A DNA stretch of 64,000 nt from Escherichia coli (GTDB taxonomy: Bacteria; Pseudomonadota; Gammaproteobacteria; Enterobacterales; Enterobacteriaceae). The notes under the pieces are model-generated. The model was not told the origin of the DNA. It made no database searches and saw nothing but the letters and a program-made list of their open reading frames with translations. Where the stretch lies: NCBI RefSeq assembly GCF_024223415.1, contig NZ_CP100500.1; one strand, given 5' to 3'. How positions within the stretch are numbered: position 1 is the first letter of the stretch; each line of letters begins with the position of its first letter. The position numbers and the translations under genes are program-made. Positions 1 through 64,000 of this stretch are shown in pieces.

Positions 1-842
1 TGGACAGCCGCGCCGTGCATGATTTCTTTGCCAGCGAACGTATTGACCAGGTCTATCTGGCGGCGGCGAAAGTGGGCGGCATTGTTGCCAACAACACCTA
101 TCCGGCGGATTTCATCTATCAGAACATGATAATTGAGAGCAACATCATTCACGCCGCGCATCAGAACGACGTGAACAAACTGCTGTTTCTCGGATCGTCC
201 TGCATCTACCCGAAACTGGCAAAACAGCCGATGGCAGAAAGCGAGTTATTGCAGGGCACGCTGGAGCCGACCAACGAGCCTTACGCCATTGCCAAAATCG
301 CCGGGATCAAACTGTGCGAATCATACAACCGCCAGTACGGACGCGATTACCGCTCAGTCATGCCGACCAACCTGTATGGCCCGCATGACAACTTCCACCC
401 GAGTAATTCGCATGTGATCCCTGCATTGCTGCGTCGCTTCCACGAGGCGACGGCACAGAATGCACCGGACGTGGTGGTATGGGGCAGCGGTACACCGATG
501 CGTGAATTCCTGCACGTCGATGATATGGCGGCGGCGAGCATTCATGTCATGGAGCTGGCGCATGAAGTCTGGCTGGAGAACACCCAGCCGATGCTGTCGC
601 ACATTAACGTCGGCACGGGCGTTGACTGCACTATCCGCGAGCTGGCGCAAACCATCGCCAAAGTGGTGGGTTACAAAGGTCGGGTGGTTTTTGATGCCAG
701 CAAGCCGGATGGTACGCCGCGCAAACTGCTGGATGTGACGCGCCTGCATCAGCTTGGCTGGTATCACGAAATCTCACTGGAAGCGGGGCTTGCCAGCACT
801 TACCAGTGGTTCCTTGAGAATCAAGACCGCTTTCGGGGGTAA
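1..842 (+). CDS. fcl: GDP-L-fucose synthase, C-terminal part (5' end lies outside the window)
   Basis: ORF 15..842 is open to the window edge; translation recognised as the short-chain dehydrogenase/epimerase Fcl (WcaG); stop overlaps next start (TAATG). Confidence 0.9.
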
Positions 843-1324
843 TGATGTTTTTACGTCAGGAAGACTTTGCCACGGTAGTGCGCTCCACTCCGCTTGTCTC
901 TCTCGACTTTATAGTCGAGAACAGTCGCGGCGAGTTTCTGCTTGGCAAAAGAACCAACCGCCCGGCGCAGGGTTACTGGTTTGTGCCGGGAGGGCGCGTG
1001 CAGAAAGACGAAACGCTGGAAGCCGCATTTGAGCGGCTGACGATGGCGGAACTGGGGCTGCGTCTGCCGATAACAGCAGGCCAGTTTTACGGTGTCTGGC
1101 AGCACTTTTATGACGATAACTTCTCTGGCACGGATTTCACCACTCACTATGTGGTGCTCGGTTTTCGCTTCAGAGTAGCGGAAGAAGAACTGTTACTGCC
1201 GGATGAGCAGCATGACGATTACCGCTGGCTGACGCCGGACGCACTGCTCGCCAGTGACAATGTTCACGCTAACAGCCGCGCCTATTTTCTCGCTGAGAAG
1301 CGTGCCGGAGTACCCGGATTATGA
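842..1324 (+). CDS. gmm: GDP-mannose mannosyl hydrolase (Nudix)
   Basis: 160-aa ORF recognised as Gmm/WcaH; annotated start may be the second ATG (845). Confidence 0.9.
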
Positions 1325-2544
1325 AAATACTGGTCTACGGCATTAACTACTCGCCGGAGTTAACCGGCATCGGCAAATACACCGGCGAGATGGTGGAATG
1401 GCTGGCGGCACAAGGTCATGAGGTGCGGGTCATTACCGCACCGCCTTACTACCCGCAGTGGCAGGTGGGCGAGAACTATTCCGCCTGGCGCTACAAACGA
1501 GAAGAGGGGGCCGCCACGGTGTGGCGCTGCCCGCTGTATGTGCCAAAACAGCCGAGCACCCTGAAACGCCTGTTACATCTCGGCAGTTTTGCCGTCAGCA
1601 GTTTTTTCCCGTTGATGGCGCAACGTCGCTGGAAGCCGGATCGCATTATCGGCGTGGTGCCAACGCTGTTTTGCACGCCGGGAATGCGCCTGCTAGCGAA
1701 ACTCTCTGGCGCGTGTACCGTGCTGCATATTCAGGATTACGAAGTAGATGCCATGCTGGGGCTGGGCCTTGCCGGAAAAGGCAAAGGCGGCAAAGTGGCA
1801 CAGCTGGCAACGGCGTTCGAACGTAGCGGACTGCATAACGTCGATAACGTCTCCACGATTTCGCGTTCGATGATGAATAAAGCCATCGAAAAAGGCGTGG
1901 CGGCGGAAAGCGTCATCTTCTTCCCCAACTGGTCGGAAATCGCCCGTTTTCAGCATGTTGCAGACGCCGATGTTGATGCCCTTCGTAACCAGCTTGGCCT
2001 GCCGGATAACAAAAAAATCATTCTTTACTCCGGCAATATTGGTGAAAAGCAGGGACTGGAAAACGTTATTGAAGCTGCCGATCGCCTGCGCGATGAACCG
2101 CTGATTTTTGCCATTGTCGGGCAGGGCGGCGGCAAAGCGCGGCTGGAAAAAATGGCGCAGCAGCGTGGACTGCGCAACATGCAATTTTTCCCGCTGCAAT
2201 CGTATGACGCTTTACCCGCACTGCTGAAGATGGGCGATTGCCATCTGGTGGTGCAAAAACGCGGCGCGGCAGATGCCGTATTGCCGTCGAAACTGACCAA
2301 TATTCTGGCGGTAGGCGGTAACGCGGTGATTACCGCAGAAGCCCACACAGAACTGGGGCAGCTTTGCGAAACCTTTCCGGGCATTGCGGTTTGCGTAGAG
2401 CCGGAATCGGTCGAGGCGCTGGTGGCGGGGATTCGTCAGGCGCTCCTGCTGCCCAAACACAACACGGTGGCACGTGAATATGCCGAACGCACGCTCGATA
2501 AAGAGAACGTGTTACGTCAATTTATAAATGATATTCGGGGATAA
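1321..2544 (+). CDS. wcaI: colanic acid biosynthesis glycosyltransferase WcaI
   Basis: 407-aa ORF, GT-B-like glycosyltransferase at the conserved wca position; 4-nt overlap with gmm. Confidence 0.85.
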
Positions 2545-2546
2545 TT

Positions 2547-3983
2547 ATGGCGCAGTCGAAACTCTATCCAGTTGTGATGGCAGGTGGCTCCGGTAGCCGC
2601 TTATGGCCGCTTTCCCGCGTACTTTACCCCAAGCAGTTTTTATGCCTGAAAGGCGATCTCACCATGCTGCAAACCACCATCTGCCGCCTGAACGGCGTGG
2701 AGTGCGAAAGCCCGGTGGTGATTTGCAATGAGCAGCACCGCTTTATTGTCGCGGAACAGCTGCGTCAACTGAACAAACTCACCGAGAACATTATTCTCGA
2801 ACCTGCAGGGCGTAACACTGCACCGGCCATTGCGCTGGCGGCGCTGGCGGCAAAACGTCATAGCCCGGAGAACGACCCGTTAATGCTGGTGCTGGCGGCG
2901 GATCATGTAATTGCCGATGAAGACGCGTTCCGTGCCGCCGTGCGTAATGCCATGCCATATGCCGAAGCGGGCAAGCTGGTGACCTTTGGCATTGTGCCGG
3001 ATCTACCAGAAACCGGTTATGGCTATATTCGTCGCGGTGAAGTGTCTGCGGGTGAGCAGGATACGGTGGCCTTTGAAGTGGCGCAGTTTGTCGAAAAACC
3101 GAATCTGGAAACCGCGCAGGCCTATGTGGCAAGCGGCGAATATTACTGGAACAGCGGCATGTTCCTGTTCCGCGCCGGACGCTATCTCGAAGAACTGAAA
3201 AAATATCGCCCGGATATCCTCGATGCCTGCGAAAAAGCGATGAGCGCCGTCGATCCGGATCTCGATTTTATTCGCGTGGATGAAGAAGCGTTTCTCGCCT
3301 GCCCGGAAGAGTCGGTGGATTACGCGGTCATGGAACGTACGGCAGATGCCGTTGTGGTGCCGATGGATGCGGGCTGGAGCGATGTCGGTTCCTGGTCCTC
3401 TTTATGGGAGATCAGTGCCCACACCGCCGAGGGCAACGTTTGCCATGGCGATGTGATTAATCACAAAACTGAAAACAGCTATGTGTATGCCGAATCTGGC
3501 CTCGTAACCACCGTCGGGGTGAAAGATCTGGTAGTGGTGCAGACCAAAGATGCGGTGCTGATTGCCGACCGTAACGCGGTGCAGGATGTGAAAAAAGTGG
3601 TCGAGCAGATCAAAGCCGATGGTCGCCATGAGCATCGGGTACATCGCGAAGTCTATCGCCCGTGGGGCAAATATGACTCTATCGACGCGGGCGACCGCTA
3701 CCAGGTGAAACGCATCACCGTGAAACCGGGCGAAGGCTTGTCGGTACAGATGCACCATCACCGCGCGGAACACTGGGTGGTTGTCGCGGGAACGGCAAAA
3801 GTCACTATTGACGGTGATATCAAACTGCTTGGTGAAAACGAGTCGATTTATATTCCGCTGGGGGCGACGCACTGCCTGGAAAACCCGGGGAAAATTCCGC
3901 TCGATTTAATTGAAGTGCGCTCCGGCTCTTATCTCGAAGAGGATGATGTGGTGCGCTTCGCGGATCGCTACGGACGGGTGTAG
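2547..3983 (+). CDS. manC: mannose-1-phosphate guanylyltransferase
   Basis: 478-aa ORF with N-terminal nucleotidyltransferase signature ([13 protein letters not shown]) and C-terminal cupin region; cpsB position. Confidence 0.9.
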
Positions 3984-4084
3984 CAGTTGAATAATCAACC
4001 GGATTAATTCTCCGGTAAATAACGACAAAAACAAAATTGGCCATTTCGGTCAGGGCCAACTATTGCCTGAAAAAGGGTAACGAT

Positions 4085-5455
4085 ATGAAAAAATTAACCT
4101 GCTTTAAAGCCTATGATATTCGCGGAAAATTAGGCGAAGAACTGAATGAAGATATCGCCTGGCGCATTGGTCGCGCCTATGGCGAATTTCTCAAACCGAA
4201 AACCATTGTGTTAGGCGGTGATGTCCGCCTCACCAGCGAAACCTTAAAACTGGCGCTGGCGAAAGGTTTACAGGATGCGGGCGTCGATGTGCTGGATATC
4301 GGCATGTCCGGCACCGAAGAGATCTATTTCGCCACGTTCCATCTCGGCGTGGATGGCGGCATCGAAGTTACCGCCAGCCATAATCCGATGGATTATAACG
4401 GCATGAAACTGGTGCGCGAAGGGGCTCACCCGATCAGCGGTGATACCGGACTGCGCGACGTCCAGCGTCTGGCTGAAGCCAACGACTTTCCTCCCGTCGA
4501 TGAAACCAAACGCGGTCGCTATCAGCAAATCAACCTGCGTGATGCATACGTTGATCACCTTTTCGGTTATATCAATGTCAAAAACCTTACTCCGCTGAAG
4601 CTTGTGATCAACTCCGGAAACGGCGCAGCGGGTCCGGTAGTGGACGCCATTGAAGCTCGCTTTAAAGCCCTCGGCGCACCCGTGGAATTGATCAAAGTGC
4701 ACAACACGCCCGACGGGAATTTCCCCAACGGTATTCCTAACCCGCTGCTGCCAGAATGTCGCGACGACACCCGCAATGCGGTCATCAAACACGGCGCGGA
4801 TATGGGCATTGCCTTTGATGGCGATTTTGACCGCTGTTTCCTGTTTGACGAAAAAGGGCAGTTTATCGAGGGCTACTACATTGTCGGCCTGCTGGCAGAA
4901 GCGTTCCTCGAAAAAAATCCCGGCGCGAAGATCATCCACGATCCACGTCTCTCCTGGAACACCGTTGATGTGGTGACTGCCGCAGGCGGCACCCCGGTAA
5001 TGTCGAAAACCGGACACGCCTTTATTAAAGAACGTATGCGCAAGGAAGACGCCATCTACGGTGGCGAAATGAGCGCCCACCATTACTTCCGTGATTTCGC
5101 TTACTGCGACAGCGGCATGATCCCGTGGCTGCTGGTCGCTGAACTGGTGTGCCTGAAAGGGAAAACGCTGGGCGAACTGGTGCGCGACCGGATGGCAGCG
5201 TTTCCGGCAAGCGGTGAGATCAACAGCAAACTGGCGCACCCCGTTGAGGCGATTAACCGCGTCGAACAGCATTTTAGCCGTGAGGCGCTGGCGGTGGATC
5301 GCACCGATGGCATCAGCATGACCTTTGCCGACTGGCGCTTTAACCTGCGCTCCTCCAACACCGAACCGGTGGTGCGGTTGAATGTGGAATCGCGCGGCGA
5401 TGTACCGCTGATGGAAGCGCGAACGCGAACTCTGCTGACGTTGCTGAACGAGTAA
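4085..5455 (+). CDS. manB: phosphomannomutase
   Basis: ORF 4037..5455; likely start at [14 protein letters not shown] (4085); phosphohexomutase motif TASHNP present. Confidence 0.9.
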
Positions 5456-5509
5456 TGTCGGATCTTCCCTTACCCCACTGCGGGTAAGGGGCTAATAACA
5501 GGAACAACG

Positions 5510-6904
5510 ATGACAAATCTAAAAAAGCGCGAGCGAGCGAAAACCAATGCATCGTTAATCTCTATGGTGCAACGCTTTTCAGATATCACCATCATGTTTG
5601 CCGGACTATGGCTGGTTTGCGAAGTGAGCGGACTGTCATTCCTCTACATGCACCTGTTGGTGGCGCTGATTACGCTGGTGGTGTTCCAGATGCTGGGTGG
5701 CATCACCGATTTTTATCGCTCATGGCGCGGTGTTCGGACAGCGACAGAATTTGCCCTGTTGCTACAAAACTGGACGTTAAGCGTGATTTTCAGCGCCGGA
5801 CTGGTGGCGTTCAACAATGATTTCGACACGCAACTGAAAATCTGGCTGGCGTGGTATGGGCTGACCAGCATCGGACTGGTGGTTTGCCGTTCATGTATTC
5901 GCATTGGGGCGGGCTGGCTGCGTAATCATGGCTATAACAAGCGGATGGTCGCGGTGGCGGGGGATTTAGCCGCCGGACAAATGCTGATGGAGAGCTTCCG
6001 TAATCAGCCGTGGTTAGGGTTTGAAGTGGTGGGCGTATACCACGACCCAAAACCGGGCGGCGTTTCTAACGACTGGGCGGGCAATCTGCAACAGCTGGTA
6101 GAGGATGCAAAAGCGGGCAAGATTCATAACGTCTATATCGCGATGCAGATGTGCGACGGCGCGCGAGTGAAAAAACTGGTCCATCAACTGGCGGACACCA
6201 CCTGTTCGGTGCTGCTGATCCCCGATGTCTTTACCTTCAACATTCTCCATTCCCGTATCGAAGAGATGAACGGCGTACCGGTGGTGCCGCTTTACGACAC
6301 GCCGCTTTCCGGGGTTAACCGCCTGCTCAAACGTGCGGAAGATATTGTGCTGGCAACGCTGATCCTGCTGCTGATCTCCCCGGTGCTGTGCTGTATTGCG
6401 CTGGCGGTAAAACTCAGTTCACCAGGGCCGGTTATTTTTCGCCAGACTCGCTACGGCATGGATGGCAAGCCGATCAAAGTGTGGAAGTTCCGTTCGATGA
6501 AAGTGATGGAGAACGACAAAGTGGTGACCCAGGCGACGCAGAACGATCCGCGCGTCACCAAAGTGGGGAACTTTCTGCGCCGCACCTCGCTGGACGAATT
6601 GCCGCAGTTTATCAATGTGCTGACCGGGGGGATGTCGATTGTCGGTCCACGTCCGCACGCGGTGGCGCATAACGAACAGTATCGACAGCTCATTGAAGGC
6701 TACATGCTGCGCCATAAGGTGAAACCGGGCATTACCGGCTGGGCGCAGATTAACGGCTGGCGCGGCGAAACCGACACACTGGAGAAAATGGAAAAACGCG
6801 TCGAGTTCGACCTTGAGTACATCCGCGAATGGAGCGTCTGGTTCGATATCAAAATCGTTTTCCTGACGGTATTCAAGGGCTTCGTTAACAAAGCGGCATA
6901 TTGA
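5510..6904 (+). CDS. wcaJ: undecaprenyl-phosphate glucose phosphotransferase
   Basis: 464-aa ORF with N-terminal TM segments and C-terminal sugar-transferase domain (PRPHAV... region). Confidence 0.9.
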   Translation: MTNLKKRERAKTNASLISMVQRFSDITIMFAGLWLVCEVSGLSFLYMHLLVALITLVVFQMLGGITDFYRSWRGVRTATEFALLLQNWTLSVIFSAGLVAFNNDFDTQLKIWLAWYGLTSIGLVVCRSCIRIGAGWLRNHGYNKRMVAVAGDLAAGQMLMESFRNQPWLGFEVVGVYHDPKPGGVSNDWAGNLQQLVEDAKAGKIHNVYIAMQMCDGARVKKLVHQLADTTCSVLLIPDVFTFNILHSRIEEMNGVPVVPLYDTPLSGVNRLLKRAEDIVLATLILLLISPVLCCIALAVKLSSPGPVIFRQTRYGMDGKPIKVWKFRSMKVMENDKVVTQATQNDPRVTKVGNFLRRTSLDELPQFINVLTGGMSIVGPRPHAVAHNEQYRQLIEGYMLRHKVKPGITGWAQINGWRGETDTLEKMEKRVEFDLEYIREWSVWFDIKIVFLTVFKGFVNKAAY

Positions 6905-6905
6905 T

Positions 6906-8384
6906 ATGAGCTTACGTGAAAAAACCATCAGCGGCGCGAAGTGGTCGGCGATTGCCACGGTGATCATCATCGGCCTCGGGTTGGTGCAGATGACCGTGCT
7001 GGCGCGGATTATCGACAACCACCAGTTCGGTTTGCTTACCGTGTCGCTGGTGATCATCGCGCTGGCAGATACGCTTTCTGACTTCGGTATCGCTAACTCG
7101 ATTATTCAGCGAAAAGAAATCAGCCACCTTGAACTCACCACGTTGTACTGGCTGAACGTCGGGCTGGGGATCGTGGTGTGCGTGGCGGTGTTTTTGTTGA
7201 GTGATGCCATTGGCGACGTGCTGAATAACCCGGACCTGGCACCGTTGATTAAAACATTGTCGCTGGCGTTTGTGGTGATCCCCCACGGGCAACAGTTCCG
7301 CGCGTTGATGCAGAAGGAGCTGGAGTTCAACAAAATCGGCATGATCGAAACCAGCGCGGTGCTGGCGGGCTTCACTTTTACTGTGGTTAGCGCCCATTTC
7401 TGGCCGCTGGCGATGACTGCGATCCTCGGTTATCTGGTCAATAGTGCGGTGAGAACGCTGCTGTTTGGCTACTTTGGTAGCAAAATTTATCGTCCCGGTC
7501 TGCATTTCTCGCTGGCGTCGGTGGCACCAAACTTACGCTTTGGTGCCTGGCTGACGGCGGACAGCATTATCAACTATCTCAATACCAACCTTTCAACGCT
7601 GGTGCTGGCGCGTATTCTCGGCGCGGGCGTGGCAGGGGGATACAACCTGGCGTACAACGTGGCCGTTGTGCCGCCGATGAAACTGAACCCCATCATCACC
7701 CGCGTGTTGTTTCCGGCGTTTGCCAAAATTCAGGACGACACCGAAAAGCTGCGCGTCAACTTCTACAAGCTGCTGTCGGTGGTGGGGATTATCAACTTTC
7801 CGGCGCTGCTGGGGCTGATGGTGGTGTCGAATAACTTTGTACCGCTGGTCTTTGGTGAGAATTGGAACAGCATTATTCCGGTGCTGCAAATGCTGTGTGT
7901 GGTGGGGCTGCTGCGCTCAGTGGGGAACCCGATTGGTTCGCTGCTGATGGCGAAAGCGCGGGTCGATATCAGCTTTAAATTCAACGTATTCAAAACCTTT
8001 CTGTTTATTCCGGCGATTGTTATTGGTGGGCAGATGGCGGGCGCAATCGGCGTCACGCTCGGCTTCCTGCTGGTGCAGATTATCAACACCATTCTGAGCT
8101 ATTTCGTGATGATTAAACCGGTGCTCGGTTCCAGTTATCGCCAGTACATCCTGAGTTTATGGCTGCCGTTTTATCTCTCGCTGCCGACGCTGGTGGTTAG
8201 TTATGCGTTGGGCATTGTACTGAAAGGGCAACTGGCGCTGGGGATGCTGCTGGCGGTGCAAATAGCCGCAGGCGCGCTGGCGTTTGTGGTGATGATTGTG
8301 CTATCGCGCCATCCGCTGGTGGTGGAAGTGAAGCGTCAGTTTTGTCGCAGCGAAAAAATGAAAATGCTTTTACGGGCGGGGTGA
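6906..8384 (+). CDS. wzxC: colanic acid repeat-unit flippase
   Basis: 492-aa polytopic membrane protein at the conserved wzxC position. Confidence 0.85.
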   Translation: MSLREKTISGAKWSAIATVIIIGLGLVQMTVLARIIDNHQFGLLTVSLVIIALADTLSDFGIANSIIQRKEISHLELTTLYWLNVGLGIVVCVAVFLLSDAIGDVLNNPDLAPLIKTLSLAFVVIPHGQQFRALMQKELEFNKIGMIETSAVLAGFTFTVVSAHFWPLAMTAILGYLVNSAVRTLLFGYFGSKIYRPGLHFSLASVAPNLRFGAWLTADSIINYLNTNLSTLVLARILGAGVAGGYNLAYNVAVVPPMKLNPIITRVLFPAFAKIQDDTEKLRVNFYKLLSVVGIINFPALLGLMVVSNNFVPLVFGENWNSIIPVLQMLCVVGLLRSVGNPIGSLLMAKARVDISFKFNVFKTFLFIPAIVIGGQMAGAIGVTLGFLLVQIINTILSYFVMIKPVLGSSYRQYILSLWLPFYLSLPTLVVSYALGIVLKGQLALGMLLAVQIAAGALAFVVMIVLSRHPLVVEVKRQFCRSEKMKMLLRAG

Positions 8385-8455
8385 GTTGTTGTTTTCGGTT
8401 CCGGCAACAAAAACAACAACATAACCTCACCTGGCATCAAATTTATGAGGAAAAA

Positions 8456-9736
8456 ATGAAATTACTTATTCTGGGCAACCACACTTGCGGCAATCGTGGC
8501 GACAGCGCCATCTTGCGCGGCTTACTTGATGCCATCAACATCCTCAATCCACATGCCGAAGTGGACGTGATGAGCCGCTATCCGGTCAGTTCTTCCTGGC
8601 TGCTCAACCGCCCGGTAATGGGCGATCCGCTGTTCCTGCAAATGAAACAACACAACAGCGCGGCGGGCGTTGTCGGGCGCGTTAAAAAAGCCCTCCGTCG
8701 CCGCTATCAGCACCAGGTATTGCTCTCGCGCGTCACCGACACTGGCAAGCTGCGTAATATCGCCATCGCCCAGGGATTCACCGACTTCGTGCGCTTGCTG
8801 TCAGGCTACGACGCCATTATTCAGGTCGGCGGATCGTTTTTTGTCGATCTCTATGGCGTGCCACAGTTTGAACATGCGCTTTGCACATTTATGGCGAAAA
8901 AGCCGCTGTTTATGATTGGTCACAGCGTCGGCCCCTTCCAGGATGAGCAATTTAACCAACTGGCGAACTACGTATTCGGTCACTGCGACGCGCTGCTCCT
9001 GCGCGAATCGGTCAGCCTTGATTTGATGAAACGCAGCAATATCACTACCGCAAAAGTGGAACATGGCGTCGATACCGCGTGGCTGGTCGATCACCACACC
9101 GAAGATTTCACCGCCAGCTATGCCGTTCAACACTGGCTGGACGTTGCCGCACAACAGAAAACGGTAGCAATTACCCTGCGCGAACTGGCACCGTTCGACA
9201 AACGTCTCGGCACCACTCAACAAGCGTATGAAAAAGCCTTTGCCGGGGTGATCAATCGCATTCTCGACGAAGGCTATCAGGTGATTGCGCTTTCCACCTG
9301 TACGGGCATCGACAGTTATAACAAAGACGATCGCATGGTGGCGCTCAATCTGCGCCAGCACATCAGCGATCCTGCCCGTTACCACGTAGTGATGGATGAA
9401 CTCAACGATCTGGAAATGGGCAAAATTCTCGGAGCCTGTGAACTCACCGTCGGTACGCGCCTGCACTCCGCCATTATCTCGATGAATTTTGCCACTCCGG
9501 CAATTGCCATCAACTACGAACATAAATCCGCCGGGATTATGCAACAACTGGGGCTGCCAGAGATGGCGATTGATATCCGTCATTTACTGGACGGCAGCTT
9601 GCAAGCGATGGTTGCGGATACCTTAGGCCAACTTCCGGCGCTGAACGCGCGACTTAACGAAGCCGTCAGTCGCGAACGTCAGACGGGAATGCAGATGGTG
9701 CAATCTGTGCTTGAGCGCATCGGGGAGGCGAAATGA
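8456..9736 (+). CDS. wcaK: colanic acid pyruvyl transferase WcaK
   Basis: ORF 8342..9736; probable start at MKLLILGNHTCGNRGD (8456), giving 426 aa; polysaccharide pyruvyl transferase family. Confidence 0.85.
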   Translation: MKLLILGNHTCGNRGDSAILRGLLDAINILNPHAEVDVMSRYPVSSSWLLNRPVMGDPLFLQMKQHNSAAGVVGRVKKALRRRYQHQVLLSRVTDTGKLRNIAIAQGFTDFVRLLSGYDAIIQVGGSFFVDLYGVPQFEHALCTFMAKKPLFMIGHSVGPFQDEQFNQLANYVFGHCDALLLRESVSLDLMKRSNITTAKVEHGVDTAWLVDHHTEDFTASYAVQHWLDVAAQQKTVAITLRELAPFDKRLGTTQQAYEKAFAGVINRILDEGYQVIALSTCTGIDSYNKDDRMVALNLRQHISDPARYHVVMDELNDLEMGKILGACELTVGTRLHSAIISMNFATPAIAINYEHKSAGIMQQLGLPEMAIDIRHLLDGSLQAMVADTLGQLPALNARLNEAVSRERQTGMQMVQSVLERIGEAK

Positions 9737-10953
9737 AGGTCGGCTTCTTTTTACTGAAATTTCCGCTGTCGTCGGAAACTTTCGTCCTCAACCAAATTAC
9801 CGCGTTTATTGATATGGGATTTGAGGTGGAGATTGTCGCGCTGCAAAAAGGCGATACAGAGAACACCCACGCGGCATGGACGAAATACAACCTTGCCGCC
9901 AGAACCCGCTGGTTACAGGACGAACCAACGGGCAAAGTGGCGAAGCTGCGCCACCGCGCCAGCCAGACCTTACGCGGCATTCATCGTAAAAATACCTGGC
10001 AGGCGCTCAACCTCAAACGCTATGGTGCCGAGTCGCGGAACCTGATTTTGTCTGCCATTTGCGGTCAGGTCGTAACACCGTTACATGCCGATGTCTTTAT
10101 CGCGCACTTTGGTCCGGCAGGGGTAACCGCAGCAAAACTCCGCGAACTGGGTGTCATTCGCGGCAAAATTGCCACCATTTTCCACGGCATTGATATTTCC
10201 AGTCGGGAAGTGCTCAACCACTACACTCCCGAATATCAACAACTGTTTCGCCGTGGCGACCTGATGCTACCGATAAGCGATCTGTGGGCCGGAAGGCTGC
10301 AAAAAATGGGCTGCCCGAGGGAAAAAATCGCCGTATCGCGCATGGGCGTGGACATGACGCGCTTTAGCCCGCGTCCGGTGAAAGCGCCTGCAACGCCGCT
10401 GGAAATCATTTCCGTCGCACGCTTAACCGAGAAAAAAGGCCTGCATGTGGCGATCGAAGCCTGCCGTCAGTTGAAAGAGCAGGGCGTGGCATTTCGCTAT
10501 CGCATCCTCGGCATTGGCCCGTGGGAACGACGCCTGCGCACCCTCATCGAACAATATCAACTGGAAGATGTGGTAGAGATGCCGGGCTTTAAACCGAGCC
10601 ACGAAGTGAAAGCGATCCTCGACGACGCGGATGTCTTCCTCCTGCCATCGGTAACGGGCGCGGATGGCGATATGGAAGGTATTCCGGTGGCGCTGATGGA
10701 GGCGATGGCGGTCGGCATTCCGGTGGTTTCTACTCTGCACAGCGGAATACCGGAACTGGTAGAGGCCGATAAATCCGGCTGGCTGGTGCCTGAGAACGAT
10801 TCTCGCGCACTGGCGCAACGACTGGCGGCGTTTAGCCAACTGGACACCGACGAACTGGCTCCGGTCGTCAAACGTGCGCGCGAAAAAGTTGAACACGATT
10901 TTAACCAGCAGGTGATCAATCGAGAACTCGTCAGCTTGCTGCAAGCTTTATAG
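9733..10953 (+). CDS. wcaL: colanic acid glycosyltransferase WcaL
   Basis: 406-aa GT family 1/4-like ORF; 4-nt overlap with wcaK. Confidence 0.85.
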
Positions 10954-10963
10954 AGGAGAACGC

Positions 10964-12358
10964 ATGCCATTTAAAAAACTCTCCCGACGCACCTTCCTGA
11001 CGGCAAGCTCCGCGCTTGCCTTCCTTCATACGCCTTTCGCCCGAGCACTTCCTGCCCGGCAAAGCGTTAACATTAACGACTACAACCCACACGACTGGAT
11101 TGCTTCATTTAAACAAGCCTTCAGCGAAGGGCAAACGGTCGTCGTGCCTGCCGGATTCGTTTGTGACAATATCAACACCGGCATCTTCATTCCTGCAGGT
11201 AAAACGTTACACATCCTTGGAAGCCTGCGCGGTAACGGCAGAGGGCGATTTGTCTTACAGGACGGCAGCCAGGTGACAGGGGAGGAGGGCGGCAGTATGC
11301 ATAACATCACCCTGGATGTGCGCGGCTCTGACTGCACCATCAAAGGGCTGGCGATGAGCGGCTTTGGTCCGGTAACGCAGATTTATATCGGCGGCAAAAA
11401 CAAACGGGTCATGCGCAACCTGACCATCGATAACCTCACTGTCAGCCACGCTAATTACGCCATCTTACGCCAGGGATTTCATAACCAGATTATCGCTGCC
11501 AACATCACCAACTGTAAGTTCAGCGACTTACAGGGCGACGCCATTGAATGGAATGTGGCGATTAACGACCGCGATATTTTGATATCCGACCACATCATCG
11601 AGCGCATCAACTGTACCAACGGCAAAATCAACTGGGGCATCGGCATAGGCCTTGCGGGAAGCACTTACGATAATAATTACCCGGAAGATCAGGCAGTGAA
11701 AAACTTTGTCGTGGCGAATATCACGGGATCGGATTGTCGACAGTTGATCCATGTTGAAAATGGTAAACATTTTGTTATTCGTAATATCAAAGCCCGCAAT
11801 ATCACGCCGGATTTCAGTAAGAAAGCAGGCATTGATAACGCCACGGTCGCTATTTACGGTTGTGACAATTTCGTGATTGATAATATTGAAATGATTAATA
11901 GCGCCGGGATGTTAATCGGCTATGGGGTAATTAAAGGCAAATATCTCTCGATACCGCAAAATTTCCGAGTGAGTAATATTCAACTGGATAATACCCACCT
12001 TGCTTACAAATTGCGCGGCATCCAAATCTCCGCCGGGAATGCCGTCTCCTTTGTGGCACTGACTAACATTGAGATGAAGCGTGCGTCGCTGGCGCTTCAC
12101 AATAAACCGCAACATCTTTTTATGCGAAATATCAATGTGATGCAGGAATCCACTGTTGGACCCGCACTGAGCATGAACTTCGACATGCGCAAAGACGTAC
12201 GAGGTGTCTTTATGGCGAAAAAAGAAACACTCCTGTCTCTTGCAAATGTTCATGCGGTGAATGAAAAAGGGCAAAGCTCCGTCGATATCGACAGGGTTAA
12301 TCACCATATTGTTAATGTGGAAAAGATTAACTTTAGATTGCCGGAACGGAGGGAGTAG
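10964..12358 (+). CDS. wcaM: colanic acid biosynthesis protein WcaM
   Basis: 464-aa ORF with signal-like N-terminus (Tat-like [13 protein letters not shown]); last gene of the wca cluster. Confidence 0.8.
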
Positions 12359-12532
12359 ATTTGCGACCATTCCTGGAAAAATGGATCCATACTTAGGAAC
12401 AATGCTACTGCAATCCACAACGAAGCGGCGTAACATCACAAGTAATTCAGTAATCAATTCAGGGTAATTGATGCTGGCGAAAAAAATCGAACAAGCTATA
12501 ATTCAGCAACCATTTTACAGGTGGATGAAATA

Positions 12533-13426
12533 ATGACGAATTTAAAAGCAGTTATTCCTGTAGCGGGTCTTGGGATGCATATGTTGCCTGCCACTAAGGC
12601 GATTCCCAAAGAGATGCTACCGATCGTCGACAAGCCTATGATTCAGTACATTGTTGACGAGATTGTGGCTGCAGGGATCAAAGAAATCCTCCTGGTAACT
12701 CATGCGTCCAAGAACGCGGTCGAAAACCACTTCGACACCTCTTATGAATTAGAATCTCTCCTTGAACAGCGCGTAAAGCGTCAATTGCTTGCGGAAGTGC
12801 AGTCCATCTGTCCACCGGGCGTGACCATTATGAACGTGCGTCAGGGCGAACCTTTAGGTTTGGGTCACTCCATTTTATGTGCACGACCCGCCATTGGTGA
12901 CAATCCATTTGTCGTGGTGCTGCCGGACGTTGTGATCGACGACGCCAGCGCCGACCCGCTGCGCTACAACCTTGCTGCCATGATTGCACGATTCAACGAA
13001 ACGGGTCGTAGCCAGGTGCTGGCAAAACGTATGCCGGGTGACCTCTCTGAATACTCGGTCATCCAGACCAAAGAACCACTGGACCGTGAAGGTAAAGTCA
13101 GCCGCATTGTTGAATTTATCGAAAAACCGGATCAGCCGCAGATGTTGGACTCAGACATCATGGCCGTTGGTCGTTATGTGCTTTCTGCCGATATTTGGCC
13201 GGAACTTGAACGCACGCAGCCAGGTGCATGGGGGCGTATTCAGCTGACTGATGCCATCGCTGAACTGGCGAAAACACAGTCCGTTGATGCCATGCTGATG
13301 ACAGGTGACAGCTACGACTGCGGTAAAAAAATGGGTTATATGCAGGCATTTGTGAAGTATGGACTACGCAACCTCAAAGAAGGGGCGAAGTTCCGTAAAG
13401 GGATTGAGAAGCTGTTAAGCGAATAA
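12533..13426 (+). CDS. galF: UTP-glucose-1-phosphate uridylyltransferase paralogue GalF
   Basis: ORF 12521..13426; start at [12 protein letters not shown] gives 297 aa; flanks the O-antigen locus as expected. Confidence 0.9.
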
Positions 13427-13699
13427 TGAAAATCTGACTGGATGTAACGGTTGATAAGAAAATTATAACGGTGGTGAAAATTCGCAGGAAAAGTAACTTG
13501 TTGCGAATATTCCTGCCGTTATTTGATATAAATAACCAGCATAACAACGAGTTAATATTAGGATTTTAGTCAAAGTTTCCTAGGATTTTTCTTGTTTCCA
13601 GAGCGGATTCGTAAGACAATTAGCGCCTTAGTTTTACGGGTTAGCGTGAGTGAGCCATGCTCGTTACATCGCAGGTGTGTATTCAGTGTTCTGGTAGCT

Positions 13700-13722
13700 G
13701 TAAAGCCAGGGGCGGTAGCGTA
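13700..13722 (+). promoter_or_regulatory. JUMPstart/ops element (GGCGGTAGCGT) for RfaH-dependent antitermination
   Basis: Exact ops core GGCGGTAGCGT in the about 1 kb AT-rich galF to O-antigen intergenic region; coordinates approximate. Confidence 0.6.
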
Positions 13723-14450
13723 CATATGAGGAAACATTTCAGCTGAAATAATTGAATATTCCAAAGCATGAGAGTTACTTAATTTGTAAAAGTGCTACAG
13801 TACAATAGAGAGGATCTCTGTCTTCATATTGTTTGCGATCATCTCAGATGAAGTTATTGATTTCATCTTTTAATAGAAGAACTGAATAGAATATGTATGG
13901 CATTATCATTTTGAACAATAATAATAGAATAAAAGGAAGACATCGAAATGGTGGTCAAACATTACATCAGTTCTATTGATTTGACAGCAGAGAAGTCTGC
14001 CACAGCGAACCAAAATTACTGACTCGTAGAGAAGAAGTTGCACTGGCTGCTGAATGGTAATGGATGAAGACGACAGAGAAATAAGAAAAGAAAACTCAGC
14101 AGAATTACCTTCAGGGATATAGCGCATCACTATTTATGTATTGACTAAAGATAAAGCATTTAAGAAAGGTTAAGGTGTAAGGTGTGAAAAGCAGCCATGG
14201 GTAAGGTTCGTTTCGCACAGGCGTTACTTACAGTAGATGGTCGGCACATCGTAAGACTTGGTCTGATTGCCAGATCATATGTGAGACATCAGAAAAAATT
14301 TAAGCAAATATATAAACAGTAGGTGATGTTGTTAAAGTATAAAACAGATATGGTAGTCAAATAAAGCAAAGTATCGTTGGAAAAATATCTGTAAAATCCC
14401 TGGTGCGTTCACGTGAGTTAGAGTAAAAGTAATGAGGAGGTTCTATTTTT

Positions 14451-15551
14451 ATGAGTTTTGAAAATTGGTATATAAAAGATATTGAACCATATAAACTGGC
14501 TAGTCATAAAGTATGGGACGATGTTTGCAACCGAGATATATTAAAATTAGATTGGAATGAAGCAACTATTCCTGCTAGTCCGTATGTAAAGAAAAGAATT
14601 TTAGAAACTATTGATAAAATAGAGTTTAGATATTACCCAAACGTAAACAACATGGAGTTGTTAACAGCTATCGCGGGATATACTCAACTCAACATAGAAA
14701 ATATTCAATATTTTCCAAGTTCTGATGCTGCACATGAATATATAGCATCAGTATTCTTAACATCAGAAGATAGAGTGTTAATATTGTCCCCGACATATGA
14801 TAATTTCAGGCTAACCTGTCAAAGTAGAGGGGCGGAAATATCGTATGTTAATTGTTTTGATGGGGCGTTTCAATTCCAGAGTGAATTATTTATAAATGTT
14901 TTGAAAGAAACAAAGCCTAAAATTGCATATATGTGTAACCCTAACAATCCGACGGGTTCAATAATAAGGCGGGAATATATAAAGAAAATATTAACTCTTT
15001 TTCCTGATATCTTGTTTGTTTTAGATGAGGCTTATATTGAATTTTCATCTGGTTCATGTGGTGATTTTGTTAAGGAATATGATAATTTGATAGTATCAAG
15101 AACCTTCTCGAAGGCATTTGCGCTGGCCAATTTTAGGATTGGTTATATATTGGCTTCACCTAAACTTATAGTTTCAATTAATAAAATAAGAAATTCTAAG
15201 AATGTAACGACATTATCACAAGAGGCTGCAGTTGCTGCATTGCATGATTCTCAATATATGCAAGCTTATGTTAATGAGGTGATTGTAGCGCGACAATACT
15301 TTATTGAAGAGATAAATAGAAGGTTTGGAGATAAGCTGATAGCATATGAAAGTCATGGTAATTTTGTTCTTGTAAAATGCTCCTCGGAAATACTAAAAAA
15401 AACATTAATAAAAGGCCTGGAGGAACAAGATATTTTCATAAGAGATTTGTCACACAAGGAGCTCAATGGTTTACATATAAGGATTACTATTGGAACACGG
15501 ACTCAAATGAGGCAGGTGCTTAATGTTATTGAAAATATTATTGGTCAATAA
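14451..15551 (+). CDS. PLP-dependent aminotransferase (HisC-like class I/II)
   Basis: 366-aa ORF with histidinol-phosphate-aminotransferase-like features; first gene of the AT-rich O-antigen cluster. Confidence 0.75.
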   Translation: MSFENWYIKDIEPYKLASHKVWDDVCNRDILKLDWNEATIPASPYVKKRILETIDKIEFRYYPNVNNMELLTAIAGYTQLNIENIQYFPSSDAAHEYIASVFLTSEDRVLILSPTYDNFRLTCQSRGAEISYVNCFDGAFQFQSELFINVLKETKPKIAYMCNPNNPTGSIIRREYIKKILTLFPDILFVLDEAYIEFSSGSCGDFVKEYDNLIVSRTFSKAFALANFRIGYILASPKLIVSINKIRNSKNVTTLSQEAAVAALHDSQYMQAYVNEVIVARQYFIEEINRRFGDKLIAYESHGNFVLVKCSSEILKKTLIKGLEEQDIFIRDLSHKELNGLHIRITIGTRTQMRQVLNVIENIIGQ

Positions 15552-15587
15552 TATGTTTGCAGGCGCTCTTTATTATGTTGGTCAGCG

Positions 15588-16277
15588 ATGAAATATAAAT
15601 ACGCTTTTTTTGATTTTTGTGAAACGTTGGTGGATTTACAAACTGCTGATGATTACATTTCTGATGTGATTATTAAGAAGGAAGGCCGATGGAGTTATAA
15701 GCTTGCGATTATTGGCTTCTTAAGGAATAGATGGGTTAATAAATTATTTAATAAATTGTTTAACAATTATGATAACCCTAAGTCTTTGATTTTGAAGCTG
15801 GTTAAAGGGTTTGACTATGGGGTCTTTTCTGTTGCTGCAGAAGAATATTGTAAAAAACTAATGGAGTATTACTTAATTGATGATGTTATTTCGGAGATGC
15901 TAGAATTAAAAAAAAAGAATTATCAAATAATCATTGTCTCTGGGGGATATGATATATATATAAAGCATTTTTTTTCCTCAGTTGTAGATAAGGTTATAGC
16001 TACCGAGATTGATTTTTCTGATTCTAAGTGTCTGGGGAAAATATCAGGTATTGATTGTTTAGGTGTGAACAAGTTAAACAAAATAAAGAAATATATTGAT
16101 GTCAACACAATAGATTATGAAAATTCCTACGTCTTTTCTGACAGTAAAACAGATTTGCCTCTTTTTTCGTTAGCAAAGAATAAAATTGTCATATCTAAGA
16201 AAAAAAACAAATCGTGGGTTAATGAGCAAAATGAAGAATTTATTGAAAAAGTATGGTGTCCTAAAAAAATATGCTAA
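15588..16277 (+). CDS. HAD-family hydrolase/phosphatase
   Basis: 229-aa ORF with N-terminal HAD motif I (FFDFCETLVD) and size typical of HAD phosphatases. Confidence 0.6.
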   Translation: MKYKYAFFDFCETLVDLQTADDYISDVIIKKEGRWSYKLAIIGFLRNRWVNKLFNKLFNNYDNPKSLILKLVKGFDYGVFSVAAEEYCKKLMEYYLIDDVISEMLELKKKNYQIIIVSGGYDIYIKHFFSSVVDKVIATEIDFSDSKCLGKISGIDCLGVNKLNKIKKYIDVNTIDYENSYVFSDSKTDLPLFSLAKNKIVISKKKNKSWVNEQNEEFIEKVWCPKKIC

Positions 16278-17145
16278 GAAGTATTATTACTATACTTCTT
16301 CTTTTTTAATGTCAGATGAATTATATATAAAAAGGAAGTTTAAGAAAATTTTCGGATATGCTTTGGATATCAATAATCCAAAAACAATGAATGAAAAGAT
16401 GCAATGGATGAAGTTACATATGCATCCTCAGGAATATAATATTTTTGCAGATAAACTTCTTGTTAGAAAATACGTGGAAGAAAAGATTGGTAAAAATATA
16501 CTAATACCTATTTTTGCAGTATACGAAAGTGAAGCCGAATTAAATATAGATTCTTTGCCTGACGAACCATTTATCATTAAGACGAATCATGATAGTTCTG
16601 GTGGAATAATCGTGAGAAACAAATCAGAACTCAATATAAAGGATGCAAAAAGTTTTTGTCGATTTAATTTGAATAACAATCATTATTATATATCAAGAGA
16701 GAAACATTATAAACATTTAGACAGAAAAATTATTATAGAGAAGCTCCTTCTTACAAAATCCGGAAAAATCCCAAATGATTATAAAATAAATTGTATAAAT
16801 GGGCGTGCTGAATTTATATATTGCTCTATTGATAGAGAGGGGAAAAATTACCGAAAGATTTATGACAGGTCTTGGTGTGAAATGGATTTTAAATGGGGAA
16901 ATAAAGATGAGTTTGAGCATAAATTTACTGGGCCCAATATTGAAAAGCCTGATAATTTAGATAAAATGATTGAGTATGCGGAGATATTATCAATGGGGTT
17001 TCCTTATCTAAGAATAGATTTATACAATGTTGATGGGGAAATATATTTAGGAGAAATAACTATTTATCATGGGGGAGGGTTTGATGTTATTGAGCCAAAA
17101 GAATATGACTTATTTTTTGGTAATAAGATTCATTTAGAAAAATGA
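16222..17145 (+). CDS. TupA-like ATP-grasp protein (putative amidoligase)
   Basis: ORF 16186..17145 overlaps the previous gene; start probably at an internal Met (16222 or 16231); resembles the TupA-like ATP-grasp family found in polysaccharide clusters. Confidence 0.6.
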   Translation: MSKMKNLLKKYGVLKKYAKKYYYYTSSFLMSDELYIKRKFKKIFGYALDINNPKTMNEKMQWMKLHMHPQEYNIFADKLLVRKYVEEKIGKNILIPIFAVYESEAELNIDSLPDEPFIIKTNHDSSGGIIVRNKSELNIKDAKSFCRFNLNNNHYYISREKHYKHLDRKIIIEKLLLTKSGKIPNDYKINCINGRAEFIYCSIDREGKNYRKIYDRSWCEMDFKWGNKDEFEHKFTGPNIEKPDNLDKMIEYAEILSMGFPYLRIDLYNVDGEIYLGEITIYHGGGFDVIEPKEYDLFFGNKIHLEK

Positions 17146-18362
17146 AAAATATTATAAAGAATGGGCTGTCTCTTTCTTTTATAAAGGCAGTGACTTTGCT
17201 ATTTCCTATCGCCATTGTACCTATCCTGATATCAAAGATAGGAATGGATAAATATGGGGAAGTTGTATTTATCACTGCAATATATTCATATTTTATTAAT
17301 GTGGTTAGCTTTGGATTTGAAGAATCAGCCACTCAAGTCTTGGCAAAGAATCACTTCTCAGGTTTGTCGAAAAATGAATATATTTTGTCTGTTATCGTGC
17401 TCAAGGGCATAATTGCTGTTTCTATAATTTTTGTCATTTGTGGTTTGTATTTTTTGGGGATGGGAGGAGATTTTTTCTCATTGCTATTTTGTATTACCAT
17501 CGTCGCTGAGGTTTTTAATCCCTTATGGTTTTATCAGGGGGTCGAAAGAATTCATATTATCTCAGTGAGCTCTATAGTATCAAAATCATTATATACAATA
17601 TTAATATGTCTGTTTGTGAGATGTAATAATGATTATTACCTTGTTCCTGTATTTTTAGGCGGTGCGAATATTCTTTCTTATGTCTATCCGTTTGTTGCTA
17701 TGTGTAATGAGTGTAAATTTCGGCGCAATGACTTGAACTATAATAATTTGAAAAAAGTATTATTAGACTCAGTTAGTATATTCCTTACTAATTTTATCCC
17801 AACATTGAAAGATAAGATAGGTGCTATATTGATAGGTTTATCTTTCTCCATGAATATCGTAGCGATTTATGATATAATTATAAAAATACTTAATTTATTG
17901 TTTATTCCAGTAAATGTAATAAATGCATCGTTCTATCCAACACTTTCCAGGAAGAGAGAAAAGAAAATATTAATGCAATTAATGTATATAAATTTGGGTT
18001 ATGCTATTTTTGCATTTGTTATCGTATGTAATTTTTTTGATTATTTTTCCAATATCTACTTCCAATCCTATTCAGCGTATTCCGATGCTGTAAAAATAAT
18101 ATCTGTGTCTGTTGTTTTTTACTCAGTGAGTTTAATGATTGGAAAAAATATCCTATTGGTCACTGGTTTTTATCATCATGTGCTGCTCAGTATTATATTA
18201 TCGACAGGATTTTATTTGATGTTTGTCTGCTTTATGTATTCTCTTAGTTCATTGAGTATATATTCATTATGCTTTTTAACAACAGCATCATTCTTATTTG
18301 AAATGCTGGTTAGGTTAATTATGTTAAAGAAGACTAAGGCCTTGTTTTTTTTTAAATATTAA
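17142..18362 (+). CDS. wzx: O-antigen flippase
   Basis: 406-aa, very hydrophobic, about 12 predicted TM segments, AT-rich; 4-nt overlap with the upstream gene. Confidence 0.7.
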   Translation: MKNIIKNGLSLSFIKAVTLLFPIAIVPILISKIGMDKYGEVVFITAIYSYFINVVSFGFEESATQVLAKNHFSGLSKNEYILSVIVLKGIIAVSIIFVICGLYFLGMGGDFFSLLFCITIVAEVFNPLWFYQGVERIHIISVSSIVSKSLYTILICLFVRCNNDYYLVPVFLGGANILSYVYPFVAMCNECKFRRNDLNYNNLKKVLLDSVSIFLTNFIPTLKDKIGAILIGLSFSMNIVAIYDIIIKILNLLFIPVNVINASFYPTLSRKREKKILMQLMYINLGYAIFAFVIVCNFFDYFSNIYFQSYSAYSDAVKIISVSVVFYSVSLMIGKNILLVTGFYHHVLLSIILSTGFYLMFVCFMYSLSSLSIYSLCFLTTASFLFEMLVRLIMLKKTKALFFFKY

Positions 18363-18376
18363 TTAGGTATGGAAGT

Positions 18377-19246
18377 ATGAAAACAGTGTCAGTAATCATT
18401 CCAACATATAGGGATTGGGAAAGATTATCTAAATGTTTAAATGCAATAAAAAAACAAAGATATCCCGCAGAGTTTATTCAGGTAATAGTCATTAATAATG
18501 ATCCATTTGATGATAATCCATTTATAAATAGTGATGAATATAAAAATGTAAAGTTTTTAGTAGAGGGAAAGGTGGGTTCTTATGCAGCAAGAAATAAAGG
18601 CCTAAATTATGCAAAAGGGGAGATTATAGCATTCACTGATTCAGATTGTGTCCCAGATGAGTTTTGGATTTCAAATGCTGTTCGACATTTTGAAGAAAAT
18701 AGTAAATGCACAAGAATTGGTGGGAAAATTGAATTATTTTTCAAAGGTAATGTAAGTAAAACCCTAGCTGAATTTTATGAACAAAGTTATGCTTTCCGGC
18801 AGAAAGAGTTTGTTCAACGACAGGGAATGGCTGCAACAGCTAATATGTTCTCATATAAGAAGGTTTTTGATGATATATCATATTTCAATGATTCATTGAT
18901 GTCGGGAGGAGATGCCGAATGGGGAGTTAGGGCAAATAATAAAGGATATAGAATAGACTATTGTGATTCTGTCACTGTTTATCATCCGGCAAGAGAATCG
19001 ATGAAACAAATTTTTATAAAAAATCGAAGGGAAGCCAGTGGTAAAATAAAAAATAAACGAAAAGTGTTAATCAATTTTGTAATGTCATTGCTCCCACCAT
19101 TAAAATCGTTGATGTATATTAGGTATCATGGGAATAGTATATATAAAGTATTAATTGCATTTTTTATTAGATATTTAATGAGGATTGATACGGCTATAGA
19201 ACAAATCCGGGTTGTGTTTTTTAATAAGAAAGCCGAGCGATTATGA
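18377..19246 (+). CDS. glycosyltransferase family 2
   Basis: N-terminal GT2 signature (VSVIIPTYRDWERLSKCLNAI) and DxD (TDSDC). Confidence 0.75.
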   Translation: MKTVSVIIPTYRDWERLSKCLNAIKKQRYPAEFIQVIVINNDPFDDNPFINSDEYKNVKFLVEGKVGSYAARNKGLNYAKGEIIAFTDSDCVPDEFWISNAVRHFEENSKCTRIGGKIELFFKGNVSKTLAEFYEQSYAFRQKEFVQRQGMAATANMFSYKKVFDDISYFNDSLMSGGDAEWGVRANNKGYRIDYCDSVTVYHPARESMKQIFIKNRREASGKIKNKRKVLINFVMSLLPPLKSLMYIRYHGNSIYKVLIAFFIRYLMRIDTAIEQIRVVFFNKKAERL

Positions 19247-20487
19247 AAATGTTTTTTTTTGTTCTTTGCGTGTTCTTTTTAATAAATGGCTTTTATATAT
19301 ATCCGCCATTTAATAGTGCAATTTTAGCACCGATGTTAGCTTTATTGGGAGCACTAACATTAAGGAAGAAAATAACGATAAAGCCCTTTTCTGACTTGTT
19401 AGATCCTTCATTTTTATTTTGGTTTCTTTTTGTAAGTTGTTATTGTCTATCAATTGCAGTTTTCTCAAAAACATATGACTTATCATATGTAAAGAACTTT
19501 ATATCACAACTTGTTCAATTTGCTATTATTTTATTTAGTTTTTTTATGTTATCATCAATAGATGGAGCATTTTCTCTTAAGATAGAAAAAATTATCGTAT
19601 ATAGCTTCGTTTTACAATCTGTTATTCAGATAGCAGCATTTCTATATCCTGGAATAGCCGATATTATTCATTTATTTTATGATAAAGATAAAGTAGAGCG
19701 ATTATACATCAATTACGCAGGAGTAAGAGGACTGGCGTTGACTGGTTCCCCAGGGTGGGGAATATCTGTTGGATATGCTATATCATTTTTACTTTTTGTT
19801 AAAGCATTTGTTATTAATCAGAAATTGAAGTTTTCTAGTATTATAGTTGCAATACTACTTTTAATCGGTGCAATGTTTACTGGTCGCAGTGCTTTTATTG
19901 GTGTTATTTTCGGTGGGGGGTATTATCTTGTATCAGGAGAGGATATTACAAAAAAAATCAAAACTATAATTCTATTTTTAATTCTTCCTGCATTAATATG
20001 CATGTTAACATATATAATGTTGCCATCCCTATCCTCACTATTCGGAGATAAGGTTTTCCCATTTGTCTTTGAGTTCTATTATAAATACAAAGACACAGGT
20101 GAGTTATCTACTAAATCTACAGATATTTTGTTGAATATGTGGGATCTTAACGTTGATGTTACTGACATTGTGTTCGGTACAGGTAATTTCACAAATGACA
20201 AAACTGGAGAGTATTATTTCGGTAGTGATGTGGGATATCTCCGGAATTTATTGTATGGTGGTTTTTTTTGGATGTTCACTCTTTTTATTTATCAGGTTTC
20301 ATTATTTGGACAACTGCGTTGGTGGAAAAAAAGAAAGGATATTAAATTATTTGTATTCATTTTTATAGCCATGTTAATGTTGCTTGAGATGAAAGCAATG
20401 GCCATAGGATATAATAAATATGTGTTTACAGTTTCTATTTTATTAGGATTGTCATTTAAAGAGAGATACAGAAATGCTTACCAATAA
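19243..20487 (+). CDS. wzy: O-antigen polymerase
   Basis: 414-aa polytopic membrane protein with a large loop, extremely AT-rich; typical Wzy profile. Confidence 0.6.
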   Translation: MKMFFFVLCVFFLINGFYIYPPFNSAILAPMLALLGALTLRKKITIKPFSDLLDPSFLFWFLFVSCYCLSIAVFSKTYDLSYVKNFISQLVQFAIILFSFFMLSSIDGAFSLKIEKIIVYSFVLQSVIQIAAFLYPGIADIIHLFYDKDKVERLYINYAGVRGLALTGSPGWGISVGYAISFLLFVKAFVINQKLKFSSIIVAILLLIGAMFTGRSAFIGVIFGGGYYLVSGEDITKKIKTIILFLILPALICMLTYIMLPSLSSLFGDKVFPFVFEFYYKYKDTGELSTKSTDILLNMWDLNVDVTDIVFGTGNFTNDKTGEYYFGSDVGYLRNLLYGGFFWMFTLFIYQVSLFGQLRWWKKRKDIKLFVFIFIAMLMLLEMKAMAIGYNKYVFTVSILLGLSFKERYRNAYQ

Positions 20488-21385
20488 AGTCTCTGTTGTT
20501 ATTCCGACACATAGTCGGCCTAATCTTTTGCGAAAAGCTATAGAAAGTGTTTTGAATCAGACATATAAGCCATGTGAAATTATTGTTGTTGATGATACAG
20601 AATCTGAAGAAACCGCTCGATGTTTATCTGTCATAAATAGCGATATACCTATTAGGCTAAAGTATAACACTTCTTCTGGTGCCGGCTCGTCTAGGAATTT
20701 AGGTGCAAAGATTGCTAATGGTGATTTTGTGGCTTTCTTGGATGACGATGATCTCTGGCTTCCAACTAAATTAGAAACGCAGATGTATGAATTGCGGCAT
20801 ACACAATATGATGCAATTTTTTGTCAGATGATAATAAATTATGAAGGGGTAAACATACAATATTCTACTCGAGCCAAAAATGTAGCTGAACCATTAAAAG
20901 AAATATGTATTGAAAACTTTATTGGTGCCACAATATCCTGTGTTATACGCCGTTCAATTTTTATGAAATTAGGAGGGTTTGATGAAAGATTCAAGGCTAG
21001 AGAGGAATATGATTTATGGATTCGAGTTATTCAATCTAATGCTAAAATTAAAATAATAGAAAAACCATTAACTATTTCAAATCGTTCTTTTGTACGGAAT
21101 CGTATTTCTTCTAACATAAATAATTATGAGCACGGAATATCACTTATTAACGAAAAATATGCTCGATTGATTACTGAAATATTAACTCCCAATGAGAGAA
21201 GAATAAGATTATCGAAACAATATGAATTTCTAGCTGCTCAGGCAATATCTTTAGGCCTTAAAATGACAAGCTCAAAGTATTATTTTAAGTCTTTTTTAAC
21301 AATTCCTTCTCTTAAATCGTTATTTCTTTCATTGTTGAGTATTATTTCTCCGCTAATGATAATAAAAATTAGAAGCAAACTTTAA
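20474..21385 (+). CDS. glycosyltransferase family 2
   Basis: N-terminal GT2 signature (VSVVIPTHSRPNLLRKAIESV) and DDDD motif. Confidence 0.75.
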   Translation: MLTNKVSVVIPTHSRPNLLRKAIESVLNQTYKPCEIIVVDDTESEETARCLSVINSDIPIRLKYNTSSGAGSSRNLGAKIANGDFVAFLDDDDLWLPTKLETQMYELRHTQYDAIFCQMIINYEGVNIQYSTRAKNVAEPLKEICIENFIGATISCVIRRSIFMKLGGFDERFKAREEYDLWIRVIQSNAKIKIIEKPLTISNRSFVRNRISSNINNYEHGISLINEKYARLITEILTPNERRIRLSKQYEFLAAQAISLGLKMTSSKYYFKSFLTIPSLKSLFLSLLSIISPLMIIKIRSKL

Positions 21386-21427
21386 TTATATCATCATTAT
21401 TAGACAGTCAATAACTGTGGAGTTAAC

Positions 21428-22690
21428 ATGAGTTCTGGGTTTAATTCTATTGAAAAGAACTTTTCAAGATTTTTATCTTACTTTCCAGGGATAAAAAAAA
21501 TAATTAAAAAAGCTTACATAAGGATAAATTTTTATATCTACAAAAAAGAACATAAAGTAAAAAGTGATTACAGCATCCATACGATTGATATCGATAGTTG
21601 CGAAACTTTTTTTGGATACTATGATAAATGTCCCGATAATGGTAAAGGAGATGTTATCGTTTGTGCATCGACTATATCTACCCACAACATACCTGATCCA
21701 AACAATCCGATTAAATTATATGTGTACAATCTTTGTACTAAAGATAAGGTGTTCATTGCTAATATTTCTGCATATAATTGGCAACAAGGATGTCGTGCTC
21801 ATTGGCTAAACGATGATTTACTTATTTATAACTTTTACTCTCATGAAAAGCGTAATTATTCGTCGAAAATATACTCAATCATAGAGAAAAAACATATAGC
21901 AGAGTTCTCTTTTGCGGTACAAGACAGTTTTCTTGGTAATTATTTTTTATCTATAAACTATTCTCGCTTAATGGCGTTACGCCCAGATTATGGATATAGA
22001 AATAAAAGTTTTTCTTGGGAATTGTTTGATCTGGCTAATGATGGTATATGGAAAGTCGATATTAGCTCTCGTAAGGGAGAATTAATCGTTACATTTTGTG
22101 ATATTATTAATTTTGAGTTTGAAAATAATGATGAGTATAAACATAAAGTTAACCATGTAATGATTTCTCCCGATGGTGAAAAATTTATATTTATACATCG
22201 TTATTATTATAAAGGTAAACGGAATGATAGATTAATGTTGTCAACCAAAGACGGACATTTAATTTCAGTATTAGCTAATAATAAAATGGTTAGTCATTGT
22301 TGTTGGCTTTCCAATGATAAAATTATCGGTTATTTAAGATCTGATAGTGGTGATGATAGTTATTGGGTTATTGATATAAATAATCTGGAGTCATACCAAC
22401 TCTTAGATGGTGAATTACTAAAATATGGCGATGGTCATCCATCGAATTGTAAAAATCTATTAGTGACGGATACATATCCTAATAAGTCAAGATATCAGAA
22501 ATTATTATTAGTCGATATGGATAATGATAATTACCAGGAACTTGGTGAGTTTTTACATGATCTTAGTTTTTCTGATGAGACTAGATGTGACTTACATCCT
22601 CGCTTTTCTCATGATGGCAGCATGATTTTTTTTGATTCAGTTTTTTCTGGAAAACGCAAGTTATGCTATTTACAGTTAATTAATAAATAA
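21428..22690 (+). CDS. hypothetical protein, beta-propeller-like C-terminus, inside the O-antigen cluster
   Basis: 420-aa ORF with no recognisable GT motif; C-terminal repeats (HPRFSHDGSMIFFDS) resemble TolB/oligogalacturonate-lyase-type propeller blades. Confidence 0.5.
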   Translation: MSSGFNSIEKNFSRFLSYFPGIKKIIKKAYIRINFYIYKKEHKVKSDYSIHTIDIDSCETFFGYYDKCPDNGKGDVIVCASTISTHNIPDPNNPIKLYVYNLCTKDKVFIANISAYNWQQGCRAHWLNDDLLIYNFYSHEKRNYSSKIYSIIEKKHIAEFSFAVQDSFLGNYFLSINYSRLMALRPDYGYRNKSFSWELFDLANDGIWKVDISSRKGELIVTFCDIINFEFENNDEYKHKVNHVMISPDGEKFIFIHRYYYKGKRNDRLMLSTKDGHLISVLANNKMVSHCCWLSNDKIIGYLRSDSGDDSYWVIDINNLESYQLLDGELLKYGDGHPSNCKNLLVTDTYPNKSRYQKLLLVDMDNDNYQELGEFLHDLSFSDETRCDLHPRFSHDGSMIFFDSVFSGKRKLCYLQLINK

Positions 22691-22695
22691 AGTGA

Positions 22696-23511
22696 TTGTA
22701 TATGAAAGTCGCAGTCGCAATGTCTGTATATAAGAATGATAATCCTATATACTTAGAGAAAGCCATTAAAAGTATATTGAATCAAACATATAAAAATATC
22801 CATTTATATATAGAGGTCGATGGAGTCATATCTCCACAATTATATCAATGTTTATCCTCTTTTATCTCATGCTCAAATATTAGTATAAATTTTAATAGTG
22901 ATTGTAAAGGATTGGCATTTAGATTAAATAATATTATTGATAAGGTTATATTTGATGGAGGATATTCGTATATTGCAAGAATGGATGCTGATGATATATC
23001 TCGACTCGATAGGATTGAAAAACAAGTAATATTTATGCAGACCCATAAGGATATTTCTGTTGTTGGTTCTGATGTTCTAGAAATAGATGAGGATGATAAT
23101 TTTTTATTTTACAAAAAAATGCATTGTGATCATGAGATCATCGTTCGAGATATTATTAAGAAATGTCCAATAAATCATCCCTCAGCATTTTTTAAAATAT
23201 CTTCATTTTATATAGTTAGATATAATTCCACCTTGAAGAACACACAGGATTATTACTTGTGGATTGATTTTATTTATAATAATTTAAAGATCTCAAACAT
23301 CAATGAGCCTTTGTTAAAATTTAGAGTGAATAGAGATTTTTATTCACGGAGAGGGTTTGATAAAGCTATCAATGATGTAAAATCACGAATATATGCCTTG
23401 CGAAAGTTGAATTGCTATTCACTAAGGAATATATTTCATATATTAATGCTTTTTTTTCTTAGAGTATCTCCGACTGTAATAAAAAAAATTGCATACAATA
23501 GACTTAGATAA
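22696..23511 (+). CDS. glycosyltransferase family 2
   Basis: GT2 signature (VAVAMSVYKNDNPIYLEKAIKSILNQTY) and DADD motif; last gene before gnd. Confidence 0.7.
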   Translation: MYMKVAVAMSVYKNDNPIYLEKAIKSILNQTYKNIHLYIEVDGVISPQLYQCLSSFISCSNISINFNSDCKGLAFRLNNIIDKVIFDGGYSYIARMDADDISRLDRIEKQVIFMQTHKDISVVGSDVLEIDEDDNFLFYKKMHCDHEIIVRDIIKKCPINHPSAFFKISSFYIVRYNSTLKNTQDYYLWIDFIYNNLKISNINEPLLKFRVNRDFYSRRGFDKAINDVKSRIYALRKLNCYSLRNIFHILMLFFLRVSPTVIKKIAYNRLR

Positions 23512-23698
23512 ACTTCATCTACCACGCTATAGTCGGTAAGTGGTCTTCGTTTTTCTTAAAAAAGAAGCAACGTGACATATTTTTCTTTGTTACAGAAATA
23601 TTAAGATATCCATTATCATTTTTTCACATTTGATAAAACTTATCTTATATATCCAATTACATATATATATTGCGATAGAGTCTTGACAGGAGTAAACA

Positions 23699-25105
23699 AT
23701 GTTAAAGCAACAGATAGGTGTTGTCGGTATGGCAGTGATGGGGCGCAACCTTGCGCTCAATATAGAAAGCTGTGGTTATACCGTCTCTATTTTCAACCGT
23801 TCCCGTGAAAAGACGGAAGAAGTGATTGCCGAAAATCCAGGCAAGAAACTGGTGCCTTACTACACGGTTAAAGAGTTTGTTGAATCTCTGGAAACGCCTC
23901 GTCGCATCCTGTTAATGGTGAAAGCAGGTGCAGGCACGGATGCTGCTATTGATTCCCTAAAACCATACCTCGATAAGGGCGACATCATCATTGATGGTGG
24001 TAACACCTTCTTCCAGGACACAATTCGTCGTAACCGTGAGCTTTCTGCCGAAGGCTTTAACTTCATTGGTACCGGAGTTTCCGGCGGTGAAGAAGGTGCG
24101 CTGAAAGGTCCTTCTATTATGCCCGGTGGCCAGAAAGAAGCCTATGAACTGGTTGCGCCGATCCTGACCAAGATCGCCGCAGTAGCTGAAGACGGTGAGC
24201 CATGCGTTACCTACATTGGTACCGATGGCGCAGGCCACTATGTGAAGATGGTTCACAACGGTATTGAATACGGCGATATGCAGCTGATTGCTGAAGCCTA
24301 TTCGCTGCTTAAAGGTGGCCTGAACCTCACCAACGAAGAACTGGCGCAGACCTTTACCGAGTGGAATAACGGTGAACTGAGTAGCTACCTGATCGACATC
24401 ACCAAAGATATCTTTACTAAAAAAGATGAAGACGGTAACTACCTGGTTGATGTGATTCTGGATGAAGCGGCTAACAAAGGTACCGGTAAATGGACCAGCC
24501 AGAGCGCGCTGGATCTCGGCGAACCGCTGTCGCTGATTACCGAGTCTGTGTTTGCACGTTATATCTCTTCTCTGAAAGATCAGCGCGTTGCCGCATCTAA
24601 AGTTCTCTCTGGCCCGCAAGCACAGCCAGATGGCGACAAGGCTGAGTTCATCGAAAAAGTTCGTCGTGCTCTATATCTGGGCAAAATCGTTTCTTACGCC
24701 CAAGGCTTCTCTCAGCTGCGTGCTGCGTCTGAAGAGTACAACTGGGATCTGAACTACGGCGAAATCGCGAAGATTTTCCGTGCTGGTTGCATCATTCGTG
24801 CGCAGTTCCTTCAGAAAATCACTGATGCATATGCCGAAAATCCGAAGATCGCTAACTTGCTACTGGCTCCGTACTTTAAACAAATTGCCGATGATTATCA
24901 GCAGGCGCTGCGTGATGTCGTTGCTTATGCAGTGCAGAACGGTATCCCGGTTCCTACCTTTGCTGCTGCGGTTGCCTATTACGACAGCTACCGTGCTGCT
25001 GTTCTGCCTGCGAACTTGATCCAGGCGCAGCGTGACTATTTTGGTGCACATACTTATAAGCGCATTGATAAAGCAGGTGTCTTCCATACCGAATGGCTGG
25101 ATTAA
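23699..25105 (+). CDS. gnd: 6-phosphogluconate dehydrogenase, decarboxylating
   Basis: 468-aa ORF recognised as Gnd ([19 protein letters not shown]-binding motif); core GC content. Confidence 0.95.
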
Positions 25106-25349
25106 TCTGATTTAAATCAATTAATCGATGCAAGGCCCGGAGAAATCCTTCGGGTTTTTTATTATACAAAGTGGCAGGTTATGGCTTTTTTATAATTTAT
25201 GGTTAAAAAGCGATATAATACATAGACGCACAGCAGGATTACTGCCTTGACAGTTCATCCGCATCAGCGTTAAAAATCCCGCAGTAGATGAAGATGTGTT
25301 GGTAGATTAATGACCACTCTAAATGTTTAACCGGAAGAAGTCAGAGCTA

Positions 25350-26516
25350 ATGAAAATAACAATTTCAGGAACAGGTTATGTTGGTCTTTCAAATGGTATT
25401 CTGATTGCGCAAAACCACGAAGTGGTTGCACTGGATATCGTTCAGGCCAAAGTGGACATGCTTAACAAGAAGCAGTCACCGATTGTTGATAAGGAGATTG
25501 AAGAGTATCTGGCGACTAAAGATCTCAATTTCCGCGCTACGACAGATAAGTATGACGCGTATAAAAATGCCGATTACGTTATTATTGCCACGCCTACCGA
25601 TTATGATCCGAAAACGAATTATTTTAATACCTCAAGCGTGGAAACGGTCATTCGCGATGTGACAGAAATTAATCCCAGCGCGGTAATGATTATAAAATCA
25701 ACTATCCCTGTTGGTTTTACAGAGTCTATTAAAGAACGGTTTGGTATTGAAAATGTGATTTTTTCGCCGGAGTTTTTACGCGAAGGGAAAGCACTTTATG
25801 ATAACTTGCATCCATCACGCATAGTGATTGGCGAGCAATCTGACCGCGCAGAACGTTTTGCAGCGTTATTACAGGAAGGCGCTATTAAGCAAGACATACC
25901 AATATTGTTTACTGACTCAACCGAGGCTGAGGCGATTAAACTTTTTGCCAATACTTATCTGGCGATGCGTGTGGCTTATTTTAATGAACTAGATACTTAC
26001 GCTGAAAGTCTGGGTCTTAACTCCCGCCAAATTATTGAGGGAGTTTGCCTTGATCCGCGTATCGGTAATCACTACAATAATCCGTCATTTGGTTATGGTG
26101 GTTATTGTCTGCCGAAAGATACTAAGCAGTTACTGGCAAACTATCAGTCAGTACCGAATAACTTGATCTCAGCAATTGTCGATGCCAATCGCACGCGAAA
26201 AGATTTTATTGCCGATTCTATCCTTGCACGTAAACCGAAAGTTGTTGGCGTCTATCGTCTGATTATGAAGAGTGGTTCGGACAATTTCCGTGCTTCCTCA
26301 ATTCAGGGTATTATGAAGCGAATCAAGGCGAAAGGCGTGCCTGTAATCGTTTATGAGCCAGCTATGAAAGAGGACAATTTTTTCAGGTCGCGCGTGGTAC
26401 GTGATCTGGATGCGTTCAAGCAAGAAGCTGATGTTATTATTTCTAACCGTATGTCTGCCGATCTGGCTGATGTAGCAGATAAGGTTTATACGCGCGACTT
26501 GTTTGGCAATGATTAA
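25350..26516 (+). CDS. ugd: UDP-glucose 6-dehydrogenase
   Basis: ORF 25323..26516; start at [16 protein letters not shown] gives 388 aa. Confidence 0.9.
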
Positions 26517-26535
26517 TTATTTTGTTTCATACTAA

Positions 26536-26566
26536 GAAAAGGCCCTAATAAATTAGGGCCTTTTCT
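26536..26566. terminator. bidirectional hairpin between convergent ugd and gla
   Basis: Perfect inverted repeat AGGCCCTAA-N-TTAGGGCCT flanked by A/T runs. Confidence 0.5.
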
Positions 26567-26581
26567 TATGATTTTGTAAAA

Positions 26582-27586
26582 TCAAACTTTATAGAAGTTA
26601 CGATACCATTCTACAAAGTTCTTTACCCCCTCTTTAACTGACGTTTCAGGTTTGAATCCTATTACGTCATACAGTGCTTTGGTATCAGCACTGGTTTCCA
26701 GTACATCACCGGGTTGGAGAGGCATCATATTTTTGTTGGCTTCAATACCCAGAGCCTCTTCTAACGCATTGATATAGTCCATCAACTCTACAGGCGAACT
26801 ATTACCAATGTTATAGACACGATATGGTGCTGAACTTGTTGCAGGCGAGCCTGTTTCTACAGCCCACTGTGGATCTTTTTCTGGAATAACATCCTGTAAG
26901 CGAATAATAGCTTCGGCAATATCATCAATATAAGTAAAGTCACGCTTCATTTTGCCGAAGTTGTAAACATCAATGCTTTTACCTTCCAACATGGCTTTAG
27001 TAAATTTAAATAATGCCATATCCGGACGTCCCCATGGACCATAAACCGTAAAGAAACGCAGTCCTGTGGTCGGTAAGCCATACAAATGAGAATATGTATG
27101 GGCCATGAGTTCATTCGCTTTTTTAGTTGCTGCATAAAGTGAAACAGGATGATCTACAGAGTCATCTGTAGAGAAAGGCATCATGCGGTTCATACCATAA
27201 ACAGAACTGGAGGAAGCGTAAAGTAGATGCTGAACATTATTATGGCGGCATCCTTCCAGTATGTTCAGGAATCCAATCAGGTTTGCATCTGCATATGCAT
27301 TGGGATTTTCAAGGGAGTAACGTACACCGGCTTGCGCAGCGAGGTTTATTACGCGATCGAACCGCTCCTCTGCAAACAGTGCTGCCATTTTCTCACGATC
27401 GGCCAGGTCAATTTTATAAAAACTGAAATTGTCGTGCTTGAGTAAATCAAGTCGTGCTTGTTTGAGGTTGACATCGTAATAATCATTTAAGTTGTCAATG
27501 CCTACAACCTGATGACCAGCTGCAAGAAGCCGTTTACTTACATAGAAACCGATAAAGCCAGCAGCTCCCGTAACCAGAAATTTCAT
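26582..27586 (-). CDS. gla: NAD-dependent epimerase, UDP-glucuronate 4-epimerase-like
   Basis: 334-aa ORF with Rossmann motif ([12 protein letters not shown]) and YxxxK; sits between ugd and wzzB on the opposite strand. Confidence 0.75.
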
Positions 27587-27761
27587 TTATTATCCTCTCT
27601 CAGGCTTGATTATAGCCAATCTTCATCTGGCATAACTGAAAGTTAAATCATACCGTTAGACAAGAAAAAAAGATAATCGGTATCAGTTCTAAACATGGCT
27701 GTTTTTTCTGGTAACGTGCTCATTTTACAATCAAAGATGTTCTAAACTGACTATACAAGCC

Positions 27762-27847
27762 GACGTCATTATTTCCAACCGTATGACAGAAGAGCTTAAG
27801 GATGTGGCAGATAAGGTCTACACCCGCGATCTCTTTGGCAGTGACTA
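27762..27847 (+). pseudogene. remnant of a second ugd 3' end (last about 28 codons plus stop)
   Basis: Translates to [28 protein letters not shown], a variant of the C-terminus of the intact ugd (…[25 protein letters not shown]); coordinates approximate. Confidence 0.6.
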
Positions 27848-27991
27848 ACATCTTGTTATCAGGGCGATTTTCGCCCTGATTGTCTTATGTTTCCTTTGTA
27901 ATAATTCATTGTTTTTATCATTTATCCTATAGCATTCATGGCGATTATTGCTAAACTATGGCGACTTAAAATTATTTCGTCCGTTAGGGTA

Positions 27992-28972
27992 ATGATGAGA
28001 GTAGAAAATAATAATCTTTCTGGGCAAAACCATGATCCGGAACAGATTGATTTGATTGATTTACTGGTTCAACTATGGCGCGGCAAGATGACTATCATCA
28101 TTTCTGTCATTGTGGCTCTTGCCCTGGCTATAGGGTATCTGGCCGTTGCCAAAGAAAAGTGGACTTCAACAGCTATCGTTACTCAACCTGATGTGGGGCA
28201 AATCGCTGGTTATAACAATGCCATAAATGTGATTTATGGTTCGGCAGCGCCGAAAGTGTCTGAGATCCAGTCGATGTTAATTGGTCGTTTCAGCACGACA
28301 TTTTCTGCATTAGCAGAAACGCTGGATAATCAGGAAGAACCTGAAAAACTGACCATTGAGCCTACCGTTAAAAATCAGTCATTACCTTTAGCGGTTTCTT
28401 ATGTCGGTGAAACACCTGAAGGTGCGCAGAAACAGCTGGCGCAGTATATCCAGCAAGTTGACGACCAGGTAAATGAAGATCTGGAAAAAGACCTGAAAGA
28501 CAACATCGCGCTGCGTATGAAAAACTTGCAGGATTCGCTGAAGACCCAGGAAGTGGTTGCGCAGGAGCAGAAAGATCTGCGTATCCGTCAGATTCAGGAA
28601 GCGTTGCAGTATGCGAATCAGGCGCAGGTGACAAAGCCACAGGTTCAGCAGACTGAAGATGTGACGCAAGATACGTTGTTCCTTTTGGGGAGCGAAGCGC
28701 TGGAGTCGATGATTAAGCATGAGGCGACCCGTCCGTTGGTGTTCTCATCAAACTACTATCAGACACGTCAAAACCTGCTGGATATCGAAAGCTTAAAGGT
28801 TGATGATCTTGATATTCATGCTTACCGCTATGTAATGAAACCGACGTTACCTATTCGTCGCGATAGTCCGAAAAAGGCAATCACCTTGATTCTGGCGGTG
28901 CTGCTGGGCGGCATGGTTGGCGCGGGGATTGTGCTGGGGCGTAACGCTCTGCGTAATTACAACACGAAGTAA
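27992..28972 (+). CDS. wzzB: O-antigen chain-length determinant
   Basis: ORF 27938..28972; start at MMRVENNN gives 326 aa; two TM segments flank a periplasmic coiled-coil domain. Confidence 0.9.
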   Translation: MMRVENNNLSGQNHDPEQIDLIDLLVQLWRGKMTIIISVIVALALAIGYLAVAKEKWTSTAIVTQPDVGQIAGYNNAINVIYGSAAPKVSEIQSMLIGRFSTTFSALAETLDNQEEPEKLTIEPTVKNQSLPLAVSYVGETPEGAQKQLAQYIQQVDDQVNEDLEKDLKDNIALRMKNLQDSLKTQEVVAQEQKDLRIRQIQEALQYANQAQVTKPQVQQTEDVTQDTLFLLGSEALESMIKHEATRPLVFSSNYYQTRQNLLDIESLKVDDLDIHAYRYVMKPTLPIRRDSPKKAITLILAVLLGGMVGAGIVLGRNALRNYNTK

Positions 28973-28989
28973 TCTTTTCGGTTTTAAAG

Positions 28990-29027
28990 AAAAAGGGCAG
29001 GGTGGTGACACCTTGCCCGTTTTTTTT
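28990..29027 (+). terminator. putative intrinsic terminator after wzzB
   Basis: GC-rich hairpin (GGGCAGGGTG…CACCTTGCCC) followed by TTTTTTTT; a second palindrome (GGATGCGA…TCGCATCC) lies just downstream, facing the convergent his operon. Confidence 0.45.
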
Positions 29028-29068
29028 GCCGGATGCGACAACAATATCGCATCCGCTTACCCCGTAAC

Positions 29069-29673
29069 TCACTGATGCCGTTTACGCAGGTTCTCAATTA
29101 CCGTCGTTAAATCCAGATCCTGATCCTGTAACAGCACCAGCAGGTGATACATCAAGTCAGATGCCTCGTTGGTCAGTTCAAAGCGGTCATGCACCGTTGC
29201 GGCCAGTGCGGTTTCCACGCCTTCTTCGCCCACTTTCTGCGCAATGCGTTTGGTGCCGCTGGCATACAGTTTGGCGGTGTAGGAGGTTTCCGGGGCGGCA
29301 GATTTACGTTCGGCGAGTAGTTGTTCCAGTTGATACAGGAACAGCCACTGGTGAGCGGTGTCGCCGAAGCAGCTGCTGGTGCCTTTGTGGCAGGTTGGCC
29401 CGATGGGATTCGCCAGCACCAGTAATGTGTCGTTGTCGCAGTCCGGCGCAATATTTACTACGTTGAGGAAATTACCCGACGTTTCGCCTTTGGTCCACAG
29501 TCGCTGTTTAGTGCGCGAGAAGAAGGTGACTTTGCCGCTTTCGATGGTTTTGTCTAAGGCTTCCGGGTTCATATAGCCCAGCATTAGCACTTCGCCAGAT
29601 ACAGCGTGTTGCACAATCACCGGCATCAGACCGTCGGTTTTTTCCCAATCCAGTTCGCGACGTTGTTGTTCTG

Positions 29674-29680
<7 letters not shown>
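29069..29680 (-). CDS. hisI: bifunctional phosphoribosyl-AMP cyclohydrolase / phosphoribosyl-ATP pyrophosphatase
   Basis: 203-aa ORF recognised as HisIE; last gene of the his operon. Confidence 0.95.
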
Positions 29681-31758
<2,078 letters not shown>

Positions 31759-31759
<1 letters not shown>

Positions 31760-32825
31760 TACAGCACTCCTTTCGATGAGGGCAGGGTATCGCCTTCCAC
31801 GCGGATGGCCTGGCGCAGGGTGCGACCAAAGGCTTTGAACAGGCTCTCTACACGGTGGTGATCGTTTTTACCTTTGGTTTTCAGGTGTAGCGTCACACCC
31901 ATAGTGTAAGAGAGCGAACGGAAGAAGTGCTCGATCATTTCAGTGCTGAGATCGCCCACGCGCTGGTAGGTAAATTCGGCTTTATATTCCAGGTGCGGGC
32001 GACCAGAGATATCCAGTGCACAGCGGGCAAGGCATTCGTCCATCGGCAGCACAAAACCAAAGCGGCAAATACCGCGTTTGTCGCCGAGGGCGATTTTTAA
32101 CGCTTCGCCCAGCGCCAGGCCGGTATCTTCGACGGTGTGGTGATCGTCGATATAGAGGTCGCCTTTGACGTTGATTTCCATGCGGAAACCGCCGTGGGTG
32201 GCGATCTGATCCAGCATATGATCAAAGAAGCCAACGCCGGTGTTAATCTTGCTGCCACCTTCGCGATCCAGCCACACCTGGACGTCAATTTGCGTCTCTT
32301 TGGTGTTGCGCACTACATGGGCGTAACGGTCTCGTTTAGTGAGCTGCTCGCCAATCATTGGCCAGTTCAGGGTTTCGCGGTCATAGCGTAAACCATTAAT
32401 GCCCATGTTTTCCGCCAGCTGAATATCGGTCGCGCGATCGCCAATCACATAACTATTGGCACGATCCATCGCTTGCTCAGCGAGATAACGCTCCACCAGT
32501 TTTACTTTCGGCTTACGGCAGTCGCACTCATCGGCGGGCAGGTGCGGACAAATCAGCACTTCATCAAACTGCACGCCTTGCGAGGTGAAGAACTGCATCA
32601 TCAGGTTGTGCGGGCCATCAAAATCCGCCTGCGGGAAACTTTGTGTTCCCAGACCATCCTGATTAGTGATCATCACCAGCTTGTAGCCCGCTTTTTGCAG
32701 CTTCAGCAGCTCCGGGATCACGCCTGGTTCAAAGGCGAGTTTGTCAAAACGGTCCACCTGAAAATCACTCGGCGGTTCGCTAATCAGGGTTCCATCGCGA
32801 TCGATAAAAAGATACTTCTGACTCA

Positions 32826-32826
<1 letters not shown>
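31759..32826 (-). CDS. hisB: bifunctional histidinol-phosphatase / imidazoleglycerol-phosphate dehydratase
   Basis: ORF 31759..32829; start at [12 protein letters not shown] gives 355 aa. Confidence 0.95.
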
Positions 32827-35197
<2,371 letters not shown>

Positions 35198-35202
35198 GGC
35201 GA

Positions 35203-36102
35203 TCACTCCATCATTTTCTCAATCGGCAGCACCAGGATTGAACTGGCACCCAGCGCTTTCAGTTTTTCCATCGTTTCCCAGAACAGGGTTTCGCTACTCA
35301 CCATGTGCATCGCTACGCGCTGTTGATCACCCGCCAGCGGTAGAATAGTTGGGCGTTCGGCACCTGGCAGCAGGGCGATGACTTCATCCAGGCGTTCGGT
35401 CGGTGCGTGCATCATGATGTATTTTGATTCGCGCGCCTGGATCACACCCTGAATACGGGTCAGCAGTTTGTCGATCAGCTGCTGTTTGGATTCTTCCATT
35501 TCGCCATCGCGTTGTATCAGGCAAGCTTTCGAGCGGTAGATAACTTCGACTTCGCGCAGGCCGTTTGCTTCCAGCGTGGCACCGGTGGAAACCAGATCGC
35601 AAATCGCATCCGCCAGTCCGGCGCGCGGGGCGACTTCAACAGAACCGTTCAGTAAGCAGGATTTAAAAGAGATGCCTTTCTGGTCGAGATAACGCTTGAG
35701 CAGGTGAGGATAAGAGGTGGCGATACGTTTACCGTTTAAGGAGAGCGGGCCGTCCCAGGCTTCATCAACCGGCGTTGCCAGCGAAAGACGGCAGCCGCCG
35801 AAATCCAGACGACGCAGGGTAAAGTAGCGTGGATCTTCACCCTGGGCGCGGCGGTTAAGCAGTTCTTCTTCCAGCACGTTTTCGCCGATAATCCCAAGGT
35901 CTACCACGCCGTCCATTACCAGACCGGGAATGTCGTCGTCACGCACGCGCAGAATATCAATCGGCATGTTTTCTGCCATCGCGATCAGGCGCTGGGTGTG
36001 AAGATTGATTTTAATGCCACAGCGCGCCAGTAATTCGCGTGAGTCATCACTTAAACGGCCGGATTTCTGCATAGCTATGCGTAAACGAGTGTTGTCTGTC
36101 AT
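35203..36102 (-). CDS. hisG: ATP phosphoribosyltransferase
   Basis: ORF 35203..36141; start at [15 protein letters not shown] gives 299 aa. Confidence 0.95.
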
Positions 36103-36149
36103 TTTCTTATTCCTCTTTAAACCTGTCTGAACCGTTATCAATCGCGCAA

Positions 36150-36190
36150 TAAAAAAGCCCCCGGAAGGTGATCTTCCGGGGGCTTTCTCA
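36150..36190 (-). terminator. his attenuator terminator hairpin
   Basis: On the minus strand, GCCCCCGGAAG-loop-CTTCCGGGGGC followed by a T-run, between hisL and hisG; coordinates approximate. Confidence 0.7.
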
Positions 36191-36247
36191 TGCGTTCATG
36201 CACCACTGGAAGATCTGAATGTCTTCCAGCACACATCGCCTGAAAGA

Positions 36248-36298
36248 CTAGTCAGGATGATGGTGATGATGGTGGTGTTTAAATTGAACGCGTGTCAT
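36248..36298 (-). CDS. hisL: his operon leader peptide
   Basis: Minus-strand mini-ORF translating to MTRVQFKHHHHHHHPD* (seven consecutive His codons), too short for the ORF track; coordinates approximate. Confidence 0.85.
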   Translation of the reverse strand: MTRVQFKHHHHHHHPD

Positions 36299-36544
36299 AA
36301 AAGTCTCTGTGAATGTTTATTCAACTGATGTCTTTTAACCTAAACCACTTTCACGTTAGAAAGCAAGGGCTTTTTTATATATTTTATGGCAATGGATTTG
36401 TTTAATGAATGAGCGGGGAAAGGAGGGGGCTAAGAGGACTGTCCTCTAACCTGACGGCACCAAAAATAGCGAAGCCTGGATTTTCGTCTCACTGACAATA
36501 TCTTGATCTACAAACTAATTAATAAATAGTTAATTAACGCCCAT

Positions 36545-36575
36545 CATTGTACAATGAGCTGTACATAAGAGGAGA
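36545..36575 (+). promoter_or_regulatory. yefM-yoeB operator/promoter region
   Basis: Two GTACA-core palindromic half-sites (TTGTACAATGAGCTGTACAT) immediately upstream of the yefM RBS and ATG. Confidence 0.45.
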
Positions 36576-36580
36576 TTGAT

Positions 36581-36832
36581 ATGCGTACAATTAGCTACAG
36601 CGAAGCGCGTCAGAATTTGTCGGCAACAATGATGAAAGCCGTTGAAGATCATGCCCCGATCCTTATTACTCGTCAGAATGGAGAGGCTTGTGTTCTGATG
36701 TCACTCGAAGAATACAACTCGCTGGAAGAGACGGCTTATCTACTGCGCTCCCCCGCTAACGCCCGGAGATTGATGGACTCAATCGATAGCCTGAAATCTG
36801 GCAAAGGAACGGAAAAGGACATCATTGAGTGA
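36581..36832 (+). CDS. yefM: antitoxin YefM
   Basis: 83-aa ORF recognised as YefM (Phd-like); 4-nt overlap with yoeB. Confidence 0.9.
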
Positions 36833-37083
36833 AACTAATCTGGTCTGAGGAATCATGGGACGATTATCTGTACTGGCAGGAAACAGATAAGCGAATTGTT
36901 AAAAAGATCAATGAACTTATCAAAGATACCCGCAGAACGCCATTTGAAGGTAAGGGGAAGCCAGAACCCCTGAAACATAATTTGTCAGGTTTCTGGTCCC
37001 GACGCATTACAGAGGAGCACCGTCTGGTATACGCGGTTACCGACGATTCACTGCTCATTGCAGCATGTCGTTATCATTATTGA
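36829..37083 (+). CDS. yoeB: toxin YoeB (ribosome-dependent mRNA interferase)
   Basis: 84-aa ORF recognised as YoeB. Confidence 0.9.
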
Positions 37084-37165
37084 ACAGATTCATTCATAGA
37101 ATGAATTGTCAGTTTTGATACGCTAGCGTAGCCTTATAGATCTAAGGTGTATCAGGAGATAACGG

Positions 37166-37990
37166 ATGAAAAAGGTCGCAATTGTCGGGTTAGGGTGGTT
37201 AGGCATGCCGCTGGCGATGTCACTTTCAGCGCGAGGCTGGCAAGTCACCGGGAGTAAAACCACACAAGATGGTGTCGAAGCGGCCCGAATGAGTGGCATT
37301 GATAGCTATCTGCTTCGCATGGAGCCTGAGTTAGTTTGCGATTCTGACGATCTGGATGCCCTGATGGATGCCGACGCGCTGGTCATTACGCTTCCGGCAC
37401 GTCGTAGCGGCCCCGGCGATGAGTTCTATTTACAAGCGGTACAAGAGTTAGTGGATAGCGCGCTGGCCCATCGTATTCCCCGCATTATTTTTACCAGCTC
37501 AACGTCTGTCTATGGCGACGCGCAAGGCACGGTGAAAGAAACCACCCCGCGTAATCCGGTAACCAACAGTGGACGAGTATTAGAAGAACTCGAAGACTGG
37601 CTGCACAATTTACCCGGTACTTCGGTCGATATTCTGCGTCTTGCGGGGCTGGTCGGACCGGGACGTCATCCCGGACGCTTCTTTGCCGGAAAAACCGCGC
37701 CTGATGGTGAACATGGTGTTAATTTAGTCCATTTAGAAGATGTTATTGGCGCTATCACTCTGTTGTTACAGGCACCTAAAGGCGGACACATCTATAATAT
37801 ATGTGCGCCAGCTCACCCTGCGCGTAATGTTTTCTATCCGCAGATGGCCCGTTTACTGGGGCTGGAACCTCCGCAGTTCAGAAATAGTCTGGACAGCGGC
37901 AAAGGTAAGATTATTGATGGCAGTCGGATTTGTAATGAACTGGGATTTGAATACCAGTATCCCGATCCGCTGGTAATGCCGCTGGAGTAA
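37166..37990 (+). CDS. yeeZ: NAD(P)-binding epimerase/dehydratase-family protein
   Basis: 274-aa ORF with Rossmann motif (VAIVGLGWLG); conserved position next to yefM-yoeB. Confidence 0.8.
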   Translation: MKKVAIVGLGWLGMPLAMSLSARGWQVTGSKTTQDGVEAARMSGIDSYLLRMEPELVCDSDDLDALMDADALVITLPARRSGPGDEFYLQAVQELVDSALAHRIPRIIFTSSTSVYGDAQGTVKETTPRNPVTNSGRVLEELEDWLHNLPGTSVDILRLAGLVGPGRHPGRFFAGKTAPDGEHGVNLVHLEDVIGAITLLLQAPKGGHIYNICAPAHPARNVFYPQMARLLGLEPPQFRNSLDSGKGKIIDGSRICNELGFEYQYPDPLVMPLE

Positions 37991-38035
37991 ACGATCACGC
38001 CAGCAGGACGCCGCATACACTGCAAGGGGGCGTGT

Positions 38036-38965
38036 ATGAAACCACTGCTGGATGTGTTGATGATCCTCGATGCCTTAGAAAAAGAAGGTAGTTTTGCGGC
38101 GGCGTCGGCCAAACTCTATAAGACGCCGTCCGCTCTGAGTTACACCGTTCACAAGCTGGAAAGCGACCTTAATATTCAATTGCTTGATCGTAGCGGTCAC
38201 CGCGCTAAATTCACCCGTACCGGAAAAATGTTATTAGAGAAAGGGCGGGAAGTTCTGCATACCGTGCGGGAACTGGAAAAGCAGGCGATCAAACTGCATG
38301 AAGGCTGGGAAAACGAGCTGGTGATTGGCGTGGACGACACGTTTCCTTTTTCTCTGCTTGCGCCACTGATTGAAGCTTTTTATCAACATCATAGCGTGAC
38401 GCGCCTGAAGTTTATCAATGGCGTACTCGGTGGTTCCTGGGATGCCCTGACTCAGGGGCGAGCGGATATTATTGTTGGCGCGATGCATGAGCCACCATCT
38501 TCCAGTGAGTTTGGTTTTTCACGGTTGGGCGATCTGGAACAAGTCTTTGCGGTCGCGCCTCATCATCCGTTAGCCCTGGAAGAAGAGCCGTTAAATCGTC
38601 GTATTATTAAGCGATATCGGGCGATTGTGGTGGGGGATACTGCGCAGGCAGGCGCTTCTACGGCCTCACAACTTCTCGACGAACAAGAAGCCATTACCGT
38701 TTTCGATTTTAAAACCAAGCTGGAGCTGCAAATTAGCGGCCTCGGCTGCGGCTATTTACCCCGTTATCTGGCGCAACGTTTTCTCGATAGTGGCGCGTTA
38801 ATCGAGAAGAAAGTGGTCGCCCAAACTCTCTTTGAACCCGTCTGGATTGGCTGGAACGAACAGACCGCAGGGCTTGCCAGCGGCTGGTGGCGAGATGAAA
38901 TTTTAGCAAATAGTGCGATCGCCGGTGTTTATGCAAAATCTGATGACGGAAAATCAGCCATTTAA
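38036..38965 (+). CDS. yeeY: LysR-family transcriptional regulator
   Basis: 309-aa ORF with N-terminal HTH and LysR substrate-binding region. Confidence 0.8.
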   Translation: MKPLLDVLMILDALEKEGSFAAASAKLYKTPSALSYTVHKLESDLNIQLLDRSGHRAKFTRTGKMLLEKGREVLHTVRELEKQAIKLHEGWENELVIGVDDTFPFSLLAPLIEAFYQHHSVTRLKFINGVLGGSWDALTQGRADIIVGAMHEPPSSSEFGFSRLGDLEQVFAVAPHHPLALEEEPLNRRIIKRYRAIVVGDTAQAGASTASQLLDEQEAITVFDFKTKLELQISGLGCGYLPRYLAQRFLDSGALIEKKVVAQTLFEPVWIGWNEQTAGLASGWWRDEILANSAIAGVYAKSDDGKSAI

Positions 38966-39231
38966 AGAAAAATTATTATGGCAAGCCTCTCATTCTCTTG
39001 TCATTTCCCCCCCATTTAGGCACAATGCGCCGCTGTCAAAAAATGACTAAAAACCGACGTTTCATCAGCGTCGGTTATTTTTTGCTTCAAACCAATCATT
39101 CATACCAAGAGGCCGGGCTTCGTACCGGATAGATATTTACTAAAAATCGACAGTTGTTGTCGCTGAGGAATCCAAAAAAATGGGGCAATTTTTTGCTTAC
39201 GCGACGGTTATCACCGTAAAGGAGAATGACC

Positions 39232-40590
39232 ATGTCGCATAACGTTACTCCAAACACCTCTCGCGTGGAATTGCGTAAAACGCTTACGTTAGTTCCGGTT
39301 GTAATGATGGGTCTTGCCTATATGCAGCCGATGACGCTGTTTGATACTTTTGGTATCGTTTCAGGCCTCACGGATGGTCATGTGCCGACAGCCTATGCGT
39401 TCGCATTGATTGCGATCCTGTTTACGGCTCTGAGCTACGGGAAGCTGGTTCGCCGCTATCCTTCTGCTGGCTCTGCATACACTTACGCCCAGAAATCCAT
39501 TAGCCCGACTGTCGGCTTTATGGTGGGTTGGTCTTCTCTGCTCGACTATCTGTTCGCGCCGATGATCAACATTCTGCTGGCGAAAATTTATTTTGAAGCT
39601 CTGGTGCCTTCCATCCCATCGTGGATGTTTGTGGTGGCGCTGGTGGCCTTTATGACCGCCTTTAACCTGCGTAGTCTGAAATCTGTAGCGAACTTCAACA
39701 CTGTAATCGTCGTGTTGCAGGTAGTGCTGATCGCGGTGATTCTGGGCATGGTTGTTTATGGCGTATTTGAAGGTGAAGGCGCTGGTACGCTGGCGAGCAC
39801 TCGTCCGTTCTGGTCTGGCGATGCGCATGTTATCCCGATGATTACCGGGGCGACAATCCTGTGCTTCTCCTTTACCGGCTTTGACGGCATCAGCAACCTG
39901 TCGGAAGAAACCAAAGATGCAGAGCGCGTGATCCCGCGTGCGATTTTCCTGACCGCGCTGATCGGCGGCATGATCTTCATCTTTGCAACTTACTTCCTGC
40001 AGCTGTACTTCCCGGATATCTCTCGCTTTAAAGATCCGGATGCGTCACAGCCTGAAATCATGCTGTACGTTGCGGGTAAAGCGTTCCAGGTTGGCGCGCT
40101 GATCTTCTCCACCATTACCGTACTGGCGTCTGGTATGGCGGCGCACGCAGGTGTTGCGCGTCTGATGTACGTAATGGGTCGTGACGGCGTGTTCCCGAAA
40201 AGCTTCTTCGGTTATGTTCACCCGAAATGGCGTACTCCGGCGATGAACATCATCCTGGTTGGCGCGATTGCCCTGCTGGCAATCAACTTCGACCTGGTAA
40301 TGGCAACGGCGCTGATTAACTTTGGTGCGCTGGTGGCGTTCACCTTTGTTAACCTGTCGGTCATCTCGCAGTTCTGGATCCGTGAGAAGCGTAATAAGAC
40401 GCTGAAAGATCACTTCCAGTATCTGTTCCTGCCGATGTGTGGTGCGCTGACCGTTGGTGCGCTGTGGGTTAATCTGGAAGAAAGCTCAATGGTTCTGGGT
40501 CTGATCTGGGCTGCTATCGGTCTGATTTACCTGGCTTGCGTCACCAAGAGCTTCCGTAACCCGGTTCCGCAGTACGAAGACGTAGCATAA
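39232..40590 (+). CDS. plaP: APC-family amino acid/polyamine permease (putrescine importer PlaP-like)
   Basis: ORF 39226..40590; start at [16 protein letters not shown] gives about 452 aa; polytopic membrane protein. Confidence 0.85.
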
Positions 40591-40768
40591 TCATCTTTTC
40601 TAATAATCAACCGGAGTCGAATGAACAGTTGGCTCCGGTTTTTTTATTCTTTTTTATCGACATCCTCATTAATAACCATTTGTTCTAATTTAGAGAATTT
40701 GGTTATTGGTCTGCATTCCACCAGTCATGAATAATTTCCCTATTAACATTCATCTGGTTAATTAATTT

Positions 40769-41729
40769 ATGTTTTCAATGATATTAAGCGGGCTAATTTG
40801 TGGTGCTCTGCTGGGATTTGTCATGCAGCGTGGGGGTTTTTGCGTTAATTCAGGCGGGCCTACTGACTTACGAAGCCGGGGCGTTCCCGTGGCTTGGTAC
40901 TGTTATAGGTGGGTATATCTTCGGGCTGGGAATTGTTCTGGCGGGTGGATGTGCCACCGGGACCTGGTATCGCGCGGGTGAGGGATTGATCGGCAGTTGG
41001 ATCGCGCTTTTCACTTATATGGTGATGAGTGCGGTGATGCGTTCTCCACACGCCAGTGGTTTAAATCAAACCTTGCAGCACTACACTACTGAACATAACT
41101 CTATTGCTGATACTTTTAATTTGTCTGTGTGGCCGTTGGTTGCCGTTTTGCTGGTGATAACGCTCTGGGTGGTGATGAAAGAGTTGAAGAAGCCAAAACT
41201 GAAAGTCGCGACCTTACCGCCGCGCCGAACCGGGATCGCTCATATTCTGTTTGAAAAACGCTGGCATCCCTTTGTCACTGCTGTACTCATCGGTTTGATT
41301 GCGCTTTTAGCCTGGCCCCTGAGTGAAGCAACCGGACGCATGTTTGGGTTAGGAATCACTTCCCCAACGGCCAATATTCTGCAATTTCTGGTCGCGGGTG
41401 ACGTGAAATACATTAACTGGGGCGTTTTCCTGGTGTTAGGGATCTTCGTGGGGTCATTTATTGCAGCCAAAGCGAGCCGTGAGTTCCGCGTTCGCGCAGC
41501 TGATGCACAAACAACAGTACGTAGCGGGTTAGGTGGTGTACTGATGGGCTTCGGTGCCAGTATTGCAGGTGGTTGCTCTATCGGTAATGGACTGGTTATG
41601 ACTGCAATGATGACCTGGCAGGGCTGGGTTGGCCTTGTATTTATGATTCTCGGAGTCTGGACTGCGTCCTGGCTTGTGTATGTTCGACCGCAGCGTAAGG
41701 CGCGACTGGCAACTGCTGCGGCAAATTAA
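40769..41729 (+). pseudogene. yeeE: yeeE-like (YeeE/YedE family thiosulfate transporter) gene split across two reading frames
   Basis: ORF 40769..40981 carries the N-terminal TM segment; ORF 40800..41729 (+1 frame, no ATG) carries the rest including both GGC(A/S)xG motifs; the span is 961 nt, not a multiple of 3. Confidence 0.6.
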
Positions 41730-41742
41730 GTAAGGTGTAAAG

Positions 41743-41970
41743 ATGGCGATTAAAAAGCTGGATGTGGTGACGCAGGTCTGTCCGTTTCCACTCATAGAAG
41801 CAAAAGCAGCACTGGCAGAAATGGCCAGCGGCGATAAGTTGGTAATTGAGTTTGATTGCACCCAGGCAACTGAAGCAATCCCACAGTGGGCGGCAGAAGA
41901 AGGACATGCCATCACCGATTATCAGCAGATTGGCGATGCTGCGTGGAGCATCACCGTTCAAAAAGCCTGA
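41743..41970 (+). CDS. yeeD: TusA-like sulfurtransferase
   Basis: 75-aa ORF with the TusA active-site CPxP motif (VCPFP). Confidence 0.85.
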   Translation: MAIKKLDVVTQVCPFPLIEAKAALAEMASGDKLVIEFDCTQATEAIPQWAAEEGHAITDYQQIGDAAWSITVQKA

Positions 41971-41975
41971 CCCAA

Positions 41976-42006
41976 CATTGTCCTCCGCCGTATCAGCGGC
42001 GGAGGC
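41976..42006. terminator. bidirectional hairpin between convergent yeeD and sbcB
   Basis: Inverted repeat CCTCCGCCG-TATCAG-CGGCGGAGG. Confidence 0.45.
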
Positions 42007-42012
42007 TTCAAA

Positions 42013-43440
42013 CTAGACGATCTCTTCCGCGTACTGCCAAAGCGCTTTTAACAGCGCCACTTTTTCTTTATCGTCGGCATACTGCTGCGCCAGCATCTGA
42101 ATCTCTTCTGCATAGCCTTGTAAAAACTCGGGTGTGAATACCTGGCGGCGGTGCTCCAGCCAACGTTGCTGCTCGGCATAATCCAGCGTCCCCGGGAAGT
42201 TGCGTGCCCGATAATTGAACAACAGCTTTTCAATCCGTTTATCAACAAAAGTGATATCCAGTGCCGGTAAATTACGCGGCTCGGTTTCCAGCACAATTTT
42301 CATTGCTGCACGATCGGCGTCACTGAAAAAGCCGTTATAAAGCTGTGCATCCACGTTATCTGAAGGCGTAAACGGTTCGGCTTCCGCGAATATCGCCACC
42401 ACTTTTTCACGCACTTGCGGATTTTCACGCAGAATTTTTAGGTTATCGAGGCAATGCTGACGATTAATTCCCAGTCGGTCGGCATCTTCCGGGCGTAGCG
42501 TATTCGCCTGGGCCAGTACCGGACATTTATTGATGTGCACCAGCTTAACCGGAACGGCGGCGTTATCGCCAAGATCGGCTTTTGCGGTATATAAACGCTC
42601 GCGCAATGTGTCGCTATCCAGCTCCAGTAATGGCGAAATGTCTCCTGCCAAATCCACCATAATTACGGCATTGCGATTTTCAGGATGCCACGCCAGCGGT
42701 GCCACCCAGCTGGTATTGCCACGCCATGCCCCAAACATTCCGGAAACGTGAACCAGGGGTTTCATCTGCGGAACATCAATCAACGCCATCAGTTTGTGTT
42801 TATTACGATGGGTAAAGAGATAATCAAACAGACGTGGCTGACGCGTTTTTACCAGTTTCGCCATCGCAATAGTGGCGTACACATCAGCCATCGCATCGTG
42901 GGCGTTGCTATGTTCAATACCATTCGCTTTGGTTAAATGCTCAAGGCGAAAGCTCGGTAGACCGTCATCATTTTCAGGCCAGTTTATTCCTTCCGGGCGC
43001 AGGGCATAACAGGCACGCATAACATCCAGTAAATCCCAGCGCGAGTTATCATGCTGCCAGCTCCAGGCGTAAGGATCGTAGAAATTACGATAAAAAACGT
43101 TGCGTGTGACTTCGTCGTCGAAACGCACATTGTTGTAGCCCAGAATACAGGTCTTCGGTACGGTAAAAAGCGAGTGAATACGGGCGGCAAACGTGGCTTC
43201 GTTTTCTCCTTTCGCCCGTGCTTCCTGCGGGGTAATACCGGTAATTAATACTGCTCCAGGCTGGGGTAAATAGTCATCCGCGGGCTTGCAGTAAAAGACT
43301 TCGGGTTCGCCGATGACATTGAATTCGTTATCAGTGCGAATGGCTGCGAACTGTGCAGGGCGATCTAACGCGGGGTGCGTTCCAAAGGTTTCGTAATCGT
43401 GAAACAAAAAGGTAGATTGTTGCTTACCGTCATTCATCAT
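42013..43440 (-). CDS. sbcB: exodeoxyribonuclease I
   Basis: ORF 42013..43512; likely start at MMNDGKQQSTFLFHDYETFG; DEDDh exonuclease. Confidence 0.9.
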   Translation of the reverse strand: MMNDGKQQSTFLFHDYETFGTHPALDRPAQFAAIRTDNEFNVIGEPEVFYCKPADDYLPQPGAVLITGITPQEARAKGENEATFAARIHSLFTVPKTCILGYNNVRFDDEVTRNVFYRNFYDPYAWSWQHDNSRWDLLDVMRACYALRPEGINWPENDDGLPSFRLEHLTKANGIEHSNAHDAMADVYATIAMAKLVKTRQPRLFDYLFTHRNKHKLMALIDVPQMKPLVHVSGMFGAWRGNTSWVAPLAWHPENRNAVIMVDLAGDISPLLELDSDTLRERLYTAKADLGDNAAVPVKLVHINKCPVLAQANTLRPEDADRLGINRQHCLDNLKILRENPQVREKVVAIFAEAEPFTPSDNVDAQLYNGFFSDADRAAMKIVLETEPRNLPALDITFVDKRIEKLLFNYRARNFPGTLDYAEQQRWLEHRRQVFTPEFLQGYAEEIQMLAQQYADDKEKVALLKALWQYAEEIV

Positions 43441-43648
43441 TAGGTTAAATCCGTTATTTCTGCTGTCTGCCAGAGTATCAAATATCACCGTGCTAATCAG
43501 CTTTAGCGCCACAATTTGGCAGCGAGTGGCAACAGATCATGTCAGATAAAAATGAGAGGGTAGTCACATTTTCTTGCACTTTATTCCAGCCAGTTCATAA
43601 GTATTTCCGTAAAAAGAACAGCTATTTGAAACTCCTGAGGGTTTGCTG

Positions 43649-44815
43649 TTGAAACGCCGTCTTATTATTGCTGCTTCTTTGTTCGTTTTTAACTTATCGT
43701 CTGGTTTTGCGGCGGAAAACATTCCTTTTTCACCTCAGCCTCCAGAGATTCATGCCGGGTCCTGGGTATTGATGGATTACACCACCGGTCAGATCCTCAC
43801 CGCGGTTAATGAGCATCAACAGCGCAATCCCGCCAGCCTGACAAAGCTGATGACGGGTTATGTCGTGGATCGCGCTATCGATAGTCATCGCATTACGCCA
43901 GACGATATTGTCACCGTGGGGCGCAATGCGTGGGCGAAAGATAATCCGGTGTTTGTCGGTTCTTCACTGATGTTTTTGAAAGAGGGCGATCGCGTATCGG
44001 TACGTGATTTAAGCCGTGGTTTAATTGTGGATTCCGGAAATGACGCTTGTGTTGCTCTGGCTGACTATATTGCCGGTGGGCAACGGCAGTTTGTTGAAAT
44101 GATGAACAACTATGCCGAGAAGCTGCATCTCAAGGATACGCATTTTGAAACAGTGCATGGTCTGGATGCACCTGGCCAGCATAGCTCGGCTTATGATTTA
44201 GCTGTGCTTTCTCGCGCTATCATCCACGGCGAGCCCGAGTTTTATCATATGTACAGTGAGAAAAGTCTCACCTGGAACGGTATCACCCAGCAAAACCGTA
44301 ACGGGTTGTTGTGGGATAAAACCATGAATGTTGACGGCCTGAAAACGGGTCATACTTCTGGTGCCGGGTTTAATCTCATTGCTTCGGCTGTAGATGGGCA
44401 GCGTCGTCTCATTGCAGTGGTAATGGGGGCTGACAGTGCAAAAGGTCGTGAGGAAGAGGCAAGAAAATTACTGCGTTGGGGGCAACAAAACTTTACTACG
44501 GTGCAAATTTTGCACCGTGGGAAAAAGGTCGGAACGGAACGCATCTGGTATGGCGATAAAGAAAATATCGACCTGGGAACGGAACAAGAGTTCTGGATGG
44601 TGCTACCGAAAGCCGAAATTCCACATATCAAAGCCAAATATACCCTTAATGGTAAAGAGCTCACCGCGCCAATTAGCGCCCATCAGCGGGTAGGGGAAAT
44701 TGAACTTTACGACCGTGATAAACAGGTGGCGCACTGGCCGCTGGTTACCCTGGAATCTGTCGGGGAAGGCAGCATGTTTTCTCGCCTGAGTGATTATTTC
44801 CACCATAAGGCCTGA
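43649..44815 (+). CDS. dacD: D-alanyl-D-alanine carboxypeptidase (PBP6b)
   Basis: ORF 43643..44815 has a non-ATG start (TTG); signal peptide and SxxK motif (ASLTK). Confidence 0.85.
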   Translation: MKRRLIIAASLFVFNLSSGFAAENIPFSPQPPEIHAGSWVLMDYTTGQILTAVNEHQQRNPASLTKLMTGYVVDRAIDSHRITPDDIVTVGRNAWAKDNPVFVGSSLMFLKEGDRVSVRDLSRGLIVDSGNDACVALADYIAGGQRQFVEMMNNYAEKLHLKDTHFETVHGLDAPGQHSSAYDLAVLSRAIIHGEPEFYHMYSEKSLTWNGITQQNRNGLLWDKTMNVDGLKTGHTSGAGFNLIASAVDGQRRLIAVVMGADSAKGREEEARKLLRWGQQNFTTVQILHRGKKVGTERIWYGDKENIDLGTEQEFWMVLPKAEIPHIKAKYTLNGKELTAPISAHQRVGEIELYDRDKQVAHWPLVTLESVGEGSMFSRLSDYFHHKA

Positions 44816-44899
44816 CCTTTCTTTTGCAGCAGACTGGCAGGAGTGCGAGTCTGCTCGCATAATCAACACTCATTCCTTGTGGTTTTAATATTGCAACTA

Positions 44900-44919
44900 T
44901 ACTGTATATAAAAACAGTA
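44900..44919 (+). promoter_or_regulatory. LexA box (SOS operator) upstream of sbmC
   Basis: ACTGTATATAAAAACAGTA matches the CTGT-N8-ACAG consensus about 15 bp upstream of the sbmC start; coordinates approximate. Confidence 0.7.
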
Positions 44920-44933
44920 ATAATGGAGGCGTC

Positions 44934-45407
44934 ATGAACTACGAGATTAAGCAGGAAGATAAACGTACCGTTGCAGGTTTCCATCTCGTTGGCCCGTGGG
45001 AACAGACGGTAAAGAAAGGTTTTGAGCAGTTGATGATGTGGGTAGATAGCAAAAATATTGTGCCGAAGGAGTGGGTTGCTGTCTATTACGACAATCCGGA
45101 TGAAACACCCGCCGAAAAATTACGCTGCGACACCGTCGTGACGGTACCGAATAACTTTACGCTCCCCGAAAACAGTGAGGGCGTCATTCTGACAGAAATT
45201 TCAGGTGGTCAATATGCGGTGGCGGTGGCTCGTGTAGTCGGTGATGATTTTGCTAAACCCTGGTATCAGTTCTTTAATAGCCTCTTGCAGGACAGTGCTT
45301 ATGAAATGTTACCAAAGCCCTGCTTCGAGGTTTACTTGAACAATGGCGCGGAAGATGGGTACTGGGATATCGAAATGTATGTTGCGGTGCAGCCAAAACA
45401 TCACTAA
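44934..45407 (+). CDS. sbmC: DNA gyrase inhibitor SbmC (GyrI)
   Basis: 157-aa ORF recognised as SbmC. Confidence 0.9.
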
Positions 45408-45604
45408 TTCATCTCAGGGCGGTGTGTTGACGCGAAGACCACTCTTTTTTTGAAAACGAAAAGAGTAAGATGCGCCTTTCAATTTTTTCGCTCCTGCCGG
45501 GAAATTACACTGTTCCCGGTTTGTCCGTCGGATAATTCAGAGGCGCGCCTTCTGGCCGACAGATGAGTTATGAGCGCTTTTAATCTTCATTACGGAGTTT
45601 CTGC

Positions 45605-46663
45605 GTGCGTGCCGATAAGTCATTAAGCCCGTTTGAAATCCGGGTATACCGCCATTACCGCATTGTGCATGGTACTCGGGTCGCGCTGGCATTCCTGCTC
45701 ACTTTTCTCATTATCCGCCTGTTTACTATCCCGGAAAGCACCTGGCCGCTGGTCACCATGGTGGTGATTATGGGGCCAATCTCGTTCTGGGGGAACGTTG
45801 TCCCTCGCGCATTCGAACGTATTGGCGGTACGGTGTTGGGGTCGATTTTAGGTCTTATCGCTCTGCAACTGGAGTTAATCTCGTTACCGCTGATGTTAGT
45901 CTGGTGCGCGGCGGCTATGTTTCTTTGCGGTTGGCTGGCGCTGGGCAAGAAACCGTATCAAGGTTTATTGATTGGGGTGACGCTGGCAATTGTTGTTGGT
46001 TCCCCGACAGGTGAAATTAATACGGCGTTATGGCGAAGCGGCGATGTGATCCTCGGCTCTTTACTGGCAATGTTGTTTACCGGTATCTGGCCACAACGGG
46101 CGTTCATCCACTGGCGCATTCAACTGGCGAAAAGTCTGACCGAGTATAATCGGGTCTATCAATCTGCATTCTCACCGAACTTACTCGAACGCCCACGTCT
46201 GGAAAGCCATCTACAAAAACTCCTGACCGATGCCGTGAAAATGCGTGGGCTGATTGCGCCCGCCAGCAAAGAAACCCGTATTCCAAAATCGATATATGAA
46301 GGTATCCAGACCATTAACCGCAATCTGGTTTGTATGCTGGAGTTGCAAATCAATGCGTACTGGGCCACGCGCCCCAGCCATTTCGTGTTATTGAGCGCGC
46401 AAAAACTTCGTGATACCCAGCACATGATGCAGCAAATACTGCTGAGCCTTGTTCATGCGCTGTACGAAGGTAATCCGCAGCCGGTTTTTGCCAATACGGA
46501 AAAATTGAACGATGCTGTGGAAGAGCTGCGTCAGTTGCTCAATAACCACCATGACCTGAAGGTAGTGGAAACACCAATCTATGGTTATGTGTGGCTGAAC
46601 ATGGAAACGGCGCATCAGCTTGAGTTGCTATCGAATCTGATTTGCCGGGCCTTGCGCAAATAA
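45605..46663 (+). CDS. yeeA: inner membrane protein YeeA (FUSC-like)
   Basis: 352-aa ORF, N-terminal membrane domain plus soluble C-terminus; non-ATG start. Confidence 0.8.
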   Translation: MRADKSLSPFEIRVYRHYRIVHGTRVALAFLLTFLIIRLFTIPESTWPLVTMVVIMGPISFWGNVVPRAFERIGGTVLGSILGLIALQLELISLPLMLVWCAAAMFLCGWLALGKKPYQGLLIGVTLAIVVGSPTGEINTALWRSGDVILGSLLAMLFTGIWPQRAFIHWRIQLAKSLTEYNRVYQSAFSPNLLERPRLESHLQKLLTDAVKMRGLIAPASKETRIPKSIYEGIQTINRNLVCMLELQINAYWATRPSHFVLLSAQKLRDTQHMMQQILLSLVHALYEGNPQPVFANTEKLNDAVEELRQLLNNHHDLKVVETPIYGYVWLNMETAHQLELLSNLICRALRK

Positions 46664-46834
46664 TTCCTGAACTTCAGAATCATCTTGCTGCTGCTTCGAT
46701 TCAGCAAGGATAAAGGGTATGATAGTGAAAAGGGATAAAAGCATTGTCATCTGCGGCAGCTATGAGTAATGTTGGCCCTAACGAATAGCGGTTGCTTAAA
46801 CGAATCCGACTCTCACATTATCAGGGGTATAAAA

Positions 46835-47164
46835 ATGGAAACTACCAAGCCTTCATTCCAGGACGTACTGGAATTTGTTCGTCTGTTCCGTCGTAAGAAC
46901 AAACTGCAACGTGAAATTCAGGACGTTGAGAAAAAGATCCGTGACAACCAGAAGCGCGTCCTGCTGCTGGACAACCTGAGCGATTACATCAAGCCTGGGA
47001 TGAGCGTTGAAGCAATCCAGGGCATCATCGCCAGCATGAAAGGTGACTATGAAGATCGCGTTGACGATTACATCATCAAAAATGCCGAGCTCTCCAAAGA
47101 ACGCCGCGATATCTCCAAAAAGCTGAAAGCTATGGGCGAAATGAAAAACGGCGAAGCGAAGTAA
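46835..47164 (+). CDS. yeeX: UPF0265 protein YeeX
   Basis: ORF 46769..47164; start at [14 protein letters not shown] gives 109 aa. Confidence 0.85.
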
Positions 47165-47179
47165 TTCCCGTTTTATTCA

Positions 47180-47208
47180 ATGAGGGTTGCCCGGCAACCC
47201 TCATTGCT
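47180..47208 (+). terminator. hairpin after yeeX
   Basis: Inverted repeat AATGAGGGTTGCC-CG-GCAACCCTCATT immediately after the yeeX stop. Confidence 0.45.
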
Positions 47209-47264
47209 CATTGATTCTTATCTGTGTATCACCGTCATCATTCTCATCTGAGAACCAATCGAAA

Positions 47265-47450
47265 TTAACAACAGCCTTCTTCTGTATGCAGCAAGGCAAA
47301 AAGTTCTGTAACTCCATTGTTATTAACTGCACTGGTTACTAACACGTTGTGCGCTCCAGCTTCCCGTAACCAACTTTTCACCAAAGATATTTGTTCCATG
47401 CTGGCTAAATCTGCTTTGGTTACTACTCCAATGACCGGGTGATTCATGGC
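47265..47450 (-). pseudogene. truncated EutP/PduV-like GTPase C-terminal fragment (yoeF-like)
   Basis: Only the C-terminal about 60 aa (…NHPVIGVVTKADLASMEQISLVKSWLREAGAHNVLVTSAVNNNGVTELFALLHTEEGCC) is EutP-like; the upstream part of ORF 47265..47621 is antisense to the IS66 remnant. Confidence 0.5.
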
Positions 47451-47499
47451 CCGGTAGGGCGTTTTTACCTCTAATTCCTGCTTCAGCACTGAGATTCCT

Positions 47500-47680
47500 G
47501 CTTGTTGCCGGAAAAGCAGGCACCTGCCGTCTGAACGGTATCGATCCGGAAGCGTATCTGCGCCATATTCTGAGCATACTGCCGGAATGGCCCTCCAACC
47601 GTGTTGACGAACTCCTGCCATGGAACGTAGTTCTCACCAATAAATAAGCGTCAATACGGTGCTCCGTTGACGCTTACTTT
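47500..47680 (+). mobile_element. IS66-family right-end remnant (transposase C-terminus plus terminal inverted repeat)
   Basis: Plus-strand translation …GIDPEAYLRHILSILPEWPSNRVDELLPWNVVLTNK* parallels the C-terminus of the intact transposase at 61821..63356; downstream …CGCTTAC matches the IS66 IR core; coordinates approximate. Confidence 0.55.
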
Positions 47681-47879
47681 AATCCGTTTTCTGAGCTTAG
47701 ATTTTTCTGTTCCTACCCAGACCGTGGATTTGGAATTCATTTTTTGTCAGGTCAATGCTAATCGTTAAAACGGCCATAACGCACCTCCACTGGAAGGTTT
47801 ATCAGTAATATCCTACCGTTGCTTCATGGTCGGGGCGTCCATTCCATTATTATCGGTTTTCCTTTCTGTTTATAAATGA

Positions 47880-47907
47880 AAACGCCAGCTGTATTCAGGC
47901 TGGCGTC
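47880..47907 (-). terminator. putative terminator downstream of yeeW
   Basis: Minus-strand hairpin CGCCAGC-loop-GCTGGCG followed by a T-run. Confidence 0.4.
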
Positions 47908-48061
47908 AGGGGAAATGAAGCCTGTTGAGTGAGATTCACCGGTTCTGGTGCAGAAGCTGCAGATGGCGCAGGGTAAGGACATCTTCTCTTGCCTGCTTAA
48001 TACAGGACAACAGTGCTGTTTCTGTGGTTAATGGCACTATACCCTGCATCACTGCATTGTC

Positions 48062-48256
48062 TTACAGCAACTGGTGAGGGCTGGCATAAGTTGCCGGTGT
48101 TTCGGTAGAGTCACGGTCATCCACCACGCGGAGTGAATAACCTTTTTCAGCGGCCTTATTAATCAGTTCAGTGATATTAACACCATCAATGTCAACGGCA
48201 ATGTGCCCCATATCCAGCGCCTGTACGTTAACGCTGTCGGCTTCCAGTGTCATCAT
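48062..48256 (-). CDS. yeeW: prophage protein YeeW
   Basis: 64-aa ORF recognised as YeeW; start overlaps the cbtA stop. Confidence 0.7.
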   Translation of the reverse strand: MMTLEADSVNVQALDMGHIAVDIDGVNITELINKAAEKGYSLRVVDDRDSTETPATYASPHQLL

Positions 48257-48626
48257 TTCGCCTCCGGATACTTACCCAGGGTAATGTTATTTACCGTTCT
48301 GTAATTGTCGCGGGTCATCAGGCCGGTCGCCCTGCGAGCCCGGAGGATATCGATGCTGTTTATTAACTGAGAGCGGGTACAGGCGCTGAATCCCGGCTGG
48401 TCGGTAGCACCAGCGCGTATTTTTCCACGAGAAAGTTCACCGCATCACACAGTGAAATGCCTGCCTCAATATGCTGCTCAATCACACGTTCATCGGCAAA
48501 AGGTGTGTCATTCAGTGTGAGGCCATAGTGCTGGTCCAGCAGTCGGGACAGCAGTATCTGCCAGATTTCAACAGGAGACGGGCGAGAACTGGTCGCCTGC
48601 CCGGGTAATACAGGTAATGTTTTCAT
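48253..48626 (-). pseudogene. cbtA: frameshifted type IV toxin cbtA (yeeV)
   Basis: ORF 48363..48626 matches CbtA through …[10 protein letters not shown] and then diverges; the expected C-terminus ([40 protein letters not shown]) reads in another frame. Confidence 0.7.
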
Positions 48627-48714
48627 ACTGAAGATTTTCCTGATATGCAGATATAAAAATGGAAAAGTGGCGTGGTGAAAACACCAGGCCGTAGCAGAAG
48701 GCTATTCTGGAGAG

Positions 48715-49083
48715 TTAATTTTTCATTTCGGGCGTCGGATAAACAGCCAGATAAACGTAACCACAACTGCTGAGGGTATCGGCTTTGCAGGTCAGCCCTT
48801 TTGCATACAGCGTGACGGTATGCTGATGGCGGGGATTCAGTTCACCGCTGGTGAGCATGAGTTCCAGTTGTTTCATCAGCAGCGGAAAGGCCTGGTCCAG
48901 GTGGTACGCATCTGCATCGCTGAACAGGCCTCTGATACCGGCGCGGTCGGCAAGGTAATGCAACCGGTTACCCTCCTGCACCAGACGTGCCCCGAAACAG
49001 GGCGTCACGGTGCAGGGCAGCCCCCACCAGGGGCGGTCGTGATTGTCGTCGGGAAGTGTTGTCCCGGGGAGTGTGTCTGACAC
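48715..49083 (-). CDS. cbeA: antitoxin CbeA (YeeU)
   Basis: 122-aa ORF recognised as YeeU/CbeA. Confidence 0.85.
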   Translation of the reverse strand: MSDTLPGTTLPDDNHDRPWWGLPCTVTPCFGARLVQEGNRLHYLADRAGIRGLFSDADAYHLDQAFPLLMKQLELMLTSGELNPRHQHTVTLYAKGLTCKADTLSSCGYVYLAVYPTPEMKN

Positions 49084-49156
49084 GATAAAATCCTTACAGA
49101 AAATCGGCTAAGAATGGTCCGGTAGTGGCGATAATTCTGCTCATCAGAATTCCCAC

Positions 49157-49378
49157 TCAGTTCAGGGTGACGCTCATCAGCCGGACATACGGACCAAAAC
49201 TGTCCTTACGGCGTTCAGCAAACACGGCCAGCACACCGGGAATATCCTGCACTTCACGACCGGTATACGCTTCAGCACTGCCGTGCCAGCGGTATTTACC
49301 GGTACAGAACGGAAAAAGACGGGATGTCGGATGTTGTTGGTGAATACGCATGGCTTCACCACGGGTGATAATTTTCAT
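49157..49378 (-). CDS. yeeT: prophage protein YeeT (DUF987)
   Basis: 73-aa ORF recognised as YeeT. Confidence 0.8.
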   Translation of the reverse strand: MKIITRGEAMRIHQQHPTSRLFPFCTGKYRWHGSAEAYTGREVQDIPGVLAVFAERRKDSFGPYVRLMSVTLN

Positions 49379-49440
49379 AATGGGATACCTCTGAAGACAG
49401 AAGATAAAAGTGAAAACAGGTGTGATGTGGTTGTGAAGGG

Positions 49441-49917
49441 TTAAAGCAGACCATGTTCGGCAAAGGAGAAAACCTGGTTGCCACCGACTATCAGATGGTC
49501 CGGCACCCGGATATCCACCAGGCCCAGTGCCTGTACCAGACGTTCCGTGATAAGGCGGTCTGCCTTACTGGGTGTGACTTCACCGGAGGGGTGATTGTGT
49601 GCCAGCACCACGGCAGCGGCATTGTGGTACAGGGCGCGTTTAATCACTTCCCGGGGATGGACTTCCGTGCGGTTGATGGTGCCGGTAAAGAGGGTTTCAC
49701 CGGCAATCAGTTGATTCTGGTTATTCAGATACAGCACCCGGAATTCTTCACGCTCCAGTCCCGCCATGTTCAGAATCAGCCATTCCCGTGCTGCACGGGT
49801 GGAGGTGAAGGCCACGCCGGGTTCATGAAGATGGCGGTCCAGGGTTTTCAGGGCCCGTTGAATGAGGCTGCGCTCGCCGGGCGTCATCTCTCCGGGCAGA
49901 AAGGAAAGTTGTTGCAT
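49441..49917 (-). CDS. yeeS: RadC-like JAB-domain protein
   Basis: 158-aa ORF with JAMM motif (HNHPSGEVTPSKADRLIT). Confidence 0.8.
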   Translation of the reverse strand: MQQLSFLPGEMTPGERSLIQRALKTLDRHLHEPGVAFTSTRAAREWLILNMAGLEREEFRVLYLNNQNQLIAGETLFTGTINRTEVHPREVIKRALYHNAAAVVLAHNHPSGEVTPSKADRLITERLVQALGLVDIRVPDHLIVGGNQVFSFAEHGLL

Positions 49918-49932
49918 TGTGCTTCTCTCAAT

Positions 49933-50412
49933 TCAGTCGATGATGCGCATAATGGCGCTGCATTCCGGATGCTGCAGGGCGTAATCCCGCAACCGGTAAT
50001 AATGGACCGTCATGGCATAATTCTCCGTACGACAGGCATGATGACTGTACGTCATCAGACAGGCGGCAATACCGGCGGCTTCCGGGCTCATTTCTGCGCG
50101 GTTACCGTTCATGGCATTGAACAGTACCCATGTTTCGTCATCATCGTCATCCGGTTCGGGTGCCATAAATGCCCCGCCGTTGTTCAGGGTGTACAGATTC
50201 CAGATACCACCGCAGTAGTCTTCGCACAGACGGTCCATCCAGCCGAAGACACGGGGCTCCAGGGTCACCCACTGTGGAATGAGGCCAAAATGCTGCGGCC
50301 AGAAGCTGATGCGCTGTTCATCAGGGACGAGGCTGGCAACCAACTGAGGCGGATTATTCTCTGGTGTTGTAGCTGAATAAATTGTGGGGGTATTCTGAGA
50401 AACGGTTTTCAT
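49933..50412 (-). CDS. antirestriction protein (ArdB/KlcA/YfjX-like)
   Basis: 159-aa acidic ORF (DDDDDE stretch) of the type found in CP4-type islands. Confidence 0.7.
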   Translation of the reverse strand: MKTVSQNTPTIYSATTPENNPPQLVASLVPDEQRISFWPQHFGLIPQWVTLEPRVFGWMDRLCEDYCGGIWNLYTLNNGGAFMAPEPDDDDDETWVLFNAMNGNRAEMSPEAAGIAACLMTYSHHACRTENYAMTVHYYRLRDYALQHPECSAIMRIID

Positions 50413-50493
50413 GAGATAACTCCTTAAATAACAAATAAATGTGTGTTTTTCAGGAACGAAAGCTGAATGATTCCCTCACTCAGGGAAACGGCA

Positions 50494-51315
50494 TCAGCGC
50501 AGGCTCTCCAGCATCGTTTCTGCCATCACCCACAATGCGCGATTGAGCTTAATGTCGGTATCAATGCTGTGAATGGCCCGGGTATGGATACGTTTTCCTT
50601 TTGCACTGCGACCGGAAATCCCGCCTTTCAGCATATTCTCCTGGATGGTCTGATATGCGCTCCACAGGTCCTTACCGTAATCCTCCCGGCGTCGCGGCGT
50701 CAGAATGTCGGCGGTGGTGACGGGCTGATGTTCGTCACCATAACGGTAAGTCAGTGCCGCCTGTGCCAGCGCCTGGCGTGCCGGTGGCGGCAGGACCAGC
50801 GACTGCATGGCATCACGCTTCTCCTCTATCCGGTCAAACACGCCCACCACCTCGTAAGCCCCTTCAATGACTCTGTCCACCACATTTCCCCGGTGCGGAA
50901 CACGCACTTCCCCCAGAGACTGACCACAGACGCAGCCGTTCTGGCAGACGAACCTGAAGTAACCCGGCAGCATCTGGTAGCTGGAGGTACCGTCATGAGA
51001 GTTGAGCAGAATAATTTCAGGGACATGTTCTCCGTTTATCTCTCCGGCCCGCCGCAGACGCAGCATGTGTTTGGTATATTCCCGGCGGCTCTGGTCGCGC
51101 ACACGGGTCTGGCAGGCGAAGAACGGCTGAAAGCCTTCCCGCTGCAGATTTTCCAGGACGGTAATGGTGGGAATGTACGCATACCGTTCACTGCGGGAGG
51201 TGTGCCGGTCTTCCCCAAAAATACTGGGTACATGGCGTATCAGTTCTTCATGTGTCAGCGGACGGTCACGGCGTATCTGGTTTGCAGCATAACCAAAACG
51301 ACTGGCTAATCGCAT
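50494..51315 (-). CDS. DUF932-family prophage protein (YfjQ/YafZ-like)
   Basis: 273-aa ORF of the family that follows the GTPase gene in CP4-type islands. Confidence 0.75.
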   Translation of the reverse strand: MRLASRFGYAANQIRRDRPLTHEELIRHVPSIFGEDRHTSRSERYAYIPTITVLENLQREGFQPFFACQTRVRDQSRREYTKHMLRLRRAGEINGEHVPEIILLNSHDGTSSYQMLPGYFRFVCQNGCVCGQSLGEVRVPHRGNVVDRVIEGAYEVVGVFDRIEEKRDAMQSLVLPPPARQALAQAALTYRYGDEHQPVTTADILTPRRREDYGKDLWSAYQTIQENMLKGGISGRSAKGKRIHTRAIHSIDTDIKLNRALWVMAETMLESLR

Positions 51316-51363
51316 ACTTTGCTCCTTATCGGTGGTTAAGATTTACTGGTGCAATAAATGAAA

Positions 51364-51392
51364 AAAGCCGCGTCTCCCGGAGAAGACGCGGC
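51364..51392 (-). terminator. putative rho-independent terminator after the secreted-protein genes
   Basis: Minus-strand hairpin GCCGCGTCT-loop-AGACGCGGC followed by TTTTTT. Confidence 0.45.
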
Positions 51393-51535
51393 CTGACGGG
51401 TGAAATGAATAAGGTTTATTGTCTGAGAGGCCTTTCACTGGCGAGCCACGCATTAAGCGGCTTTCCGGTAACAATGGCTGGGGCTGTATTTACCTTTGAT
51501 ATTAATAATGTGCAGAGAAACGCATGGTTTACTCC

Positions 51536-51946
51536 TTAGATTTTAAGTTTGTCCTGGGCTACAACGACAGGTTTTCCGGATGTGTCGATGACTCCTACCG
51601 TCGGTACGCCATTTTTGATTTCGAAGAACGGTTTGTTGCTACCTGAGCACAGTTGATTGTCCCCGTATTCAATCATTTGTGCTTTCCCGGTTTTCAGGTT
51701 AACTACCGAGACAGTGTAGTCGTAGCACCAGGCACCACCACGTTCAAGCACGAAAACATAGCTGTTATCTTTATAGTTGAACTGATTCTTTGTCTGGCAA
51801 TTCATACCGTCAATTTCGGTACAGGAAAACGCTTCTGTAGTATTAACGTATTTGATGTTATTTGGCAGTTTTACTTGTTTCGCAGTAGCGAAGACAGAGA
51901 ACAGAATAGTTACAGCAACGAGTAAAGTTTTGATAAAAGTTTTCAT
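51536..51946 (-). CDS. hypothetical secreted protein
   Basis: 136-aa ORF with a typical Sec signal peptide (MKTFIKTLLVAVTILFSVFATA), four Cys, low GC. Confidence 0.5.
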   Translation of the reverse strand: MKTFIKTLLVAVTILFSVFATAKQVKLPNNIKYVNTTEAFSCTEIDGMNCQTKNQFNYKDNSYVFVLERGGAWCYDYTVSVVNLKTGKAQMIEYGDNQLCSGSNKPFFEIKNGVPTVGVIDTSGKPVVVAQDKLKI

Positions 51947-51961
51947 GATAGACTCCTTAAA

Positions 51962-52450
51962 TTAGTTAAACGCAGCTACGTAGTTTTTCACCAGATACGC
52001 GAATTCATGCACGCCAATTTCACCGAACCAAACCAGGTAGGCCGGGTCATCTAAACCAAAGTAACGGTAGCCAACAACTTCATGGGTTTTTGGGTTATAG
52101 AGTGTTACGATAAAGTCCCAGCCGCAGGTATTGGCTTTGCAACCGTCGCCCTGGAGCCAGACTGTATCGTTAATGTTTACTGGCGTGATACCTCCACCAG
52201 GGCCATCCATATAGCCGCCTTTACCGAACATGCCGCTCAGTCCGACCGGTTTTAATGCTTTGTCGATAGCGGCTTTGTAGGTAGCGTCACCTTCGTACAA
52301 CTCGTACGTTGATGGACACGCTCCAGGTTGTTCAGCCCAGGCTTCCGGGTTACAACTAAGTGCTTGTTTTACGGTAGCCGCTTCTGCGTTAAAGTTAAAG
52401 CCCGTGAACAGAACCGCCAGAAATAACATAAGGGTATGTAAACGTTTCAT
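51962..52450 (-). CDS. hypothetical secreted Cys-rich protein
   Basis: ORF 51962..52753; probable start at MKRLHTLMLFLAVLFTGFNFNAEA (signal peptide) gives about 163 aa; six Cys in the mature part. Confidence 0.5.
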   Translation of the reverse strand: MKRLHTLMLFLAVLFTGFNFNAEAATVKQALSCNPEAWAEQPGACPSTYELYEGDATYKAAIDKALKPVGLSGMFGKGGYMDGPGGGITPVNINDTVWLQGDGCKANTCGWDFIVTLYNPKTHEVVGYRYFGLDDPAYLVWFGEIGVHEFAYLVKNYVAAFN

Positions 52451-52780
52451 TGTAAATATTCTTCCGTTGTAAATGGCGCTGGAAAATTTCTCATCAGTGA
52501 AACCTTCCGGAAGTTTCCCCCCCTTGTATGATGTATATCGCCAGTATTTTATTTCATCCCGGCTGTAATTTTTATATTCCCCGGCACGTGCAATAACGCT
52601 GACCAGAGATATAAGGCTCATTAATAACTTTACAGGTAATTTCATAATTAAATTTCCAGTGAGTGAATTGACAGGTGAGGGGTAAAACTTTCTCTCAGGT
52701 AATATATATCTGAAAATATTTTCAATAACACCAGACAGGAAAAACACCACCACAGGCGGTGGCGTTTCTTTGGGGCGTCT

Positions 52781-53851
52781 TTATTTAATCCGGGCCATCG
52801 CGTTTCTCAGTGCCAAATCTGCCTCTTCCGTTATATCCAGGCTTTTCTGCAATACCGCCTCTGACCGGGTCAGTGCCTGACGTGCTGCCAAGGGGTTCCG
52901 GATATGCTCCATCGTCAGCATCGTGTCTTCATAGCCCTGCTGACGCCAGATGTCGGTATGTGCCGATGTAAAACTGAGCAGACCGCCACTTTTGCCTTCT
53001 TCCCCTGTGTGTTTCAGCCTTTTCCGGGGACGGATTTCAAGGATTGTGGTGTCCGGAAAAGCCCGGCGATCCCATAAAGAACCGTCACTCAGATGCGTCA
53101 CAATCACCATATTGCATCCGGCATCGACCAGAGGCGTTACAGGGGTATTTCCCTGCATATTTCGCCATCCTCCCATCCCACCATCACCGAACATTGTCCC
53201 CTGAACCTCACGGGGATGGAACAACAGGGGCAGTGCGGCTGACGCAAGCAGAGCCTCTTTCTGCTGTCCGCGGGGCAGACTCTGGATATGCTGAAAAACG
53301 GCGTTTTTCGTGGTTCCGGCACCCAGTTCAGCACGAATGCAGTCAATAATATCCTGCATGCCCCCTTCTGTGGGGTACAGCGACACATACAGCGGTAGCC
53401 CGTCTGCCAGAGCATCAGTATCAAGATAATGATCCATCAGCGCTGTCAGAGGCTCATCTGACAACAGCGGCTGAGCCATCGGATTGTCGAAGCCGTTGAT
53501 TATCGATATATGGCGAAGAAGTATCGTAAGCAGTGCTCCTGCACGTCCGGGGATCTGGCAGAGGTTCATTGCCTGGAACAATTTTTTCAGCAATGAAAAG
53601 TAAACCGATCGGTTTACCGACAGCACCTGATTATTCCCCAGATGATCCCAGAGCGCCTCCAGGCGTACGGCAGCTTCTGACAGATCGGGAGAGGCCGCGA
53701 TAATGGCACCATTGAATGCGCCAATGCTGGCCCCTGAAACCATGCTGATCTGTGTACCACACTCTGCCAGTGCCTTAACCACTCCCGCCTGATAAGCGCC
53801 CACCGCCCCGCCACCGGACAGCACCAGCCCCGTTTTCATTTCTGTACTCAT
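52781..53851 (-). CDS. patatin-like phospholipase
   Basis: 356-aa ORF with glycine-rich oxyanion loop (SGGGAVGAYQAG), GxSxG nucleophile motif (GASIG) and catalytic DGG (FGDGGMGG); no signal peptide; start overlaps the upstream gene's stop. Confidence 0.8.
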   Translation of the reverse strand: MSTEMKTGLVLSGGGAVGAYQAGVVKALAECGTQISMVSGASIGAFNGAIIAASPDLSEAAVRLEALWDHLGNNQVLSVNRSVYFSLLKKLFQAMNLCQIPGRAGALLTILLRHISIINGFDNPMAQPLLSDEPLTALMDHYLDTDALADGLPLYVSLYPTEGGMQDIIDCIRAELGAGTTKNAVFQHIQSLPRGQQKEALLASAALPLLFHPREVQGTMFGDGGMGGWRNMQGNTPVTPLVDAGCNMVIVTHLSDGSLWDRRAFPDTTILEIRPRKRLKHTGEEGKSGGLLSFTSAHTDIWRQQGYEDTMLTMEHIRNPLAARQALTRSEAVLQKSLDITEEADLALRNAMARIK

Positions 53852-54753
53852 GCAGCCCCCTTCTGAAATATTTCATCGACCATACTTTCAGAGAGGCGTT
53901 CTGCAGAGCAGAGGCGAGGCATGCGAACCGGTAAGTGTTCTGCAGCCTGCGTGGTTGACCAGATCACCGGATGCTGCTCTTCACTGCACCAGTCTCCCAG
54001 CCAGTTAATCGCGTCATGCCACTCGTTATCTGCCTGCTCCCGGCCCTGACCACCAAGCCAGTCCAGAGTGTTCAGACGCACGGTTGCACTACCGCCACTC
54101 TCCTGTGCCATCTGCGTTAATGCTTTATGTCTGAGAATATCCAGTAGCTGGTTAACCTGGCCTGTTTCGCTCTGACGTATCACATCACCAAACGCGCCCC
54201 AGCGAAGCTCTTCAAGTGCCACATAACAACGTCCGGCAGGGGAAAATGACGCATATCGCCCGGCGCTCCACCATGAGAATATCTGCTCAAGATGTAACTG
54301 CGCCCGCTGAACCTGGTCAACACGGTGGAGTTTTTCTTCAAGATGATTCAGTTTATGGTGAACCTGATCGGCCAGGGTGAGTAACTGCTCCCGCGTATCT
54401 GCGGAATAATGCGCCAGCCTGGCTGTATCACTGACCAGTGAACTGACCCTGTCGTTTACCCGGGTAATCGCGTAGTTTGTGGTGGCAAGTGACGTTGTCA
54501 TCTCCGTCAGCCAGCGCAGGGACGCCTCAACGCCCTGTGCAAGCGACGCATTGATGGCATTCTGCCGTGCAGCGCCTTCGCCGGTCAGCCCCTCTTTTAA
54601 ACGCCGGAAGAACGTGCGCTCTCCGGCCGTGCGGATATGCTCCTGTGCAACATCGATTCCGTTTGCGAAATCAACCACAAATTTTTCAGGAAGACAGGTG
54701 AGTACCTGACATACCCGGTTATCAGCAATTTGTTGAATAAATGGTGAAGTCAC
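53848..54753 (-). CDS. hypothetical protein (partner of the dynamin-like GTPase)
   Basis: 301-aa ORF, predicted alpha-helical, GTG start overlapping the stop of the upstream gene (GTGA) with a GGAGA RBS about 10 nt upstream. Confidence 0.55.
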   Translation of the reverse strand: MTSPFIQQIADNRVCQVLTCLPEKFVVDFANGIDVAQEHIRTAGERTFFRRLKEGLTGEGAARQNAINASLAQGVEASLRWLTEMTTSLATTNYAITRVNDRVSSLVSDTARLAHYSADTREQLLTLADQVHHKLNHLEEKLHRVDQVQRAQLHLEQIFSWWSAGRYASFSPAGRCYVALEELRWGAFGDVIRQSETGQVNQLLDILRHKALTQMAQESGGSATVRLNTLDWLGGQGREQADNEWHDAINWLGDWCSEEQHPVIWSTTQAAEHLPVRMPRLCSAERLSESMVDEIFQKGAA

Positions 54754-57146
54754 AGCATTGTCTCCAGCTCTTCCCTCAGCGCCTTACTGTCAGTAATGAG
54801 CTCAGGAACCCTTTCATTTAATGCCTGAAGTCGCCCGGTAAGTCGTTCCTGCGCCTGCTGATCGCGTTTATGATCTTCAGAGCTCTGAATCAGCGTGTTA
54901 CGCAGTTGTTCAACTTTCTCCCTGAATGCGCAGAAAAAGGCATCGATTTCCTGGCGGACGGGCTGGTTAATATCCTGCTCAATGGATGCCTGCAGCTCCC
55001 CGAAATATGCCCGGGTCAGTGACATAACTTCCTCTCTGACCTTGTTGATATTGATCACGCTGCGACTCACATCCTCGTCATAGTTTTCCCAGCCCAGGTC
55101 ACTGGTGCCAAACCATCGACAAACGGTTCCCCATACGCCACTCTGCCGACGGCGACGGGTGACGGTCTCCGTTCTTTCCTCCATAAGCGCACTCAGATTT
55201 ATTTTTACCGCGAGCCGGGTCTGTAACTGGCTGACTGCCGGAAAACTGATTTTTACGGTAAAGCCCTCATCCTCCAGGCGGGCATTGATGCGACCGGCAA
55301 TGTTTTCTGTGGCGTACAGGGCCGTGCCACGAAAACCTGTTTCAATCCCGCTGACGATTTTCTCCAGCTCAGGCCGGAACTGTGCTTCAGCCTCACGGTG
55401 CAGGCTGGTCACGGTCGATTCGATTTGCGTCATCAGTTCAAGGGCTTCCCTGCGATCACTGAATTTTATTTCGGGGCTGTCCGGGGCAAAATCTCGTTTC
55501 CTGTAATCCTCCCGGCCCTGGTTGTTGATACCGGACCATTGAGAAATTTTCCCCCATAATCCGGACTGAGACCTTCGTTGTTCTGCGTCTTCTTCCTCCA
55601 GCATTTGCTGTTCTTTGCGTTTACCGCTTCTGAAATAGTCATTCAGCTCCTCTTCCAGTGAGGTGCAGACCCCCGTCAGTAATTCCCGGGTTTTAGTATC
55701 GATCTCCTCCATGGCCATTCTGACATCAGTGGTCATCTGCTCCTGACAGTCCGCGATTTCCCGGATATCCGCAAGCAGGCTGGTGATATGCGACTGCAGT
55801 GACTGAATGCTTTGCTGTAGCCCCTGATGGCGTAACAACAGGTATTCACTGATATTTTCTGCATTCTGCATCAGTTTTGCGGCGGCAGAGTCAACCGCCA
55901 GTGCCGCAGCTCTGGAATGTGAGCTCTGTATGACTTCCGTTATCAGTTGATCGATAAGTGAGCCTTCCCACAGGTCTGTCGCCCCTTCAGTTGCCAGTTC
56001 ACTGTCTTTACAGACGTATTCTTTTTTCATGCAACCGAAGGCACCTCTGATAAAATCATCGACCCAGGCTTCATCAACAGGAAGGGTTCCGTTTTTCCGT
56101 AACTCATGAAGCGCACGGTTAGCCAGGTATGCCTGGCGTGAGGATCCGGGATAAACGCGGGAGGCGGGCAGCACATCGCTGTTCAGCATTGCCGGAACTT
56201 TCTGGCGTACGGCATCTGCCCCATCGCCATTGCGGTCTTTCTCATCAAATTTATTGACCAGTACAAACAGGCGGCCGGCTGATACGTCAGCAATGGCATT
56301 AAGCTCTTTACGGACGTCTTCATCCGCTTTTGAGTTCATCTGGGTGTAATCCATCACAGCCAGAACCGCAGAGGCTTTCTGCAGTTGATCCCGCATCATC
56401 ACTTCCATCTGCGGTTGTCCGGCCTCATTAGGGCCGGGGGTATCCAGCAGTGTGAGTGTTCCCTGGCATGCATCCATCCCCACCAGATGGCTGAATTCCA
56501 CGTCGATCACCGGCAGTTTCTGCACTTCTGCGTATTCATCAAAAGGAAATTCAGTCCCCATTGCCGCAGCAAGACGAACCAGATCGTTTAACGATGCCAG
56601 TCCGGTAAAGATTTCCTCCTCCCCGTGGTATTCATTTTTGAGCCAGCCATCATCCGTCAGAATATCCAGCAGTTCGCGGGTATCCCCGGTTTGCTGCAGG
56701 GTCTGTGCGACCTGCTGTCCTGCCGGGGTGGCGAGTTTTTCCTGCAGTGTGATTAATAAATTGCGGACAGGCTGAATATGTTCCAGATGGAGAACCGGCT
56801 CAGTTTTTCCGGGAACGTGGCGGATGAGCGTCGGTACAGAGGTCATGGGGCGGTTACGGTTAGGCAGAATTTCCTGCCCCACAATGGCGTTGATGGTGGT
56901 TGATTTGCCTGCTTTCATCGTGCCGACAACAGCCAGCACCATCTCCCTGCGGGCGGTTTTGATTTGTTCGCCCTCCAGCTCCTCAATTCTTTTCAGTGCT
57001 TTCTGTTTATCAAAAAGCAGTCTGTTTTCGTTCTTACTGTCAGATAACACATCTGGCTCCTCAACCATTTGCCGGAGCAGATTAATGTTCAGTTGCAAAA
57101 GTCGGTCGGCTTCATCACAAAGCAGGGCGATGTTCTTTTCGTGCAT
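54750..57146 (-). CDS. dynamin-like large GTPase
   Basis: 798-aa ORF with G1 P-loop (GTMKAGKST), switch-I Thr, G3 (LLDTPG) and G4 (LVNKFD) in the N-terminal third, then long helical/coiled-coil regions. Confidence 0.8.
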   Translation of the reverse strand: MHEKNIALLCDEADRLLQLNINLLRQMVEEPDVLSDSKNENRLLFDKQKALKRIEELEGEQIKTARREMVLAVVGTMKAGKSTTINAIVGQEILPNRNRPMTSVPTLIRHVPGKTEPVLHLEHIQPVRNLLITLQEKLATPAGQQVAQTLQQTGDTRELLDILTDDGWLKNEYHGEEEIFTGLASLNDLVRLAAAMGTEFPFDEYAEVQKLPVIDVEFSHLVGMDACQGTLTLLDTPGPNEAGQPQMEVMMRDQLQKASAVLAVMDYTQMNSKADEDVRKELNAIADVSAGRLFVLVNKFDEKDRNGDGADAVRQKVPAMLNSDVLPASRVYPGSSRQAYLANRALHELRKNGTLPVDEAWVDDFIRGAFGCMKKEYVCKDSELATEGATDLWEGSLIDQLITEVIQSSHSRAAALAVDSAAAKLMQNAENISEYLLLRHQGLQQSIQSLQSHITSLLADIREIADCQEQMTTDVRMAMEEIDTKTRELLTGVCTSLEEELNDYFRSGKRKEQQMLEEEDAEQRRSQSGLWGKISQWSGINNQGREDYRKRDFAPDSPEIKFSDRREALELMTQIESTVTSLHREAEAQFRPELEKIVSGIETGFRGTALYATENIAGRINARLEDEGFTVKISFPAVSQLQTRLAVKINLSALMEERTETVTRRRRQSGVWGTVCRWFGTSDLGWENYDEDVSRSVININKVREEVMSLTRAYFGELQASIEQDINQPVRQEIDAFFCAFREKVEQLRNTLIQSSEDHKRDQQAQERLTGRLQALNERVPELITDSKALREELETML

Positions 57147-57363
57147 TATTTAACCTTCCTAAGACGCATTTTCATGACAACCACGGAGGAGGTCATTTAC
57201 TACAAACGATCGTTTATAACGATCGATATGATAGTAACGATCGATACATTCTATTAACTTGAGAAACACAACGCAAGGGGACAACCCGGGTATGGCTGCG
57301 TTTGCATAGTGTTTTCATGGAGTTAAAAATCTGTAACAACAGCCTGGTACATCACCACCGGGT

Positions 57364-58280
57364 TCAGAAGAAAATCCAGTTCCATACCGCGCGGGCAACA
57401 GAGACCACCGAGTCACGGACGGCGCGCAGAACCGTGCGTGCAACAGAGGCAATGCAGACGCTCTCCGCCGTGTCAAATATCCGGTCCACCGCACCGGTAA
57501 ACTGTTCACGGGCCTGAGACCGGACAGACTCCGTGCGCAGCTCGTCCTGCAGGCGGGTCATCAGGGGACTGGCGGCATGGTCGGGAAGTGCTGTCATGAG
57601 CGCACTGACCAGCGTATCCAGTTCCCAGCCGGTGCGGGCCGATACGGCAACAACCCGATGTACGGGCCGGAACAGACGGAATACCGCCTCCGTTTTTTCG
57701 CGAATGTTCTGTGCCTGTGCGGGAGAAGGCTGAATACCGGCCATATCCCATTCATGGCAGGGCTCCGTTTTATCGGCCTGCATCACCACAAACAGTACCC
57801 GCTGATGTCCCCGGTGCAGGATGTGTCGCCAGAAATACTCATCCACAGACAGGGCACGGTCATCGGCTTTAATCAGCCACAGTACCAGGTCCAGTTCGAG
57901 CAGAATGTCACGGTACAGGGCTTCATACTCTGCATCCCTGTCCCGGCTCTCGCCCACCCCACCCCGGGCAGGTCAGTGATAACCATGCTGTGACCATGGC
58001 CATTCAGACGGAAGCGCTGCACTTCCCGGGGGCCGGCGTGAACATCACTGACCGGGGTGACCTCCCCCTGAAACAGCGCATTACAGAGTGAGGATTTACC
58101 GGCCCCGCTTTTACCCATAATGCCAGGCACGGGTTCGTGACTGGTGAGTTTGCGCAGATGTTCCAGGATGTGACGGGAAAGTGAGTAAGGCAGGGAGGAG
58201 AGCGGTTTTTCAATTGCCTCAATGGCATCAGACGGATTCATACATGTATTCCCGGTGAAAAAAGACAAAACCCCGCGCAC
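57364..58280 (-). pseudogene. YeeP/YfjP/YkfA-family small GTPase, frameshifted
   Basis: N-terminal part with P-loop (GKSGAGKSS) and DLPGVG in ORF 57873..58280; C-terminal part in overlapping ORF 57364..57957 in another frame; break coincides with a tandem ACCCC-ACCCC repeat. Confidence 0.7.
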
Positions 58281-58324
58281 CGGAAAGGTGGCGGGGGATT
58301 CACGGAAATAATATCTGTCTGAAA

Positions 58325-59488
58325 TTATCTGGAATCGATTTGGCTGTTCTGCCTGGTTGCCACCAAATCATGGTACGCCTGCTCAATCATTTCATTCAGC
58401 AGTTTTTTTGGGAGGACACCACGACTTCGGGCAATACTTTCAAGCTGTTTGTGGATTTTTCCGGACAGTTTCAGAGGGACGGAACCATCAGCACGTTCAT
58501 CACGCCTTTTTTGTTGCTCCCGGGCACTTTTCAGCTCATCAAGAAGAATCGCTTTATGCTGAATCCTGGGGGCCTGGAAGGAGACCTGCGTAAACTTCGC
58601 TCTGTTCCGTCTGGGATTACTTTCCAGTAAAAACTGTACCTGTTGCTCATTCCAGCCCTCCCAGTTATCAAACGTGGCGCAGGCAAACCAGTATTTCTGC
58701 TCCGGGGTAAGGGGATTCAGCGGGGTTCCCACACACCGGACCTGCATGGCGTTCCATAACCAGTCACACTGTTCACTGTCCCTGCTGTCCACCCACGAAA
58801 AGGGGGAGGGGTAATCATTGTTTATGCTGGCCCATTCAGAGAATACTGAGTTGATAATCGTCCTCGTAGCCTCTGGTCCGGATTTCAGCAGGTAACTGGA
58901 GCAGAACCATATAATTTCACGGTAGATTTTATCCGGATGCACGGTGCGCATCGGCTTTTCTCTGGGACCGGCAATCTTCGGTTGCGATGGAAACCCCGTG
59001 GCAAACCGCAGATGTTCCGGGGGCATTCCTGAACGTTTTTCAGGAATGGGTGTGAGTCCTGCGTTTCTGGTCTTTTCCGCTTGTCCGGTATTGCCTCCGG
59101 CCGGAGTGTTGTCGGGAGTATCTTCCGGAGGCGAGGTGTTTTCATTAGTTGGGGGAACAACAGCAGAACTGTCCATCTCCGGAATGGGTTGAGGGGCATA
59201 ATCACTGTGGTAGCCAGGGGAAAGCGTTAAGTCCCGAAGGGTGACATCAGGTTCCGGGCAGTGAGTGCCACCGGGAGTGAACGGGAGTTGTTGCTTTTGG
59301 GAGAAAAATGTATTGTGAATGCGGGTATACAGCTGGAACAGAAAAAAATAAGATGCCCGTGGTTCTTTTTTTAACCACTGTGTATATTCCTCTATGGCAC
59401 CGAGCTGTTGTTTGTGCCGTTTTACAGCATCGATATACGGACAGCTGGTGCAGATATCATCCAGTTCCTTTCCCACAATACACCTCAC
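58325..59488 (-). CDS. hypothetical island protein with Pro-rich linker
   Basis: 387-aa ORF: Cys-containing N-terminal region, a low-complexity Pro/Thr-rich segment, then a conserved-looking C-terminal domain; function and true start unknown. Confidence 0.45.
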   Translation of the reverse strand: MRCIVGKELDDICTSCPYIDAVKRHKQQLGAIEEYTQWLKKEPRASYFFLFQLYTRIHNTFFSQKQQLPFTPGGTHCPEPDVTLRDLTLSPGYHSDYAPQPIPEMDSSAVVPPTNENTSPPEDTPDNTPAGGNTGQAEKTRNAGLTPIPEKRSGMPPEHLRFATGFPSQPKIAGPREKPMRTVHPDKIYREIIWFCSSYLLKSGPEATRTIINSVFSEWASINNDYPSPFSWVDSRDSEQCDWLWNAMQVRCVGTPLNPLTPEQKYWFACATFDNWEGWNEQQVQFLLESNPRRNRAKFTQVSFQAPRIQHKAILLDELKSAREQQKRRDERADGSVPLKLSGKIHKQLESIARSRGVLPKKLLNEMIEQAYHDLVATRQNSQIDSR

Positions 59489-60952
59489 CTGCTTTTCTCA
59501 CATTTGCAGATTTTAAAAAAGCAAACAAAAACCTCCGTACATGATGTACAGAACAATCTACCAGGTAGTGGCGTCAGAAAACCCCCGGGCCGCCTGCACT
59601 TTCCAGAATGCGCCGGTTATGAAAAACCGGAAATTCAGTCTCTGTTGTAAGATGTACCCTCTGATACTACGTTTTCTCTGTGTATTTAACTCACTGTATT
59701 TATTGTCTTTTTAAGCTTGACTGATATTCTCCGGTCATAGTGTGCCGGATATACATCCCGTAAACTTCTCATTTTTATATAAAAATACCTGCACTCTCTT
59801 CAGCGCATCTGTCTCCTTTAAGTAAAAAATGTTTTCACGTATTGCTGTAAATTCATTTTAAATCAGTATATTACCTTGATATTGCTGTCTCCTGGTTTGA
59901 TGCGTAATCGTTCTGCCTTTCTGGATGATTCTGGTGCTTCCGGGTGCATTCTCCTCTGCACATGCAACAGTTCGTCATCGCCACGCTCCCAAAAAGCATA
60001 TAAAAACGAATCGAATTTGATATTTTTTTCAATCGTTTTTCATAGGAATTTCGTAGGGTATTCTCCGCTATAACCTCCATATTTGCTGCCTTTTTCTCCA
60101 TAAATCGTATGCAATATAGCCTGTCTGTCAAGACCTCTTCTCTGCTGTTGAGGAGACGATCTCATTTTTGGTCTTTTCCGGGAGAGAGGCTGTCAGATGA
60201 GCGAGCCGGATATACTGTCAGAGGTACACCCCGTAGCAGACCTGTGCTCCCATTTCCGCGATCCGGAACCAACAACACCCTACGGTTAATACCATTTGAA
60301 GCGTCAGGTACTGCAGGAAGTTCCCCCCTGCGCGGACATCGGTTCCTGCCGACATCTCACAATACGGCCAGACTGTCATGCAGTAACACCCGCATGCGGT
60401 CTGCGGTTTTAAGCGCACTCTCCCGTTTTCAGTGCACCGATAATGCGTCATAGTAAGTCTGGGGGAAGTTACGGAATGCCTGTTAAGTGGTGCCGTGGGT
60501 GGAGACAGCTTACTTTTCTACAGCAACTGCAGTCATTCAGGATGATCAGGAGATATTCTGTCAATGTCACGATCCTGCCATTTTCGTACCCGCTAAGATA
60601 CTTCCGTTACTGATGCTGTCCGCTTTTCACCATTTCATCCTCACTGACAGGCGTTGCGTTTTGGGTCATCACCACAGCTTTACGTTTCTCTTTTAACCGG
60701 TAACGCTCTCCTTTGATATTCAGCGTGGTTGAGTGATGCAGCAGTCAATCCAGGAGCGCTGTTGTCCGGCAACCACCATATCAACTTCTTCCCGGGTGTG
60801 GCGGAGAGGTGGTATCCTGGCTGAGTTTCGAAGCGAACCGTTCTTTTTGACGGGCGCATTTTACGTCCGGGCTGAATGTAGTAACGCGGCATGGAACGTC
60901 GGCCCGTATACCATTGCCTTAATCTCCGCAAAGATAACCTCGTCATTCCGGA

Positions 60953-60960
60953 CATTCTCT
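60953..60960. repeat. 8-bp target-site duplication (CATTCTCT), left copy
   Basis: Same octamer directly abuts both ends of the IS66-family element; coordinates approximate. Confidence 0.6.
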
Positions 60961-61043
60961 GTAAGCGTCGTCTGAGTACCGTCTGGTCCCGAATCCAGGA
61001 TCCTGTAACTTAAGCACCCACTTATTTTGCAGGTGGACACCTC

Positions 61044-61427
61044 ATGCGCGCTAAAGAAAGACTTCCCCGGAAACACTATTCCCCTGAATTCAAAATGGAA
61101 CTGGTCAGGCTGGCTCTTGAAGAAGAAGGCAGTATTGCCGCACTGGCCCGGAAACATGACGTCAATGATAACCTGCTCTTTAAATGGATAAGGCTCTGGC
61201 AGCGTGAAGGGCGGGTCTGTCGGCCCCGAAAAAACTCATCGTCGCTTCCTGCCCTGATACCCGTGCAGCTTCAGGCGGGCTCTTCTCTCCCAACCTTCGA
61301 ACTACCATCCTGCTCTCCTCCCGCTACCTGCCACATAAAATGTCGGGGAGGAGAAATAACACTGACTCATCCCTCTGCTGAACTCATGAGCACTGTCCTG
61401 CGCGAACTGATGCGGGGGCCTGTATGA
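61044..61427 (+). CDS. IS66-family accessory protein (orfA, HTH)
   Basis: 127-aa ORF with N-terminal transposase-type HTH (RKHYSPEFKMELVRLALEEEGSIAALARKHDVNDNLLFKWIR). Confidence 0.8.
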   Translation: MRAKERLPRKHYSPEFKMELVRLALEEEGSIAALARKHDVNDNLLFKWIRLWQREGRVCRPRKNSSSLPALIPVQLQAGSSLPTFELPSCSPPATCHIKCRGGEITLTHPSAELMSTVLRELMRGPV

Positions 61428-61771
61428 TAAATCTTCCCGCAGGCACAAAAATCTGGCTGGTTGCCGGTATCACCGATATGCGCAACGGCTTCAATGGCCT
61501 CGCCGCAAAGGTGCAGACCGCGCTGAAAGATGACCCGATGTCCGGCCACGTCTTCATCTTCCGGGGACGCAGCGGCAGTCAGGTAAAACTGCTCTGGTCC
61601 ACCGGCGATGGTCTGTGCCTGCTGACAAAGCGACTAGAACGTGGTCGCTTCGCCTGGCCCTCAGCCCGCGATGGCAAAGTGTTCCTGACGCTGGCGCAAC
61701 TGGCGATGCTGATGGAAGGTATCGACTGGCGACAGCCAAAGCGGTTACTGACATCCCTGACCATGTTGTAG
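61424..61771 (+). CDS. IS66-family TnpB (orfB)
   Basis: 115-aa ORF with the conserved TnpB signature (LPAGTKIWLVAGITDMRNGFNGL); 4-nt overlap with orfA. Confidence 0.85.
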   Translation: MINLPAGTKIWLVAGITDMRNGFNGLAAKVQTALKDDPMSGHVFIFRGRSGSQVKLLWSTGDGLCLLTKRLERGRFAWPSARDGKVFLTLAQLAMLMEGIDWRQPKRLLTSLTML

Positions 61772-61820
61772 CGCTCTTTATCCTGGTTGTCGCAGAATAA
61801 GCCTGGTAAAATACAGGCTT

Positions 61821-63356
61821 ATGAACGACACCTCTTCTGACGACATCCTTCTGCTGAAACAGCGCCTGGCCGAACAGGAAGCGTTGATCCACGCCCTGCA
61901 GGAAAAGCTGAGCAACCGGGAACGCGAAATAGACCATCTGCAGGCGCAACTGGATAAGCTGCGCCGGATGAACTTCGGCAGTCGTTCCGAAAAGGTATCC
62001 CGCCGTATCGCGCAAATGGAAGCTGACCTGAACCTGCTGCAGCAGGAAAGCGATACGCTGACCGGCCGGGTGGATGACCCGGCAGTGCAGCGCCCGCTGC
62101 GTCAGACCCGCACCCGCAAACCGTTCCCTGAGTCACTCCCACGGGATGAGAAGCGGCTGCTGCCGACTGAGCCGTGTTGCCCGGAGTGCGGTGGTTCGCT
62201 GAGTTACCTGGGTGAGGATGCCGCCGAACAGCTGGAGCTGATGCGCAGCGCCTTCCGGGTTATCCGGACAGTCCGTGAAAAGCATGCCTGCCGTCGGTGC
62301 GATCGCATCGTTCAGGCCCCGGCTCCTTCGCGCCCCATCGAACGGGGGATCGCCGGACCGGGGCTGCTGGCCCGAGTGCTGACCTCAAAGTATGCAGAGC
62401 ACATACCGCTGTATCGCCAGTCGGAGATCTATGCCCGCCAGGGTGTAGTGTTGAGTCGTTCTGTACTGTCGGGCTGGGTGGATGCGTGTTGTCGTCTGCT
62501 GGCACCGCTGGATGAAGCCCTTCAGCACTATGTCCTGACCGACGGCAAACTCCATGCTGACGATATGCCTGTCCCGGTGCTGTTGCCGGGCAATAAGAAG
62601 ACGAAGACCGGGCGCTTATGGACGTACGTTCGAGACGACCGCAACGCCGGATCAGCGCTGGCCCCCGCAGTGTGGTTCGCTTACAGCCCGGACAGAAAAG
62701 GTATCCACCCTCAGACCCATCTTGCAGGCTTCAGTGGCGTACTGCAGGCTGATGCCTACGCCGGGTTCAACGAGCTCTACCGCGACGGCCATATAAAGGA
62801 AGCCGCGTGCTGGGCCCATGCCCGCCGAAAAATCCACGATGTTCACGTCCGTACCCCGTCAGCCCTGACGGAGGAGGCGCTGAAACGGATCGGCGAGCTG
62901 TATGCCATCGAGTCGGAGCTCAGAGGTAAAAGAGCAGAGGAACGGCAGGCAGTCCGGCACCAAAAAGTGCTGCCGCTGCTGGCGTCACTGGAGGGGTGGC
63001 TGCGGGAGAAACAGAAAACCCTCTCAAGGCACTCAGAACTGGCGAAGGCGTTCGGGTATGCGCTGAACCAGTGGCCGGCGCTGACCCGCTATGCAGAAGA
63101 TGGCTGGGTGGAGGTGGATAATAACATTGCCGAAAACGCCCTACGACTGGTCAGTCTGGGGAGAAAAAACTGGCTGTTCTTCGGCTCGGATCATGGTGGT
63201 GAGCGCGGTGCGTCACTGTACAGTCTTATCGGGACGTGCAAATTAAACGGCGTGGATCCGGAACGCTATCTGCATCATGTACTTGATGTCATCGCCGACT
63301 GGCCTGTGAACCGGGTGGGTGCTCTGCTCCCGTGGCGGGTTACTCTGCCTGCCTGA
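61821..63356 (+). CDS. IS66-family transposase (orfC)
   Basis: 511-aa ORF with N-terminal leucine-zipper-like region, zinc-finger Cys pairs (CPECGG…CRRCDRI) and the IS66 DDE-type core. Confidence 0.9.
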   Translation: MNDTSSDDILLLKQRLAEQEALIHALQEKLSNREREIDHLQAQLDKLRRMNFGSRSEKVSRRIAQMEADLNLLQQESDTLTGRVDDPAVQRPLRQTRTRKPFPESLPRDEKRLLPTEPCCPECGGSLSYLGEDAAEQLELMRSAFRVIRTVREKHACRRCDRIVQAPAPSRPIERGIAGPGLLARVLTSKYAEHIPLYRQSEIYARQGVVLSRSVLSGWVDACCRLLAPLDEALQHYVLTDGKLHADDMPVPVLLPGNKKTKTGRLWTYVRDDRNAGSALAPAVWFAYSPDRKGIHPQTHLAGFSGVLQADAYAGFNELYRDGHIKEAACWAHARRKIHDVHVRTPSALTEEALKRIGELYAIESELRGKRAEERQAVRHQKVLPLLASLEGWLREKQKTLSRHSELAKAFGYALNQWPALTRYAEDGWVEVDNNIAENALRLVSLGRKNWLFFGSDHGGERGASLYSLIGTCKLNGVDPERYLHHVLDVIADWPVNRVGALLPWRVTLPA

Positions 63357-63397
63357 CCAGCTTCACTTCGTCAATACGGTTCTCACTGCACGCTTAC

Positions 63398-63405
63398 CAT
63401 TCTCT
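63398..63405. repeat. 8-bp target-site duplication (CATTCTCT), right copy
   Basis: Identical to the octamer at 60953..60960; coordinates approximate. Confidence 0.6.
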
Positions 63406-64000
63406 GCCAGGCATATGTCGATGTAATCCATAAACGATTTCAGCTTACCCCTTTTGTGGCCAGTCTTTCTGGCTGGCGGTTCAGGGGATGTTTTCTGGTT
63501 ATCGTGTACCACAAAGCAGGGATATTGCCCCGATAGTCACATTTCAGATTGATCGCGGTCTGAAGATGTGGCACTGAGGTAACGTGCTGGTGTCACTGGT
63601 ATTGCTGAAGTTATGGTTTTTCGGGGTCAGGTGAGCCTGTTGTGTGTATGCTTTTTGTTCAGGTCAGAGGGGGACTGTGTGGACAGCGGCTTTTGTCTCC
63701 GGGCATTCACGCCTGAACGATGAATGCGATTTTCAGCAATATTTGTCTTTGTGACACTCTCTGGTTGAGAAGCTAATGCGCGCCCCTGTTTCCACAGAGA
63801 ATGAGGCTTGCCATCAGCCGAAACATCAGTATTCCACGCCATACAGACGGCGCCTGACCATGTGCTGATGCAGGTAAAATGTTTCACTACAACTGTTCGG
63901 GTTGCTATGCAACGAAACAGCGATTCTCACGATCTTTAACTGCAACGTTTTTCCGCCTGAAAGTAAGCGTACAGCGAGGGCCGTATTGACGGGGATGTGT

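Follow-up and report, generated by a model that had tools for sequence, protein, structure and literature searches.

The stretch of Escherichia coli DNA analysed here (64,000 nucleotides, hereafter the window) carries at 47.2-59.5 kb an integrase-less remnant of the CP4-44 island, which adjoins the chromosomal gene tmaR (yeeX). Gene identities were taken from the list of open reading frames (ORFs) and from the RefSeq annotation of a 99.9% identical chromosome. The backbone and its flank comprise the following features:

46835..47164, plus strand: tmaR (yeeX), the chromosomal flank (RefSeq annotation; 99% K-12 identity)
47265..47621, minus strand: yoeF-like EutP/PduV GTPase fragment, the island end (ORF and annotation)
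about 47510-48028: transposase and DUF957 fragments, beyond the yoeF-like fragment
48062..48256, minus strand: yeeW (DUF5983; RefSeq annotation)
48253..48626, minus strand: cbtA toxin pseudogene with a 1-nt deletion near 48407
48715..49083, minus strand: cbeA antitoxin gene, intact (ORF and annotation)
49157..49378, minus strand: yeeT (DUF987; RefSeq annotation)
49441..49917, minus strand: yeeS (RadC/JAB); K-12 homology stops at 49893, within the yeeS 5' end
49933..50412, minus strand: antirestriction protein gene, absent from K-12 CP4-44
50494..51315, minus strand: DUF932 gene, absent from K-12 CP4-44
51365..51394, minus strand: strong terminator-like hairpin of the backbone (13 pairs plus a T run), upstream of DUF932
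51416..51468, minus strand: relic of a DUF905 gene (3' end)
57364..58241, minus strand: yeeP-type GTPase pseudogene with a 5-nt GGGGT duplication at 57961-57965
58325..59488, minus strand: 387-aa ORF matching no Pfam or other family

The CP4-44 locus and its two major alleles

The first-pass annotation had recognized a minus-strand, CP4-type gene order next to yeeX, and the ORFs and the RefSeq annotation bear this out: the order GTPase ... RadC-DUF987-CbeA-CbtA-YeeW is present, with cbtA and the GTPase gene as pseudogenes. The region had been given a start of 47265, where the ORF is the yoeF-like fragment and not YeeW; yeeW itself lies at 48062-48256. The 387-aa ORF is absent from the full Ag43 island of KTa008 and from the O157 island at tRNA-Ser, and therefore does not belong to the conserved backbone.

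A comparison with K-12 by blastn yielded 99.07% identity over window positions 44001-49893, which take in dacD-sbmC-yeeA-tmaR; identity stays at ~99% between yeeA and the yeeS 5' end. A second match, at 96.2% identity, covers positions 57361-57916 (yeeP), and no K-12 match was obtained between 49893 and 57361. The backbone, assumed at first to be syntenic with a CP4-type island, is CP4-44 itself, at the K-12 locus. K-12 CP4-44 (yeeP-isrC-flu-yeeR-yeeS-yeeT-cbeA-cbtA-yeeW-yoeF) also adjoins tmaR/yeeX, lacks an integrase like the island in the window, and shares 99% nucleotide identity with it over yeeS-yoeF and 96% over yeeP. The two differ in the frameshifts that cbtA and the GTPase gene carry in the window and, above all, in the segment between yeeP and yeeS. 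As had been proposed, the isrC-flu-yeeR segment of K-12 (5087 bp) is matched in position by different genes, here 7467 bp that hold the antirestriction and DUF932 genes, the DUF905 relic, two secreted-protein genes, the patatin, YjcZ-like and dynamin genes and a short switch region. Of the backbone genes listed in the first pass, DUF932 and antirestriction are missing from K-12 itself. The K-12 yeeR gene (510 aa) is the stump of an 838-aa gene, and a deletion fused this stump to yeeS.

No P4-type integrase is annotated in the region or up to 12 kb beyond it (RefSeq annotation of the 99.9% identical chromosome), and no tRNA was found in the window; a full prophage or an integrase-bearing island was rejected on these grounds. 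Since K-12 CP4-44 shows no integrase either, this does not exclude CP4-44 membership.

The island is one of two major allelic forms of CP4-44, the flu form of K-12 being the other common allele. It is a common and ordinary gene arrangement, which thousands of E. coli genomes carry in annotated form. Of 5426 complete E. coli genomes, 1753 cover at least 80% of the 13-kb arrangement, among them UTI89 and, in truncated form, O157:H7; the variant is not unusual. Some part of the cargo is matched in 2715 of the 5426 genomes. The flu gene is found in 1528, which is an upper bound for the CP4-44 locus, as other loci are counted in.

A mosaic segment between the GTPase and DUF932 genes

The segment between the GTPase and DUF932 genes is a mosaic of few modules with sharp boundaries. 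Besides the DUF905 relic and the regulatory region described below, it contains in the window:

51536..51946, minus strand: 136-aa secreted protein, an Escherichia-restricted orphan family
51962..52450, minus strand: 162-aa secreted protein with a predicted Ivy fold (annotated as 227 aa, to 52645)
52745..52761, minus strand: terminator-like hairpin, 20 nt past the patatin stop
52781..53851, minus strand: patatin-like phospholipase; start overlaps the upstream stop (ATGA)
53848..54753, minus strand: YjcZ/RdcB-family protein (Pfam PF13990, E 4.7e-70); GTGA overlap of its start with the dynamin stop
54750..57146, minus strand: dynamin-like GTPase, an RdcA/CrfC paralogue, with G1-G4 motifs

The segment resolves into (i) 217 bp of regulatory DNA that by alignment is homologous to the switch of agn43 and cah, (ii) the dynamin-YjcZ/RdcB-like-patatin operon (the triad), translationally coupled and closed by a terminator-like hairpin, (iii) the two secreted-protein genes, one for a protein of apparent Ivy fold, and (iv) the DUF905 relic. 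The absence of flu and yeeR homologues, claimed at the outset, was confirmed: neither flu/Ag43 nor full-length YeeR nor IrmA has a homologue anywhere in the window (tblastn; flu and yeeR also by blastn), and a DUF905 query matches in the whole window solely the 52-69 nt relic of its 3' end (tblastn).

The boundaries were mapped against the full Ag43 island of KTa008 at the same locus, whose homology covers window positions 44066-51468 (98.3%) and 57361-58339 (95.3%). The left breakpoint falls at 51468/51469, inside the DUF905 relic, and the right one at 57360/57361. The left stop is again 51468 in the comparison with the O157:H7 island at tRNA-Ser beside ghrA, which we take to be SpLE1 (O-island 43/48). 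This island has the order GTPase-cah-dynamin-YjcZ-patatin-DUF932 on the same backbone (84-91% identical); it matches window positions 52696-57150 at 94.5%, the homology of the triad ending at 52696. In contrast to the window, the switch and the triad are separated by cah, and both secreted-protein genes are absent.

Five states were verified: an empty slot (K-12 CP4-57), Ag43/Cah alone, Ag43 with the 838-aa YeeR, IrmA and DUF905 (KTa008), Cah with the dynamin triad (O157:H7 tRNA-Ser island), and the triad with the two secreted proteins (window). The same five-gene cargo recurs between the GTPase and DUF932 genes of UTI89, of E. albertii and of a tellurite-resistance island at another chromosomal site. 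In the O157:H7 island, the Ag43-family gene cah and the dynamin operon form a tandem, so neither kind of cargo strictly excludes the other. The idea of a cargo-exchange hotspot accordingly survives in part: slot content differs and the breakpoints are sharp, but the modules are few and strict exclusivity does not hold.

In its simple form, a hotspot would take up many unrelated, mutually exclusive cargos, the slot itself being irrelevant. The interval does differ among K-12, KTa008, YD786, O157 and the window, and breakpoint 51468 recurs in two comparisons. Yet a spread sample of 60 records yielded only a few modules, Cah and the triad are found together in 635 genomes, and whatever the first cargo gene, the switch in front of it is of the same type, which makes a simple hotspot improbable.

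A history of differential deletion without any exchange appears similarly improbable. It posits one ancestral island with GTPase-switch-Ag43-YeeR-IrmA-DUF905 plus the triad, and it accommodates the tandem cah-triad form, the K-12 island, which demonstrably is a deletion derivative, and the persistence of DUF905 relics of differing length. However, in no locus examined do YeeR, IrmA and an intact DUF905 gene accompany the triad, and in other genera the triad moves on its own. Moreover, the switch in the window has diverged by ~30% from that of cah and hence is not a recent deletion product of a cah allele.

We consider it probable, with some reservation, that the locus as a whole is a CP4-44 remnant allele with a mosaic slot, in which a captured triad lies behind an agn43-type switch. 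According to this account, the triad would have been captured by illegitimate recombination, which truncated DUF905, and placed either directly behind the resident switch (window) or behind cah (O157 island). The triad may then have spread between paralogous islands via homologous recombination in the conserved flanks. This order of events is deduced from relics rather than from a phylogeny.

The regulatory region upstream of the dynamin gene

In E. coli, phase variation by Dam and OxyR is known from the Ag43 family. The 217 bp 5' of the dynamin gene are, as judged by alignment, homologous to the Dam/OxyR phase-variation switch of agn43/cah and contain the following elements:

57208..57276, minus strand: agn43-type switch region
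57276-57271, minus strand: -35 hexamer TTGCGT
57253-57248, minus strand: -10 hexamer TAGAAT
57242-57239, 57224-57221 and 57211-57208, minus strand: three GATC sites
57245-57209, minus strand: predicted 37-mer matching the OxyR consensus at 16/20 positions

The upstream regions of the window operon, K-12 flu, KTa008 agn43 and O157 cah have TAATAGAAT and three GATC sites in common, and in all of them TAATAGAAT forms the -10 box and the GATC sites overlap an OxyR consensus. The position directly after a yeeP-type gene is shared as well. The GATC sites are nearly identically spaced, at offsets from the -10 box of +11/+29/+42 in the window versus +11/+30/+43 in agn43/cah, the distance from GATC-I to GATC-II being 1 nt shorter in the window. 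Over a core of ~95 nt, the identity to agn43/cah is 69-71%, compared with 72% between agn43 and cah, and TTGCGT-17-TAGAAT agrees with cah in both hexamers and in spacing. The predicted OxyR tetramer site scores 16/20 in the window versus 14/20 in K-12 agn43 and 13/20 in cah; it is the top site among about 128,000 window positions, and a score of at least 16 was reached by 1 of 20 shuffled windows. Unlike the agn43/cah switch, which drives an autotransporter gene and has a leader of 190-220 nt, the window copy fronts a predicted cytoplasmic GTPase/phospholipase operon, with a leader of ~65 nt and no isrC-type hairpin.

At agn43, Dam and OxyR determine an ON/OFF mechanism (PMC2909390, PMC4872104). 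By analogy, OxyR would bind the three GATC sites while they are unmethylated and hold the dynamin operon OFF, Dam methylation of these sites would exclude OxyR and lock the operon ON, and the dynamin/phospholipase module would be expressed in a heritable subpopulation.

Alternatively, the switch might be an inert relic of a deleted Ag43-family gene, the dynamin operon being constitutive or under another signal. The -35 hexamer is weak (only 3/6 positions of the sigma-70 consensus), a generic promoter scan did not list the -35/-10 pair, and the region lacks the long, hairpin-bearing leader of agn43. Three GATC sites in a loose pattern are no rarer than expected by chance (1 seen versus 0.81 expected). 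Nor are the GATC sites conserved to a significant excess: no substitution hits them in five sequence variants, but as only ~1 would be expected, this is not significant. Against an inert relic, lineages that differ by 4-6% in the cargo, and E. albertii, retain the -10 box and the three GATC sites at unaltered spacing; the OxyR match is better than that of agn43 itself, and no other convincing promoter was found between the switch and the dynamin ATG. We therefore regard a relic as rather unlikely, though deserving of attention, and retain a functional switch as the candidate mechanism.

The GTPase-switch-dynamin junction was counted in 1979 genomes, that between cah and dynamin in 635, and no terminator-like site was found between cah and dynamin; most E. 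coli copies of the triad thus lie downstream of such a switch. A search of the literature retrieved no paper on phase variation of a dynamin operon. It is this regulatory link, not the gene arrangement, that could matter. If true, a switch-controlled dynamin/phospholipase operon would be present in about 36% of complete genomes, UPEC and commensal lineages included, and would constitute a second class of Dam/OxyR phase-variable trait besides the Ag43 family. Such a trait would have been missed in work on K-12 and might distort comparisons of transcriptomes and phenotypes.

The cargo proteins and their possible roles

The dynamin-like GTPase shares 33% identity with RdcA over its full length (E 9e-121), and the YjcZ-like protein 30% with K-12 RdcB, also full-length (E 2e-37). 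Against the CrfC equivalog profile NF007368, the GTPase scores 556 bits, below the cut-off of 1146 bits; it is a paralogue of RdcA/CrfC and not the orthologue. In K-12, the genes for RdcA and RdcB (YjdA/YjcZ; CrfC) are adjacent and in the same order; the stop/start overlap is seen in the island copy. The window operon differs from rdcAB by its coupled third gene, for a patatin, and by its location on a mobile island. In the translation of the patatin gene we noted the motifs GGGAVG (oxyanion), GASIG (serine) and DGG (aspartate), and a 94% identical cluster carries PF01734.

RdcA and RdcB of K-12 activate the diguanylate cyclase DgcE (PMC6510439). The island pair might thus form a similar c-di-GMP module, in which the GTPase and the YjcZ protein activate a diguanylate cyclase such as DgcE, and the slot would then offer alternative biofilm or aggregation cargos, either Ag43 or an Rdc-like regulator. 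The full-length similarities and the Pfam YjcZ match suit this proposal, but the equivalog score falls far short, the patatin absent from K-12 rdcAB is invariably coupled to the pair, and the triad resides on mobile islands in genera without an established DgcE partner. We judge a c-di-GMP role to be a minor possibility.

The triad is a self-contained mobile unit that is found beyond Escherichia. The order Dynamin_N-YjcZ-Patatin recurs in Pectobacterium, Vibrio, Pseudomonas, Yersinia, Plesiomonas and Enterobacter, in contexts located via patatin homologues; the neighbours include integrases, WYL/BrxR regulators, BrxL/PglZ (BREX) and Mrr/PDDEXK nucleases. The loci of these six genera have no GATC cluster upstream of the triad. 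When species-representative genomes were scanned for peptide patterns of the dynamin protein, E. albertii alone was retrieved, which is little informative on the wider spread.

In other genera, the triad is conserved on mobile islands close to BREX, WYL regulators and nucleases, which makes it a defence-system candidate that can be tested at little cost. Dynamin-family GTPases or patatins are likewise parts of Eleos (LeoA/LeoBC) and of CBASS with CapV-type effectors. The cargo proteins gave only marginal matches in PADLOC v2 (LeoBC 8.6e-5, phospholipase effector 8.4e-5), with no stretch passing alone; the CBASS lipase profile scored 18.6 bits against a cut-off of 200, and the cyclase and other CBASS parts are absent from the window. 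PADLOC, NCBIfam and PHROGs made no system-level assignment for the cargo proteins, and a literature search found no paper on the triad. From the gene neighbourhoods at six loci, the operon might act on membranes in phage defence or abortive infection, the patatin serving as effector; we consider this the most likely role, though at somewhat less than even chances.

A still broader and more tentative proposal joins the two themes: a portable epigenetic platform after yeeP-type GTPase genes, with the triad as an undescribed, membrane-acting anti-phage system. Any gene landing behind an agn43-type Dam/OxyR switch would acquire heritable ON/OFF expression. The captured triad would be driven by the switch in roughly one third of E. 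coli strains and controlled by WYL regulators in other genera, and defence would be confined to a subpopulation.

The two small secreted Cys-rich proteins, as described from the outset, each have a signal peptide and four invariant Cys. Pfam returned nothing for the 136-aa and the 227-aa protein, and for the latter, the Ivy-fold candidate, not even a hit at E <= 10. For the 136-aa protein, the model is weak (pLDDT 66), and no known fold matched it. For the 162-aa form, modelled at pLDDT 82.8, the top eight Foldseek matches are all Ivy chains (probability 1.00, target TM 0.60-0.73), and no other fold matched significantly; the model thus assigns an Ivy fold to this protein. Its sequence identity to Ivy is only ~20%, and its family is Escherichia-restricted. 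The inhibitory loop of Ivy carries the motif CKPHDC. At the equivalent place, the 162-aa protein has a C-x4-C loop that reads CKANTC or CKANAC, so that the His is missing.

Island layout and variable segment

The gene order below is based on the ORF list and on how RefSeq annotates an essentially identical strain; relative to the K-12 chromosome, the window is reversed.

46835-47164, plus strand: tmaR/yeeX
Minus strand, successive backbone: yoeF-like EutP/PduV fragment, transposase and DUF957 fragments, yeeW, cbtA (frameshifted), cbeA, yeeT
Minus strand, backbone continued: yeeS/RadC, antirestriction, DUF932
51536-51946, minus strand: hypothetical secreted protein, 136 aa
51962-52450, minus strand: hypothetical secreted protein, 162-aa core
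52781-53851, minus strand: patatin-like phospholipase
53848-54753, minus strand: RdcB/YjcZ-family protein
54750-57146, minus strand: dynamin-family protein
Beyond the dynamin-family gene: frameshifted yeeP-type GTPase gene, 387-aa hypothetical protein, and farther on IS66
61044-61427, 61424-61771 and 61821-63356: tnpA, tnpB and tnpC of the IS66-family element

The window has no tRNA, and it has no integrase; none is annotated up to 12 kb beyond in the essentially identical strain either. Several genes are decayed. A 1-nt deletion near 48407 inactivates cbtA (48253-48626, minus strand), next to an intact cbeA antitoxin gene; the frameshift is annotated likewise at the same locus of O157:H7, and cbtA is intact in KTa008 and UTI89. 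In the GTPase gene, GGGGT is tandemly duplicated (5 nt, 57961-57965, minus strand) where a G-rich run encodes the DLPGVG motif, and this gene, immediately upstream of the switch discussed below, seems to decay repeatedly. UTI89 and K-12 have 5'-truncated copies of it. The 387-aa ORF (58325-59488, minus strand) has a Pro/Thr-rich central part, matches nothing in Pfam, NCBIfam, PADLOC or PHROGs, and is missing from the KTa008 and O157 islands, homology to which ends at about 58330. The stretch 59500-63400 holds degenerate gene fragments, among which RefSeq annotates an AAA ATPase remnant, and after them the complete IS66-family element. Between tmaR and the yoeF-like fragment, 29 nt (47178-47206) also match K-12 in inverted orientation, a short inverted repeat that is probably a bidirectional terminator.

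By blastn, the window matches K-12 (NC_000913) at 44001-49893 (99.07%, ending within the 5' end of yeeS) and at 57361-57916 (96.2%, the yeeP pseudogene); between these matches lie 5087 bp in K-12 (isrC-flu-yeeR) versus 7467 bp of other sequence in the window. The first-pass annotation had described different cargo where K-12 has flu and yeeR, and alignment to K-12 and other genomes bears this out: flu, yeeR and IrmA homologues are absent from the whole window at the DNA and protein level, and the backbone genes keep the order of the CP4-type island. K-12 nevertheless makes a poor standard for comparison, being a deletion form itself. KTa008, which has a full Ag43 island at the same locus, reads GTPase-agn43-838-aa YeeR-IrmA-DUF905-DUF932-antirestriction-RadC and is homologous to the window at 44066-51468 (98.3%) and 57361-58339 (95.3%). 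This places the variable segment at 51469-57360, with its right edge 3 nt beyond the stop codon of the GTPase gene and its left edge inside a DUF905 gene, of whose 3' end 52 nt are left (51416-51468).

States of the slot among genomes

The interval from the GTPase gene to DUF932 (the slot) is a mosaic of modules, not a free-for-all. In the tRNA-Ser island of O157:H7 the order is GTPase-cah-dynamin-YjcZ-patatin-DUF932, and thus an Ag43-family gene (cah) and the dynamin operon can stand in tandem. This island matches 52696-57150 at 94.5%, and its backbone match stops at 51468, as with KTa008; it lacks the two secreted-protein genes (51469-52695), which form a separate module. YD786 has Ag43/Cah alone, and the slot is empty in K-12 CP4-57 (yfjP to yfjQ, 91 bp). 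The same five-gene cargo lies between GTPase and DUF932 in a tellurite-resistance island elsewhere in the chromosome, and the cargo also occurs at the tmaR locus of UTI89 and of O157:H7, truncated in the dynamin gene in the latter. Escherichia albertii has the dynamin-YjcZ-patatin triad in the same slot, with a different small-gene segment (weak 115-nt match only).

A spread sample of 60 records contained these modules only. Many E. coli chromosomes match the 13-kb query 47000-60000 at 99.9% identity, and it is covered to at least 80% in 1753 of 5426 complete genomes; some portion of the cargo is matched in 2715. The arrangement is common and already annotated, and the window form is one of two common alleles rather than an oddity. 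The earlier view of the region as a cargo-exchange hotspot is thus only partly apt: slot content does differ among genomes, but the modules are few and widely present, and cah and the triad also occur in tandem.

We infer the following order of events. An Ag43-type island with DUF905 would have received the triad in place of YeeR-IrmA and a 5' portion of DUF905, yielding the O157 form; loss of the autotransporter gene would have fused a switch to the triad; and gain of the two secreted-protein genes with further DUF905 erosion would have produced the window form. Homologous recombination in the conserved flanks may have shuttled the segment between paralogous islands.

The dynamin-YjcZ-patatin triad and the secreted proteins

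Neighbouring triad genes share 4 nt, a terminator-like hairpin follows the last of them, and the dynamin G1-G4 and patatin GGGAVG, GASIG and DGG motifs are intact. Six other genera have patatin homologues (48-64% identity) in a Dynamin_N-YjcZ-Patatin set of unchanged gene order; the neighbours include integrases, WYL/BrxR regulators, BrxL/PglZ and Mrr/PDDEXK nucleases, and no GATC cluster lies upstream of the triad at these loci. Together these features argue that the triad is a mobile unit, and that the switch is a feature of the E. coli slot rather than of the cargo. In Pectobacterium (L013, 1-9074) the triad comes last along a CP4-like backbone (GTPase ... RadC-CbeA-CbtA-DUF4942-dynamin-YjcZ-patatin); the type of island is alike, but the slot is another one.

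A defence-type role of the triad is plausible, although PADLOC returned marginal matches only. Its chief functional rival, which we regard as unlikely, is a role in c-di-GMP signalling of the kind described for RdcA/RdcB (PMC6510439). Over its full length the dynamin-family protein aligns with K-12 RdcA/CrfC (33% identity), and it reaches 556 bits on the CrfC model (cut-off 1146); the following protein belongs to the YjcZ family (Pfam E 4.7e-70) with 30% identity to RdcB. The names crfC, rssA and yeeP are those that an annotator would give the island's dynamin, patatin and GTPase genes. Under these names, resequencing of ATCC 25922 listed 122, 75 and 10 “mutations”, respectively (PMC7696260), clusters which, at a guess, are read-mapping artefacts between paralogous islands.

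Both small proteins have a signal peptide and four invariant Cys, and both families are confined to Escherichia, except for one partial Proteus mirabilis record in the 136-aa family. For the protein at 51962-52450, RefSeq places the start farther upstream and gives 227 aa; most homologues have about 160 aa, and the 162-aa core begins at an internal start (52450). Pfam gave no match for this protein. The best eight PDB matches of the 162-aa model (pLDDT 82.8) are all Ivy lysozyme inhibitors, and an Ivy fold is predicted for this protein, whose loop reads CKANTC. The 136-aa protein has no fold match and a sole match to phrog_8968, where function is not given.

The predicted switch upstream of the dynamin gene

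The 217 bp from the GTPase stop to the dynamin ATG contain TAATAGAAT and, beyond it, three GATC sites packed into 35 bp. The same layout lies upstream of K-12 flu and O157 cah, and a four-way alignment of upstream regions finds the box and the three GATC sites common to all. The core of about 95 nt is 69-71% identical between the window and agn43/cah, and 72% between agn43 and cah.

Dynamin-side switch compared with agn43 and cah (OxyR consensus: ATAGnTnnnAnCTAT-N7-ATAGnTnnnAnCTAT)
GATC offsets from the -10 hexamer: window (dynamin) +11/+29/+42; agn43/cah +11/+30/+43
OxyR consensus score of 20: window 16; K-12 agn43 14, cah 13
-35/spacer/-10: window TTGCGT-17-TAGAAT; cah identical

The candidate OxyR site (57245-57209) has the top score over all window positions, and one of 20 shuffled windows scored as high. 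The loose GATC pattern alone is not unusual, GATC conservation among five variants was not significant, and the -35 element is weak. UTI89, UTME-2 and E. albertii all preserve this layout. Transcription of agn43 is repressed by OxyR when the GATC sites to which it binds are unmethylated; their methylation by Dam keeps OxyR off, an interplay resulting in heritable OFF and ON states (PMC2909390, PMC4872104).

The GTPase-switch-dynamin junction occurs in 1979 genomes and the cah-dynamin junction in 635, with no terminator-like site found between cah and dynamin; thus, in E. coli, most triads have such a switch upstream of them. The part worth attention is this phase-variable control, predicted from sequence, of an apparently mobile dynamin/phospholipase triad; a literature search found no experimental report on a phase-variable dynamin operon.

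The agn43/cah leaders (L003, 12440-12512; L006, 16613-16640) carry a strong terminator-like hairpin directly before the start codon, which in K-12 is the end of IsrC; the dynamin leader is without such a hairpin. After the 57245-57209 site, the next-highest score for the OxyR tetramer consensus in the window is 15/20, at a near-palindrome (14597-14633) within AT-rich sequence.

Follow-up and report, generated by a model that had tools for sequence, protein, structure and literature searches.

A widespread single-base deletion interrupts the cbtA toxin gene beside an intact cbeA antitoxin gene in Escherichia coli

The cbtA (yeeV) toxin gene in the window, i.e. the whole 64,000-nucleotide stretch of the Escherichia coli chromosome analyzed here, has lost a single G in codon 74 and is out of frame from that point onwards, while the adjacent cbeA (yeeU) antitoxin gene is intact. 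The broken allele is already known: it is annotated in RefSeq as a frameshifted pseudogene, and it is an ordinary variant of the gene within the species. It probably represents a fixed loss-of-function form of cbtA with cbeA retained, that is, a case of decay in a type IV toxin-antitoxin system in which the toxin was the first component to be lost.

The affected gene belongs to the conserved array yeeS-yeeT-cbeA-cbtA-yeeW, which adjoins tmaR (yeeX), yeeA and sbmC, and this is the position of the cryptic prophage CP4-44. The first-pass annotation of this DNA had placed the gene pair in a cryptic prophage, and the neighboring genes identify which one. In K-12, the CbtA/CbeA (YeeV/YeeU) type IV pair of CP4-44 (b2005/b2004) occupies the same locus and the same array; the window differs from it in that a break at codon 74 of the toxin ORF leaves the antitoxin half alone intact. 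The cbeA gene lies upstream and ends 88 nt before the cbtA ATG. A tblastn search of the whole window revealed no second copy of either cbtA or cbeA. Positions 1..63963 of the window are at least 99.9% identical to the chromosome of E. coli Combat11I9, and the identity to 55989 and to O104:H4 strains is 99.3% (24 kb queried). The features of the locus are as follows.

49441..49917, minus strand: yeeS, intact, an upstream gene of the array
49157..49378, minus strand: yeeT, intact, an upstream gene of the array
48715..49083, minus strand: cbeA (yeeU) antitoxin gene, 122 aa, GTG start, intact
48253..48626, minus strand: cbtA (yeeV) pseudogene, 374 nt against 375 in K-12, with one gap and one substitution in the alignment
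48593, minus strand: substitution G34A (A12T) relative to K-12 cbtA, common to the window and O111 RM9322
48420..48424, minus strand: run of five A in cbtA (gene nt 203-207)
48406..48407, minus strand: site of the single-base deletion in cbtA, the K-12 G at gene nt 221 falling between these two positions
48363..48626, minus strand: 5' ORF left of cbtA, 87 codons, comprising 73 native CbtA residues and 14 out-of-frame residues
48363-48365, minus strand: TAA stop of the 87-codon ORF
48253..48405, minus strand: stranded 3' part of cbtA, codons 75-124 and TGA, shifted to the -1 frame and 100% identical to K-12
48062..48256, minus strand: yeeW (DUF5983 N-terminal domain), 64 aa, intact

The toxin ORF had initially been described as matching CbtA for about 73 residues before losing frame, with the expected C-terminus encoded in another frame downstream and a single-base indel as the apparent cause. 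Each part of this description holds, and translation and tblastn fix the matching part at exactly 73 residues. The first frame, read from the ATG at 48626, encodes these 73 CbtA residues (to EKYALV) followed by 14 unrelated residues and a stop, giving a product of 87 aa in total, and the frame read from the third base encodes the last 50 residues of CbtA and its stop. With K-12 CbtA as the tblastn query, the identity is 98.6% for residues 1-73 and, in the second frame, 100% for residues 75-124 (joint E = 1e-65), an agreement that chance does not explain. The alignment with the intact cbtA of K-12 MG1655 (b2005, 375 nt), which had been proposed as the means of locating the indel, contains exactly two differences. 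The first is the absence of the G at gene position 221, which in K-12 belongs to codon 74 (CGT); the surrounding sequence is CTGGTGC[G]TACC, and the deleted base is not part of a homopolymer. The second is G34A, which replaces alanine by threonine at residue 12. The loss of this one G in codon 74 would end translation 14 codons further on and yield an 87-aa product devoid of the CbtA C-terminus.

The original cbtA stop TGA (48253-48255) overlaps the ATG of yeeW in an ATGA arrangement, and any translational coupling between the two genes would now be lost, with ribosomes stopping 107 nt upstream of the yeeW start. The yeeW gene need not rely on such coupling, because it has a GGAGG of its own 5' of its start codon.

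The truncated product is still recognizable as a member of the CbtA family, as it matches PF06755 with 127.4 bits (cut-off 25) over profile positions 1-73 of 112; it does not provide the single ORF of about 124 codons that spans the whole profile (1-112). The part lost from the 87-aa product amounts to the C-terminal 51 residues, or 39 of the 112 PF06755 positions. When 38 homologues (124-126 aa; Escherichia, Klebsiella, Citrobacter, Enterobacter, Serratia and Raoultella) were aligned, conservation in the lost part was on a par with that in the retained part (15 invariant columns out of 51 versus 23 out of 73), and the lost part contains the invariant block S91-I-D-I-L-R-A-R98. Such conservation of the C-terminal part implies that intact toxins need it, and the conservation of what was lost suggests that the truncated product is probably no longer toxic.

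The antitoxin gene, which had been called full length, is indeed an undamaged ORF of 122 codons. Its product, 99.2% identical to K-12 CbeA with a single difference (D108G), matches PF06154 with 178.5 bits; at residue 108 it is K-12 that deviates, the window sharing its residue with the five remaining genomes of the comparison. The cbeA protein annotated by PGAP in Combat11I9, O111, E. coli C and O145 is WP_001285585.1, and at the DNA level the cbeA of the window is identical to those of E. coli C and O145. An intact cbeA lies directly upstream of the toxin gene, with the location and gene order of CP4-44, but the two partners are probably not both functional, as the truncated toxin ORF leaves an orphan antitoxin and a toxin remnant.

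Previous work on CbeA makes the loss of the toxin before the antitoxin plausible. CbeA does not bind CbtA; it stabilizes and bundles the polymers of FtsZ and MreB (Masuda et al. 2012, summarised in PMC5624674), and it also counters other FtsZ inhibitors (PMC5624674). The operon lacks autoregulation and the antitoxin genes can be deleted (PMC5371832). Two further pairs, YkfI/YafW of CP4-6 and YpjF/YfjZ of CP4-57, belong to the same families as CbtA/CbeA (PF06755 and PF06154) and their toxins have the same targets, with antitoxins that cross-neutralize (PMC5371832, PMC5624674); CbeA, YafW and YfjZ each neutralize all three paralogous toxins (PMC5371832). These paralogous pairs differ from the pair studied here in that they reside at other loci, share 58-62% protein identity with CbtA, and are absent from the window. 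Since CbeA bundles FtsZ and MreB, does not bind the toxin and cross-protects against the paralogues, losing the toxin first would be harmless or at least tolerated. The antitoxin would then have been kept as a protein that acts on FtsZ and MreB and that also neutralizes YkfI and YpjF, and its retention may remain useful against these paralogous toxins. As CbeA acts without a cognate toxin, the persistence of cbeA would need no special explanation.

An alternative to simple inactivation is that the deletion allele is a natural separation-of-function variant, whose 87-aa product, folding as the N-terminal helical domain, retains an attenuated or FtsZ-only inhibitory activity (perhaps directed at MreB as well) that is held in check by cbeA and would account for the retention of the antitoxin gene. 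Several observations are consistent with such residual activity. In an AlphaFold2 model of CbtA built from a 39-sequence alignment (mean pLDDT 62.5), only residues ~11-70 are predicted confidently (block pLDDT means of 74-89), with helices at 18-34, 46-54 and 59-69, and residues 78-124 have pLDDT values below 50; the retained residues 1-73 therefore coincide with the confidently predicted three-helix core. A sequence search of the PDB yielded no solved structure of any CbtA relative (best E-value 0.07). Both R15 and F65 are within the retained part, and it has been reported that R15C abolishes CbtA's interaction with MreB and F65S that with FtsZ, the double mutant alone being non-toxic among the mutants of these two residues (PMC5624674). 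The interaction with FtsZ is assigned to the amino-terminus of CbtA in the section of a review that cites Tan et al. 2011 (PMC3920263). Moreover, neither the 5' ORF nor cbeA is damaged in any of the five other genomes with the deletion allele that were inspected. C-terminal truncations of YeeV are reportedly still able to cause cell elongation, which also speaks for an active remnant.

Nevertheless, the 51 residues that are missing hold the most conserved block of the family, invariant from S91 to R98, and the 14 foreign residues, together with the absence of a third of the domain, may destabilize the product. The 5' ORF bears no signature of selective maintenance, since the stranded 3' part has decayed no further than it has, and the retention of cbeA can be explained without a cognate toxin by the ability of CbeA to cross-neutralize the paralogues. 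A separation-of-function allele is thus improbable, and the same low probability applies to any residual activity of the 87-aa product, which on the basis of the model and the retained interaction residues would probably be directed at FtsZ.

A different possibility is that near full-length CbtA is still produced from the deletion allele through leaky or programmed -1 ribosomal frameshifting or through transcriptional slippage, and this appears very unlikely. Both the 0 and the -1 frame are open over cbtA nt 183-264, and this zone contains the A5 run (GAA AAA T), at which a -1 slip would yield a product of 124 residues that is unlike CbtA only at positions 70-74. However, a scan of the 0/-1 overlap for X XXY YYZ found no slippery heptamer in nt 183-264. 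The A5 run, the sole stretch in this zone with at least four identical bases in a row, is not a canonical slippery heptamer, and a run of five A residues is too short for efficient transcriptional slippage. It had been proposed that a frame break shared by intact homologues would point to programmed frameshifting, but K-12, Nissle 1917 and the 38 aligned homologues, other genera included, are all single-frame. Programmed frameshifting was rejected on the grounds that there is neither a canonical heptamer nor a break conserved among homologues; since the intact family members are single-frame, the break in cbtA is a derived lesion rather than a conserved recoding site.

The deletion allele that probably represents a loss-of-function form of cbtA is widely distributed in E. 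coli. The 374-nt cbtA of the window has full-length matches of 100% identity in at least 40 genomes among those listed. A 60-nt probe placed on the deletion junction was found exactly in 1,503 records of a collection of 5,426 complete E. coli genomes, i.e. in ~28%, and the exact junction was present in 22 of 60 rows sampled at even spacing from the ranking, in agreement with this count. The corresponding 61-nt probe for the intact K-12 junction matched 1,940 records exactly; paralogous loci account for some of these. Carriers of the deletion allele include O157:H7, O111, O145, E. coli C and strains of many hosts, and the five carriers inspected (O111, O157:H7, E. coli C, O145 and Combat11I9) all have it at this same locus, accompanied by an intact cbeA. 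In a public protein collection, both versions of the 87-aa product, A12 and T12, are represented, each on at least 1,000 contigs, and the names given to them include "toxin of the YeeV-YeeU toxin-antitoxin system".

Against this distribution, an error of sequencing or assembly in this particular record, behind which the real cbtA would be intact, is exceedingly improbable and was rejected: single-base indels are a frequent assembly artefact in general, but the deleted base is outside any homopolymer, the 87-aa product is itself found on this many contigs, and some 1,500 complete genomes, sequenced independently in many laboratories and on many platforms, have the identical junction, so resequencing would not restore the frame.

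The existing annotation of the locus agrees with this assessment. NCBI's PGAP independently treats cbtA as a pseudogene described as "frameshifted" in the five inspected carriers, among them Combat11I9, where the position equivalent to that of the window is labeled "cbtA, frameshifted". In RefSeq, the entries I3O_RS13475 (O111 RM9322), ECpv15279_RS14500 (O157:H7 PV15-279), B6N50_RS09115 (E. coli C) and CDC27_RS10430 (Combat11I9) are all described as cbtA, pseudo, frameshifted. The window carries the same deletion at the same position, and there is no difference between its allele and the RefSeq frameshifted allele; it represents the A12T sub-variant, as does O111, and this substitution does not occur in the deletion alleles of O157:H7, E. 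coli C and O145.

The history of the deletion was considered in an alignment of seven cbeA-cbtA-yeeW haplotypes, from the window, K-12, Nissle 1917, O157:H7, E. coli C, O145 and O111. Three haplotypes can be distinguished: an intact gene with G34 in K-12 and Nissle 1917, the deletion with G34 in O157:H7, E. coli C and O145, and the deletion with A34 in the window and O111. These three combinations fit a single origin of the lesion, and the simplest and most likely scenario would be a single loss of the G on a K-12-like haplotype, with the G34A substitution arising later in a sub-lineage. The deletion alleles in this alignment display low diversity, with one substitution (A12T) in the 5' part and none in the stranded 3' part, a pattern that would fit simple recency as well as purifying selection on the 5' ORF, and the start codon and 5' ORF of cbtA are undamaged in every allele examined.

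The larger segment is similarly uniform. Among six non-B2 genomes (K-12, E. coli C, O157:H7, O145, O111 and the window), the cbeA-cbtA-yeeW segment (48062..49083) varies by 1 to 6 differences in ~1,020 nt, the stretch from cbeA to yeeW in K-12 differing from the window at 6 of 1,023 aligned bases. Nissle 1917, which belongs to B2, differs from these six genomes at more than 20 sites, concentrated in cbeA. Such low diversity across strains as different as these suggests a recent spread or recombination of this segment of the island.

The practical significance of the allele is related to the choice of reference strain. K-12 is the strain in which CbtA and CbeA were characterized, and in this respect it is not representative of the ~28% of complete E. 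coli genomes mentioned above; as these genomes carry a truncated cbtA, conclusions about the CP4-44 toxin should not be transferred untested to such strains. The combination of truncated cbtA and intact cbeA is found in the major pathogen lineages O157:H7, O111 and O145. In addition, the allele would illustrate toxin-first decay in a type IV system, in which the antitoxin is independent of the toxin. If the truncated product were active, it would offer a natural reagent with which the effects of CbtA on FtsZ and on MreB could be separated, and a separation-of-function toxin of this kind would be present in more than a quarter of E. coli strains, O157:H7 and O111 included. The value of the observation beyond bookkeeping is otherwise small.

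Several other features of the window were noted in the course of the analysis. Between tmaR and yeeW (47200..48060), stacked gene fragments nearly identical to those in K-12 are present, including a 60-aa EutP/PduV-like ORF (yoeF region), a transposase fragment (yoeD) and a 31-codon DUF957 remnant, and at this edge the island seems to bear an old scar shared with K-12. A segment comprising the DUF5983 C-terminal part/ANF00264 was described as consistently adjoining cbtA-cbeA, with a suggested frameshift there (2026, PMC13294457); in the window, the DUF957 remnant is located downstream of yeeW in place of this segment.

Two further genes in the window are interrupted. The thiosulfate transporter gene tsuA (yeeE; 40769..41729, plus strand) is frameshifted near codon 25, with a 70-aa ORF that opens with the native N-terminus (MFSMILSGLICGALLGFVMQRGGFC...) and the other 309 aa in a different frame; in the near-identical Combat11I9 it is described by PGAP as "frameshifted". 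A GTPase-family gene of the CP4-44-like island (57364..58280, minus strand) is divided between two ORFs that overlap (57873..58280 and 57364..57957), is likewise "frameshifted" according to PGAP in Combat11I9, and adjoins intact dynamin-family, RdcB-family and patatin-like genes. Over its last ~37 bases (63964..64000) the window departs from Combat11I9, suggesting that a strain-specific junction lies at its edge. The island also contains an IS66-family element with tnpA, tnpB and tnpC (~61000..63400, plus strand).

What the first reader, a model, noticed from the sequence alone, without database searches (positions are those of the whole stretch)
52781..57146. Translationally coupled dynamin-like GTPase / 301-aa partner / patatin-like phospholipase operon in the prophage cargo slot
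Three minus-strand genes are joined by overlapping stop/start codons (GTGA and ATGA junctions), so they almost certainly form one operon. The first is a 798-aa dynamin-like GTPase with G1, G3 and G4 motifs, the second a 301-aa helical protein with no recognisable motif, the third a cytoplasmic patatin-like phospholipase with GxSxG and DGG. The operon sits in the variable slot between the yeeP-like GTPase gene and the DUF932 gene, where E. coli K-12 CP4-44 carries flu/yeeR; such slots often hold phage-defence cargo. Bacterial dynamin-like proteins form the Eleos (LeoA/LeoBC) defence system, and patatin phospholipases are membrane-degrading effectors in CBASS. I know of no described system that combines the two, so this is a candidate abortive-infection or membrane-remodelling module. 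The size pairing (about 800 aa plus about 300 aa) also resembles the chromosomal crfC(yjdA)-yjcZ pair, suggesting a diverged paralogue that has recruited a lipase.
Basis: partly seen in the sequence, partly recalled or inferred. Interest (0 to 1): 0.85.

Follow-up and report, generated by a model that had tools for sequence, protein, structure and literature searches.

The report
Dynamin GTPase–YjcZ–patatin lipase defence-like operon
Three tightly coupled E. coli island genes (a dynamin-like GTPase, a YjcZ/RdcB-like partner and a patatin phospholipase) form a module that always travels together across at least six bacterial phyla and usually sits among phage-defence genes, so it is most likely an uncharacterised anti-phage system, and a relative of the E. 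coli RdcA/RdcB biofilm regulators.

Summary
Three minus-strand ORFs (798, 301 and 356 aa) are joined by GTGA and ATGA stop/start overlaps, with a promoter-like site and RBS upstream and a terminator-like hairpin downstream.

The proteins are a full-length paralogue of RdcA/CrfC (33% identity), a Pfam YjcZ/RdcB-family protein (30% identity to K-12 RdcB) and a patatin lipase with an intact catalytic site.

The trio is strictly co-conserved:
- It is present in 2442 of 5426 complete E. coli genomes.
- Nearly every close patatin relative found in 100,044 species genomes carries it, in the same gene order (Proteobacteria, Campylobacterota, Cyanobacteria, Bacillota, Bacteroidia).
- 75 of 80 metagenome loci found with the YjcZ protein have it; the other 5 are cut by contig ends.

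It lies on islands and plasmids, never on phages. Its neighbours include Zorya, Druantia, BREX, restriction systems and WYL regulators. In one lineage the YjcZ part is fused to a JukA-type phage sensor.

The best reading is a GTPase-gated suicide phospholipase, but no function has been tested. A 2026 transcriptome paper already noted the E. coli operon as a "putative dynamin defence system". It is not Eleos, CBASS or RdcAB proper. The K-12 rdcAB pair looks like a lipase-less offshoot of the trio, not its source.

The parts
57228..57257 (-). Promoter-like site (TTAATA-18 nt-TATCAT) in the 217-bp gap between the yeeP-like gene and the dynamin gene
   Evidence: Consensus scan. This is weak evidence: 5 sites were found in the region against 6.6 expected. 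The position fits an operon-specific promoter.
57205..57245 (-). Operator-like repeats overlapping the -10 region: ATCGATCGTTA twice (57235-57245 and 57217-57227), plus the palindrome CGATCGTTATAAACGATCG
   Evidence: The repeats are conserved in E. albertii but not in Pectobacterium or Plesiomonas. Their function is unknown.
54750..57146 (-). Gene 1: a 798-aa dynamin-like GTPase (here called RdcA'), with an AGGAAGG RBS about 8 nt upstream of the ATG
   Evidence: NCBIfam CrfC matches at full length (E 1.2e-166, 556 bits, below the 1146 cut-off). Pfam gives Dynamin_N. Identity to K-12 RdcA is 33%. G1-G4 are invariant. The AF2 model has pLDDT 79, and its best folds are BDLP, SynDLP, IniA and mitofusins. 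There is no TM segment.
53848..54753 (-). Gene 2: a 301-aa YjcZ/RdcB-family protein (here called RdcB'), whose GTG start overlaps the stop of gene 1 (GTGA)
52781..53851 (-). Gene 3: a 356-aa cytoplasmic patatin-like phospholipase, whose ATG overlaps the stop of gene 2 (ATGA)
   Evidence: Pfam Patatin matches at E 7.2e-24. GGG, S42 and D223 are invariant, and there is a conserved C-terminal region. The nearest solved relatives are PlpD, VipD and ExoU. There is no TM segment or signal peptide.
52745..52761 (-). Terminator-like hairpin (CACCGCCTGTGGTGGTG followed by TTTTTCC), 20 nt after the patatin stop
51536..52753 (-). Two same-strand, low-GC ORFs with signal-peptide-like N-termini (263 aa or shorter, and 136 aa). 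They may be E. coli-specific passengers or accessory genes and are not part of the conserved trio
   Evidence: They are present in 1879 of 5426 E. coli genomes, absent from the O157 SS17 copy and not recovered as a recurrent neighbour family in the other genera examined. The 136-aa ORF matches phrog_8968, of unknown function. There are no PADLOC hits. A 'five-gene cluster' is induced in MP1, which may or may not include them.

Best explanation
This is a mobile three-gene anti-phage (abortive-infection-type) module. The patatin phospholipase is the effector; when unleashed it would degrade the cell's own inner-membrane phospholipids. The YjcZ/RdcB-like protein is the adaptor that holds and controls the lipase. 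The dynamin-like GTPase is the switch or sensor. By analogy with its characterised paralogue RdcA, the GTPase is held inactive by bound GTP. It would license its partner enzyme after GTP hydrolysis or loss (a fall in the GTP pool), or after oligomerising at a perturbed membrane during infection.

What is shown:
- operon structure;
- homology of each protein;
- intact GTPase and lipase catalytic motifs under purifying selection;
- strict three-way co-inheritance across phyla;
- carriage on islands and plasmids but not on phages;
- embedding among known defence systems and WYL regulators;
- fusion of the YjcZ part to a JukA-type phage sensor in one lineage;
- induction in lysogens, in one published transcriptome.

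What is inferred:
- that the module protects against phage;
- that the lipase is the killing effector;
- that RdcA'/RdcB' gate the lipase by direct binding;
- that nucleotide state or a membrane event is the trigger.
For: Operon:
- The window has the GTGA and ATGA overlaps.
- In 29 loci from other taxa, 18 dyn-to-yjc junctions and 24 yjc-to-pat junctions are overlaps of -1 to -17 nt (mostly -1, -4 or -8).

Co-conservation:
- A scan of one genome per species with the lipase found the same gene order in 24 loci (20 with a full-length dynamin, 3 with the dynamin cut at a contig end, 1 with only a fragment). These include nearly every lipase relative of about 37% identity or more, plus some down to 33%.
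- The taxa span Gamma- and Betaproteobacteria, Campylobacteraceae, Cyanobacteria, Bacillales and Bacteroidia. Lipases that lack the partners are a separate clade, for example in Synergistaceae.
- A metagenome scan with the YjcZ protein gave 75 of 80 complete trios. The other 5 were cut by contig ends, and none had room for a partner yet lacked it.
- Pairwise identities of the three proteins correlate at r = 0.87-0.93.

Selection:
- G1-G4, S42 and D223 are invariant.
- dN/dS is 0.10-0.28 between E. coli and E. albertii.

Context:
- Zorya II ends 58 bp upstream and Druantia DruE starts 185 bp downstream in Amphritea.
- Other neighbours are BREX, McrBC, Mrr and PDDEXK, a type I restriction enzyme, PDC-M27, PDC-S68 and PDC-S01 candidates, and BrxR.
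- A WYL regulator occurs in 13 of 53 non-redundant loci, often directly upstream. In the genome scan it occurs in 5 of 23 trio loci against 1 of 55 control lipase loci, p = 0.008.
- Integrases are present.
- 44 plasmid records carry a YjcZ-protein match (trio annotated on most listed); phage genomes give 0 of 50,697 and IMG/VR gives 0 hits.

Sensor link:
- A JukA-like gene lies 3-60 bp after the lipase in 5 loci.
- A JukA-YjcZ fusion followed by a trio-type lipase, without a dynamin, occurs in L177.
- JukA is an experimentally supported sensor of early jumbo-phage infection that pairs with varied effectors (10.1101/2022.09.17.508391).

Paralogue precedent:
- RdcA/RdcB bind and activate the enzyme DgcE. 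Nucleotide-free RdcA is the active form and GTP is inhibitory (PMC6510439).

Expression:
Against: - No phenotype of any kind has been measured.
- PADLOC-DB v2 has no model for any of the three proteins.
- To my recollection (not checked here), E. coli library screens against T4, T7 and lambda did not report it, even though it is in about 45% of strains.
- Defence-neighbourhood counts here have only a rough control.
- In the paralogue system it is RdcA, not RdcB, that touches the target enzyme. The adaptor role assigned here to RdcB' rests only on the dynamin-less YjcZ+lipase variants (L018, L177).
- Some E. coli copies are decayed, for example the cah::dynamin deletion fusion in O157 SS17 and an IS1-flanked (IS1 67 bp upstream), N-terminally shorter dynamin gene (743 vs 798 aa) on a plasmid copy.
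- Several genomes carry 2-5 copies, which is unusual for a suicide system.
- The MP1 induction data are partly affected by multi-mapping reads.
Confidence: 0.55

Rival explanations
1. A dynamin-centred membrane-protection system. The dynamin-like protein itself seals or stabilises the membrane during phage lysis or pore stress, as B. subtilis DynA does. The YjcZ protein and the lipase would only tune the dynamin, or remodel lipids for it. This is the reading offered in the MP1 paper.
For: - DynA delays lysis of infected cells (cited).
- The fold is BDLP/mitofusin-like.
- A conserved Arg/Trp-rich hairpin (residues ~660-690) sits in the helical (stalk-like) C-terminal half, roughly where BDLPs carry a membrane paddle.
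Against: - YjcZ+lipase pairs exist without any dynamin (L177 and L018). No locus with room was found that had dynamin+YjcZ of the trio type without the lipase. The lipase pair, not the dynamin, is therefore the constant core.
- The lipase catalytic dyad is invariant.
- The dynamin has no TM segment or hydrophobic paddle.
- Its K-12 paralogue is reported as soluble and acts as an enzyme regulator.
Confidence: 0.15
2. A non-immune stress or addiction module of mobile elements. It would be a GTP-pool-sensing (stationary phase or starvation) lipid-remodelling or self-killing device that stabilises islands and plasmids, or adapts membranes, unrelated to phage.
For: - The paralogue senses the GTP drop at entry to stationary phase.
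- The trio is carried on IncFII and other plasmids close to replication genes.
- It sits next to the CbtA/CbeA toxin-antitoxin pair in the CP4-type islands.
- Multiple copies occur per genome.
Against: - The recurrent partners are phage-defence genes, WYL regulators and a JukA phage-sensor fusion, not plasmid-maintenance genes.
- The operon is induced in lysogens.
- It has no antitoxin-like small labile partner.
Confidence: 0.15
3. A second c-di-GMP input system. RdcA'/RdcB' would regulate DgcE or another diguanylate cyclase, as the RefSeq name 'diguanylate cyclase regulator RdcB family' implies, with the lipase incidental.
For: Full-length homology to RdcA and RdcB, and the RefSeq naming.
Against: - Identity is only 30-33%, and the CrfC equivalog score is half the cut-off.
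- Linkage to the lipase is obligatory in phylogenetically distant taxa (five phyla; DgcE presence was not checked).
- The true rdcAB lineage is separate, chromosomal and syntenic (yjdM-rdcAB-proP), and lacks the lipase.
- The CrfC clamp-binding motif 41-QLALP is absent from all 25 trio dynamins.
Confidence: 0.05
4. A virulence or interbacterial weapon. The lipase would be a secreted effector (ExoU/VipD/Tle-like), and the dynamin would promote vesicle or toxin release, as proposed for LeoA in ETEC.
For: - It is located on pathogenicity-type islands in E. coli.
- The nearest solved lipases are PlpD, VipD and ExoU.
- T6SS genes lie 5-7 kb away in two loci.
Against: - There is no signal peptide, TM segment or secretion-system linkage, and no immunity gene.
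- The trio is present in free-living cyanobacteria, soil Bacillales and marine and environmental metagenomes.
- The T6SS genes are separated from the trio by unrelated transport genes.
Confidence: 0.05

Closest known systems
RdcA (YjdA/CrfC) - RdcB (YjcZ) GTPase system of E. coli K-12, activator of diguanylate cyclase DgcE (PMC6510439)
   Same: - The two-gene core is the same: a ~750-800-aa dynamin-like GTPase followed by a translationally coupled ~300-aa YjcZ-family protein.
- Homology is full-length (33% and 30% identity).
- The G1 lysine and G2 threonine that were mutated in RdcA are conserved.
- All are soluble proteins.
- Both have the logic of a GTPase pair controlling a separate enzyme.
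   Different: - Here the controlled enzyme is encoded in the operon and is a patatin lipase, not a membrane diguanylate cyclase.
- The locus is mobile and patchy rather than a fixed yjdM-rdcAB-proP locus.
- It lacks the QLALP clamp-binding motif.
- It scores below the NCBIfam CrfC cut-off.
- In NJ trees the K-12 pair nests inside the gammaproteobacterial trio clade (80/100 and 68/100 bootstraps), which suggests rdcAB is the derived, lipase-less form.
Eleos ('Dynamins') defence system, LeoA + LeoBC (Millman et al. 2022)
   Same: Dynamin-superfamily GTPase(s) encoded in defence islands. In Eleos, P-loop mutants abolish defence.
   Different: - Eleos consists of two or three dynamin-like proteins and has no lipase and no YjcZ protein.
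- The PADLOC LeoBC model touches only residues 29-89 (E 8.6e-5), and LeoA does not hit.
- LeoA ranks 39th by fold, behind BDLP, SynDLP, IniA and mitofusins.
CBASS with the patatin effector CapV
   Same: A cytoplasmic patatin-like phospholipase, kept silent until a partner activates it, then degrading the cell's own membrane (abortive infection).
   Different: - There is no CD-NTase or nucleotide second-messenger gene here.
- The lipase is not in the CapV family (NCBIfam CBASS_lipase 18.6 bits against a cut-off of 200; the PADLOC phospholipase effector matches at 8.4e-5 over the N-terminus only).
- Activation would be by protein partners.
Juk (JukA sensor + variable effector) anti-jumbo-phage systems (10.1101/2022.09.17.508391)
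   Same: - A JukA-like protein is encoded directly after the lipase in 5 trio loci.
- It is fused to the YjcZ domain in a dynamin-less YjcZ+lipase variant.
- The Juk authors list JukA fusions to a patatin lipase and to an unnamed coiled-coil domain, and they name WYL and RM genes as the commonest neighbours.
   Different: - The window's operon has no JukA gene.
- Most trios use a dynamin-like GTPase in the upstream position.
- JukB is absent.
The 'dynamin family - RdcB family - phospholipase' operons of E. coli MP1 (PMC12922286, 2026)
   Same: By description this is the same operon: ~30% identity to core RdcAB, and located on PAI-CFT073-aspV and a second island. It was reported as the most strongly up-regulated cluster in Kapi1 lysogens and called a putative dynamin phage-defence system.
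   Different: - That work is transcriptomic only, in one strain.
- It treats the dynamin as the actor and the other two proteins as its regulators.
- It has no cross-taxon analysis and no link to WYL, JukA or the origin of rdcAB.
- Sequence identity of the MP1 copy to this window was not checked here.

Membership tests
Dynamin superfamily / bacterial dynamin-like proteins (BDLP class) | Large GTPase domain with G1 GxxxxGKS/T, G2 T, G3 DxxG and G4 (N/T)KxD | tested here: met
   Pfam Dynamin_N matches at E 1.6e-17. G75-S82, T102, D235-G238 and N298-D301 are invariant in 23 trios.
Dynamin superfamily / bacterial dynamin-like proteins (BDLP class) | Helical neck/trunk (stalk) following the G domain | tested here: met
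   The AF2 model has pLDDT 79, with long helices at 413-531, 565-626 and 700-797. Foldseek top hits are BDLP 2j69 (1.3e-13), SynDLP, IniA and mitofusins.
Dynamin superfamily / bacterial dynamin-like proteins (BDLP class) | Membrane-binding paddle or TM segment | tested here: inconclusive
   No hydrophobic segment was found (maximum KD19 1.16). There is a conserved Arg/Trp-rich hairpin at ~660-690 whose role is unknown. The K-12 paralogue is reported as soluble.
RdcA/CrfC equivalog (NCBIfam NF007368) | Score above the curated cut-off (1146 bits) | tested here: not met
   556.2 bits, E 1.2e-166, full-length alignment. It belongs to the family but is not an equivalog.
RdcA/CrfC equivalog (NCBIfam NF007368) | N-terminal beta-clamp-binding motif 41-QLALP (PMC6374313) | tested here: not met
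   The motif is present only in K-12 RdcA and absent from the window protein and 24 other trio dynamins.
RdcA/RdcB system | YjcZ (PF13990) partner gene translationally coupled downstream of the GTPase | tested here: met
   Pfam YjcZ matches at E 4.7e-70. There is a GTGA overlap. Identity to RdcB is 30%.
RdcA/RdcB system | Conserved chromosomal locus yjdM-rdcA-rdcB-proP, two genes only | tested here: not met
   K-12 and two further rdcB-type clusters share that synteny and have no lipase. The window copy is on a CP4-44-type island and has a third gene.
RdcA/RdcB system | Binds and activates DgcE through its MASE1 domain | not testable with these tools
   Needs two-hybrid or genetic tests (PMC6510439).
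Patatin-like phospholipase (PF01734) | Oxyanion-hole GGG, nucleophile GxSxG and catalytic DG[G/A] | tested here: met
   Pfam matches at E 7.2e-24. G13-G15, G40-A-S42-I-G44 and D223-G-G are invariant.
Eleos (LeoA/LeoBC) | Two or three dynamin-like genes that match the LeoA and LeoBC models | tested here: not met
   There is one dynamin gene. LeoBC matches at E 8.6e-5 over residues 29-89 only, and LeoA does not hit.
CBASS (CapV effector) | CD-NTase gene in the operon, and a lipase of the CapV family | tested here: not met
   There is no cyclase among the three genes. CBASS_lipase scores 18.6 bits against a cut-off of 200.
Juk | JukA (DUF3944 + Cbp3-like) sensor gene in the operon | tested here: not met
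   The window's flanking ORFs have no PADLOC JukA hit. JukA-like genes or a fusion occur in 6 related loci only.
Anti-phage defence system (generic operational definition) | Recurrent localisation next to known defence systems on mobile islands | tested here: met
   Neighbours include Zorya II, Druantia, BREX, McrBC, Mrr, type I RM, PDC candidates, WYL and JukA. WYL enrichment against control lipase loci has p = 0.008. This is a rough survey, not a genome-wide score.
Anti-phage defence system (generic operational definition) | Confers protection against phage when expressed | not testable with these tools
   No experiment is available. Only induction in lysogens has been published.

The most novel reading that the evidence does not exclude
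The YjcZ-patatin pair is a plug-in 'suicide lipase' effector cassette of bacterial immunity, and it can be driven by interchangeable sensors. In most lineages the sensor is a dynamin-like GTPase that reads the GTP pool or a membrane lesion caused by infection; in others it is a fused JukA jumbo-phage sensor. On this reading, E. coli's housekeeping RdcA/RdcB-DgcE biofilm switch (also known as the replication-fork protein CrfC) descends from this immune module, having lost the lipase and been rewired to a diguanylate cyclase.
Probability: 0.3. Interest if true: 0.85.

Novelty: new variant of a known kind. Interest (0 to 1): 0.7.

Why it matters
If the reading is right, it would matter in four ways.

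- **A missing defence system.** Nearly half of sequenced E. coli, including O157, UPEC-type islands and Klebsiella/Enterobacter plasmids, would carry a defence system that is absent from the 2023 PADLOC database searched here (v2.0.0) and only mentioned in passing in the literature.
- **A new way to control a patatin lipase.** A dynamin-like GTPase plus an adaptor would control the lipase. This parallels eukaryotic immunity, where dynamin-family GTPases (Mx, GBPs) and patatin domains (fungal and plant NLR effectors) both act.
- **A testable hypothesis for the YjcZ family.** It has about 650 clusters (50% identity) and no fold match among solved PDB structures. It would also give a testable origin for RdcA/RdcB (CrfC), whose two published functions, clamp binding and DgcE activation, have been hard to reconcile.
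- **A practical annotation problem.** Current names ('CrfC', 'RssA', 'diguanylate cyclase regulator RdcB family', 'ferredoxin reductase', 'chemotaxis protein') are misleading. The multi-copy paralogues may also create false variant calls (likely the explanation, though not verified) and multi-mapping in RNA-seq.

Tried and rejected
- An IMG/VR scan with the YjcZ alignment found nothing, and tblastn against 50,697 phage genomes found nothing. The module is therefore not phage-borne.
- PHROGs gave no family for any of the three proteins.
- The 26-sequence YjcZ alignment was too divergent for the metagenome scan (error). The 5-sequence alignment was used instead. It returned many near-identical E. 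coli contigs, so only about 40 of the 80 loci were informative.
- The first tree script timed out. It was redone with numpy distances. The tree is NJ only and midpoint-rooted, with no outgroup, so the direction 'rdcAB derived from the trio' is suggested rather than proven.
- The Synergistaceae lipases (35-40% identical) turned out to have no partners; a DacA-like gene lies upstream. They are outside the trio clade.
- The 413-aa protein that replaces the dynamin in Acinetobacter L018 showed no convincing similarity to the dynamin profile (probability 11%) or to any library.
- The upstream ATCGATCGTTA repeats are not conserved beyond Escherichia and do not recur elsewhere in the window.
- The second Trp-rich motif at residues 523-547 lies in a variable, low-confidence linker and was dropped.
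- Searches for the RefSeq protein accessions and for dynamin+patatin+operon/defence found no functional study.
- A complex prediction for RdcB' with the lipase could not be run, because the structure jobs were exhausted and there is no multimer tool.

Full report
**Observation.**
The window carries three consecutive minus-strand ORFs at 54750-57146 (798 aa), 53848-54753 (301 aa, GTG start) and 52781-53851 (356 aa). The first junction reads ATG CTG TGA, with the GTG start of gene 2 embedded in it. The second reads GCA TGA, with the ATG start of gene 3 embedded in it. Upstream there is a 217-bp gap containing an AGGAAGG ribosome-binding site and a weak sigma-70-like site (TTAATA-18-TATCAT, 57257-57228). 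The gap also holds two copies of ATCGATCGTTA with a palindrome. A GC-rich hairpin followed by a T-run lies 20 nt after the last stop.

**What the proteins are.**
- Gene 1 aligns end to end with the NCBIfam model for CrfC/RdcA (E 1.2e-166). It scores 556 bits, half the curated 1146-bit cut-off. It has a Pfam Dynamin_N domain and is 33% identical to K-12 RdcA over 744 residues.
- Gene 2 is a full-length member of Pfam YjcZ (E 4.7e-70) and is 30% identical to K-12 RdcB. RefSeq names it 'diguanylate cyclase regulator RdcB family protein'.
- Gene 3 is a patatin-like phospholipase (E 7.2e-24). Its nearest solved relatives are PlpD, VipD and ExoU.
- None of the three has a TM segment or signal peptide.
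- None matches a PADLOC-DB v2 defence model beyond P-loop or N-terminal fragments (LeoBC 8.6e-5; phospholipase effector 8.4e-5). None matches a PHROG. The lipase is not in the CapV family (18.6 bits against a cut-off of 200).

**Setting in E. coli.**
The window is 100% identical to E. coli Combat11I9 and is the CP4-44-type island beside tmaR-yeeA-sbmC-dacD-sbcB. The gene order is: yeeP-like GTPase (frameshifted), the trio, two hypothetical ORFs, DUF932, antirestriction, yeeS, yeeT, cbeA, cbtA.

The operon is present at 80% coverage or more in 2442 of 5426 complete E. coli genomes, with up to five places per genome. In O157:H7 SS17 one copy is a deletion fusion of cah to the dynamin gene. The Ag43-type gene and the trio can therefore share the slot, and copies do decay. 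Between E. coli and E. albertii, dN/dS is 0.24, 0.10 and 0.28 for the three genes.

**Co-conservation beyond E. coli.**
- *Individual contexts.* Lipase homologues of 46-65% identity occur in Pectobacterium, Yersinia, Erwinia, Plesiomonas, Providencia, Budvicia, Vibrio and Pseudomonas. In every context examined the lipase is preceded by a ~800-aa Dynamin_N protein and a ~300-aa YjcZ protein.
- *Lipase-side scan.* A scan of one genome per species (100,044 species) with the lipase alignment returned 80 loci. A local HMM search found the same order, dynamin then YjcZ then lipase, in 24 of them (20 with a full-length dynamin, 3 cut at a contig end, 1 with only a fragment). These include nearly every lipase of about 37% identity or more, and some down to 33%. 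They come from Gamma- and Betaproteobacteria, Campylobacteraceae, Cyanobacteria (Tolypothrix, Scytonema, Anabaena), Bacillales (Cytobacillus, Paenibacillus) and Bacteroidia. Exceptions are a Brasilonema locus with a broken lipase and no detected partners, and Acinetobacter L018 (see Neighbourhoods). More distant lipases, and a Synergistaceae clade, have no partners.
- *YjcZ-side scan.* A metagenome scan with the YjcZ alignment gave 80 loci. Of these, 75 hold the complete trio and 5 are cut by a contig end. None has room for a partner yet lacks it.
- *Coupling and co-evolution.* Stop/start overlaps of -1 to -17 nt (mostly -1, -4 or -8) join the genes at 18 of 29 first junctions and 24 of 29 second junctions. 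Pairwise identities of the three proteins across 23 complete trios correlate at r = 0.87-0.93. The GTPase G1-G4 residues and the lipase GGG, Ser42 and Asp223 are invariant.
- *Family size.* The YjcZ family is small: 653 clusters at 50% identity in 1.84 billion representatives. Of the best 150, only 3 are closest to K-12 RdcB.

**Neighbourhoods.**
- *Defence genes nearby.* The trio sits next to integrases and known defence genes. BREX BrxL/PglZ lies 3 kb away in Vibrio. BrxR and an ADP-ribosylglycohydrolase are nearby in Pseudomonas. Enterobacter has Mrr and PDDEXK nucleases. A metagenome contig has McrBC. In Amphritea, Zorya II (ZorA2 E 3e-188; ZorE E 2e-128) ends 58 bp upstream and Druantia DruE (3e-103) starts 185 bp downstream. 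P. matsuisoli has a type I restriction enzyme (1e-275). Elsewhere there are PDC-M27, PDC-S68 and PDC-S01 candidates. Of 30 further neighbours tested, 11 had a PADLOC hit at E 1e-5 or better.
- *WYL regulators.* The most recurrent neighbour family, in 13 of 53 non-redundant loci, is a WYL-domain regulator, often directly upstream on the same strand. In the genome scan it occurs in 5 of 23 trio loci against 1 of 55 partner-less lipase loci (Fisher p = 0.008). WYL regulators (BrxR, CapW) are known controllers of defence systems.
- *Mobile-element carriage.* tblastn with the YjcZ protein found matches on 44 plasmid records of Klebsiella, Enterobacter, E. coli and Citrobacter, many of them a 62%-identity variant. 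Most listed records annotate the dynamin and the lipase alongside. No copy was found in 50,697 phage genomes or in IMG/VR.
- *JukA link.* Five loci have a JukA-like gene (PADLOC JukA E 1e-45 to 1e-61) 3-60 bp after the lipase. One representative (L177) encodes a JukA-like domain fused to YjcZ, followed by an overlapping trio-type lipase and no dynamin. A second dynamin-less variant (Acinetobacter L018) has WYL, a 413-aa unknown protein, YjcZ and the lipase. JukA has been shown to be a sensor of early jumbo-phage infection that pairs with varied effectors. Its authors list fusions to a patatin lipase and to an unnamed coiled-coil domain. YjcZ+lipase is thus the constant core, and the upstream component can be exchanged.

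**Relation to RdcA/RdcB.**
In K-12, RdcA and RdcB bind and activate the diguanylate cyclase DgcE. The nucleotide-free GTPase is the active form, GTP is inhibitory, and K82A is functional while T103D is dead (PMC6510439). The same protein, named CrfC, binds the beta clamp through 41-QLALP. That motif is absent from all 25 trio dynamins.

Clusters closest to K-12 RdcB lie in the syntenic chromosomal locus yjdM-rdcA-rdcB-(kdgT)-proP and have no lipase. In NJ trees of both proteins, the K-12 pair nests inside the gammaproteobacterial trio clade, next to the Budvicia/Serratia/Enterobacter trios (80/100 for the GTPase; 68/100 for YjcZ).

Taken with the far wider distribution of the trio, this suggests rdcAB is a lipase-less, domesticated offshoot rather than the ancestor. 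Without an outgroup this remains an inference.

**Structure.**

**Literature.**
Searches for dynamin with patatin and defence or operon, for YjcZ/RdcA/CrfC, and for the RefSeq accessions found no functional study.

Eleos ('Dynamins') is a pair of dynamin-like proteins without a lipase. An O118 STEC island paper lists the genes in passing.

The relevant prior report is PMC12922286 (January 2026). [quoted passage not shown] The authors noted ~30% identity to RdcAB and neighbouring EcoKI and Druantia, and suggested a putative dynamin defence system in which the other two proteins regulate the dynamin. This shows the operon is expressed and responds to a resident phage. It is not a functional test, and part of the signal is affected by multi-mapping reads.

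**Interpretation.**
The best-supported reading (confidence about 0.55) is an anti-phage, abortive-infection-type module. The lipase is the effector, YjcZ/RdcB' is its adaptor, and the dynamin-like GTPase is the switch. By analogy with RdcA, the GTPase would be released when it is no longer GTP-bound or when it assembles at a perturbed membrane.

Rival readings:
- a DynA-like membrane-protecting dynamin tuned by the other two proteins (0.15);
- a non-immune stress or addiction module (0.15);
- a second c-di-GMP input (0.05);
- a virulence or competition weapon (0.05).

The dynamin-less YjcZ+lipase variants and the invariant lipase dyad argue for the lipase as the business end. The mobile, defence-island context argues against housekeeping roles. 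The absence of secretion signals and the presence in free-living taxa argue against a virulence role.

**Novelty and limits.**
The domains and the logic (an NTPase switch plus a phospholipase effector) are known kinds. The composition, the YjcZ adaptor family, the breadth and strictness of the linkage, the WYL and JukA connections and the likely origin of rdcAB are not described in the literature I could search. The E. coli operon itself has been noticed once.

Every functional statement here is inference from sequence, context and one paralogue. The defence-neighbourhood survey is a sample with only a rough control. Gene starts in other taxa were called by a simple rule. The phylogeny is distance-based.

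Noticed in passing
window 57364-58280 (-): The yeeP-like GTPase gene upstream of the operon is split into two overlapping ORFs (57873-58280 and 57364-57957). RefSeq marks it as frameshifted. A homologous MMR_HSR1 GTPase also flanks the trio in Pseudomonas (L003 9915-10889) and Pectobacterium (L006 1-268), as part of the island backbone.
   Followed up: partly
window 51536-52753 (-): Two low-GC (44-47%) ORFs with signal-peptide-like N-termini lie between the lipase and the DUF932 gene. They occur in 1879 of 5426 E. coli genomes, are absent from the O157 SS17 copy and were not recovered as a recurrent neighbour family in the other genera examined. The 136-aa ORF matches phrog_8968 (unknown function). 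They might be the extra members of the 'five-gene cluster' induced in MP1 lysogens.
   Followed up: partly
window 57205-57245 (-): Two direct copies of ATCGATCGTTA, plus the palindrome CGATCGTTATAAACGATCG, overlap the -10 region of the operon's promoter-like site. They look like an operator and are conserved in E. albertii only. No WYL regulator gene is adjacent in E. coli, so a different (possibly phage- or island-encoded) regulator may bind here.
   Followed up: partly
window 48253-48626 (-) and 61044-63356 (+): According to the RefSeq annotation of the identical strain, the cbtA toxin gene of the island's CbtA/CbeA pair is frameshifted. An IS66-family element (tnpA-tnpB-tnpC) interrupts the island upstream of the yeeP-like gene.
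   Followed up: no
L171 10970-15471 (E. coli O157:H7 SS17): One O157 copy is a deletion that fuses a C-terminally truncated cah (Ag43-like autotransporter) gene to an N-terminally truncated dynamin gene. The rdcB-like and lipase genes are left intact behind a dead first gene.
   Followed up: partly
L015 2930-4525 and L042 3137-4612 (Acinetobacter): Acinetobacter trios carry an extra ~500-aa CrfC-like GTPase gene (G domain plus part of the stalk; NCBIfam CrfC E 2e-122) directly upstream of the full-length dynamin. This gives a tandem dynamin pair reminiscent of DynA or LeoBC.
   Followed up: partly
L177 6001-8630: This is a natural fusion of a JukA-like domain (DUF3944 + Cbp3-like, MsyB-like by NCBIfam) to a YjcZ domain. 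It is followed by an overlapping trio-type patatin gene, with no dynamin, and is inserted beside parE/parC. It may correspond to the unnamed coiled-coil 'UD1' domain in the Juk preprint.
   Followed up: partly
L020 1077-15720 (Amphritea atlantica): The trio is sandwiched between a type II Zorya system (ZorA2...ZorE) and a 2162-aa Druantia DruE helicase, with gaps of 58 bp and 185 bp. This is a textbook defence island.
   Followed up: yes
literature (PMC7696260): A resistance-evolution study in E. coli ATCC25922 reported 122 variants in 'crfC', 75 in 'rssA (patatin)', 10 in 'yeeP' and 3 in 'yjcZ'. That gene set is this island module. The variant pile-up is probably read mis-mapping between multi-copy paralogues rather than selection.
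   Followed up: no
protein database clusters: Truncated E. coli versions of the lipase are annotated in public records as 'ferredoxin reductase'. The YjcZ-like gene is annotated as 'chemotaxis protein' on some plasmids. Several apparent YjcZ-patatin or dynamin-patatin 'fusion' proteins in E. coli look like deletion or frameshift products rather than real fusions.
   Followed up: no

Follow-up and report, generated by a model that had tools for sequence, protein, structure and literature searches.

A five-nucleotide tandem duplication interrupts a yeeP-type GTPase gene at the CP4-44 site in one clone of Escherichia coli

Organization of the GTPase locus

The gene described here occupies the K-12 CP4-44 chromosomal site in a stretch of 64,000 nucleotides of E. 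coli contig NZ_CP100500.1, which was analysed as a whole and is referred to below as the window. The island carrying the gene is followed by tmaR, yeeA, sbmC, dacD, sbcB, and the his operon. Comparison of the annotation of E. coli Combat11I9 with CP4-44, CP4-6, and CP4-57 of K-12 places the gene in a CP4-type island, upstream from a module comprising DUF932, antirestriction, yeeS, yeeT, cbeA, and cbtA genes. The gene is encoded by the minus strand and contains a tandem ACCCC unit. The features of the locus are the following.

57364..58241, minus strand: whole yeeP-type GTPase pseudogene, from an ATG at 58241 to a stop codon at 57364-57366 (878 nt)
57953..57965, no strand assigned: period-5 tract with the extra unit; the wild type is the 8-nt GGGGTGGG, and the 5-nt gap relative to S88, yfjP, and ykfA falls exactly here
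57873..58241, minus strand: ORF for the N-terminal fragment, 122 aa (95 native and 27 out-of-frame residues, TGA stop)
57364..57957, minus strand: ORF for the C-terminal fragment, 197 aa, with a GTG start inside the tract (native residues 95-290)
58271..58285, minus strand: terminator-like hairpin and T-run after the upstream gene of 383 codons (consensus scan only)
52781..57146, minus strand: downstream, co-oriented module of three genes, all intact, next to the GTPase pseudogene
54750-57146, minus strand: dynamin-family protein, 798 aa, a CrfC/RdcA-like paralogue (556 bits, below the equivalog cut-off)
53848-54753, minus strand: RdcB-family protein, intact
52781-53851, minus strand: patatin-like phospholipase, intact

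Plus-strand positions 57956-57965 read ACCCCACCCC (ACCCC-ACCCC) and, as previously noticed from the sequence, the GTPase gene is split there into two overlapping ORFs. The latter ORFs are in different frames of the minus strand, extend over 57873..58280 (N-terminal part) and 57364..57957 (C-terminal part), and overlap by 85 nt. The repeat belongs to a 13-nt tract of period 5 (57953-57965; CCCACCCCACCCC, or GGGGTGGGGTGGG on the minus strand), in which four equivalent registers are possible for the inserted unit. The aberrant frame ends at a TGA codon (57873-57875). In-silico removal of 5 nt joined ...DLPGVG to ESRDRDAEYEALY... in a single ORF reading ...MVITDLPGVGESRDRDAEYEALY..., in agreement with the original prediction, although the size and start of the restored protein had to be revised. 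Approximately 300 residues from position 58280 had been anticipated, whereas the repaired ORF encodes 290 residues from the ATG at 58241. This ATG is likely to be the true start since both the PGAP annotation and the reference protein WP_001069811.1 give 290 aa. The GTG at 58280 is an unlikely start because it is overlapped by the terminator-like hairpin of the upstream gene. The pseudogene is thus 5 nt longer than the intact 873-nt allele.

The repeat was not considered significant by itself. The window contains 64 tandem 5-mer tracts, compared with 46 ± 6 in shuffled sequences, which is not unusual. Because a tandem 5-mer alone is not rare, the weight of the case rests on the comparison with intact alleles.

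The dynamin/RdcB/patatin module was found in 936 complete genomes at a query coverage of at least 80%. Membership of the GTPase and its neighbours in the Eleos/Dynamins (LeoA-LeoBC) anti-phage systems was considered but is not supported, as the LeoBC matches returned by PADLOC were weak, partial, and confined to the P-loop region. The GTPase scored 22.8 bits, with 80 of 601 profile positions aligned, and the dynamin-family protein 19.8 bits. In the intergenic region that separates the pseudogene from the dynamin-family gene, a 39-bp segment (57205-57243) contains all four AACGATCG matches of the 64-kb window, three in direct orientation with spacings of 13 and 18 nt and one overlapping inverted copy. 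The cluster overlaps a terminator-like hairpin (57207-57225) and a promoter-like site, and could, on the basis of its sequence, be a candidate regulator binding site. On the other side, upstream from the GTPase and the gene for the 383-aa hypothetical protein, coordinates transferred from the Combat11I9 annotation indicate a complete IS66-family element (tnpA, tnpB, and tnpC; approximately 61044-63356) flanked by remnants, namely a fragment of an AAA ATPase gene and a frameshifted hypothetical gene. The same arrangement is present in S88 and 181.1.

Intact alleles, paralogues, and the K-12 remnant

The 917-nt region spanning the two ORFs matched E. coli Combat11I9 (NZ_CP021726.1) at 100%. The corresponding locus of this strain, CDC27_RS10370, is annotated by PGAP/RefSeq as "GTPase family protein; frameshifted". 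The frameshift is thus already labelled in RefSeq. The search matched 4,545 records, and each of the 39 other hits listed covers 912 nt, five fewer than 917. At the same position, S88 and MB15 harbor an intact gene of 873 nt encoding WP_001069811.1, a 'GTPase family protein' of 290 aa that is also found in many other strains. This gene is a single ORF with one GGGGT unit, and it occupies an identical position in the island with the same neighbours as in the window: a 383-aa hypothetical protein upstream and the dynamin-family, RdcB, and patatin genes downstream. Apart from the 5-nt gap, the DNA of the repaired ORF is 100% identical to the intact gene of S88.

K-12 encodes two intact putative GTP-binding proteins of 287 aa, YfjP (CP4-57) and YkfA (CP4-6), which are paralogues rather than orthologues of the GTPase studied here. 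Both are collinear with the repaired protein over the full length, including the C-terminal tail, with 50.9% (YfjP) and 49.5% (YkfA) identity over 285 aligned residues. This collinearity supports the assignment of the repaired protein to the YeeP/YfjP/YkfA family. The shared features comprise the G1 motif, the sequence DLPGVGES, the C-terminal tail VVSVARAVW..FF, and a place in CP4-type islands. Intact YfjP and YkfA, as well as the orthologues, have one unit at this site and read DLPGVGES through it. The corresponding tract of yfjP and ykfA, GGCGTGGGC, is less repeat-like than that of the window. The alignment with intact homologues of the yfjP/ykfA/yeeP type, which had been put forward as a check, did not reveal any gene with the double repeat in frame.

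More distant similarity was detected with TRAFAC GTPases of the Era/Der/MnmE class (MMR_HSR1), for which the homology concerns the G domain (E = 1.2e-05 for Era 7c1o, in an alignment that matches G1, G3, and a G5-like motif). Unlike these enzymes, the GTPase has MQAD in place of NKxD at G4, is devoid of ribosome-binding domains such as KH, and has a C-terminal half that is unique to the YeeP/YfjP/YkfA family. NCBIfam contains no family-specific model for the GTPase, and the matches to the Era, MnmE, and Der models were all far below the equivalog cut-offs. Judging from titles and abstracts, the papers retrieved for yeeP, yfjP, and ykfA contain incidental mentions only, and no functional study is apparent among them.

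A parallel had also been drawn with the pseudogene status of yeeP in K-12. It is valid for the position and for the outcome. K-12 yeeP (b1999), a pseudogene of the cryptic prophage CP4-44, is the positional counterpart of the gene, located to the left of yeeS-yeeT-cbeA-cbtA ... yeeA-sbmC-dacD-sbcB. The two pseudogenes are 96.2% identical over the 553 nt that they share. The parallel does not extend to the lesion. K-12 yeeP is a 5'-truncated remnant that matches nucleotides 365-917 of the query only, and is devoid of the P-loop and of the duplication site. Since this remnant starts downstream from the duplication site, sequence comparison indicates that the K-12 lesion and the 5-bp duplication are independent. 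The surroundings of the two pseudogenes also differ, as K-12 yeeP sits downstream from an IS2-disrupted yoeA gene and is followed by isrC and flu (Ag43) instead of the dynamin/RdcB/patatin module.

Distribution of the duplication

Two queries centred on the junction, 100 and 50 nt long, were compared with 5,426 complete E. coli genomes, of which 4,103 hold the stretch (8,076 places). The duplication was present in only two of the 4,103 genomes, that of Combat11I9, from human urine in Hong Kong, and that of 181.1, from a turkey in Canada. When the 122-aa N-terminal fragment was looked up as an exact sequence, four other contigs were retrieved, belonging to GCA_054663415.1 and to the assemblies of runs ERR11813105, SRR12464869, and SRR36455807. 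A look-up of the C-terminal fragment added GCA_014903915.1, GCA_007646745.1 (plus four similar places), and GCA_965254715.1. Direct inspection confirmed GGGGTGGGGTGGGC at loci L001, L004-L010, and L012, corresponding to nine or more assemblies or runs of independent origin, which stand in for the resequencing initially suggested as a check of the double copy. The nine carrier loci originate from RefSeq, GenBank drafts, and three SRA-run assemblies, and each of them contains exactly two units.

The 197-aa C-terminal fragment was rejected as a proxy for the duplication because it is misleading: at seven of the ten places shown, the gene is wild type and truncated by the end of the contig. The frameshift is specifically marked by the N-terminal fragment, which ends in 27 aberrant residues. 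The contigs from SRR12464869 and SRR36455807 (L007 and L008) are short and end at nucleotides 460 and 466 of the gene query, approximately 145 nt downstream from the duplication. These breaks could reflect another repeat, an IS insertion, or fragmented assemblies.

Alignment of the window with NZ_CP021726.1 covered 63,964 bases (99.96% identity) and showed 25 substitutions and one single-base indel. At this level of identity, the window would come from either a sister isolate of Combat11I9 or another assembly of that clone, polished in a different way. The carriers differ from the window by 0 to 6 substitutions over the 1.3 to 8 kb that they share. With a 25-kb backbone query, extending from the his operon to the O-antigen cluster, identity of at least 99% was observed only for Combat11I9 (100%) and 181.1 (99.9%), every other genome displaying at most 97.2% identity with 73% coverage. 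The duplication marks one clone because the two carriers with complete genomes are also the only two genomes sharing the backbone at 99% or more. The single origin was deduced from the shared backbone together with the near-identical flanks. Combat11I9 is an O-:H28 urinary isolate with a ColV-type plasmid (bioRxiv 10.1101/2023.04.27.538512). The simplest reading is that one recent insertion would have been followed by vertical inheritance in the O-:H28 Combat11I9 / turkey 181.1 lineage. The 5-bp duplication thus provides a marker for one E. coli clone comprising Combat11I9, 181.1, and related drafts.

In 181.1, the frameshifted gene (L004, 6452-11052) is additionally split by IS21-family elements, IS100-like and ISSso4-like, that amount to approximately 4.6 kb. 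The insertion is located at query nucleotides 719-722, and the 4-nt overlap suggests a target-site duplication. This insertion fits with decay of the gene after its inactivation.

The closest wild-type islands were those of two poultry strains, MB15 and GPEC548, which are 99.9% identical to the window over 8 kb; for MB15, the differences amount to 3 substitutions and the 5-bp gap. The existence of near-identical island alleles with one unit, in principle revertants, and the nature of the lesion, a change in a tandem repeat within a G-rich tract, raised the possibility of a phase-variable switch, in which the pentanucleotide tract would reversibly expand and contract, with the GTPase switched on or off accordingly. 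However, MB15 is not a sister revertant since, unlike both carriers, it gave no match to the backbone query at a coverage of 80% or more. With just 2.6 units, compared with 1.6 in the wild type, the tract is much shorter than typical contingency tracts. Just two states were observed across the 8,076 places, the two-unit state being confined to two genomes with one backbone, and all nine carriers were at exactly two units. The long tract with copy-number polymorphism among close relatives that would define a contingency locus was therefore not found, and we consider reversible switching very improbable. A recurrent mutational hotspot was similarly rejected, as both carriers with complete genomes, and no other genome, have the 25-kb backbone of the window and no other copy number was seen.

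A sequencing or assembly artefact, in which the true genome would have a single ACCCC unit and an intact gene, was suggested by the first search, in which a single record matched the full 917-nt query perfectly, and by the "frameshifted" label of two other genes, cbtA and tsuA, in the same region of the Combat11I9 record. However, the lesions of cbtA and tsuA are also present in the window, which originates from an isolate other than Combat11I9. A 5-nt insertion that is not located in a homopolymer is an atypical platform error, and the identical duplication was found in assemblies or runs (at least nine) made independently from different hosts, in different laboratories and countries. An artefact is excluded for practical purposes because nine independent assemblies or runs carry the duplication. 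The RefSeq "frameshifted" call thus reports a genuine mutation, not an error of sequencing, at this locus, which is mainly a matter of annotation hygiene.

Impact of the frameshift on the GTPase and proposed origin

The repaired protein matched the Pfam family MMR_HSR1 over residues 40-148 (E = 7.7e-13, 49 bits for a cut-off of 21.9). Within this domain, it contains both a P-loop G1 motif (GxxxxGK[ST]) and a G3 motif (DxxG), which were identified by alignment with Era 7c1o as GKSGAGKS (residues 43-50) and DLPG (residues 90-93), respectively. The equivalents of G4 (MQAD, residues 152-155) and G5 (VSA, residues 198-200) were located by the same alignment, and both belong to the C-terminal fragment. 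The frame is broken after residue 95, two residues beyond the G3 motif, which separates G1-G3 from G4-G5. As a result, the MMR_HSR1 match of the N-terminal fragment is limited to residues 40-100, half of the domain, and the N-terminal product is devoid of G4 and G5. Submission of the 197-aa C-terminal fragment alone to a Pfam search did not return any match. In comparison to the continuous 873-nt ORF of S88 and MB15, the gene thus displays the features of a frameshift pseudogene, 5 additional nucleotides and a premature stop after 27 aberrant codons. Since the frame break separates G1-G3 from G4-G5, the mutation is expected, from the motif content of the two fragments, to abolish GTPase function.

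Two ways of retaining function despite the frame break can be envisaged. According to the first, the duplication would not have killed the allele but created a low-frequency reversible switch, or a P-loop fragment (G1-G3 and the 27-residue tail) modulating the dynamin-like/RdcB/patatin module, in which case the clone would have rewired the function rather than lost it. We regard this reading as highly speculative, with very little chance of being correct. According to the second, which we also regard as very improbable, the GTPase would still be functional owing to a programmed +1 ribosomal frameshift or to separate translation of the two ORFs into pieces that would reassemble or act as a split GTPase. 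The 85-nt overlap of the ORFs, the annotation of both pieces by gene callers, and the in-frame GTG following a G-rich stretch in the C-terminal ORF would be compatible with this. However, the homologues are encoded in one frame, so that the frameshift is not conserved, and the sequence contains no evident slippery or stimulatory signal of a recognised type. The G-run, read from the sequence, is located approximately 4 nt from the GTG, a poor Shine-Dalgarno spacing. In addition, the G domain is cut between G3 and G4, the C-terminal fragment has no domain match of its own, and the IS insertion of 181.1 points to relaxed selection. Some residual function of the C-terminal piece is possible in view of its sequence, as a GTG-started ORF of 197 codons remains and is annotated by gene callers.

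The original prediction attributed the pseudogene to a slipped-strand duplication. The identity of the repaired ORF with the S88 gene and the single unit of yfjP and ykfA are in agreement with this proposal, and we infer both slippage as the cause of the insertion and the loss of protein function. The wild-type tract, GGGGT-GGG, would offer a 3-nt microhomology. Re-pairing of the nascent strand one unit back during replication would lead to copying of 5 nt twice, generating GGGGT-GGGGT-GGG. The +5 insertion would then shift the frame after residue 95, leading to translation of 27 aberrant codons up to the TGA stop. The resulting product would retain G1-G3 but lack the rest of switch II, the G4-like MQAD motif (guanine specificity), G5, and the conserved C-terminal tail, and should fail as a working GTPase. 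The mutation probably arose once and recently, on an island allele otherwise near-identical to the intact copies. With high confidence, the feature is thus an ordinary loss-of-function frameshift pseudogene of a small GTPase of the YeeP/YfjP/YkfA type, located in a CP4-44-site island and presumably generated by one slippage event in one clone. It would add one more case of decay among the poorly understood island GTPases of this family.

Two other lesions were observed in the window. The tsuA gene (yeeE, thiosulfate transporter; 40769-41729, plus strand), flagged as frameshifted by RefSeq in Combat11I9, has a 98-bp deletion relative to K-12 (gene nucleotides 59-156), with a junction near 40827. 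The deletion is located between imperfect 17-bp direct repeats, AGCGTGGGCGTTTTTGC and AGCGTGGGGGTTTTTGC, and is the second lesion of the slippage/direct-repeat type in the window. The cbtA gene (48253-48626, minus strand) encodes the toxin of CbtA/CbeA, a type IV toxin-antitoxin pair. It has lost one base relative to K-12 (G at gene nucleotide 221), which leaves an ORF of 87 codons, while the annotation of the near-identical Combat11I9 record shows an intact gene for the antitoxin, cbeA.

Follow-up and report, generated by a model that had tools for sequence, protein, structure and literature searches.

Ribbon-helix-helix (RHH) regulators are typically proteins of 45–130 aa, and those of the ParR, ParG, omega and MetJ type coat tandem subsites. 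Master repressors of the SaPI Stl and lambda CI type, which have HTH domains, are transcribed divergently from the excision/replication module. In R1, the RHH protein ParR binds its 11-bp iterons with one dimer each, and these iterons also serve as operator (PMC2241845); parC, where two sets of five 11-bp iterons flank the promoter, is both operator and centromere (PMC2241845). The DNA that ParG, ParR and omega coat consists of short boxes in arrays, spaced by AT-rich sequence (PMC3130281). The island gene of Escherichia coli analysed here, most likely coding for an RHH protein, resembles the R1 parR gene in lying by tandem direct repeats of exactly 11 bp and next to an NTPase gene, and the short boxes and AT-rich spacers of its array resemble those of ParG/parH (PMC3130281). 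The likeness ends there. The island protein is not homologous to ParR, ParG or omega beyond the fold, and it is encoded by a chromosomal island rather than a plasmid. Instead of a cognate ParM or ParA NTPase in the same operon, its neighbour is an Era/dynamin-like small GTPase (MMR_HSR1/Dynamin_N-like) with its own promoter, a pseudogene in this locus. Unlike typical RHH regulators, it carries the predicted RHH domain at the C-terminus of ~380 aa, behind a ~300-aa module without known relative.

The window, the 64,000 nucleotides of contig NZ_CP100500.1 that were analysed, contains the gene on the minus strand (−). Its longest open frame (58325..59488, −) runs without interruption and encodes 387 aa from a GTG at 59488. 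The RefSeq record for the same gene (WP_000514100.1, from 99.9%-identical genomes, labelled "hypothetical protein") starts four codons further in, at a GTG at 59476, giving a CDS of 383 aa (58325..59476, −). A Shine-Dalgarno-like GAGGTG lies just 5′ of this second GTG, and homologues also start at the RefSeq position (for example P0001, 'MGKELDD'). Residue numbers below follow the 387-aa version. The unbroken frame, the RefSeq CDS and the presence of relatives at the same island position confirm that the ORF proposed in the preliminary description is genuine. It is a real gene of a previously undescribed, island-restricted family; a literature search by accession and gene neighbourhood returned no study of WP_000514100.1.

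The earlier statement that the protein matches no recognisable family was borne out. There were no matches in Pfam, NCBIfam, PADLOC (none of its anti-phage defence families) or the PDB sequences, and in PHROGs only matches with E > 0.05 (0.058 and 0.11). A PDB profile search with the full family alignment gave nothing significant, an iterated profile from a 32-sequence alignment recovered no named or annotated relatives, and Foldseek of the AlphaFold2 (AF2) model against the PDB and BFVD gave no meaningful structural match. The family is small, with 61 clusters among 1.8 billion representatives, and relatives are only 21–31% identical. No homologue was found by tblastn in 50,697 phage genomes; homologues were present in only 3 of 72,556 plasmid records, and at a single locus among 2.9 million viral contigs (IMG/VR). 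The family is confined to enterobacterial genomic islands. On these counts a structural role in a phage satellite and a plasmid-borne function were both rejected.

Islands of Citrobacter, Cronobacter, Serratia and Hafnia, and the four metagenome contigs examined, carry a relative in the same place: an AlpA/G2P-like module adjoins it, and a YeeP/YkfA-type GTPase gene follows directly 3′ of it. The preliminary description would have been refuted by a lack of conservation in related islands; instead, the gene keeps its place 5′ of the GTPase gene in no fewer than six enterobacterial genera, with identities as low as 21–30%. The gene and the alpA/G2P-like rep module are transcribed away from each other in the Citrobacter, Cronobacter, Serratia, Hafnia and metagenome loci. 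In E. coli the two are co-directional, the alpA module being inverted and separated from the gene by IS debris, and the surroundings are full of IS66, IS21 and ISL3 remnants. The gene had been placed at the head of the island array, upstream of a GTPase pseudogene. It does lie upstream of a frameshifted GTPase gene, but the true head of the island is farther upstream, past IS66 and IS21 debris, where AlpA and a G2P-like gene precede it. The module entered at the gene contains Ag43, dynamin-like/patatin genes, antirestriction genes and CbtA/CbeA. Comparison with the first genes of CP4-57 and CP4-6, suggested earlier, fails as a test of homology, as tblastn found neither a homologue nor a remnant in K-12 CP4-44, CP4-57 or CP4-6. 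These islands have AlpA, G2P-like and GTPase genes without the island protein gene, and rnlAB/yfjM, perR or yoeA fragments fill the slot upstream of the GTPase.

The AF2 model of the protein (pLDDT 78) starts with a hairpin of helices at the N-terminus; a disordered insertion rich in Pro and Thr separates it from a Trp-rich domain of helices, after which come a basic helix and, at the C-terminus, a β-α-α unit. The two domains with a Pro-rich linker of the preliminary description were thus right in the low-complexity segment and wrong in the number of domains, which is greater than two in the model. The hairpin (residues 19–66; 59291..59434, −) has helices at 19–41 and 43–66 with pLDDT 88–96, and carries the motif W38-L-K-x3-R44-A-x2-F-F, in which W38 and R44 are nearly invariant in 32 homologues. 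Residues 67–180 (58949..59290, −), disordered by composition (Pro 19%, Thr 11%) and by pLDDT (<50 at residues 79–141 and 172–179), vary in length and sequence among homologues, form the least conserved part of the gene and are absent from distant relatives of ~300 aa. This disordered stretch is a clade-specific insertion; within it, around residues 151–171, the short motif PPExLRFAxGF is conserved. The central all-helical domain (residues 181–305, with AF2 bounds of 185–300; 58574..58948, −) has 8 Trp; W219, W232, W243 and D274 are invariant, and F230, W245 and W276 nearly so. On the evidence of the model, it appears to be a new fold family without structural relative.

The last ~55 residues (334–386) are most likely an RHH DNA-binding domain, as judged from structural models and from matches of relatives. 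Together with the basic helix before it (residues 308–333) this unit (58328..58573, −) has a pI of 10.1. In the AF2 monomer, residues 334–342 are extended and are followed by helices at 343–356 and 360–386, which is the β-helix-helix topology of a ~45-residue RHH domain. A tandem two-copy construct, artificial in being a single chain, was predicted with moderate confidence (pLDDT 62.6, pTM 0.40; ~70–80 pLDDT in the domain); DSSP assigned strands to residues 337–341 of each copy, with two helices after each. As these are the only two strands in the tandem model, one per copy, they pair with each other. The island protein itself, at full length or as residues 310–387, had no Pfam match at E ≤ 1, stayed without a whole-protein match above the PF10723 gathering threshold and scored in none of the curated RHH family profiles. 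Eight family members matched PF10723 (RepB-RCR_reg), RHH_1, RHH_7 or HicB, all on the C-terminal segment; P0083 alone exceeded the Pfam cut-off for PF10723 (21.7 versus 21 bits), the seven others being sub-threshold, and the likeness to PF10723 was limited to profile positions ~31–80, the generic RHH part. A C-terminal profile search found ORF56, MatP and CopG in register, at E 0.09–0.5. Hence the resemblance to RHH proteins (CopG/Arc/MetJ; PF10723, PF01402 RHH_1, PF16777 RHH_7) lies in the modelled β-α-α unit and the ribbon between copies, in weak but convergent sequence and structure matches and a basic surface, and in tandem-repeat DNA, the putative site, next to the gene's own promoter. 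MatP shares the order of helical bundle, RHH and C-terminal helix and was the top Foldseek PDB match, without significance (E = 6.0, probability 0.16, TM 0.13/0.28); it differs in being a core chromosomal protein of 150 aa that uses a palindromic matS site and not direct repeats. Membership of the MatP family was rejected on that Foldseek value and on an equally non-significant hmmsearch match to the C-terminal profile (E = 0.25, over 24 residues at the RHH helix).

Upstream of the gene are tandem 11-bp direct repeats (60002..60057, −), with the units CTACGAAATTC, CTATGAAAAAC, GATTGAAAAAA, ATATCAAATTC and GATTCGTTTTT. On the coding strand the repeat core is CTACG or TTACTA, and the spacers are A/T-rich. 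The array was present in every lineage for which upstream DNA was available, namely E. coli (three paralogous islands), Citrobacter, Cronobacter, Serratia, Hafnia and five metagenome lineages, while the remaining intergenic DNA was unalignable between lineages. Its orientation followed that of the gene in every case, and most genera had it within the intergenic region common to the gene and the divergent alpA/rep module. The distance from array to start codon was 103–155 nt in the other lineages versus 580 nt in E. coli. The array and its tie to this gene are a new finding, and we predict that it is a binding site, operator or iteron array, of the island protein. The two-unit pattern, which was defined after inspection of the data, had no other occurrence in 446 kb of fetched loci, K-12 islands included; as the array is close to the gene (<160 nt in most lineages), their joint absence from the K-12 islands is not independent evidence. 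Even the single unit occurred in a 48-kb locus, island plus chromosomal flanks (L002), only at two adjacent positions of the array. Each array has only 2–7 recognisable units, and the chance of an array per region was 2–13% in dinucleotide shuffles, over about seven independent lineages. In the P0060/P0063 clade the box is TTACTA and the ribbon has Gly where others have Pro, Ala or Glu, with K340 and the TAC core constant across the change; the paired changes are a weak covariation of box and ribbon.

A candidate promoter of the gene, the sigma70-like site TTGACA-16-TACGAT (60104..60131, −; consensus scan, 10/12), lies ~45 nt upstream of the array in the window, inside a block that is 90–98% identical among the three E. 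coli paralogous islands; such promoter calls are consensus matches and occur at chance frequency. In locus L021 a strong terminator is located 70 nt upstream of the array, so the promoter there must overlap or abut the array. The long leader from array to start codon (59477..60001, −) is peculiar to the E. coli lineage and contains two weak terminator-like hairpins (59790–59807 and 59533–59553). A structured RNA in it was rejected, as the Rfam search gave no match and folding was no better than in shuffles (z = 0.28). Also rejected were an 86-aa ORF in the ultraconserved leader block (59871..60131), whose frame is broken by a 2-nt indel in the paralogue L017, and a single-strand (Frpo-like) promoter hairpin, as the region has no long inverted repeat. 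Nor is the 90–98% leader block proof of selection: the gene itself shows the same mosaic of very low dS, a pattern that gene conversion between paralogues can account for.

The YeeP/YkfA/YfjP-type GTPase gene downstream (57364..58241, −) is split in the window into ORFs 57873..58280 and 57364..57957 (RefSeq 'GTPase family protein, frameshifted'). An intact paralogue matches MMR_HSR1 at 1.4e-14. This gene was the immediate downstream neighbour in every lineage examined, to 21% identity, except the distant P0076. Its operon has a conserved sigma70 promoter box, TTCCAG-15-TATTAT (58308..58334, −), the −35 element of which shares sequence with the final codons and the stop of the island protein gene. 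The 17-mer TTTCAGACAGATATTAT at this promoter is exact in 11 loci from six genera and aligns with the upstream regions of K-12 yfjP and ykfA; genomic SELEX identified the K-12 form, TTGAAA-15-TATCAT, as a promoter bound by RpoD holoenzyme (PMC3946193). The 5′ leader of the GTPase gene contains a GC-rich hairpin with a T-run (58258..58296, −; MFE −32 kcal/mol, z = −3.9), found at the same place in all lineages with differing stem sequences, and predicted to be a terminator-like, promoter-proximal element within the GTPase unit. Because the conserved promoter box and this hairpin lie between them, the gene and the GTPase are separate transcription units, and an operon of the two was ruled out.

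The ORF, its conservation and synteny, the predicted fold and the array with its restriction to this gene are what the analysis established; that the island protein binds the array, and with what regulatory outcome, we infer from them. The ORF product is most likely a local island regulator. In our estimation the odds are about even that it is a sequence-specific DNA-binding protein of the RHH kind, attaching cooperatively to the array and controlling either its own promoter or the switch region of the island. The RHH unit would dimerise through an antiparallel β-ribbon and, with the conserved basic helix that precedes it, would bind the 11-bp repeats cooperatively, one dimer per helical turn. 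The array adjoins the gene's own promoter and, for most genera, lies between the gene and alpA/rep, so this binding would be expected to autoregulate the gene and to determine how the switch region is set. A second, novel module would be made up of the N-terminal hairpin and the Trp-rich domain, perhaps for higher-order assembly, or for sensing or partner binding. The earlier suggestion of a regulatory or replication-type island protein fits the predicted RHH domain and the lineage-conserved array. Such a switch would resemble those of Stl and CI in its layout: in the Citrobacter, Cronobacter, Serratia, Hafnia and metagenome loci a putative operator lies between the gene and the oppositely transcribed alpA and G2P-like rep module. 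It differs in using RHH rather than HTH, without homology, and in the co-directional arrangement of E. coli, interrupted by IS remnants. Besides the moderate confidence of the tandem model, the choice of the repeat pattern after inspection and the chance frequency of promoter matches, further points weigh against this reading: AlpA, a 200-aa protein and the G2P-like protein are all co-resident and could bind the array instead; in E. coli, where the array is 580 nt off and alpA is inverted and separated, the switch logic may no longer operate; and the gene shows signs of relaxed selection in that species.

The state of the gene in E. coli bears on current selection. Between E. coli paralogues dN/dS was 0.5–0.7, and the insertion had the highest dN (0.42–0.45) and dS in the gene. 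Synonymous divergence was mosaic (0.08 in the central and C-terminal parts versus 0.64 in the linker), which suggests recombination. The preliminary description had asked whether homologous loci are split: the intact form dominates, but the gene is frameshifted in UPEC clone D i2, and many clusters consist of truncated family products. The high dN/dS and the broken copies suggest relaxed selection in E. coli. They would also suit a view in which the gene in E. coli is a decaying relic of a once-mobile island, without present function, and owes its conservation to recent shared ancestry and to gene conversion among paralogous islands. The mosaic dS, the IS66, IS21 and ISL3 remnants around the gene, the rearranged alpA module and the complete loss of the gene from K-12 are in keeping with such decay. 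We nevertheless regard this view as unlikely. The intact 383/384-aa form dominates, with 4098 member sequences in one 90%-identity cluster; about 1,960 of 5,426 complete E. coli genomes have the 1.5-kb stretch of gene and flanks at ≥80% coverage; an intact ORF and the invariant residues are kept in the family down to 21% identity; and dN/dS in the central domain was 0.09 for the Citrobacter/Cronobacter pair. Decay in E. coli would in any case concern present selection and not the role of the protein.

The repeats could instead be iterons of an origin of replication or transfer, with the RHH protein acting like TraY, TraM, MobC or CopG/RepB as an accessory factor that prepares DNA for the neighbouring G2P-like (HUH-type) initiator. 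G2P/YagK_YfjJ-family genes go with the gene in all loci with enough sequence, A/T-rich DNA flanks the repeats, and the PF10723 family matched by relatives is named 'replication regulatory protein RepB'; the downstream DUF932, antirestriction and RadC genes also resemble typical leading-region genes of transferred DNA. We consider this quite unlikely, because no nick-site-like inverted repeat or DnaA box was identified (the inverted repeats are short and at chance level), the PF10723 likeness is restricted to the generic RHH part, and the array, always oriented with the gene and near its start, is placed as for an operator. The absence of the family from phage genomes, and its near absence from plasmids and viral contigs, also argue against an origin function.

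Less probable still is a centromere-binding adaptor that coats the repeats as ParR does parC and recruits the YeeP/YkfA-type GTPase as its NTPase, for example in segregation or positioning of the excised island. The geometry of 11-bp direct repeats at a promoter is that of R1 parC (PMC2241845), the GTPase gene is immediately downstream in all examined lineages but P0076, its product is weakly dynamin-like (Dynamin_N 2.4e-8), and the large extra N-terminal module could serve as an NTPase-interaction surface. Yet the GTPase occurs without the island protein gene in K-12 CP4-57 and CP4-6, and in the window the gene is intact while the GTPase is frameshifted. The GTPase also has its own promoter/terminator unit and is far better conserved than the gene, so the pair does not form a single, closely co-evolving cassette. 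YeeP/YkfA-type GTPases are not known to polymerise, and the family of the island protein hardly occurs on plasmids (3 of 72,556 records).

We return to the preferred reading, that of a local regulator. We give little credence to its boldest extension, in which the protein would be the master switch of an entire class of AlpA/P4-integrase-type enterobacterial islands, coating the 11-bp array like ParR while the Trp-rich module senses an inducer or recruits the GTPase. If an inducer were sensed, for instance a protein of a phage or of the host, derepression would be Stl-like; if the GTPase were recruited, the two would make up a new RHH-plus-GTPase system that positions or partitions the DNA of excised islands. 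The gain from the more modest reading is incremental and not surprising, as many would recognise the design of an RHH protein that regulates its own gene from tandem repeats. The probable RHH assignment and a precise, conserved candidate site turn an anonymous 'hypothetical protein' into a directly testable regulator, and offer a handle on switch-region control in 'cryptic P4-like' islands, of which little is known about regulation beyond AlpA.

The window runs through the E. coli chromosomal genes wca/his/yeeZ...sbcB-dacD-sbmC-yeeA into an island at the CP4-44 position, where the longest form of the ORF studied here extends on the minus strand from a GTG at 59488 to a stop at 58325 (387 aa). 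The RefSeq protein in genomes of 99.9% identity begins at the next GTG, 59476 (383 aa, WP_000514100.1, 'hypothetical protein'). Because this start agrees with a Shine-Dalgarno-like GAGGTG 4 nt upstream and with the N-termini of homologues, we took the gene as 58325-59476, keeping the residue numbers of the 387-aa ORF. The Pro/Thr-rich ORF of the preliminary description is uninterrupted, and its residues 67-180 (19% Pro, 11% Thr) are predicted to be disordered.

The claim that the protein matches no known family was borne out, as there were no matches in Pfam, NCBIfam, PADLOC or PDB sequences, and the best in PHROGs had E>0.05. Scanned in full with HMMER, 1.84 billion representative proteins yielded a family of 61 clusters, of which about 25 are full length; all named relatives are annotated 'hypothetical protein'. 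The gene and its flanks (1.5 kb, ≥80% coverage) occur in ~1,960 of 5,426 complete E. coli genomes, and one 90%-identity cluster holds 4,098 member sequences. Copies in paralogous E. coli islands are 72-79% identical; relatives in Citrobacter koseri, Cronobacter sakazakii, Serratia quinivorans, Hafnia paralvei and Enterobacter show 26-31% identity, and those in metagenome contigs 19-23%. The family was not found in 50,697 phage genomes, and occurred in 3 of 72,556 plasmids, 1 of 2.9 million viral contigs and, with the patterns used, 3 of 100,044 species-representative genomes. This is a genuine ORF that is kept in different genera. Its expected conservation in related islands held in several enterobacterial genera but not in UPEC clone D i2, where the copy is frameshifted. 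Of the K-12 islands, neither CP4-57 and CP4-6, which had been proposed for comparison, nor CP4-44 contains a homologue or remnant. In clone D i2 (locus L013, 4145-12000), an inserted cluster of TonB-dependent receptor and ABC iron-uptake genes separates the frameshifted copy from a truncated GTPase gene, and the K-12 yoeA fragments 5' of yeeP resemble remains of this insertion. If they are its remains, this would account for the absence of the gene from CP4-44.

The AlphaFold2 model, built with a 32-sequence family alignment (mean pLDDT 78, pTM 0.69), has an N-terminal hairpin (helices 19-41 and 43-66; pLDDT 88-96) with a conserved W38-LK-x3-R44-A-x2-FF motif, the disordered segment 67-180, interrupted near 151-171 by a short ordered motif, and a central all-helical domain (185-300; pLDDT 87-97) with invariant W219, W232, W243 and D274. 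A basic helix follows (308-333; conserved HK312, A322, Q325 and R329), then an extended stretch (334-342) and helices 343-356 and 360-386. Since distant relatives of ~300 aa in the same alignment lack it, the Pro/Thr segment is an insertion particular to one clade and not a linker common to the whole family.

Convergent, if individually weak, lines point to a ribbon-helix-helix (RHH) DNA-binding domain at the C-terminus. In a Pfam scan of all family members, eight proteins had matches to PF10723 (RepB-RCR_reg, an RHH family), RHH_1, RHH_7 or HicB, all on the same stretch of the C-terminus; one of the eight exceeded the curated cut-off. A C-terminal-only profile retrieved ORF56 of pRN1, MatP and CopG in register (E 0.09-0.5). 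Residues 304-387 were also modelled as two copies in a single chain, with a paired alignment; at moderate confidence (pLDDT 62.6), each copy formed one strand at 337-341, and the two, being the only strands in the model, pair there with each other. The protein's remaining part forms a novel module.

Comparison of upstream DNA revealed, in every lineage, direct repeats on the coding strand that follow one another in tandem every 11 bp. The E. coli array (window 60057-60002; units CTACGAAATTC, CTATGAAAAAC, GATTGAAAAAA and further) lies at -580 from the start codon, that of Citrobacter and Cronobacter (CTACGAATTTT, CTACGTATTTA, AATCGAAATTA, CTATGAATTTT) at -155, that of locus L006 (CTACGTTTTTA, CTACGTTTTTG) at -131 and that of L020 (ACTACGAAATT, ACTACGTAAAA) at -133. 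From -143, locus L021 carries six or seven units in phase; Serratia and Hafnia have CTACA or CTACG units at -137, and the L008/L019 clade has ATTACTA units spaced by 11/22 bp (L008, -121) or 11 bp (L019, -103). Besides the array, these intergenic regions share no nucleotide similarity. One relaxed pattern, set after seeing the data, matches nine of nine regions (dinucleotide shuffles, 2-13% each). Two-unit patterns did not recur on either strand of 446 kb of fetched loci or in the K-12 islands, and a single unit was found in the 48-kb locus L002 (island plus chromosomal flanks) at the two adjacent positions only. In L021 a terminator with a 13-bp stem lies 70 nt 5' of the array, a position that forces the gene's promoter to overlap or adjoin the array. 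The window has a TTGACA-16-TACGAT site ~45 nt upstream of its array. The array is therefore presented as a new candidate cis element and putative binding site of the protein.

RHH proteins classically bind arrays of short boxes that recur once per helical turn and are separated by A/T-rich spacers. R1 ParR binds as one dimer per 11-bp parC iteron, the same iterons doubling as operator (PMC2241845), and ParG on parH and omega behave similarly on short-box arrays (PMC3130281). The repeat unit is the same length here, with binding known for ParR and predicted for our protein.

The E. coli leader contains ~450 extra nt between array and start codon (-580, compared with -103 to -155 in other genera), and in this stretch (59477-60001) two hairpins resemble weak terminators, one at 59790-59807 and one at 59533-59553. 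Three paralogous E. coli islands share a block of the noncoding leader (59880-60200) at 90-98% identity, against about 70-80% in their flanks; within the block, 80 nt (59898-59977) are the same in all three bar one substitution in the paralogue L017. The block showed no conserved ORF, Rfam match or excess RNA structure. Gene conversion may account for this identity, considered because the gene itself holds a similar low-dS mosaic; alternatively, the block may serve a function at the DNA level apart from the array.

We propose, with about an even chance of being right, that the protein is an RHH regulator whose dimers would bind the array cooperatively and regulate its own promoter, both the binding and the sign of regulation being predictions. 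Where the ancestral divergent order persists, it would also act on the switch region that the gene shares with alpA/rep. The hairpin and Trp-rich domain might serve oligomerisation or partner or signal binding, and the Pro/Thr insert is a flexible, fast-evolving spacer. The earlier suggestion of a regulatory or replication-type island protein is to this extent partly supported, by the conserved ORF, the RHH assignment and the candidate binding site.

The gene and alpA point away from each other, 490-800 bp apart, in the Citrobacter, Cronobacter, Serratia and metagenome loci. In E. coli, alpA and the adjacent gene for a conserved ~200-aa protein (60% identical to its Citrobacter counterpart) are instead co-directional with the gene studied here, at a distance of ~1.6 kb; this interval carries an IS21 istB remnant in all paralogues and additionally IS66 in the window. 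This makes the E. coli order the derived one. The istB remnant ('AAA family ATPase'; window 60607-63357, L002 30608-35218) is followed in the window by the IS66 (tnpA/B/C) insertion, and the alpA/200-aa pair has the opposite orientation to that in Citrobacter, Cronobacter and Serratia; the switch region of the E. coli island has thus undergone rearrangement. That the protein is, in E. coli specifically, a decaying relic is unlikely but the likeliest of the alternatives: dN/dS is 0.5-0.7 and many copies are truncated, whereas the central domain has a dN/dS of 0.09 between Citrobacter and Cronobacter. The module on this side of the gene also encodes a G2P-like (YagK/YfjJ) protein and zinc-ribbon proteins besides AlpA and the ~200-aa protein; a role as origin or relaxosome accessory factor, partnering the G2P-like protein, seems somewhat less likely still.

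On the other side, a YeeP/YkfA/YfjP-type GTPase gene (MMR_HSR1) lies directly 3' in every locus with enough sequence, followed by DUF932, antirestriction, RadC/YeeS, DUF987 and CbeA/CbtA; the exception is a distant relative (P0076), next to which DUF932 takes the GTPase's place. In the window the GTPase gene (57364-58280, minus strand) is frameshifted into two overlapping ORFs (135 and 197 aa) while the gene upstream is intact, so a working GTPase is not needed for its upkeep here, and a ParR-like adaptor for this GTPase is the least probable reading. Also 3' of the GTPase (52781-57146, minus strand) are a 798-aa dynamin-family protein (weak PADLOC similarity to LeoBC, 8.6e-5), an RdcB/YjcZ-family protein and a patatin-like phospholipase (weak PADLOC similarity to a phospholipase effector, 8.4e-5). 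This three-gene cluster may form a cargo module for defence or membrane remodelling.

The gene had been placed at the head of the island gene array, yet it is not simply the first cistron. A box, aTTCCAgATAATTTCAGACAGATATTAT, begins at its stop codon and is conserved at the nucleotide level across six genera (11 loci match a 17-mer of it exactly), aligning with the upstream regions of K-12 yfjP and ykfA. There, TTGAAA-15-TATCAT is a promoter bound by RpoD holoenzyme in genomic SELEX (PMC3946193); the window version of this sigma70 promoter is TTCCAG-15-TATTAT. A GC-rich hairpin and T-run lie 15-25 nt 3' of the box in every lineage (window 58271-58296, minus strand, z = -3.9), with stem sequences that vary while the feature is kept. 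On this conserved arrangement, the GTPase operon has a promoter of its own and, behind it, a promoter-proximal terminator. Box and hairpin together span 58258-58335 (minus strand) in the window, 11140-11237 in Citrobacter locus L003, 15633-15713 in L011 and 10959-11038 in L012; the layout precedes every YeeP/YkfA/YfjP-type GTPase, and each of these islands has a gene for an AlpA-family protein. The architecture matches that of P. aeruginosa AlpA antiterminator targets, a promoter plus terminator (PMC7969949, PMC9371919), a parallel we offer as a lead only.

What would be new among RHH proteins is a regulator that combines a novel N-terminal module with an 11-bp iteron-like operator, for which this island gene and its array are candidates.
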